From: Gemmatimonadota bacterium
GTDB taxonomy: Bacteria > Gemmatimonadota > Gemmatimonadetes > Gemmatimonadales > GWC2-71-9
Assembly (NCBI GenBank): GCA_003221005.1
Contig: QHTZ01000059.1
Coordinates: 1 to 15,861 of the forward strand
Direction of reading: 5' to 3'
Length of the DNA stretch: 15,861 bases
The notes below the pieces were generated by a model. That model searched no databases and was not told the DNA's origin. It saw only the letters and a list, made by a program, of their open reading frames with translations. Below are positions 1 through 15,861 of the stretch, in pieces; within the stretch, counting starts at the first letter, position 1; every line of letters starts with the position of its first letter. Made by a program: the position numbers and the translations under genes.

Positions 1-1
1 C

Positions 2-1144
2 GGCTACCAGCTCTGGGCGGCGCGATTCGAAGAACCGATACAGAACCGGTTCGCCTTGGAGGATCGCGTGGCGCGCGGCATCGTCTCGGCGCTCGAGTTG
101 CCCCTCAGCGCCTCGGAGGAACGCGCCCTCCGCGCAATCCCCACCAAGAATCTCGAGGCATACGACTACTACCTTCGCGGGAAGATCCGACTGCGCCGTG
201 AAAACCGGGAGGACGATTCGGTCGCGATCACGCTGCTCGAGCGAGCGGCAGCGCTCGATCCGGACTTCGCGGCGGCACACGCAGAGTTGGCCCGCGCCTA
301 CGTCCTGCGAGTCGAACAGTTCGTGTGGCGCGACACAGCGGTCATCGAACGGGCCTGGGTGGCGACGGAAAAGGCGCTGCGCCTCGACCCGGAACTTGCG
401 GAAGCTCACTTCGCTCGAGGCGCTCTGCTGTCCGGCCTGTCGGGCCGGTTGGCGCCCGAGCCGGCCGTGGGGGAATATCGCCGCGCTTTGGAGCTCAACC
501 CGAACCTGGCCCAGGCGCATCACGGCCTCGGTACCATCTACCTGCACCTCGGGCTCCTCGACAAAGCCGTTGACGAATTTCGCAGCACGCTCGCCATCGA
601 TCCGGGCAACTACGGCGCCACGCGGCGCATCGGCCTCGCCCTCGTATACCAGGGGCGATACGAGGACGGCCTACGCCTGATCCGCCAAGTCCCGCCCCAG
701 TCCAACCAATCCCTCTGGAACTATCAGGTTGCCTGGGCCCTGCTCTATCTCGGCAGGAACGACGAAGCGACCACGCTCATGGAGCGCTACCTGAGGGTGC
801 ACCCGGATGACCCCGGTGGCGTAGTCACGAGCACGCGCGCCGTGCTGTTCGCCAAGGCGGGAGATGCGGCGCGGGCGGAGGAGGATGTCCGGACCGCCCT
901 CGTGAAGGGAAAGGGATACGTCCATTTTCATCACACCGCGTACAACATCGCTTCCGTGTATGCCCTGCTGCACCAGCCGAGCCGCGCTCTCTACTGGCTC
1001 CGGCAGGCGGCGGAGACCGGCTGGCCCTGCTACCCCTACTTCGCGAGAGACCCGAATCTCGACAACATCCGGAGCGATCCGGGCTTCGTCGCCTTCATGC
1101 GGGAACTGAAGGCCCGATGGGCGCGGTACGGCGCGACGCTGTAA
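2..1144 (+). CDS. C-terminal part (end of TolB-like domain + TPR repeats) of a receptor paralog; 5' end lies outside the window
   Basis: Frame is open from base 2 (GYQLWAARFEEPIQNRFALED) and aligns with GNQLWADRFEDLTQNRFAIQD of the 8164..11319 protein. It has the NLEAYDYYLRG linker, TPR repeats (ALDPDFAAAHAELA, LELNPNLAQAHHGLG) and the shared tail HFHH...PCYP...DPNLDNIRSDPGF...ATL*. TTG 56 is not the real start. Confidence 0.9.
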   Translation, partial: GYQLWAARFEEPIQNRFALEDRVARGIVSALELPLSASEERALRAIPTKNLEAYDYYLRGKIRLRRENREDDSVAITLLERAAALDPDFAAAHAELARAYVLRVEQFVWRDTAVIERAWVATEKALRLDPELAEAHFARGALLSGLSGRLAPEPAVGEYRRALELNPNLAQAHHGLGTIYLHLGLLDKAVDEFRSTLAIDPGNYGATRRIGLALVYQGRYEDGLRLIRQVPPQSNQSLWNYQVAWALLYLGRNDEATTLMERYLRVHPDDPGGVVTSTRAVLFAKAGDAARAEEDVRTALVKGKGYVHFHHTAYNIASVYALLHQPSRALYWLRQAAETGWPCYPYFARDPNLDNIRSDPGFVAFMRELKARWARYGATL

Positions 1145-1155
1145 GCAGCGCCTGC

Positions 1156-1184
1156 TTGACATGCCAGCGCGTGAGCACAATGTT
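1156..1184 (+). promoter_or_regulatory. Possible sigma70-type promoter for the tlpA/beta-barrel operon
   Basis: Perfect -35 TTGACA at 1156-1161, followed after 16-17 nt by a weak -10 (CAATGT 1178-1183 or AATGTT 1179-1184). Confidence 0.35.
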
Positions 1185-1212
1185 GCTGTAGCCTAGTTCG
1201 AGGCAACGCGGC

Positions 1213-1253
1213 AGACGCCGAGCTCCCGACCCGGGAGCTCGGCGTCTTGCTTT
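1213..1253 (+). terminator. Perfect 16-bp hairpin with a short T-rich tail (terminator or attenuator)
   Basis: AGACGCCGAGCTCCCG-ACC-CGGGAGCTCGGCGTCT (1213-1247) followed by TGCTTT. Confidence 0.65.
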
Positions 1254-1264
1254 GGGGGGACCCA

Positions 1265-1768
1265 GTGCAGCTCGGTTCGCAGCTCTTCTCGATCGCCTTC
1301 GCGACGCTTCTCACCGCTGCAGGCCCGCTGTCGGCCCAGACGCTGGGATCGCCCGCGCCCGACTTCACCTTGAAGACGCTCGCCGGCGTCCGCGCGACCC
1401 TCGCCGACTATGCCGGGCGCCCTGTGTTCATCAACTTCTGGGCCTCCTGGTGCACGCCCTGTCGCGGGGAGATGTCCGACATCATCGCCGCGTACAACCT
1501 GCACCGGGATCAGCGACTGCAGGTGCTGGCGATCAACCTGACCGATCAGGAGCACATGAGCGACGTGCGAAGATTCGTGGACGAGTTCCAGATACCGTTC
1601 CCGGTGCTACTCGACCAGAGCGGGAAGGCCCGCAAGAGCTACGCGCTCCGCGGCGTGCCGACCTCGGTGTTCATCGATGCGCAGGGCATCGTGCGCCTTG
1701 TCAATCCCGGTCCCATCACGACGGCGACCATCCAGCGCGGGCTCGCTGCGATCCTACCCACGCCATAG
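1265..1768 (+). CDS. TlpA/ResA-family periplasmic thioredoxin-like disulfide reductase (167 aa)
   Basis: APDFTL, INFWASWCTPC (CxxC) and GVPTSVFID motifs; N-terminal signal peptide (...AGPLSA/Q). GTG 1265 follows a GGGGGA RBS-like sequence and is preferred over TTG 1247. Confidence 0.9.
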   Translation: MQLGSQLFSIAFATLLTAAGPLSAQTLGSPAPDFTLKTLAGVRATLADYAGRPVFINFWASWCTPCRGEMSDIIAAYNLHRDQRLQVLAINLTDQEHMSDVRRFVDEFQIPFPVLLDQSGKARKSYALRGVPTSVFIDAQGIVRLVNPGPITTATIQRGLAAILPTP

Positions 1769-1798
1769 CGAATCAAACACCGAACGGAGGACCTTTCC

Positions 1799-2893
1799 AT
1801 GTCGCTACCATCATTCGCCGTCTCAGTTCGCCGCCCGGCGGTCGTGCTCGCGATCGGCATCGGCCTCCTCGCGCTGCCACGGCAGTCGTTCGCCCAGGGC
1901 TGACCCCCGATCCGATTCACAACCCCCAGTTTGGGGGGACAAGGCGAATCCAAGCTGACCGATCTCGGGGCCCACGAATGGCGGGTCGCGGTCGGCTACC
2001 GCTATCTCCATGGAAATCAGTTTTTCCTGGGCGATCAAGTCAACAACAGCTTCGCCCCGTTCGGCGCCCCGATCATCTACCACATCCATTCGGCGGACGT
2101 CACCGTGACGTATGCCGCGACCGATCGATTCAGCCTGAACTTGACGGTTCCCGTGTTGGACGGAACGCAGTCCGCCGTTCGGGCCGACACTGTTCGCCAC
2201 GACGCCCACGCCGTTGGGCTCGGCGACATCAGTCTCGTCGGCAGCGCATGGTTGTTGAACCCCCGGACACATGCCAAAGGGAATGTCGCGCTCGGTCTCG
2301 GCGTGAAGGCGCCTACGGGGAGCAACAGGTACGCCGATAGCTTGTTCCGAGCCGATGGAAGCTGGATACAGTACCCGGTGGACCAATCGATCCAGCCTGG
2401 CGACGGCGGCTGGGGTGTCATCCTGCAGATGCAGGCCTTTCGACGATTGTTCGCCGGGGCCGTCGCCTACCTGGCAGGGGCCTACCTCGTCAGCCCGCGC
2501 GCGCTTAGCGACGTATCGAGGCCGGCGCCGAATAGTTCCGTCTACTGGTCTGTGCCGGACGTGTATTCAGCTCGCGTGGGGCTGATGTACTTGCTGTTGC
2601 CAACGCACGGCTTGTCCGTGAGCCTCGGCGGACGCATCGATGGCATTCCGTACCACGATCTCGTGGGCGGCGGCGACGCGGGCTTCCGGCGGCCCGGGCA
2701 CGTCGTGTTCCTGGATCCGGCCGTAGCGCTTACCCGGGGCAGGAGCACGTTCACCGTGAGCAGTCCGATCAGAGTGAGCGGGAGCTTGGCGGACAGTGCG
2801 ATGGTGCGGCCCAACGGGGTTCCGAGCCCCACGCGCTCCGCTGGCGACCTCGCCCGGATGCTGATCTTCGTGGGCTATTCGCGGCGGTTCTGA
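1799..2893 (+). CDS. Outer-membrane beta-barrel 'transporter' (Phenol_MetA_deg/SphA-like); 364 aa if the in-frame TGA at codon 35 is recoded, candidate selenoprotein
   Basis: GGAGG RBS at 1786-1790 and ATG 1799. Translation: MSLPSFAVSVRRPAVVLAIGIGLLALPRQSFA/QG-TGA(1901-1903)-PPIRFTTPSLGGQGE..., in frame with the 1931..2893 ORF. Amphipathic beta-strands, motifs GLGD, GVKAPTG, DQSIQPGDGGWG, SVPD, GFRRPG, and a C-terminal beta-signal YSRRF. Confidence 0.8.
1904..1938 (+). promoter_or_regulatory. Candidate bacterial SECIS element
   Basis: Stem-loop CCCCCA-GTT-TGGGGG (1923-1937). The loop G (1929, followed by U) lies after a 25-nt spacer from the TGA, which fits the general bacterial SECIS model: a small apical loop with G in the first positions, a short distance 3' of UGA. 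Confidence 0.55.
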
Positions 2894-2919
2894 CGGCCAT
2901 CGCCTGCCCTCGCAGCGAG

Positions 2920-2953
2920 GAGGCGTCGAAGCTGCGGAGAGCTTCGACGCCTC
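2920..2953. terminator. 14-bp perfect hairpin between convergent genes (probable bidirectional terminator)
   Basis: GAGGCGTCGAAGCT-GCGGAG-AGCTTCGACGCCTC, between the stops at 2893 (+) and 2965 (-). Confidence 0.7.
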
Positions 2954-2964
2954 TCGAGTATTGA

Positions 2965-4080
2965 TCATGCGCCGCGTTCGCACTGCGGGGCAACCGGATC
3001 GCCGTCCTCACCTTGGTCTTCTCCCGGCTCGTCTCCCGCTATGTCGGGCGGCCGCGGCGTGAAGACCTCCACCGAGTTGAGCGCGCTCGTGCCATCGAAG
3101 CCGCCGATGGCAAAGATCGTTCCGGCTCGCCCCACCGCCGCGGCGAGCGCTCCGCGGGGCGTGGCCAGCGGAGCCACGGGCGACCAAGTATCCGGCGAAG
3201 GATCGTACGCTTCCACTGCAGTCAATTCCTGGGTACCGGGAAATCCGACCGAGCCAACCGTGCCGCCCAGAGCGTAGATAATCCCACCTCGACCGAGCAC
3301 GGCGTCCAGAAATCGGCGCGCGGTCGGCATGCTCGCCACGGGCGTCCAGGTATCGGTGCACGGATCGTATGCGTCCACGGTCGTGACGGTAGTGACGCCG
3401 TTGATGCCGCCGATCGCGTAGATTCGGCCGTCCGGCGCCGTGACGGCTGAGAGCTTGCCCGCTCGAGGAGCAGGCAGCGGGGCGAGGTTGGTCCAGGTGT
3501 CGGTCGCCGGATCGTATGCCTCCACATTGCTGAGCTGCACGTTGCCGTTCGCGAATCCTCCAATGACGTAGATCCTGCCGTCCCGTCCAGTCGTCGCCGC
3601 TCCGCAACAGAGTGCTACCGGCAGCGGTGACACAGCGCTCCAGCTGTCGGTTGCCGGATCGTAGCGCTCGACGACGCTGCGGAACACACCCGCGAGCGCG
3701 CCGCCGATGGCATAGATACGTCCCGGCCGGTCGGTCGCCGCCATCAGGTAGCGGCGGGGCGTCGGCATCGGGGCCACCGGAGACCAGCTGCCGGTCTTCT
3801 GGTGGTATGCTTCCACTGTGGCAACGATGGGCCCCGCAAGACCAATCGAGCCGCCGAGCGCGTAGATGATGCCGTGCTTTCCGGTCGCCGCCGCGAGCCC
3901 GAAACGCGCCGTCGGCATGGACGCCACCGCTGTCCAGGTCCCGGTCGACCGGGCTGTTGCAACAGCGACGTCAGCCCGCGCGCGCGAGGCATTCGGACCA
4001 AGGGGCCCGCCATCGCGGTTACACGCTTGAACCAGCGCAATAGCGAGCGACAACTTCAGGATGCTGCGAAGCGGTTTCAT
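2965..4080 (-). CDS. Kelch-repeat (6-blade beta-propeller) lipoprotein (371 aa)
   Basis: AAAAGGAG RBS before ATG 4080; lipoprotein signal MKPLRSILKLSLAIALVQA/C. Six repeats of PTxR...IY(A/V)(I/L)GG...VE(A/R)YDP.TD.W and an acidic C-terminal tail. Confidence 0.9.
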   Translation of the reverse strand: MKPLRSILKLSLAIALVQACNRDGGPLGPNASRARADVAVATARSTGTWTAVASMPTARFGLAAATGKHGIIYALGGSIGLAGPIVATVEAYHQKTGSWSPVAPMPTPRRYLMAATDRPGRIYAIGGALAGVFRSVVERYDPATDSWSAVSPLPVALCCGAATTGRDGRIYVIGGFANGNVQLSNVEAYDPATDTWTNLAPLPAPRAGKLSAVTAPDGRIYAIGGINGVTTVTTVDAYDPCTDTWTPVASMPTARRFLDAVLGRGGIIYALGGTVGSVGFPGTQELTAVEAYDPSPDTWSPVAPLATPRGALAAAVGRAGTIFAIGGFDGTSALNSVEVFTPRPPDIAGDEPGEDQGEDGDPVAPQCERGA

Positions 4081-4161
4081 GACGCTACTCCTTTTCACAG
4101 GGCCCCTGATCCGCGAACCCATCCCGAGCCGGCGTGATTGCCGCTCGCAGACGTCACGGCT

Positions 4162-4223
4162 ACGTTAGGGCGACCGCACGCTGCGACGCGGCCGTCAGGC
4201 GACTGTGATGGGTCTGTGATGGG
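4162..4223. promoter_or_regulatory. Divergent promoter region 1: four 11-bp-phased repeats plus a leftward -10 element
   Basis: Cores GCGACG 4183, GTCAGG 4194, GTGATG 4205 and GTGATG 4216; CTGTGATGGG is an exact repeat at 4203 and 4214. TAACGT on the minus strand at 4167-4162. Confidence 0.6.
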
Positions 4224-4242
4224 AGCGTTATCAGGTGCCCAT

Positions 4243-6567
4243 GTGATCGAGCTTCGGCTGTTTGGTGGACTCGACCTGCGGCGGAGCGACGGGCGGGAGC
4301 TCGACTCCATCCTCACTCAGCCCAAGCGCATCGCCCTCCTGGCCTTCCTCGCCGCGGCCACTCCGTACCGCCTGCACCGGCGGGACACCCTACTCGGACT
4401 CTTCTGGCCGGAGCTCGACCAGGAACACGCGCGCGCCGCGCTCCGCCAGGCGCTCCACGGTCTGCGACAGGGTCTGGGCGCCGACGTGCTCACCAGCCGT
4501 GGCGATGAGGAAGTGGGCGTCGACGAGCAACGGCTGGGGTGTGACGTTCGCGCTTTCCAGCATGCCTTCGAGGCGAGTGACTGGGGCCACGCGCTCGAGC
4601 TCTACCGGGGCAGTCTGCTCGAAGGCTTCTTCCTCTCGGATTCGCCCGAATTCGAGCGCTGGCTGGAGGATGAGCGAGCGCGGTCGCGGAACCGAGCGTG
4701 CCAGGCCGCGTGGACGGTCGCGCAGCGCGGCAAGGCAGACGGCGATTTCGTGGTCGCCGCACATTGGGCGCGTCGCGCGGCGGCGCTCGTCCCCGGCGAT
4801 GAAGAGACGCTCCGCCGCTTGGTCGCGCTTCTGGACGATCTGGGCGACCGAGTGGGCGCCGTGCAGGTGTACGAAGAATTCGCGCGGCGTGTCGCCGTCG
4901 ACTGGCAGGTAGAGCCGGCCGCGGAGACCAAGGCGTTGATCGCTCTCGTGCGCTCGCGCGAGAGCGCGTCCCAGCCCGCGTTGCGCCCGGCTCCGGCATC
5001 CTTCACGGCGCCTCAGACCGCGGCACAGCCGCCCTCGGCCGTCTCCACCGAGCCGGCGGCACGGCGATTCACGCTACCGGGCAAGCGCTGGGTCGTTGGG
5101 ACCACCGGCCTAGCACTCTTGGCCGCTGTGATGGCGATCCGACACCAGCAAGCCAACGCACGCCTGAGCCGAGCGTCCGTGGGGATCGTCTCATTCGAAA
5201 ACCGCTCGGGGGACACGCTCGACGCGTACCTGGGTGCCGCGCTCACCGAGGACCTCACCCGCTCGCTCAGCGCCGCCCACCTCCTGCGCGTGTTCCGCGT
5301 GCCCCAAGCGCGCCTCGGCCTGGATTACATCCTGACCGGGAGCGTGAGGCACGCGCAGGACACCCTCGACGTCACGGCGCAACTCGAGCGCACCGGCTCC
5401 GGTGAGATCGTGTGGGCGACCCGGCTTGCTCTGCGGAGCCACGGGGCGATTACCGTCCCTCAGACGCTGACAAGTGGCGTTCTCCGCGCGCTGGGGGCCC
5501 CGGCCGGGGCTCCCACCGAGCGCCCCGCGCTGCCCCCCGATCCCGCCGCCTACGACCTGTTCTTGCGGGGCCGATACGAAGCCTCGAGGCGAACCGCACC
5601 CAGCCTCGGCCGAGCGGTGGCACTTTTGTCCGAGTCGATCCGCAGGGACTCCACCTTCGCTCCTGCGTGGGCCGGACTCGCTGCGGTGCTGCACAATGCG
5701 ACCCGGTGGGGTTCCCCGGTCCGCGGCGTCTCGCGAGAGAGTTTGCTGACGCGTGAGATCAGCGCGAGCGACCGTGCGCTCCAGCTGGACAGCACCGGCG
5801 TCGACGCATGGCTGACCCGCGCATCGGCGTCGGAAGACGTGGACCCCACCAGTCGCGGACCCGCGCTGCGAGCGATCCACCGGGCACTGGCCCTCGATTC
5901 GCTCAATGCTGAGGCCTGGGACCAGCTGGCAATGGCGTTTGAGGAGACCGGAAGTCGGGACAGCGCGGGAGCGGCGTGGCACCGGGCGATCGCCTTGGAT
6001 CCGGGATTCGTCCGGGCCAAGGCGTTCCTTGCTATCCACTACTGGTGGTGGCGTGCCTACGACAGCGCGGCCGCGTGGGCGGACAGCGCAGTGGCGACGG
6101 ACCCCCTGTACGGACTCGGGCGGGTCATCGCCGGCCAGGCTGCGCTGTCACGGGGCCGCCGCGACGAGGCGGAATCGCAGCTGGGCGCCGCCCGTCGCTT
6201 GCCCACCGGGCCTGGGAGCAACGGACTTTCGGGATTCGTCTCCCTGGCGGCCGCGGCCGGCGACACCTTTGGCGCACGCAGGCTTGTGGCCGAAGCCGAG
6301 GCCCGCACAGACTTCGCGGCGCCTGATAACCATAGCGCGGTCAACATCGCAGCCGCGTACGCAGTACTCGGCGGCGTCGACCGAGCGTTGGCGTGGCTCG
6401 AGCGCTATCGGCCGGCGCGCGACTTGCACTTCCAACTGCACTTGAGGCTCGACCCGCCACTTGATCCCCTCCGGCGCGAGCCTCGGTTCCAAGCGCTCCT
6501 ACTCAAGGGTCCCTTATTTCGCGCCCCACCGGAGGCTCCGCTCAAAAACGCAGCTGCAACTCGGTGA
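4243..6567 (+). CDS. SARP/BTAD-family transmembrane transcriptional regulator: wHTH-BTAD, TM, short TolB-like domain, TPR; no kinase (about 774 aa)
   Basis: IELRLFG...QPKRIALLAFLA...RRDTLLGLFWPELDQEHARAALRQAL (wHTH); LELYRGSLLEGF...EFERWLEDER (BTAD); Pro/Ala linker; TM WVVGTTGLALLAAVMAI; SVGIVSFENRSGD; DPAAYDLFLRG followed by TPRs. Start GTG 4243 chosen by alignment with the paralog starts MIELR; ATG 4219 is an alternative. Confidence 0.88.
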   Translation: MIELRLFGGLDLRRSDGRELDSILTQPKRIALLAFLAAATPYRLHRRDTLLGLFWPELDQEHARAALRQALHGLRQGLGADVLTSRGDEEVGVDEQRLGCDVRAFQHAFEASDWGHALELYRGSLLEGFFLSDSPEFERWLEDERARSRNRACQAAWTVAQRGKADGDFVVAAHWARRAAALVPGDEETLRRLVALLDDLGDRVGAVQVYEEFARRVAVDWQVEPAAETKALIALVRSRESASQPALRPAPASFTAPQTAAQPPSAVSTEPAARRFTLPGKRWVVGTTGLALLAAVMAIRHQQANARLSRASVGIVSFENRSGDTLDAYLGAALTEDLTRSLSAAHLLRVFRVPQARLGLDYILTGSVRHAQDTLDVTAQLERTGSGEIVWATRLALRSHGAITVPQTLTSGVLRALGAPAGAPTERPALPPDPAAYDLFLRGRYEASRRTAPSLGRAVALLSESIRRDSTFAPAWAGLAAVLHNATRWGSPVRGVSRESLLTREISASDRALQLDSTGVDAWLTRASASEDVDPTSRGPALRAIHRALALDSLNAEAWDQLAMAFEETGSRDSAGAAWHRAIALDPGFVRAKAFLAIHYWWWRAYDSAAAWADSAVATDPLYGLGRVIAGQAALSRGRRDEAESQLGAARRLPTGPGSNGLSGFVSLAAAAGDTFGARRLVAEAEARTDFAAPDNHSAVNIAAAYAVLGGVDRALAWLERYRPARDLHFQLHLRLDPPLDPLRREPRFQALLLKGPLFRAPPEAPLKNAAATR

Positions 6568-6633
6568 GCAGCTCGCCACGGCGAACTCCGGGGGACCCGA
6601 GCTTGCCCGACACGTAGTCCACGTCGGTTTCAT
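6542..6633 (-). pseudogene. Deletion remnant of a porin-like outer-membrane protein gene
   Basis: Strong RBS AAGGAGG then ATG AAA CCG at 6633, just downstream of the 6666 stop. A shifted frame then reads DVDYVSGKLGSPGVRRGELLTELQLRF-TGA(6544-6542), with mostly G/C third positions and a beta-barrel-type C-terminus. Confidence 0.55.
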
Positions 6634-6665
6634 GTGTTCCTCCTTCAGTCCTAGTTCGGCGCCGC

Positions 6666-7949
6666 CTACCGCACCGCCGCCACCGAGCTCCCGGACCGAT
6701 CGACCTCGTTCGCAGATCGAGCGACGTTGCGGCCGAGTTGCGCCCCCGTCTCGACGTCGAACCGGTAGTGAATGCCGGCGTAAATCCGCGCGAGCCCGGC
6801 TTGAGCCACCATCGCGTCCAGGCTATCGGCCTTCGCCGGGAAGAACGCGCTCAGAATCCCGGCGGCCGCGCCGCAGTAGCAGCTGTGCGCCGACGGGTAC
6901 GACGGGTGGTTGGGCAGACCGATCGCGGGGATGAGCGTGATAGCGGGGTCGGCCTGCGGCGGACGAATGAACCAATACGTGAGCTTCGCGTCCCAGCAGC
7001 CGATCGCCGCGTCCATCATCGCCGCGTCGAGCAACGCGAACACGTGCGTCGCTTCGCGCTCGCGCAGCGCGCTCTCCTCGATCCAACCGGTGGCGATCGT
7101 ATTCCACAGACCCCCGGCGCTGCTCGTGCCAGCGCCCCGAGCCCAGAACAGCGAGATGTTCACCTGCTCAGCCGTGCGGGTGTCGGAGATGCCTCGCACC
7201 TCGGCGAGCGCGCTGAGGTACGCGGGCGAACCGAACGCCGGCGGCGGGGCCGGCCGGAACTGATCGGCCGACGTCAGGAAGAACGGGCGCATGCCTGGGA
7301 GCTGGGCGTTGGCAGGCGGCTGAGGCGGCTTCGCACTGCTGAACCACACACCTGGCCCGAGCGGAACCGTGCCGGTCCAGGGCAGATCGAACCCGTCGGT
7401 CTGGGCCCGCGCGATCGCTGCCGCGCCTACCTGCCGGCCCACGGCCTCTCCGCGCACGAAGTCGGGATGCGGCTGGCCCGGTCCCGCCTCCGCTTGCTGC
7501 TGCACTTGGTCCTCAAACAGTTGTGCGTCGGCGGGATCGAAGTAGGCCAACACGACGGCGGACGCGCCCGCGACCGCCCCGCGGTCGGCTTCGAGCCGGC
7601 TGCGACCGCCAGAGCCTAGACCGGTTCCGGCGCTTGCCCGCGTCTCGGACGCGTCCCCGCCGAGGGCGTCCTCGGCGCTCACCACGGCGTCATATTGCGC
7701 GACGCTGAGATAGGCGTACACGCGCGTCGCGCGGGCGGAGTTGCCCGACAGCAGTGTGGACCGCATGATGACGTTGCGCGCTGTCTCCTGCCATGCAGGA
7801 CTCGCGAGCCCTTCGGTAAACGGGACGCCGCTGGCGGCAGCCACGAGGGGCTGCGCGGCGTCAGGGCCGAACAGGCGTTTGTCCGAATCGCAGGCGGAGG
7901 CCACAGCCGCCAGTGCGCAGAAGAGCGTGAGTCTCTCGATCGGTTTCAT
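6666..7949 (-). CDS. Vanadium-dependent haloperoxidase / PAP2-superfamily lipoprotein 1 (427 aa)
   Basis: GGAGG RBS before ATG 7949; lipobox ASA/C. Active-site motifs WDAKLTYWFIRP, PNHPSYPSAH and ARIYAGIHYRFD. The ORF-track start at 8201 overlaps the divergent gene. Confidence 0.88.
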   Translation of the reverse strand: MKPIERLTLFCALAAVASACDSDKRLFGPDAAQPLVAAASGVPFTEGLASPAWQETARNVIMRSTLLSGNSARATRVYAYLSVAQYDAVVSAEDALGGDASETRASAGTGLGSGGRSRLEADRGAVAGASAVVLAYFDPADAQLFEDQVQQQAEAGPGQPHPDFVRGEAVGRQVGAAAIARAQTDGFDLPWTGTVPLGPGVWFSSAKPPQPPANAQLPGMRPFFLTSADQFRPAPPPAFGSPAYLSALAEVRGISDTRTAEQVNISLFWARGAGTSSAGGLWNTIATGWIEESALREREATHVFALLDAAMMDAAIGCWDAKLTYWFIRPPQADPAITLIPAIGLPNHPSYPSAHSCYCGAAAGILSAFFPAKADSLDAMVAQAGLARIYAGIHYRFDVETGAQLGRNVARSANEVDRSGSSVAAVR

Positions 7950-8014
7950 CAGACACCTCCTGTTTGTCGGTCGCCGTCTCGGGATCGACCGGTGACGGCT
8001 CAGTTCGTTGCCAC

Positions 8015-8163
8015 GCCCTTGCTGCCGGGCTAGGTTTCGTTCGCGGAGCCAGTCTAGAGGAGGGGCGTAGCGTCCCTGTGACGCGAGCGTGACGCCGGCC
8101 GTCACGACCCCTAAGGCGTGCGTGGACCTCTGGACGGCGCCGCGTGCGCCACCGAGGCCTCGC
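8015..8163. promoter_or_regulatory. Divergent promoter region 2 with phased repeats
   Basis: GTAGCG 8067, GTGACG 8078, GTGACG 8089, GTCACG 8101 (spacing 11,11,12). The last two form the palindrome CGTGACG-CCGGC-CGTCACG (8088-8106). Candidate leftward -10 AAACCT at 8037-8032. Confidence 0.65.
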
Positions 8164-11100
8164 ATGATCGAGCTCCGCATGCTCGGGAGACTGAGCCTCA
8201 CCGGTGCCGACGGGCGCGAGGTGCGGACTCTCCTCGGACAGCCTCGGCGCTTCGCCCTCCTCGCCTACCTCGCCGCTGCAACACCGCTGGGCTTCCACCG
8301 CCGCGACACCCTGCTGGCGCTGTTCTGGCCCGAGCTCGACCAGGAGCATGCGCGTACCGCACTACGCCAGGCGCTCCGCGTGCTCCGCACGACCCTCGGC
8401 TCGGGCGGCGTAGTCGGCCGCGGCGACGAGGAGGTAAGCCTGGACTTCGGGCAGATCTGGTCGGACGTCACAGCCTTCGAGCGCGCTAGTAGTGCCGGCG
8501 AGTGGCTCGAGGCCATGGACTTGTATCGTGGTCCTCTGCTCGAGGGGTTCTTCATCTCGGGGGCGCCCGACTTCGAGCGCTGGCTCGAGAGCGCGCGCGC
8601 CCGGTTGGAGGAGGCAGCCTCGCGGGCGGCGCGAGCCCTGGTCGAGCAGTGTGAGTCGCAGGGCAATCTCACGACGGCCACGCACTGGGCCCGGCGAGCC
8701 GTGCGGCTGGCGCCGAGTGACGAGACGCTCGTGCGCCGGTTGATCCGTCTGCTGGACCATCACGGCGATCGCGCCGGCGCGCTCGAGGCCTATGAGGCGT
8801 TCGCGCACCAGCTCGCCGAGGACTACGCCGCGCAGCCCGCTGCCGAGACGCAGGCGCTGGTTGCGGCAGTCCGGGCGCGAGCCCAGGCAGCGCCACCGGT
8901 GCCGCTCCCCGCGGTGGACCTGCTGCCACGGCTGCAGGCTGGCGTCGCCGGCCGCTATCGAATCGAGCGCGAGCTGGCCCGCGGGCGAACGGCGACGGTC
9001 TTCGTAGCCCGTGACTTGAAGCACGACCGGCAGGTTGCGCTCAAGGTGCTGCACGCCGAGGTCGCCGCCGCAGTGGGGCCAGCGCGCTTCCTCCGCGAGA
9101 TTCAGTTCGCGGCTCGGCTGCAGCATCCCAACATCGTCGCGCTGCACGACTCCGGCGAGGCGGACGGCCTCTTGTACTTCGTCATGCCGTACGTCGTGGG
9201 CGAGTCCCTCCGGGATCGCCTCGACCGCGAGGCGCAGCTGCCCATCGCTGAGGCGCTGCGCATTGCTGGCGACGTGGCCAACGCACTGGGCTACGCCCAC
9301 GGCCTGGGCGTGATGCACCGGGATATCAAGCCCGAGAACATCCTGCTCGCCGACGGCCGCGCCCTCGTTGCGGACTTCGGGATCGCTCGCGCGATCAGTG
9401 CTGCGGGTAGCGAACGGCTCACTGAAACGGGCATCGCACTCGGCACACCCGCCTACATGAGCCCTGAGCAGGGTTCGGAGGATGGGCAGGTGGACGGCCG
9501 CAGCGACCTGTACGCCTTGGGCTGCGTGGTGTACGAGATGCTGACGGGTGCCCCGCCGTTCAGCGGCCCCACCGCGCAAGCGATCATGGCGCGACACGCC
9601 GTCGATCCCGTGGCTCCCATCCGCACCGTGCGAAATACGGTATCCGAGGAGGTCGAGCGGGCGGTGCTGAAGGCGTTGGCGAAGGTGCCCGCGGATCGCC
9701 ACACCGGTGCGGTCGAGTTCGCGCAAGTCCTGGCTGCGTCGAACCTCGAGCCCCAGGGGGGATGGCGGGGGGGCGGGAGCCGAAAGGCCAAGGTCGCGCT
9801 CGCTGCAGGTCTTCCGGTGGCCGCGGCCGTGGCGCTGTTCATCGGCTTCAATGTTGGCGGCTGGCGAGGCCGCCTCTCGGCCGCGAGCGGCGGGACCTGG
9901 CGCCGTTCCGTCGCTGTGCTGCCGCTCGACAACCTCTCCGGCGACACGACGCAGGACGCGTTCGCCGACGGGATGACGACGGCGCTCATCACTGATCTCG
10001 GGCGCGTGCGGGCCCTCCGAGTCATTTCCAAGCGATCGGTCCTGCCCCTCAAGGCCACGGCGCTCCCCGCGCGCGTCATCGGCGAGTCATTGCATGTCGA
10101 TGCGCTGCTGGAAGGAGGCGTCCAGCGATCGGGAAGTCGCTTCCGGGTCGATTTGGAGTTGCTTGATGCCACGTCAGGGAACCAGCTGTGGGCCGACCGG
10201 TTCGAGGACCTTACGCAGAACCGCTTTGCCATCCAGGACGCGGCGGCGCGCGGTGTGCTCTCGGCCCTGAAACTCCCGGTGACCGCGGCGGAGGCGCAGA
10301 GCCTCCGAACACCACCCACCAACAATCTCGAGGCCTACGATCTTTTCCTGCGGGGCAAGATCCGCGTGCGACACGAGACCCGGGAGGACGACTCCATCGC
10401 GATTGCGCTATTGCAGCGAGCCGTGGCGCTCGATCCGTCGTTCGCCGTTGCCCACGCCTGGTTGGCGCGCGCCTACACGCTGAGGGTCGCCCAGTTCGCG
10501 CCTCGGGACTCAGGGGCCCTGGAGGGAGCCTTCGTGGCCACAGAGAAAGCCCTCCAGCTGAACCCCGATCTCGCGGAGGCCCACTTCGCCCGGGCCAATC
10601 TGATCTGGGGTGCGACCAAACAGTTCGCCCACGAGCGCGCGATCCAGGAAGACCGGCGTGCTGTCGAGCTCAGCCCCAACCTGGACGCCGCGCATCATCA
10701 TCTCGGGCTCGTCTACATGCACATCGGGCTGCTCGACAAGGCGGTCGAGGAGCTGCGCAAGACGCTTGCCATCGACCCCGGCGACTGGATGGCGCAGGAA
10801 CGCATCGGTGAGACCGAGCTGTGGCAGGGGCGATACGAAGAGGCATTCCGGATCTTCCGAGCAGTTCCCCCGGAATACAACCCGACGTTCTGGAACTACG
10901 ACGCGGCGTGGGCGCTCATTCAGCTCGACAGGAACGAGGATGCCTCGGCGCTGATCGAACGTTCCTTACACGACCATCCGGAAGACCGCGGCGGCCTGAT
11001 GACCGGCCTGCGCGCTATCGTGTTCGCCAAGCAGGGCGACGCGCGCCGGGCGGAGGCCGACATCCAGTCGGCCATACAGAAGGGGAAGGGCTTCGTTCAC

Positions 11101-11319
11101 TTTCACCACGCCGCATACAGCATCGCCACGGCATACGCGCGGCTCCGGAAGCCGCGGGCCGCGGTCGAGTGGTTACGCCGAGCGGCGGAGAACGGCTTGC
11201 CGTGCTACCCGCTGTTTGCGAGCGATCGCAATCTCGACAACATCCGCCGCGATCCCGCATTCGTCGCCTTCTTGCGCGAGCAGAAGGCGCAGTGGGAGCG
11301 CTGGCGGGCGACGCTGTGA
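8164..11319 (+). CDS. SARP wHTH-BTAD + Hanks-type Ser/Thr kinase + TM + TolB-like + TPR receptor (1051 aa)
   Basis: MIELRMLG start with GAGG RBS; BTAD motifs; kinase motifs VALK, HRDIKPEN, DFG, GTPAYMSPE, DLYALG; TM VALAAGLPVAAAVALFIGF; SVAVLPLDNLSGD...FADGMT (TolB-like); TPRs. Confidence 0.93.
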   Translation: MIELRMLGRLSLTGADGREVRTLLGQPRRFALLAYLAAATPLGFHRRDTLLALFWPELDQEHARTALRQALRVLRTTLGSGGVVGRGDEEVSLDFGQIWSDVTAFERASSAGEWLEAMDLYRGPLLEGFFISGAPDFERWLESARARLEEAASRAARALVEQCESQGNLTTATHWARRAVRLAPSDETLVRRLIRLLDHHGDRAGALEAYEAFAHQLAEDYAAQPAAETQALVAAVRARAQAAPPVPLPAVDLLPRLQAGVAGRYRIERELARGRTATVFVARDLKHDRQVALKVLHAEVAAAVGPARFLREIQFAARLQHPNIVALHDSGEADGLLYFVMPYVVGESLRDRLDREAQLPIAEALRIAGDVANALGYAHGLGVMHRDIKPENILLADGRALVADFGIARAISAAGSERLTETGIALGTPAYMSPEQGSEDGQVDGRSDLYALGCVVYEMLTGAPPFSGPTAQAIMARHAVDPVAPIRTVRNTVSEEVERAVLKALAKVPADRHTGAVEFAQVLAASNLEPQGGWRGGGSRKAKVALAAGLPVAAAVALFIGFNVGGWRGRLSAASGGTWRRSVAVLPLDNLSGDTTQDAFADGMTTALITDLGRVRALRVISKRSVLPLKATALPARVIGESLHVDALLEGGVQRSGSRFRVDLELLDATSGNQLWADRFEDLTQNRFAIQDAAARGVLSALKLPVTAAEAQSLRTPPTNNLEAYDLFLRGKIRVRHETREDDSIAIALLQRAVALDPSFAVAHAWLARAYTLRVAQFAPRDSGALEGAFVATEKALQLNPDLAEAHFARANLIWGATKQFAHERAIQEDRRAVELSPNLDAAHHHLGLVYMHIGLLDKAVEELRKTLAIDPGDWMAQERIGETELWQGRYEEAFRIFRAVPPEYNPTFWNYDAAWALIQLDRNEDASALIERSLHDHPEDRGGLMTGLRAIVFAKQGDARRAEADIQSAIQKGKGFVHFHHAAYSIATAYARLRKPRAAVEWLRRAAENGLPCYPLFASDRNLDNIRRDPAFVAFLREQKAQWERWRATL

Positions 11320-11324
11320 GCGAA

Positions 11325-11358
11325 GGGGCGTCGAGGCGATCCGTCGCCCCGACGCCCC
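11325..11358. terminator. Hairpin between convergent genes (probable bidirectional terminator)
   Basis: GGGGCGTCG-A-GGCGA-TCCG-TCGCC-C-CGACGCCCC, a 14-bp stem with one mismatch. Confidence 0.65.
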
Positions 11359-11371
11359 GTACCTTCACACG

Positions 11372-12730
11372 CTATGAACGCCTTCCATGATTAGGCTGCG
11401 CGACGTTCGCCACAACGTAGTTACCGATCGCATCGCCTGTCGCTCGCCCGTCGATGCAGGCTGAGCGGAAGTGAATGCCAATGTAGACTCGGGCGTCGTT
11501 CACCTCTTCGGACGCCCCTGAGAAACTGGTATACGTGCGCAGCACACCGGGGAGGTTGTCCGACGCGGCGGTGAACGTGGCGTTATCACCGAAGGAGGAG
11601 GCGAGCACCGCAGCTGCGGCGCCGCTGCTCGTGCTGTGGCCTGATGGATAGTCCTGATGCGCGGGTGTGTTGTGCATACCCCCTACTAGGCGCAGCGGGA
11701 ACCACTCGGCATCCGCGGTGGTCGCAGGATTGCCGTCGGTGTCAGCCAGGCGAATCGCGGTGACGGGACGCCAGAAGTTGTAATGGAACTTGGCGTCCCA
11801 GGCGGCAATAGTGGCATCGGCCATCGCGATGTTGAGCAGAGCAAACAGGCGGGCGTTTTCCGAGAGGGTCGTGTGACGCTCAGCGGCCATGGATAAGGCG
11901 ATTCGATTCCAGTGGACCACGCCGTTATCATCCCAGAAGAGGGCGATCTGCGTTTGCTCAGCCGTGCGGGTCGAGCTGGTTGCGCTGCCGATTTCTTTGA
12001 CCTCATTGAAGTCTCTAGTGTACTGGTCGCTCGCCAAGTCGGGCGGTCCGGCCGGACGAAACTGCGAAGGGGAAGCCATCGCAAACGGAGTCACACAGGC
12101 CATCTGCGGGAACACGGCCGCACGGAAGTCGGGGGGCGTCGGACGCCACTGCCCCGGGGCCGGCGACGAAGGGAGGGGGATGGGGCACGGAGCATTGAAA
12201 GGAGGGTTCAAGCCGTCAGTGCTGCGCCACGCGAGGATGTCGTTGGCAACTTCCTCTCCCCACTCGATGCCGCGCGCGATGGACTCGCTTTCCTCAAGCT
12301 CTCCGCCGTCAGTAATCGAGGCGAGCGATGCCGACCGCTCGAGATCGAACGTGGCTTTCTGTGATGGGAAGAGGTTTACGAGGGCAACGTAGGCCGCCTG
12401 GATGGCGGCGGCGCGACGCGAGGCCCCCCGTGGCGCATCGGCGCCTACATGGTAGGGGATATACCGGCGCTCAATTCCGTTGACTGCGTCGAAGACGGCC
12501 GCCTGGACGATGGCCAGACGCCGTCCCGTGATCACGGGATTCGTGTTCTCCACCTTAATCGCATTCAGCGTGTTTCGATTCCACTCGGTGACCACGTCCG
12601 GAGACTCCGCAGACTCCGCGAATTCGTCGAATGCCGGCGAACCTGGCCTGACCGGCGTGTCCGGATTGCATGCCAGCACCAGCGCCAAGAGCGCCGCGCC
12701 GACCGTGAGCCTTCCACTGATGCGTCTCAT
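11372..12730 (-). CDS. Vanadium-dependent haloperoxidase / PAP2-superfamily lipoprotein 2 (452 aa)
   Basis: AAAGGAG RBS; lipobox VLA/C; N-terminal helical domain (DVVTEWN...AVFDAVNGI). Motifs WDAKFHYNFWRP, PAHQDYPSGH and ARVYIGIHFRSA. Confidence 0.9.
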   Translation of the reverse strand: MRRISGRLTVGAALLALVLACNPDTPVRPGSPAFDEFAESAESPDVVTEWNRNTLNAIKVENTNPVITGRRLAIVQAAVFDAVNGIERRYIPYHVGADAPRGASRRAAAIQAAYVALVNLFPSQKATFDLERSASLASITDGGELEESESIARGIEWGEEVANDILAWRSTDGLNPPFNAPCPIPLPSSPAPGQWRPTPPDFRAAVFPQMACVTPFAMASPSQFRPAGPPDLASDQYTRDFNEVKEIGSATSSTRTAEQTQIALFWDDNGVVHWNRIALSMAAERHTTLSENARLFALLNIAMADATIAAWDAKFHYNFWRPVTAIRLADTDGNPATTADAEWFPLRLVGGMHNTPAHQDYPSGHSTSSGAAAAVLASSFGDNATFTAASDNLPGVLRTYTSFSGASEEVNDARVYIGIHFRSACIDGRATGDAIGNYVVANVAQPNHGRRS

Positions 12731-12762
12731 CGCGCTTCTCCTTTAGAAACTGTGATTGCTGT

Positions 12763-12911
12763 GCCCCTGCAGCGGGGCTAGGTTTGACTTGCGGAGCCAG
12801 TTTAGGAGAGCCGCGTCACGCCCTTGTGATGCGACCGTCACGCCGGCCGTAACGGCGACCGCGCCTTGCTCGTGAGCCTCCGAACTGCGCCGCATGCCGC
12901 CGAGGCCTCGC
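12763..12911. promoter_or_regulatory. Divergent promoter region 3, homologous to region 2
   Basis: GTCACG 12815, GTGATG 12826, GTCACG 12837, GTAACG 12849 (spacing 11,11,12, as in region 2). GGGCTAGGTTT and GCGGAGCCAGT are conserved; candidate leftward -10 AAACCT at 12785-12780. Confidence 0.65.
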
Positions 12912-15641
12912 ATGATCGAGCTCCGCTTGCTCGGGAGGTTGAGCCTCACGAGCGCCGATGGGCGCGACGTCCGGGCTCTGCTCGGCCAGCCCCGACGCCT
13001 CGCCCTCCTCGCCTACCTCGCCGCCGCGACACCCCCAGGCTTCCACCGCCGTGACAGCCTGTTGGCACTCTTTTGGCCGGAGCTCGACCAGGAGCATGCC
13101 CGCGCCGCGCTGCGCCAGGCCCTACACGTGGTCCGCGACGCGTTGGGCGCCGACGCCGTCGCGAGCCGCGGCGACGAGGAGCTTGGCCTCGACTTCGATC
13201 GGGTCTCGTGTGACGTGGCTGCCTTCGGCCGCGCGATCGACGGCGCGCAGTTCCGAGAGGCCCTCGACGTCTATCGGGGCGATCTGCTGGAGGGATTCTT
13301 CATCGCGGGGGCGCCGGACTTCGAGCGGTGGCTCGAGACCGAGCGCAGTCGGCTGCGGGAGACGGCATCGCGAGCGGCGCGGATGCTGGGGGAGCACTGC
13401 GAAGCCGACGGCAACCTCACCACCGCCGCTCACTGGGCTCGTCGGGCGCTAGACCTCGCCCCGAACGAGGAAGCGCTGTTGCGCCGTCTGATCACCGTAC
13501 TGGACCGGCACGGCGACCGGGCGGGCGCGCTGCAAGCGTACGAGGAGTTCAGGGCGCGGCTCGCCGACGAATACGAAGCTCAGCCGGCACCCGAAACGGA
13601 GGCTTTGGTTGCCGCGGTGCGAGCGCGGGAGCGGGCGCCCGGGTCGCTTCCGCTACCCCCAATGGATCTGCTCGCGCGGCTGCGCGCCGGGCTTGCCGAT
13701 CGCTACCGCGTCGAGCGCGAGCTGGCGCACGGGCGGACTGCGGCGGTTTTCCTCGCCCACGACCTGAAGCACGAGCGCCCGGTGGCGATCAAGGTGCTCC
13801 ACCCCGAGCTCGCGGCCGCCGTGGGCGCCGAGCGCTTCCTCCGCGAGATCCAGCTGGCTGCTCGGCTCCAGCACCCCCACATCGTCGCGCTGCACGACTC
13901 GGGCGAGACGGATGGCCTCCTCTATTTCGTCATGCCCTACGTCGCAGGCGAATCCCTGCGCGCACGCCTCGAGCGCGAGCCGCAACTCCCGATCGCCGAA
14001 GCGATTCGCGTGACGGGCGACGTGGCGCAGGCACTGGGCTACGCCCACGGCCTGGGTGTAGTGCACCGCGACATCAAGCCGGAGAATATTCTGCTCGAAG
14101 ACGGCCACGCCCTCGTGGCGGACTTCGGGATCGCGCGAGCGATCAGCGCCGCCGGCAGCGAGCGGCTCACTGAGACGGGCATGGCGCTCGGCACACCCGC
14201 CTACATGAGTCCGGAGCAGGGGGCGGAAGACGGGCAGGTGGATGGGCGGAGCGATCTCTACGCGCTCGGCTGCGTGGCCTACGAGATGCTGACCGGGACG
14301 CCGCCATTCACCGGGCCCACGGCCCAAGCCATTCTCGCGCGTCACGCCGTGGACCCCGTCGCGCCGATCCGGACGGTGCGGAAGACGGTGCCCCGCGGGG
14401 TCGAGCAGGCCGTGCTGAAGGCCCTGGCCAAAGTGCCGGCGGACCGCTACGCCGGCGCGACGGAGTTTGCGCAGGCGCTGACCCAGCCGGCCCTCGAGCA
14501 AGGGTCGAGCCGGCGCCAATCGAAAAGCCGGGGAGCAAAGCTCGCACTCGGCGCGGGCCTCTCGGCAGCCGCCGCTCTGGCGCTGCTGGTCGGCTTCAGC
14601 CTTGGGGGCGGGCGGGAGCGGCCGCATCCCCGGGCCCCACTCACGAGCAACGCCGAGGCGTACGATTTGTACCTGCGCGCCGACATGCTTCTCACCCAGC
14701 GTCAGAATCGGGAGAACGATTCGGTCGCGATCACCCTGTTCGAGCGCATCGTGGCGCTGGATCCGAGCTTTGCCGCTGCCCAGGCCGGGCTGGCGCGCGC
14801 CTACGCGCTGCGGGTGAGCGAATTCGATCCGGGGGACACGGCGGCCCTTGAACGAGCCCAGGTGGCCGCGGACAAGGCGCTTCGCCTCGACCCGAATCTC
14901 GCGGAGGCACACCTTGCCCAGGCCCGCCTGCTGTGGGGGCCCTCAAACCATTTCTTCCACGAGCGAGCGATCCAGGAAATCCGGCGCGCCCTGAGCCTCG
15001 ACCCGAACATAGGGCACCACAATCTGGGGAACATCTATCTGCATATCGGAATGCTCGACGAAGCGATTGCCGATCTTCAGAAGACGCTCGCGATCTCGCC
15101 CCGCTCGGACAACGCCCTGCGGCGCATCGCGGAGGCACGTGCACACAAAGGGCAATATGAGGAGGCCCTAAGAATCCTGAGCCAGGTAGACCCCGAGGCC
15201 AACCCGCCCTACTGGTACTATCAAATGGCGTTCGTGCTGCTGCACTTGGGGCGGCGCGACTCGGCGTTCGCACTGATACAGAACTACCTGCGGGAGCATC
15301 CTGAAGACCGGGGCGGCGTTGTGACAAGCGCGCGGGCCGTCTGGTTTGCCATGGCCGGGGACGCACCCGGCGCGGAACGAGACATGCAGACCGCTGTCCA
15401 GAAGGGGAAGGGATACATCCACTTCCATCACGCCGGCTACCACATCGCTCTCGCTTACGCGTTGCTCCACCGGCCGGACTCGGCGGTACAGTGGTTGCGT
15501 CGCGTGGCCGATGGCGGGATGCCCTGCTATCCGTGTTTCGCCGGCGAACCCTTCTTGAACGGCATCCGGACGGATCCGGGGTTTGTCGGCTTCATGTCGA
15601 AGCAGAAGGCGCAGTGGGAGCGGTGGCGGGCGACGCTCTGA
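12912..15641 (+). CDS. SARP wHTH-BTAD + Ser/Thr kinase + TM + TPR receptor lacking the TolB-like domain (909 aa)
   Basis: MIELRLLG start; BTAD; VAIK, HRDIKPEN, DFG, GTPAYMSPE; TM LALGAGLSAAAALALLVGF followed almost directly by TSNAEAYDLYLR and TPRs. Confidence 0.92.
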   Translation: MIELRLLGRLSLTSADGRDVRALLGQPRRLALLAYLAAATPPGFHRRDSLLALFWPELDQEHARAALRQALHVVRDALGADAVASRGDEELGLDFDRVSCDVAAFGRAIDGAQFREALDVYRGDLLEGFFIAGAPDFERWLETERSRLRETASRAARMLGEHCEADGNLTTAAHWARRALDLAPNEEALLRRLITVLDRHGDRAGALQAYEEFRARLADEYEAQPAPETEALVAAVRARERAPGSLPLPPMDLLARLRAGLADRYRVERELAHGRTAAVFLAHDLKHERPVAIKVLHPELAAAVGAERFLREIQLAARLQHPHIVALHDSGETDGLLYFVMPYVAGESLRARLEREPQLPIAEAIRVTGDVAQALGYAHGLGVVHRDIKPENILLEDGHALVADFGIARAISAAGSERLTETGMALGTPAYMSPEQGAEDGQVDGRSDLYALGCVAYEMLTGTPPFTGPTAQAILARHAVDPVAPIRTVRKTVPRGVEQAVLKALAKVPADRYAGATEFAQALTQPALEQGSSRRQSKSRGAKLALGAGLSAAAALALLVGFSLGGGRERPHPRAPLTSNAEAYDLYLRADMLLTQRQNRENDSVAITLFERIVALDPSFAAAQAGLARAYALRVSEFDPGDTAALERAQVAADKALRLDPNLAEAHLAQARLLWGPSNHFFHERAIQEIRRALSLDPNIGHHNLGNIYLHIGMLDEAIADLQKTLAISPRSDNALRRIAEARAHKGQYEEALRILSQVDPEANPPYWYYQMAFVLLHLGRRDSAFALIQNYLREHPEDRGGVVTSARAVWFAMAGDAPGAERDMQTAVQKGKGYIHFHHAGYHIALAYALLHRPDSAVQWLRRVADGGMPCYPCFAGEPFLNGIRTDPGFVGFMSKQKAQWERWRATL

Positions 15642-15650
15642 ACCGTGGCG

Positions 15651-15860
15651 CTAGCGGAACACCGGCGTCAGCGGCGGATCACCGTTGAGCACCGCCCGCA
15701 CGTTCGCGAGTGCCGCCGCAGCCATGGCGCGGCGCACCTGTGGCGTCGCGCTCCCCAGGTGCGGGAGCAGCACGGTGCGGGGCGCGGCGAGGAGCCGCGA
15801 GTGGATCTTGGGCTCCTCCAAGTACACGTCGAGCCCGGCTGCGCCGAGGTGCCCCTCCTC
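15651..15860 (-). CDS. C-terminus of a D-isomer-specific 2-hydroxyacid dehydrogenase (D-glycerate dehydrogenase/glyoxylate reductase type); partial
   Basis: Own translation, absent from the ORF track: EEGHLGAAGLDVYLEEPKIHSRLLAAPRTVLLPHLGSATPQVRRAMAAAALANVRAVLNGDPPLTPVFR*. GLDVY..EP and LPHLGSAT are family motifs. Confidence 0.9.
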   Translation of the reverse strand, partial: EEGHLGAAGLDVYLEEPKIHSRLLAAPRTVLLPHLGSATPQVRRAMAAAALANVRAVLNGDPPLTPVFR

Positions 15861-15861
15861 G

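What the first reader, a model, noticed from the sequence alone, without database searches (positions are those of the whole stretch)
1799..2893. Candidate selenocysteine-containing outer-membrane beta-barrel hidden by an in-frame UGA
Seen: a strong RBS and ATG 1799 give a clean signal peptide ending SFA/QG, then a single TGA (1901-1903), then 329 more sense codons ending in the OMP signal YSRRF. The ORF-track start (TTG 1931) has no signal peptide, which a barrel needs. The TGA would be residue +3 of the mature protein, the protein has no Cys anywhere, and a SECIS-like hairpin follows. From memory and unverified: barrels with the DQSIQxGDGG/GFRRPG motifs often begin AQGC. Inference: UGA encodes Sec, putting a reactive selenol on the N-terminal segment of an OM channel, perhaps for metal or thiol capture or gating.
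Basis: partly seen in the sequence, partly recalled or inferred. Interest (0 to 1): 0.9.

Follow-up and report, generated by a model that had tools for sequence, protein, structure and literature searches.

The report
Selenocysteine outer-membrane barrel, mis-called by gene finders
This gene most likely encodes an outer-membrane channel protein of soil bacteria whose third mature residue is selenocysteine, and the family appears to be missing from the current lists of selenoproteins because gene finders cut it short at the UGA.

Summary
ATG 1799 (Shine-Dalgarno GGAGGA 1786-1791) opens a 32-residue signal peptide, then Q-G-[TGA 1901-1903], then 329 sense codons ending YSRRF.

Evidence that the TGA is read as selenocysteine:
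- Among the 80 best related loci from GTDB species genomes, the aligned codon is TGA in 42, TGC/TGT in 37 and missing in 1 fragment. No other residue or stop occurs.
- The signal peptide and an invariant QG[U/C]xP motif stay in frame across the TGA.
- All 42 TGA forms carry a hairpin about 22 nt downstream. Its loop is RGUYU, the same type as behind the UGA of this genome's own selD, and its stem shows compensatory changes.
- The genome has tRNA-Sec, selA, selB and selD.
- All 12 other genomes with a TGA form have selA and tRNA-Sec. The 3 genomes that lack both carry Cys forms.

The protein models as a barrel closest to FapF and COG4313 channels. It matches no Pfam or NCBIfam family, and I did not find it among the 119 families of a 2026 catalogue.

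Function is inferred only. This is the only Cys or Sec in the mature protein, it sits on a flexible N-terminal segment, and a TlpA-like thiol-disulfide oxidoreductase gene is often adjacent. No experiment shows selenium incorporation.

The parts
1247..1768 (+). Neighbour gene: secreted TlpA/ResA-like thiol-disulfide oxidoreductase (motif WASWCTPC). Its start codon is uncertain. It ends 30 nt before the barrel gene's ATG.
   Evidence: Pfam AhpC-TSA 95.4 bits and Redoxin 80.7 bits. NCBIfam ResA 113.9 bits, below the 170 cut-off. Sequence. Homologs lie beside the barrel gene in 18 of 24 places and in 46 of 78 loci.
1786..1791 (+). Shine-Dalgarno GGAGGA, 7 nt before the ATG
   Evidence: Read from the sequence
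1799..1894 (+). Signal peptide, 32 residues, ending SFA. The signal peptidase I site is inferred.
   Evidence: Translation. A signal peptide is conserved in frame upstream of the TGA or Cys codon in the relatives.
1895..1918 (+). N-terminal motif of the mature protein, Q-G-U-P-P-I-R-F. Q, G, U/C and P are invariant; R is invariant in the 73 aligned rows and is H in 2 further loci.
   Evidence: Alignments A1 and A4. The motif occurs once in the whole genome.
1901..1903 (+). In-frame TGA, read as selenocysteine (inferred)
   Evidence: TGA in 42 and TGC/TGT in 37 of 79 informative loci. An earlier, overlapping sample gave 14 TGA and 11 Cys.
1923..1937 (+). bSECIS-like hairpin: stem CCCCCA/UGGGGG, loop GUU. 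The A of AGU is nt 28, counting the U of UGA as 1.
   Evidence: The same RGUYU loop type follows the UGA of this genome's selD.
1979..2890 (+). Beta-barrel domain (precursor residues about 61-364) ending in the C-terminal YSRRF
   Evidence: AlphaFold2 models with pLDDT 79.6 and 87.8, barrel blocks about 90. Foldseek: FapF E 2.4e-15, COG4313 channel 4rl8 E 1.6e-12.
2891..2893 (+). True stop codon of the gene, also TGA

Best explanation
The gene 1799-2893 encodes one 364-residue precursor of an outer-membrane beta-barrel. The in-frame UGA at 1901-1903 is decoded as selenocysteine by the genome's own SelB/tRNA-Sec system, guided by a small hairpin about 22 nt downstream (1923-1937, loop GUU). After the signal peptide is removed (probably after SFA), the mature protein begins Q-G-Sec-x-P-x-R-F. 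This is the most conserved patch of the family and holds its only Cys or Sec. The barrel belongs structurally with the FapF/COG4313 group of outer-membrane channels.

Shown by comparison: the Sec/Cys column, the conserved hairpin, the Sec machinery and the barrel fold.

Inferred: the lone selenol sits on a flexible, periplasm-facing N-terminal segment. It acts as a redox-active or nucleophilic residue by forming a selenylsulfide with a partner or a substrate, or by binding a soft metal. In many members it is served by the adjacent secreted TlpA-like CxxC oxidoreductase. This would gate the channel or capture what passes through it. I put about 0.9 on 'UGA = Sec in a real outer-membrane barrel' and about 0.35 on the redox-partner mechanism.
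For: - Frame and codon: one TGA, open on both sides.
- Column tally: 42 TGA, 37 TGC/TGT and 1 fragment among the 80 best genome loci. Never TAA or TAG, never another residue.
- An earlier, overlapping sample of 401 genomes of the phylum gave 21 genomes with the gene: 14 TGA places, 11 Cys places and 2 fragments.
- The signal peptide plus QG is kept in frame upstream of the TGA in every case. Q, G, U/C and P are invariant in 73 of 73 aligned rows.
- TGA forms lie on both sides of the deepest split of a 73-row tree. Only 3 or more Sec/Cys changes are needed.
- Hairpin: present in 14 of 14 and 42 of 42 TGA forms at a fixed distance. The A of AGU is at nt 28 in 11 loci and nt 25 in 3.
- On 14 sequences, 80.8% of cells pair against 73.9% in shuffles (0 of 500 reach it) and 32-57% in slid controls. 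One stem pair shows AU, CG, GC, GU and UA.
- The string CAGUYUG occurs in 31 of 42 Sec forms and 1 of 36 Cys forms.
- selD of the same genome has an in-frame TGA followed by a hairpin with loop GGUCU.
- Machinery in this genome: tRNA-Sec 82.5 bits with anticodon tca, selA 532.6 bits, selB 310.7 bits, selD 376.9 bits.
- selA and tRNA-Sec are present in 12 of 12 other genomes with a TGA form. The 3 genomes without either (G088, G313, G405) carry Cys forms.
- Fold.
- Redoxin adjacency upstream, downstream or divergent: 18 of 24 places and 46 of 78 loci.
- No second Cys in 73 of 73 mature proteins.
Against: - There is no experimental evidence for selenium in this protein. Everything here is comparative.
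- The hairpin overlaps the conserved peptide TPSLGG, whose Pro and Gly codons are complementary by nature. Cys forms also fold into some hairpin there, and the mean energies differ little (-11.35 against -10.02 kcal/mol, p = 0.006, not corrected for relatedness).
- The 81-nt stretch folded alone is not unusual (z = -0.20).
- bSECISearch was not available. The spacing and loop rules I compare against are recalled.
- selB is seen only in part, on a 2670-nt contig.
- Against the proposed mechanism: the redoxin neighbour lies within 2.5 kb in only 14 of 42 Sec-form loci, against 32 of 36 Cys-form loci.
- Both models leave the N-terminal 20 residues unplaced (pLDDT 44-52), so neither a plug nor a contact is shown.
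- The RNA-library contigs that match do not bridge the UGA.
Confidence: 0.85

Rival explanations
1. The TGA is a true stop: a nonsense mutation, a pseudogene or a sequencing error. Either the barrel is translated from TTG 1931 without a signal peptide, or it is not made at all.
For: Gene callers read it this way. 106 of the 120 nearest database proteins start after the column and 14 are full length with Cys. The gene's own terminator is also TGA. A few relatives do look damaged: L075 and L042/L049 are frameshifted, and L045 is cut by TAA.
Against: - The stop is always TGA and always at the same column, in 42 species genomes of two phyla.
- The 32-residue signal peptide and QG upstream, and xPxRF between the TGA and the TTG, stay conserved in frame.
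- TGA forms span deep branches of the tree.
- TGA forms occur only in genomes with selA and tRNA-Sec, 12 of 12.
- A barrel without a signal peptide could not reach the outer membrane (established knowledge).
- No other letter is listed at 1901-1903 in two metagenome runs, although only part of the table was shown.
Confidence: 0.04
2. The UGA is read through as another amino acid (Trp, Cys or Gly) by near-cognate suppression or a reassigned code, not as Sec.
For: UGA is the leakiest stop codon (general knowledge). No selenium measurement exists.
Against: - The same gene ends with TGA, and the neighbouring ORFs end normally under table 11, so there is no reassignment.
- The column holds only Cys in the non-TGA forms.
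- A conserved hairpin follows, with the loop type seen at selD.
- TGA forms are confined to Sec-capable genomes.
Confidence: 0.04
3. The conserved Cys/Sec is residue +1 of a lipoprotein. The signal peptide would be cut before it by signal peptidase II and the residue lipidated, so the TGA forms would be seleno-lipoproteins.
For: The Cys/Sec follows a signal peptide by a few residues, is preceded by Gly, and is the only Cys in the protein.
Against: - The lipobox pattern [LVI][ASTVI][GAS]C (recalled) is not met in any aligned row. Position -3 is A or G, and -2 is always Q.
- A polar stretch with a charged residue (PRQSF) separates the hydrophobic core from the site, and small residues at -3/-1 (S-F-A, A-x-A) fit signal peptidase I cleavage before QG (by eye).
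- Invariance of Q and G is better explained if they belong to the mature motif.
- No signal-peptide predictor was available, so this is not a formal test.
Confidence: 0.05
4. It is a real selenoprotein, but the Sec/Cys is not a redox partner of the neighbouring redoxin. Instead it binds a soft metal or chalcogen (Cu, Hg or Se species), or forms a permanent intermolecular bond that tethers the barrel to another envelope protein.
For: - It is a lone Cys/Sec with no resolving Cys.
- 28 of 42 Sec-form loci have no redoxin gene within 2.5 kb.
- More constant neighbours are Ser/Thr kinase-TPR or BTAD/Trans_reg_C-TPR proteins, in 72 of 81 loci by a crude clustering, and PAP2-type proteins in 8 loci.
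- TlpA-type proteins are known to prepare copper-binding cysteines (recalled).
Against: Nothing here tests metal binding. No metal-handling gene is conserved beside the barrel gene. The redoxin neighbour is present in 32 of 36 Cys-form loci in three different arrangements, which argues for a thiol-redox link at least in those.
Confidence: 0.3

Closest known systems
COG4313 / Phenol_MetA_deg (PF13557) outer-membrane channels, e.g. Pput2725 of Pseudomonas putida F1 (PDB 4rl8)
   Same: Foldseek E 1.6e-12, TM-score 0.76 on the target. The nearest ESM Atlas clusters carry PF13557 in 10-18% of members. 6 of 73 family members hit PF13557 weakly, best E 5.7e-5. In Pput2725 a short N-terminal segment before strand 1 is functionally important: about 14 residues fold into the lumen of a 12-stranded barrel (PMC4493636, abstract and passages read).
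   Different: The window's protein does not reach any Pfam threshold. Its N-terminal segment is longer and carries the invariant QG[U/C]xPxRF. 'Cysteine' does not occur in the COG4313 structure paper's main text. Insertion of the segment into the lumen is not shown here (pLDDT 44-52).
FapF, amyloid-subunit transporter of Pseudomonas (PDB 5o65, 5o67; NCBIfam NF058560)
   Same: Best structural match: E 2.4e-15, TM-score 0.73-0.76 on the target. It is also the only NCBIfam hit. FapF is a 12-stranded barrel closed by a plug from the periplasmic side (PMC5557850, passages read).
   Different: 17.6 bits against a cut-off of 700. 12-15% identity in the FapF rows. No coiled-coil N-terminal domain and no fap genes in the window.
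Outer-membrane selenoproteins already predicted: GSU2204 family / MtrB-PioB barrel (NF041027) and the TonB-dependent receptor of FCYXU motif type (NF049945)
   Same: Both are beta-barrel outer-membrane proteins listed as Sec-containing in Table 1 of the 2026 catalogue (PMC13188914, section 7 read). A selenoprotein in the outer membrane therefore has precedent.
   Different: These are different families. No NCBIfam model other than FapF matches P0001 at E <= 1. Their Sec lies in other motifs (CxxU for the receptor). Here Sec is residue 3 of the mature chain, with no nearby Cys.
Classical bacterial Sec insertion (fdhF/selD type: UGA plus a downstream SECIS hairpin bound by SelB)
   Same: UGA within the coding region, a hairpin starting about 22 nt downstream, G-U in the apical loop, and Cys orthologs. 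The same genome's selD shows the same loop type.
   Different: The stem is short: 6 bp in the window, up to 8 bp elsewhere, or 4+4 with a bulge. The loop is as small as 3 nt. It overlaps a conserved peptide, so protein and RNA constraints cannot be fully separated.

Membership tests
Bacterial selenoprotein gene (UGA decoded as Sec) | In-frame UGA with protein-level conservation on both sides | tested here: met
   the signal peptide plus QG upstream and xPxRF plus the barrel downstream are in one frame in all TGA forms
Bacterial selenoprotein gene (UGA decoded as Sec) | Homologs with Cys aligned to the UGA | tested here: met
   37 TGC/TGT against 42 TGA among 79 informative loci, no other residue
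Bacterial selenoprotein gene (UGA decoded as Sec) | SECIS-type hairpin at a suitable distance after the UGA, with G(U) in the apical loop (rule recalled) | tested here: met
   Present in 42 of 42 TGA forms at a fixed distance. Compensatory changes. Same loop type at selD. bSECISearch itself was not run.
Bacterial selenoprotein gene (UGA decoded as Sec) | tRNA-Sec, selA, selB and selD in the genome | tested here: met
   selB is matched only at model positions 2-338, on a short contig.
Bacterial selenoprotein gene (UGA decoded as Sec) | Selenium shown in the protein | not testable with these tools
   Needs 75Se labelling or mass spectrometry
COG4313 / Phenol_MetA_deg (PF13557) | Match to PF13557 above Pfam's threshold | tested here: not met
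   0 families for the window's protein. 6 of 73 relatives hit weakly, best E 5.7e-5.
COG4313 / Phenol_MetA_deg (PF13557) | 12-stranded barrel fold like 4rl8 | tested here: met
   Foldseek E 1.6e-12, TM 0.76 on the target. I did not count the strands in the model's coordinates.
COG4313 / Phenol_MetA_deg (PF13557) | N-terminal segment folded into the barrel lumen | tested here: inconclusive
   The N-terminal 20 residues have pLDDT 44-52 in both models
FapF (NF058560) | Score above the curated cut-off; fap operon context | tested here: not met
   17.6 bits against 700. The neighbours are a redoxin, Kelch, TPR/BTAD/kinase and PAP2 proteins.
Known outer-membrane selenoprotein families (NF041027, NF049945) and the other NF-modelled selenoprotein families | Match to the family's NCBIfam model | tested here: not met
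   The NCBIfam release 20.0 scan at E <= 1 returns only FapF
Bacterial lipoprotein | Lipobox [LVI][ASTVI][GAS]C directly after the hydrophobic core (pattern recalled) | tested here: not met
   The site is [A/G]-Q-G-C/U in all rows, preceded by a polar stretch with R or K
TlpA/ResA-like thiol-disulfide oxidoreductase (the neighbour 1247-1768) | Thioredoxin-like fold family match and a WCxxC active site | tested here: met
   AhpC-TSA 95.4 and Redoxin 80.7 bits, above their cut-offs. WASWCTPC. W, W, C and C are invariant in 42 homologs. The ResA model scores 113.9, below its 170 cut-off.

The most novel reading that the evidence does not exclude
A widespread outer-membrane channel family of soil Gemmatimonadota and Acidobacteriota uses a single N-terminal selenol (or thiol) as a working residue in the cell envelope. 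A secreted TlpA-like reductase would cycle it, and the neighbouring Ser/Thr-kinase/TPR or BTAD/TPR proteins would link it genetically to signalling. That would make it an envelope system for redox-gated or covalent-capture transport or sensing, with selenium chemistry at the outer membrane of mostly aerobic soil bacteria, unlike any characterised selenoprotein.
Probability: 0.25. Interest if true: 0.8.

Novelty: new member of a known kind. Interest (0 to 1): 0.62.

Why it matters
- Annotation: public gene calls for this family are systematically wrong. 106 of the 120 nearest database proteins lack the signal peptide and the conserved motif because callers stopped at the UGA. The barrel therefore looks like a cytoplasmic 'hypothetical protein' in many soil MAGs.
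- Catalogue: the family matches no Pfam or NCBIfam model. I did not find it among the 119 families of the 2026 catalogue. It would add a selenoprotein family that is common in two abundant soil phyla, for which my three searches combining selenoprotein terms with these phyla or with soil found no selenoprotein survey.
- Biology: most known selenoproteins are cytoplasmic thioredoxin-fold redox enzymes with UxxC or CxxU motifs. Here a lone Sec sits at residue 3 of a secreted barrel, with natural Cys forms for comparison and a candidate partner gene next door. This gives a tractable system for asking what selenium is good for outside the cytoplasm.

Tried and rejected
- Whole-stretch folding of 1895-1975 gave no signal (z = -0.20). 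Only the conserved local hairpin counts.
- Rfam found nothing relevant in 1780-2080.
- Pfam and NCBIfam gave no family for the protein.
- N-terminal plug: I hoped a second model of the mature chain with 73 rows would place the N-terminal segment. It did not (pLDDT 44-52), so the plug analogy with COG4313 and FapF stays an analogy.
- Generic sorting signal: the motif occurs once in the genome, so this is rejected.
- Kelch protein downstream (2965-4122): it has one tblastn hit among the 80 other loci and is not a conserved partner.
- Redoxin as an obligate partner of the Sec forms: weakened, with 14 of 42 loci.
- Crude ORF clustering in high-GC DNA produces many spurious antisense ORFs. I use it only for the redoxin, the kinase/TPR and the PAP2 neighbours, which I checked with Pfam on 10 chosen ORFs. 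Four small upstream ORFs (clusters c5 and c6) had no Pfam hit.
- My regular expression missed two Cys forms with H instead of R (L041, L128). They were found by tblastn and the tallies were corrected.
- Sequencing runs: 20 soil runs from 14 studies hold parts of the stretch. Contigs from RNA libraries are identical to 2560-2790 (X19) and 2263-2413 (X20), but none bridges the UGA, and DNA carry-over cannot be excluded. This shows neither transcription of the whole gene nor read-through.
- Supplementary files of papers were closed. Large selenoproteome screens cited in PMC13188914 may list further candidate families in supplements that I could not see.
- Literature searches behind 'not found in print': and Table 1 of PMC13188914. 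PMC9312934 was seen only in one passage.
Full report
**1. What is in the sequence**

- GGAGGA (1786-1791) lies 7 nt before ATG 1799.
- The frame reads MSLPSFAVSVRRPAVVLAIGIGLLALPRQSFA-QG, then TGA (1901-1903), then 329 sense codons to ...GYSRRF and a second TGA (2891-2893).
- The mechanical ORF list begins the gene at TTG 1931 (320 aa).
- There is no Cys codon anywhere in the frame.
- The window is one whole contig (C47) of a 2.79-Mb, 141-contig assembly rated 93.9% complete.

**2. The column in relatives**

- First sample. The read-through protein (P0001) was searched in six frames against 61 related genomes (4 with a match) and 401 genomes of the phylum (21 with a match: 17 of 165 in the same family, 3 of 94 in a second family, 0 in ten others).
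- At the aligned column these places have TGA in 14, TGC/TGT in 11, and 2 are fragments without the N-terminus.
- Second sample. The best 80 loci are mostly Gemmatimonadota MAGs from soil, with a number of Acidobacteriota (Terriglobia, Thermoanaerobaculia) and one bin labelled Chloroflexi.
- In those 80 loci the column is TGA in 42, TGC in 31, TGT in 6, and one locus is a fragment. No other residue occurs, and neither does TAA or TAG.
- The two samples overlap because they draw on the same species genomes, so they should not be added together.
- In every case a signal peptide and the dipeptide QG precede the codon in the same frame.
- In an alignment of 73 mature sequences, Q, G, C/U, P and R of QG[U/C]xPxR are invariant. 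Two further loci have H for R.
- On a tree of the 73 rows, built without the first 12 residues, the Sec/Cys label needs at least 3 changes, of which starred branches force 2. TGA forms sit on both sides of the midpoint root, with paths of more than one change per site.
- This pattern is what a Sec/Cys family looks like. A recent nonsense mutation or an assembly error would not look like this.

**3. The hairpin**

- All 14 TGA forms of the first sample, and all 42 of the second, have a hairpin at a fixed distance. The A of the loop-side AGU is nt 28 (U of UGA = 1) in 11 loci and nt 25 in 3.
- The upper stem CCCA/UGGG and the loop GUY never vary in the first 14.
- Below that, the stem changes in a compensatory way. 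One pair appears as AU (3), CG (3), GC (1), GU (1) and UA (1), with 4 rows unpaired that use a one-base bulge instead.
- Overall, 80.8% of cells pair against 73.9% in shuffles (0 of 500 reach it) and 32-57% in slid controls. The covariation score is 0.176 against 0.094 (0 of 500). As the tool warns, related sequences can beat shuffles without any structure.
- Several TGA forms, most of them from Acidobacteriota, have CCCGGUCUGGG, that is, loop GGUCU.
- The selD gene of the window's own genome carries an in-frame TGA. It is followed by the hairpin GGCGCA-GGUCU-UGCGCC, with the loop at nt 36-40. A gene that is a selenoprotein in many bacteria therefore shows the same RGUYU loop in the same cell.
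- Cys forms lack the motif: CAGUYUG occurs in 1 of 36 against 31 of 42 Sec forms. They do fold into other hairpins there, and the energy difference is small. Pro and Gly codons of the conserved TPSLGG peptide pair by nature, so part of the structure comes free with the protein sequence.
- The frozen rare codons (AGU for Ser, UUG or CUG for Leu) in the Sec forms argue for a constraint at the RNA level.

**4. Sec machinery**

- This genome has tRNA-Sec (82.5 bits; ARAGORN SeC, anticodon tca), selA (532.6 bits), selB (310.7 bits, partial, on a short contig) and selD (376.9 bits).
- Of the 21 other genomes with the barrel gene, all 12 with a TGA form have both selA and tRNA-Sec.
- Of the 9 with Cys forms only, 6 have selA and 5 have tRNA-Sec.
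- The 3 genomes with neither (G088, G313, G405) carry Cys forms.

**5. What the protein is**

- Two AlphaFold2 models give a confident beta-barrel: the precursor with 32 rows (pLDDT 79.6) and the mature chain with 73 rows (pLDDT 87.8, pTM 0.86). Blocks in the barrel score about 90, and the N-terminal 20 or so mature residues are unplaced.
- Foldseek against the PDB puts FapF first (E 2.4e-15) and the COG4313 channel Pput2725 next (E 1.6e-12), ahead of FadL-type channels, autotransporter barrels and OmpG.
- Both top matches are 12-stranded barrels whose lumen is closed from the periplasmic side by the segment before strand 1 (PMC4493636 and PMC5557850, passages read).
- By sequence the family stands apart. 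There is no Pfam hit for the window's protein. 6 of 73 members hit PF13557 weakly. The only NCBIfam hit is FapF at 17.6 bits against a cut-off of 700. ESM Atlas neighbours carry PF13557 in 10-18% of members.

**6. Context**

- Directly upstream (1247-1768) lies a secreted thioredoxin-fold protein of the TlpA/ResA type with WASWCTPC.
- Homologs of it lie next to the barrel gene, upstream, downstream or divergent, in 18 of 24 places and in 46 of 78 loci of the second sample. The split is uneven: 32 of 36 Cys-form loci but only 14 of 42 Sec-form loci. L128, a Cys form missed in that count, also has one.
- A more constant neighbour, by a crude clustering, is a 600-840-residue protein with TPR repeats plus either a Ser/Thr kinase domain or a BTAD/Trans_reg_C domain, found in 72 of 81 loci. 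Pfam was checked on 5 representatives.
- The window holds three proteins with a BTAD domain out of about eight in the whole genome (10 matches in 9 places, one below the cut-off).
- PAP2-superfamily genes occur in the window (6666-8201 and 11372-12730, both on the minus strand) and in 8 other loci.

**7. Mechanism**

- Shown by comparison: the Sec/Cys column, the hairpin, the machinery and the barrel.
- Inferred:
  - Cleavage after SFA, giving Q-G-Sec as the mature N-terminus.
  - A lone selenol or thiol (no other Cys in 73 of 73 mature proteins) on a flexible periplasmic segment.
  - Redox or nucleophilic chemistry with an outside partner, for which the adjacent CxxC protein is the obvious candidate where it is present.
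- I rate this mechanism at about one in three. The main alternative is binding of a metal or chalcogen, or a covalent tether.

**8. Is it known?**

- The 2026 catalogue of prokaryotic selenoproteins lists 119 families and subfamilies (PMC13188914, Table 1 read in full).
- It includes two outer-membrane barrels, the GSU2204/MtrB-PioB family and a TonB-dependent receptor of FCYXU type. Nothing in it is described as COG4313-like, FapF-like or Phenol_MetA_deg-like, and the words Gemmatimonad, Acidobacteri and soil do not occur in its text.
- Most of the listed families, including the unnamed hypothetical ones, have NCBIfam models, and none matches P0001.
- Full-text searches for selenoprotein with Gemmatimonadetes, for selenocysteine with outer membrane and beta-barrel, for selenoproteome with soil and Acidobacteria, and for TlpA with outer membrane and selenocysteine returned nothing on this family.
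- Supplements were closed, so a listing in a supplementary table cannot be excluded.
- Public gene calls show the practical consequence. Of the 120 nearest database proteins, 14 are full length with QGC, 36 begin at the residue right after the column, 62 begin ten residues later, and 8 begin further in.

**9. Verdict**

This is very probably a genuine new selenoprotein family. It uses the ordinary Sec-insertion mechanism, in an unusual place and in an uncharacterised outer-membrane barrel family.

Noticed in passing
G000:C46:14499-15422 (-), locus L018: The genome's selD is itself a selenoprotein gene: one in-frame TGA in ...LSHGAG*ACKLGP..., followed by two hairpins. The second is GGCGCA-GGUCU-UGCGCC.
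   Followed up: partly
window 4138-6567 (+), 8089-11319 (+), 12894-15641 (+), and 56-1144 (+): A cluster of large TPR proteins. Three carry a BTAD domain and two of those also a Ser/Thr kinase domain. The whole genome has only about eight BTAD-domain proteins, three of them here. Similar kinase-TPR or BTAD/Trans_reg_C-TPR genes sit beside the barrel gene in 72 of 81 loci by a crude clustering.
   Followed up: partly
window 6666-8201 (-) and 11372-12730 (-): Two PAP2-superfamily genes. The second has weak similarity to vanadium chloroperoxidase domains. PAP2 genes also lie near the barrel gene in 8 other loci.
   Followed up: no
window 2965-4122 (-): A six-blade Kelch propeller gene converges on the barrel gene. 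It is not conserved next to the barrel gene elsewhere (1 tblastn hit among 80 loci).
   Followed up: partly
window about 2920-2953: By eye, a long GC-rich inverted repeat (GAGGCGTCGAAGCT...AGCTTCGACGCCTC) lies between the two convergent genes and looks like a two-way terminator. It was not tested with the terminator scan.
   Followed up: no
L075; L042/L049 (G158:C4); L045 (G264:C33): Some relatives look damaged. L075 (TGA form) and the G158 copy are split over two frames, and the G264 Cys-form copy is cut short by a TAA. These could be pseudogenes or assembly errors.
   Followed up: no
L056 (record titled Chloroflexi bacterium): A TGA-form locus with the same gene order as the Gemmatimonadota loci, and a barrel that groups with them on the tree, sits in a bin labelled Chloroflexi. 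This is probably a binning error rather than gene transfer.
   Followed up: no
L093:1706-2365, L105:1779-2381, L118:1607-2332, L066:1999-2466 (all +): In several Sec-form loci without the redoxin gene, a small secreted protein of unknown family lies directly upstream of the barrel gene. It has no Pfam hit and conserved Cys residues in ...CTGTxWLTLG... and ...CYxF.... It may be an alternative partner.
   Followed up: partly

Follow-up and report, generated by a model that had tools for sequence, protein, structure and literature searches.

Divergent receptor–lipoprotein gene pairs in a soil Gemmatimonadales contig: candidate membrane-tethered SARP regulators, two carrying a Hanks kinase domain

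Results

Three divergent pairs follow one plan

The window analysed here, a stretch of 15,861 nucleotides from a soil Gemmatimonadales contig, holds a row of receptor/lipoprotein gene pairs, with three divergent pairs at 2965-15641. Each pair comprises a minus-strand lipoprotein gene with a lipobox and a plus-strand gene encoding a winged helix-turn-helix (wHTH)-BTAD N-terminus, a hydrophobic segment and TPRs; between them lies an intergenic region in which four repeats are spaced in 11-bp phase. The genes are as follows.

2..1144 (+), fourth receptor gene, 3′ part: 380 codons; TPR domain with a C-terminal TPR-end motif; TPR Pfam matches
2965..4080 (−), cargo 1: Kelch-repeat beta-propeller lipoprotein, 371 aa; Kelch_1 E 5e-69
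4243..6567 (+), R1: 774 aa from GTG 4243; alternative in-frame ATG at 4219
6666..7949 (−), cargo 2: PAP2-superfamily lipoprotein, 427 aa; PAP2 38.3 bits versus a cut-off of 27.2
8164..11319 (+), R2: 1051 aa
11372..12730 (−), cargo 3: PAP2/vanadium-haloperoxidase-like lipoprotein, 452 aa; PAP2 37.1 bits versus 27.2, weak VCPO matches
12912..15641 (+), R3: 909 aa

Gene models, domains and repeats all confirm the three consecutive units on a common plan that had been proposed in a preliminary description of this DNA, as well as its fourth receptor cut by the window start: the frame at 2-1144(+) is the TPR C-terminal part of that protein, the 5′ part lying beyond the contig start. This frame matches the R2 C-terminus (phmmer E 8.3e-154) and is 85% identical in DNA to 775-aa kinase-less SARP-TM-TPR genes at loci L123 and L125, where the divergent partner is a PD40 lipoprotein gene.

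All three cargos (3/3) pass a PROSITE-type lipobox rule. Their leaders are MKPLRSILKLSLAIALVQAC (MKPLRS..LVQAC) in cargo 1, with AGGAG 7 nt before the ATG, MKPIERLTLFCALAAVASAC (..VASAC) in cargo 2, preceded by GGAGG, and MRRISGRLTVGAALLALVLAC (..LVLAC) in cargo 3, preceded by AAGGAG. Orthologues of cargo 1 (loci L143 and L104) are 79-86% identical and those of cargo 2 (L104, L109 and L114) 76-83%, while cargo 3 and cargo 2 share 30-34% identity. Relatives of R3 comprise one cluster of identical protein and homologues at 70-90% identity.

The receptors combine a SARP-type N-terminus, a hydrophobic segment and TPRs

Residues 1-245 form the wHTH-BTAD part in all three receptors. In R1 this is followed by a hydrophobic segment (283-299), a weak TolB_N-like module and TPRs, with no kinase; in R2 by a Hanks kinase (~265-515), a hydrophobic segment (~541-564), a weak TolB_N-like module (E 0.006, below cut-off) and TPRs; and in R3 by a Hanks kinase (~262-525), a hydrophobic segment (541-564) and a TPR superhelix (575-909). 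The juxtamembrane alpha/beta module of R1 and R2 is absent from R3 in the receptor alignment. Since R2 and R3 carry a kinase and R3 lacks this module, the units are variations on one plan rather than copies. BTAD scores above the Pfam cut-off in R1 (E 3e-8), R2 (E 3e-14) and R3 (E 7e-20), Trans_reg_C gives no match at E 0.01 in the three window receptors, and the R1 C-terminus matches TPR_END_plus (E 1.2e-9). Over their whole length, the N-terminal ~250 residues can be aligned with two SARPs of solved structure, EmbR and AfsR; a profile built from 31 N-termini matches EmbR 2fez (E 3.5e-15, profile 3-251 to residues 12-269) and the AfsR structures 8hvr/8k60/8jke. In the AlphaFold2 model, the secondary structure of R3 residues 1-95 reads as a winged helix-turn-helix. 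The recognition helix is almost identical across R1-R3 (DQEHAR[AT]ALRQAL).

The transmembrane helix of the preliminary description is a prediction from hydropathy, which gives each receptor a single segment of 17-24 uncharged residues (KD17 of 2.03, 2.46 and 2.24 in R1, R2 and R3); AlphaFold2 does not model it, with pLDDT <50 across residues 527-576, spanning the putative segment. The positive-inside bias is weak in the three window receptors (5 v 3, 4 v 4 and 4 v 3). The predicted topology places the SARP N-terminus in the cytoplasm and the TPRs outside it. The hydrophobic segment is absent in 13/53 relatives, which nonetheless keep a divergent secreted partner, so a membrane tether is not essential to the cassette.

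Regulated proteolysis has been proposed for some membrane-bound regulators, and the SARP domain might likewise act only once freed from the membrane, not as a tethered activator; the long low-confidence linkers flanking the hydrophobic segment (pLDDT <50, 527-576) and the existence of a soluble clade without this segment fit such a scheme. Cleavage-dependent activation of CadC is also reported (PMC11484849). We nevertheless consider release by proteolysis most improbable, as the cassette gene lists contain no conserved protease gene and no sequence feature favours a cleavage site.

Two of the three receptors contain a Hanks kinase domain

In R2 and R3, BTAD and the hydrophobic segment are separated by a full Hanks Ser/Thr kinase domain (Pkinase E 3.5e-48 and 4.9e-47), which the preliminary description overlooked. 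The picture of plain one-component receptors does not hold for these two of the three proteins, owing to this kinase. Catalytic motifs are kept (HRD in 74/75, DFG in 73/75 and SPE in 74/75); the glycine-rich loop of the fused kinases is altered, reading A[HR]GR[TM]A[TA]V in place of G[RH]GGMATV, which makes kinase activity uncertain. In a sample of 301 genomes, at least 10 more carry the BTAD-kinase junction within a single frame, and on the SARP tree the kinase was gained or lost at least three times.

The genome has 26 Hanks-kinase ORFs, several of which share the TM-TPR C-terminus. Together with the conserved catalytic residues and the repeated gain or loss of the kinase, this could mean that R2 and R3 are primarily receptor Ser/Thr kinases for other substrates, with a regulatory or vestigial SARP domain and a position beside lipoprotein genes that was inherited from a kinase-less ancestor and no longer has a function. 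Their SARP domains, however, are as conserved as those of kinase-less relatives, with many invariant DNA-binding-domain positions in an alignment of 33 homologues, and their intergenic arrays are intact and near-identical in orthologues, which makes a primary kinase role of this kind very unlikely.

Phased repeats occupy the control regions

The control regions contain the following features.

4138..4166 (+), housekeeping-type promoter motif towards R1: TTGCCG-17 nt-TACGTT
4178..4183 (−), putative -10-like hexamer CAGCGT (nAnnnT) towards cargo 1, 10 nt from the GT of the first repeat
4192..4234 (no strand), pair 1, four repeats in 11-bp phase: CCGTCAGGC, CTGTGATGG, CTGTGATGG, GCGTTATCA
8008..8036 (+), promoter motif towards R2: TTGCCA-17 nt-TAGGTT
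8051..8056 (−), putative -10-like hexamer TAGACT towards cargo 2, by reading of the sequence
8065..8108 (no strand), pair 2, four repeats in 11/12-bp phase: GTAGCG 8067, GTGACG 8078, GTGACG 8089, GTCACG 8101
12756..12784 (+), promoter motif towards R3: TTGCTG-17 nt-TAGGTT
12799..12804 (−), putative -10-like hexamer TAAACT towards cargo 3, within the conserved block GGAGCCAGTTTAGG
12813..12856 (no strand), pair 3, four repeats in 11/11/12-bp phase: GCGTCACGC, TTGTGATGC, CCGTCACGC, CCGTAACGG

In the three window intergenic regions, motif-free autocorrelation has maxima at lags 11 (16 matches, z +4.2) and 22 (z +2.9). At lag 11 the z-score reaches +14.2 in 45 homologous intergenic regions, and +8.5 in a further motif-free measure; for comparison, 109 other divergent intergenic regions from this genome give +0.6. 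Spacings between motif matches peak at 11 (39), 12 (15), 22 (19) and 23 (10). Genome-wide there are eight arrays of at least three phased GTnAYS matches, versus 0-2 in shuffles; four of the eight lie between genes, and the window accounts for three of these. Autocorrelation and array count thus confirm the intergenic phased repeats of the preliminary description. The pair-3 repeats are near-identical at orthologous loci (L094-L099, L110 and L117), and the motif has no match at the more distant G000 paralogues on contigs C68 and C34. That the circuits are self-contained, as had been proposed, is not supported: R1-R3 share a near-identical recognition helix and the same repeat core, making cross-talk possible.

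Array placement resembles a SARP promoter

An E. coli-type promoter scan found nothing in any of the three window control regions. The organism's own promoter motif, derived from these same control regions and afterwards tested genome-wide, has 64 matches, 52 of them within the intergenic 6.9% of the genome, including sites upstream of rplU-like, groES-like and infA-like genes. In all three window regions, and in 33/45 homologous regions, this promoter lies on the receptor strand with the array just downstream (~+24 to +65). On that evidence the array could be solely an autoregulatory operator, with the receptor acting as a roadblock in the 5′ leader of its own gene and something else controlling the lipoprotein gene. 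Against this, 0/45 regions have a consensus promoter on the cargo strand, and the array stands at a fixed 8-10 bp from a cargo-facing -10-like hexamer in 18/21 arrays, where A-N3-T falls precisely 16 nt to the left of the first repeat, versus a per-position background of 3.1%. Moreover, pure autoregulation would not require a divergent partner, yet one is kept in 73/74 metagenome and 42/46 GTDB loci. We regard autoregulation alone as unlikely; it is not mutually exclusive with cargo activation.

The cargo 2 hexamer follows the offset only when the degenerate first repeat GTAGCG (8067) is counted, and L130-type arrays depart from it. The array and its putative hexamer together have the layout of a SARP promoter, with the qualification that the hexamer carries little information, that the comparison is among homologous loci, and that the hexamer may instead owe its conservation to the receptor transcript starting there.

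Lipoprotein partners are conserved in position and exchanged in content

The gene upstream of the receptor is divergent in 5/5 G000 loci, 12/12 in 20 relatives, 42/46 GTDB loci and 73/74 metagenome loci, and carries a lipobox in 5/5, 5/12, 23/46 and 60/74 of these, compared with 584/2581 and 168/2624 for the genome background and 10/40 and 2/40 for SARP-AAA paralogues used as a control. Receptor-lipoprotein adjacency is therefore strongly non-random and conserved across these sets.

Receptors 75-88% identical to R3 are partnered with PAP2, BPSS1187-family or a third type of cargo that has no family assignment. Loci with near-identical receptors retain the control region and the leader of the lipoprotein but carry a different mature cargo, DNA homology ending 70-105 nt into the cargo ORF at swapped loci; the first 20-30 mature residues past the lipobox are conserved along with the leader. 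The conserved unit is the receptor, control region and lipoprotein leader, and the mature lipoprotein body is exchangeable. The cargos had been described as secreted enzymes, which is too narrow for a range that extends to Kelch, PD40 and RCC1 propellers and many proteins without a Pfam family.

The constancy of those 20-30 residues, and the use of TPRs as protein-binding modules, would also be compatible with the lipoprotein working with the TPR domain in the periplasm, as co-sensor or binding partner (cf. ToxS, TcpH and VtrC for ToxR-type regulators), instead of as a regulated output; co-component systems of ToxR-like regulators are documented (10.1101/2022.04.08.487670). This role appears quite unlikely, because unrelated folds (PAP2, BPSS1187 family, PD40 and Kelch) stand opposite a TPR domain that is 80-83% identical, the two genes are divergent rather than co-transcribed, and some divergent partners are predicted cytoplasmic enzymes (GMC oxidoreductase and aldehyde dehydrogenase).

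Discussion

The receptors share with SARPs (AfsR, ActII-ORF4 and DnrI of Streptomyces; EmbR of Mycobacterium) the N-terminal OmpR-type winged helix and BTAD, and direct repeats in 11-bp phase ending ~8 bp from a -10 element without a -35. Known SARPs, however, are soluble and either small or equipped with NB-ARC/AAA and TPR (AfsR) or FHA (EmbR), whereas in the present receptors a hydrophobic membrane segment and predicted extracytoplasmic TPRs come after BTAD, with a kinase in R2 and R3; the host belongs to the Gemmatimonadales, not the Actinobacteria, and one lipoprotein gene takes the place of a biosynthetic cluster as the proposed target. Like ToxR and CadC, the receptors are predicted to combine an OmpR-type DNA-binding domain in the cytoplasm with a single membrane segment and a C-terminal domain beyond it, and are proposed to control a neighbouring gene; R2 residues 593-777 give a weak, partial match (E 1.2e-6) to PRK10153, a CadC model, which at 27.7 bits falls well short of the cut-off of 400. 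They differ in having BTAD, and sometimes a kinase, between DNA-binding domain and membrane, in an outer domain that is a TPR superhelix on the scale of nine repeats rather than the CadC/ToxR periplasmic fold, and in lacking a co-transcribed ToxS-like partner.

Functional coupling of a Hanks kinase to a SARP is described for AfsK/AfsR and PknH/EmbR (PMC1262709). The same order also holds separate pairs of this sort, a Hanks kinase gene lying directly upstream of 12 SARP-AAA genes (nine co-directional, six with a 4-nt overlap). In R2 and R3, kinase and SARP are one polypeptide, the kinase's membrane segment and sensor are C-terminal, FHA and NB-ARC are absent and the glycine-rich loop has changed. 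Stand-alone Pkinase-TM-TPR receptor kinases of the same genome (e.g. C45_130816: kinase E 1.5e-110, TPR E 2e-32) have a homologous kinase, membrane segment and TPR C-terminus; they lack the SARP domain and have a canonical GxGG loop. We found no published description of such membrane SARP-lipoprotein cassettes in the literature searched.

The reading we favour, with a probability of roughly 0.6 on sequence evidence, is that the receptors are membrane-tethered SARP activators of the adjacent lipoprotein gene, some being single-chain kinase-regulator fusions of the AfsK/AfsR type. The proposal of a one-component activator of its own neighbour is partly supported in silico, by adjacency, SARP-like array placement and alignment with EmbR and AfsR, while the kinase in two receptors tells against its one-component part. 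Each unit would be a local regulatory cassette, its receptor a bitopic inner-membrane protein with a cytoplasmic SARP-type activator (OmpR-like winged helix and BTAD) at the N-terminus and, past one hydrophobic segment, a C-terminal TPR superhelix, preceded in R1 and R2 by the small alpha/beta module. The receptor gene would be transcribed from its own housekeeping-type promoter, with the four repeats just downstream; read on the other strand, the array stops 8-10 bp short of the putative -10 hexamer, and a -35 element is lacking. Two to four receptor molecules, bound through their winged helices to the same DNA face, may bring RNA polymerase to the leftward promoter and thereby turn on the lipoprotein gene. 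Since the predicted start sites of cargo and receptor coincide, activating the cargo promoter would be expected to block that of the receptor as well, a form of negative feedback. The TPR domain might set the oligomeric or active state on some envelope cue, a sensing role that is purely conjectural. With a kinase placed precisely between BTAD and membrane segment, R2 and R3 may be seen as single-chain counterparts of AfsK/AfsR- and PknH/EmbR-type pairs; the fused kinase would probably modulate the SARP domain through phosphorylation, either in cis or among members of the oligomer.

Gene organisation of the window

The window takes up all of contig C47, which belongs to a 2.79-Mb genome bin of 141 contigs (G000). 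Its genes were assigned by listing ORFs, scanning against Pfam and applying a gene caller that had been trained on the codon usage of this genome, as follows:

2–1144 (+), TPR C-terminus of a fourth receptor, truncated by the contig start
1265–1768 (+), exported ResA/TlpA-like redoxin (thiol-disulfide oxidoreductase)
1931–2893 (+), 320-aa protein without a Pfam family, terminus ..RRF
2965–4080 (−), Kelch lipoprotein (cargo 1)
4243–6567 (+), receptor R1
6666–7949 (−), PAP2 lipoprotein (cargo 2)
8164–11319 (+), receptor R2
11372–12730 (−), PAP2/haloperoxidase-like lipoprotein (cargo 3)
12912–15641 (+), receptor R3
15651–15860 (−), 3′ end of a gene, 2-hydroxyacid dehydrogenase-like by reading alone

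The preliminary description held that three consecutive units share one plan and that a fourth receptor is cut off at the window start. The latter is borne out by the TPR C-terminus at 2–1144 (+). The common plan stands, with variations: each unit has a lipoprotein gene, a repeat array and a receptor with BTAD and TPR domains, but a kinase is found in R2 and R3 only and R3 is without the alpha/beta module. A Shine-Dalgarno sequence precedes the start of each of the three cargo genes, and lipidation is predicted for all three products (3/3) by a lipobox rule (PROSITE PS51257) that asks for a signal peptide, a lipobox Cys at position 15–35 and K/R within the first 7 residues. The product of the gene at 1931–2893 is possibly an outer-membrane barrel. 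Together with the redoxin gene, this gene travels with the cassettes, the pair being collinear at 69–85% DNA identity in six homologous loci from elsewhere (L094, L096, L104, L123, L125 and L143).

Receptor genes are paired with divergent lipoprotein genes

G000 contains six ORFs with a SARP domain, namely the three in the window, two others of the same non-AAA kind, which face a subtilase lipoprotein gene (contig C68) and a PD40 lipoprotein gene (C34), and one AfsR-like gene of the class that carries AAA_16 (SARP-AAA; C70), which has a 4-nt overlap with the end of a Hanks kinase gene. A wider sample, to which uniform gene calling was applied, comprised all SARP matches in 20 related genomes, 77 loci of species-representative genomes and 80 of the more than 346 matching metagenome loci. 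Five of 66 SARP matches (L037, L046, L076, L081 and L090), one locus with no BTAD match (L038) and one duplicate row were left out of the counts.

Table. Orientation and predicted lipidation of the gene upstream of SARP genes
Set; divergent upstream gene; lipobox
G000 non-AAA SARPs; 5/5; 5/5
20 relatives; 12/12; 5/12
GTDB loci; 42/46; 23/46
Metagenome loci; 73/74; 60/74
Genome background; 584/2581; 168/2624
SARP-AAA class (internal control); 10/40; 2/40

The pairing of receptors with divergent neighbours, which had been proposed from the window alone, recurs across this census: partners are not random, being divergent at 73/74 and 42/46 loci in the two larger sets as against 584/2581 in the background, although these loci are one another's relatives and hence not independent trials. 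The divergence and lipobox counts, set against the genome background, rule out chance adjacency of receptor and lipoprotein genes. The partner proteins fall in at least eight unrelated families; most of those without a lipobox start with an ordinary signal peptide, and a few are predicted cytoplasmic enzymes.

The receptor N-terminus is a SARP domain

In all three receptors the DNA-binding domain (DBD) is followed directly by a BTAD (PF03704) that scores above the cut-off of 22.1 bits (34.6 in R1, 54.0 in R2 and 72.2 in R3). The Pfam Trans_reg_C profile did not reach E 0.01 in any of R1–R3, and did so in five of 23 relatives scanned. When the R3 N-terminus alone was compared with the PDB using phmmer, only designed TPR proteins were retrieved and EmbR and AfsR were not matched, so a profile search was needed. 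A profile built from 31 N-termini aligned with EmbR (2fez, E 3.5e-15) and AfsR (E 2.7e-14 to 2e-12); the EmbR alignment spans profile positions 3–251, and since the alignments begin at position 3, they include the DBD. The AF2 model of R3 places helices at residues 27–38, 47–54 and 60–78 and a hairpin at 83–93 in the N-terminal part. The assignment of the receptor N-termini to the SARPs is thus upheld by the BTAD scores and by the profile alignments, and the family's sequence criteria, a predicted OmpR-type winged helix-turn-helix DBD joined to a BTAD, apply to these receptors. The recognition helix is almost the same in R1, R2 and R3 and the units have a common repeat core, so that they may cross-talk.

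Putative membrane segment, juxtamembrane module and TPR domain

Alignment with kinase-less relatives resolves four modules: the SARP part (residues 1 to ~245), a kinase of ~290 residues that is not always present, a hydrophobic segment, and a TPR domain that may be preceded by a juxtamembrane alpha/beta module. The two optional parts are seen in each of the four possible combinations, with both in R2, the kinase without the alpha/beta module in R3, the alpha/beta module without the kinase in R1 and its 769–775-aa relatives, and neither in 635-aa relatives. None of R1–R3 gave a Pfam match to AAA_16, NB-ARC or FHA; AAA_16 sits in the separate paralogue class exemplified by the gene on contig C70.

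The hydrophobic segment of R1–R3 comprises 17–24 uncharged residues (KD(17) 2.03–2.46) flanked on both sides by K/R, with a slight excess on the N side. The AF2 model of R3 is confident for three folded parts (mean pLDDT 81.6) and has no long helix at residues 527–576, where pLDDT is <50, so the single membrane segment is predicted from hydropathy alone. The segment is absent in 13 of 53 relatives, which still face a divergent secreted partner; the predicted tether therefore characterises the clade to which the window receptors belong rather than the family at large. One sister SARP-TPR clade without it, predicted to be soluble (L138, L141, L142, L148, L152, L154, L158, L162, L164 and L169), faces a divergent gene for an exported alpha/beta-hydrolase or another signal-peptide protein, and 11-bp phasing is seen in its intergenic regions too, with the core CGTTGC/CGTGAC.

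The isolated C-terminal domain is modelled as an all-helical TPR superhelix (AF2, pLDDT 94.3), for which Foldseek returned generic TPR proteins only and no hint of a ligand. As the juxtamembrane module had no significant match among PDB sequences (best E 0.036) and its Pfam TolB_N score is under the cut-off, we use 'TolB_N-like' as a label only.

A Hanks kinase with an altered glycine-rich loop is fused to R2 and R3

The domain plan in the preliminary description was right about BTAD and TPR in all three receptors but omitted a complete Hanks kinase, which lies between the BTAD and the hydrophobic segment of R2 (E 3.5e-48) and R3 (E 4.9e-47). The catalytic motifs are kept among 75 kinase-bearing homologues (HRD in 74/75, DFG in 73/75 and SPE in 74/75), and alignment finds the catalytic Lys motif VA[IL]K in the fused kinases. 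The canonical GxGxxG loop is replaced in the SARP-fused clade by A[HR]GR[TM]A[TA]V (~70 homologues), most commonly as ARGRTAT (21) or AHGRTAA (13), whereas stand-alone kinase paralogues in G000 have G[RH]GGMATV and all keep GxGG. The altered loop is located as follows:

8970–9005, R2 residues ~270–280
13720–13750, R3 residues ~270–280

By alignment, the change is a conserved, clade-specific departure, so that R2 and R3 are no more than putative active kinases despite the kept catalytic motifs.

Elsewhere, a Hanks kinase gene lies directly upstream of 12 SARP-AAA genes. Among 301 genomes from across the phylum, at least 10 more have a BTAD–kinase junction in one open frame, a lower bound drawn from 150 of 1872 matches; among the matches listed, all these genomes are in the window's own family. 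The gene neighbours and the one-frame junctions, as read from sequence, connect Hanks kinases with the SARPs of this lineage. In their kinase and TM-TPR parts, R2 and R3 are similar to stand-alone receptor kinases encoded by G000, which fits an origin of these receptors by recombination of a SARP-TM-TPR gene with a kinase-TM-TPR gene. G000 (C70:12082–16805) and 11 loci in related genomes share a conserved AfsK/AfsR-like gene pair, in which the gene for a ~940-aa Hanks kinase that has a membrane segment comes first and a ~620–640-aa SARP-AAA gene second; the two often overlap by 4 nt.

Control regions combine a phased array with putative facing promoters

The phased repeats previously noted between cargo and receptor genes are confirmed in each window region as four copies of the core YGT(C/G/A)AYG at spacings of 11 or 12 bp. 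Motif-free autocorrelation at lag 11 gave z +4.2 in the three window intergenic regions, +14.2 in 45 homologous regions and +8.5 in 25 regions from other receptor clades, against +0.6 in a control set of 109 other divergent intergenic regions of G000. The fourth intergenic phased array of G000 lies at C45:190–218 (GTTACC, GTAACG, GTAACG, then GTAAGC), with a TAGCTT −10-like hexamer upstream, no SARP gene to its right and a leftward gene truncated by the contig start; it may be what is left of a cassette, or else a target in trans.

Scanning the three intergenic regions for E. coli-type promoters and for terminators gave neither in any of them, and an organism-specific motif was therefore used and checked genome-wide. 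TTGCNN-17 nt-TA(C/G)(C/G)TT lies to the left of every window array on the receptor strand. It has 64 matches in the genome, 52 of them in the 6.9% of DNA that is intergenic and most just 5′ of gene starts, including those of L21-, GroES- and IF-1-like genes, and we read it as a putative housekeeping promoter. Of 45 cassette regions, 33 have the motif on the receptor strand and none has it on the cargo strand, so the receptor genes look constitutively promoted, with the array inside their 5′ leader. The looser form TTG(A/C)NN-16..18-TA(C/G)(C/G)TT is ~29-fold enriched in the intergenic DNA of G000 and in many cases ends 7–13 nt 5′ of the predicted start codon, which suggests that leaderless or very-short-leader mRNAs are frequent in the host organism.

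On the cargo strand, an nAnnnT hexamer stands exactly 16 nt from the GT of the first repeat in 18 of 21 arrays, as compared with a per-position background of 3.1%; the window forms are TAAACT, TAGACT and CAGCGT, and the R2-type array fits the 16-nt offset if its degenerate first repeat is counted. SARP promoters are described as having 11-bp-phased direct repeats near a −10 and lacking a −35 (PMC11301090). At the level of sequence, the cassette arrays have this layout. If the usual 7-nt distance is assumed, the two start sites predicted for each region (near 4172, 8043 and 12791) are no more than one or two nucleotides apart, so that the cargo and receptor promoters, lying face to face, should compete.

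Cargos are exchanged behind a conserved leader

Receptors 75–88% identical to R3 face several kinds of partner: cargo-3-like PAP2 proteins, a second PAP2 type with another leader, 345–355-aa proteins of the BPSS1187 family (NCBIfam) and a third type without family assignment (L117). DNA homology between the window and R3-like loci extends from the receptor gene across the control region into the cargo ORF, of which it takes in the first 70–105 nt, and ends at 12626–12660. When 93 complete partners were clustered, the leader plus 30 residues was ≥50% identical across different mature-domain clusters, in the combinations PD40/PAP2, PD40/BPSS1187, PD40/Kelch and PAP2/BPSS1187. Exchange of the cargo while the TPR domain is conserved argues that the lipoprotein would be an output rather than a specific binding partner of the receptor. 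Some 20–30 mature residues past the lipobox Cys are kept with the leader despite a differing body (CNPD.PVRP.SP.FD.., 12626–12730 and orthologous loci); this stretch is either the footprint of a recombination breakpoint or a functional tether.

In a 53-row phylogeny of SARP domains, receptors that face Kelch genes and those that face PD40 genes group in clades with good support, different cargo types are intermingled in the R2/R3 clade, and the kinase state changes at least three times. Units 2 and 3 have homologous control regions and SARP domains that are 70–71% identical, with cargos just 30–34% identical, and unit 1 falls in a different clade, which is well supported. Related contigs hold whole units in other orders: the R2 unit precedes the R1 unit in L104, and in L123 the fourth-receptor unit is followed by the redoxin/barrel genes and then the R2 unit. 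Simple tandem duplication of one unit is ruled out by the low identity of the cargos, the R1 clade and the differing unit orders.

The closest public loci come from Gemmatimonadales and Gemmatimonadota soil MAGs. The same-genus genomes nearest to G000 have no close orthologues of R1–R3 (best 36% identity), and other soil contigs carry copies that are 84–95% identical; either the cassette array is strain-variable or contig C47 is mis-binned. Cassettes 76–85% identical to the window are also filed as Rokuibacteriota (L100, L104 and L130) and Chloroflexi (L123) in the same soil MAG series, most simply a binning error.

Comparison with known systems and implications

The SARPs known so far are soluble activators of antibiotic clusters in actinomycetes, and the standard examples of transcription factors tethered to the membrane are the ToxR/CadC proteins. 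The preliminary description called the window receptors ToxR/CadC-like but built on a SARP. The SARP half of this comparison agrees with the family's sequence features, but a sensor domain of the CadC/ToxR type was not found: the outer domain is a TPR superhelix, and the sole CadC signal is a partial match of 27.7 bits against a cut-off of 400. The receptors would work most like tethered activators of that type, but their different outer domain places them outside the ToxR/CadC group. They differ from AfsR, which has NB-ARC/AAA and TPR, and from EmbR, which has FHA, in lacking the NB-ARC/AAA or FHA C-terminal to the BTAD. As the earlier reading had supposed, no characterised example came to light: a full-text search of the literature outside subscription journals found no paper on a membrane-bound SARP, a SARP–kinase fusion or such cassettes. 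The domain fusion itself is already visible in databases, since JGI automatic product names include 'serine/threonine protein kinase / DNA-binding SARP family transcriptional activator'.

The most far-reaching reading, which we hold tentatively with a probability of roughly 0.3, is that the cassettes form a 'plug-in' platform of the Gemmatimonadales. It would consist of a membrane SARP sensor, an overlapping promoter pair with its array and a conserved lipoprotein leader/tether, in which unrelated bodies recombine just past the lipobox and, in the kinase-bearing forms, the kinase phosphorylates its own SARP. If true, it would provide the first SARP tethered to a membrane as well as the first AfsK/AfsR-type receptor to join kinase and transcription factor in a single chain. 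The same-chain Hanks kinase offers a natural 'Rosetta stone' fusion that bears on the long-discussed link from kinase to SARP (AfsK/AfsR, PknH/EmbR). Each cassette appears to pack sensor, operator and a single output gene into ~4 kb, an unusually tractable system for studying how a tethered activator finds and fires its promoter, how Ser/Thr phosphorylation affects a SARP and how a soil bacterium tunes its envelope lipoproteins. The cassettes unite the ideas of the SARP and the tethered regulator in a little-studied soil phylum, and their conserved leader and exchangeable cargo suggest a route by which new lipoproteins may be placed under ready-made control.
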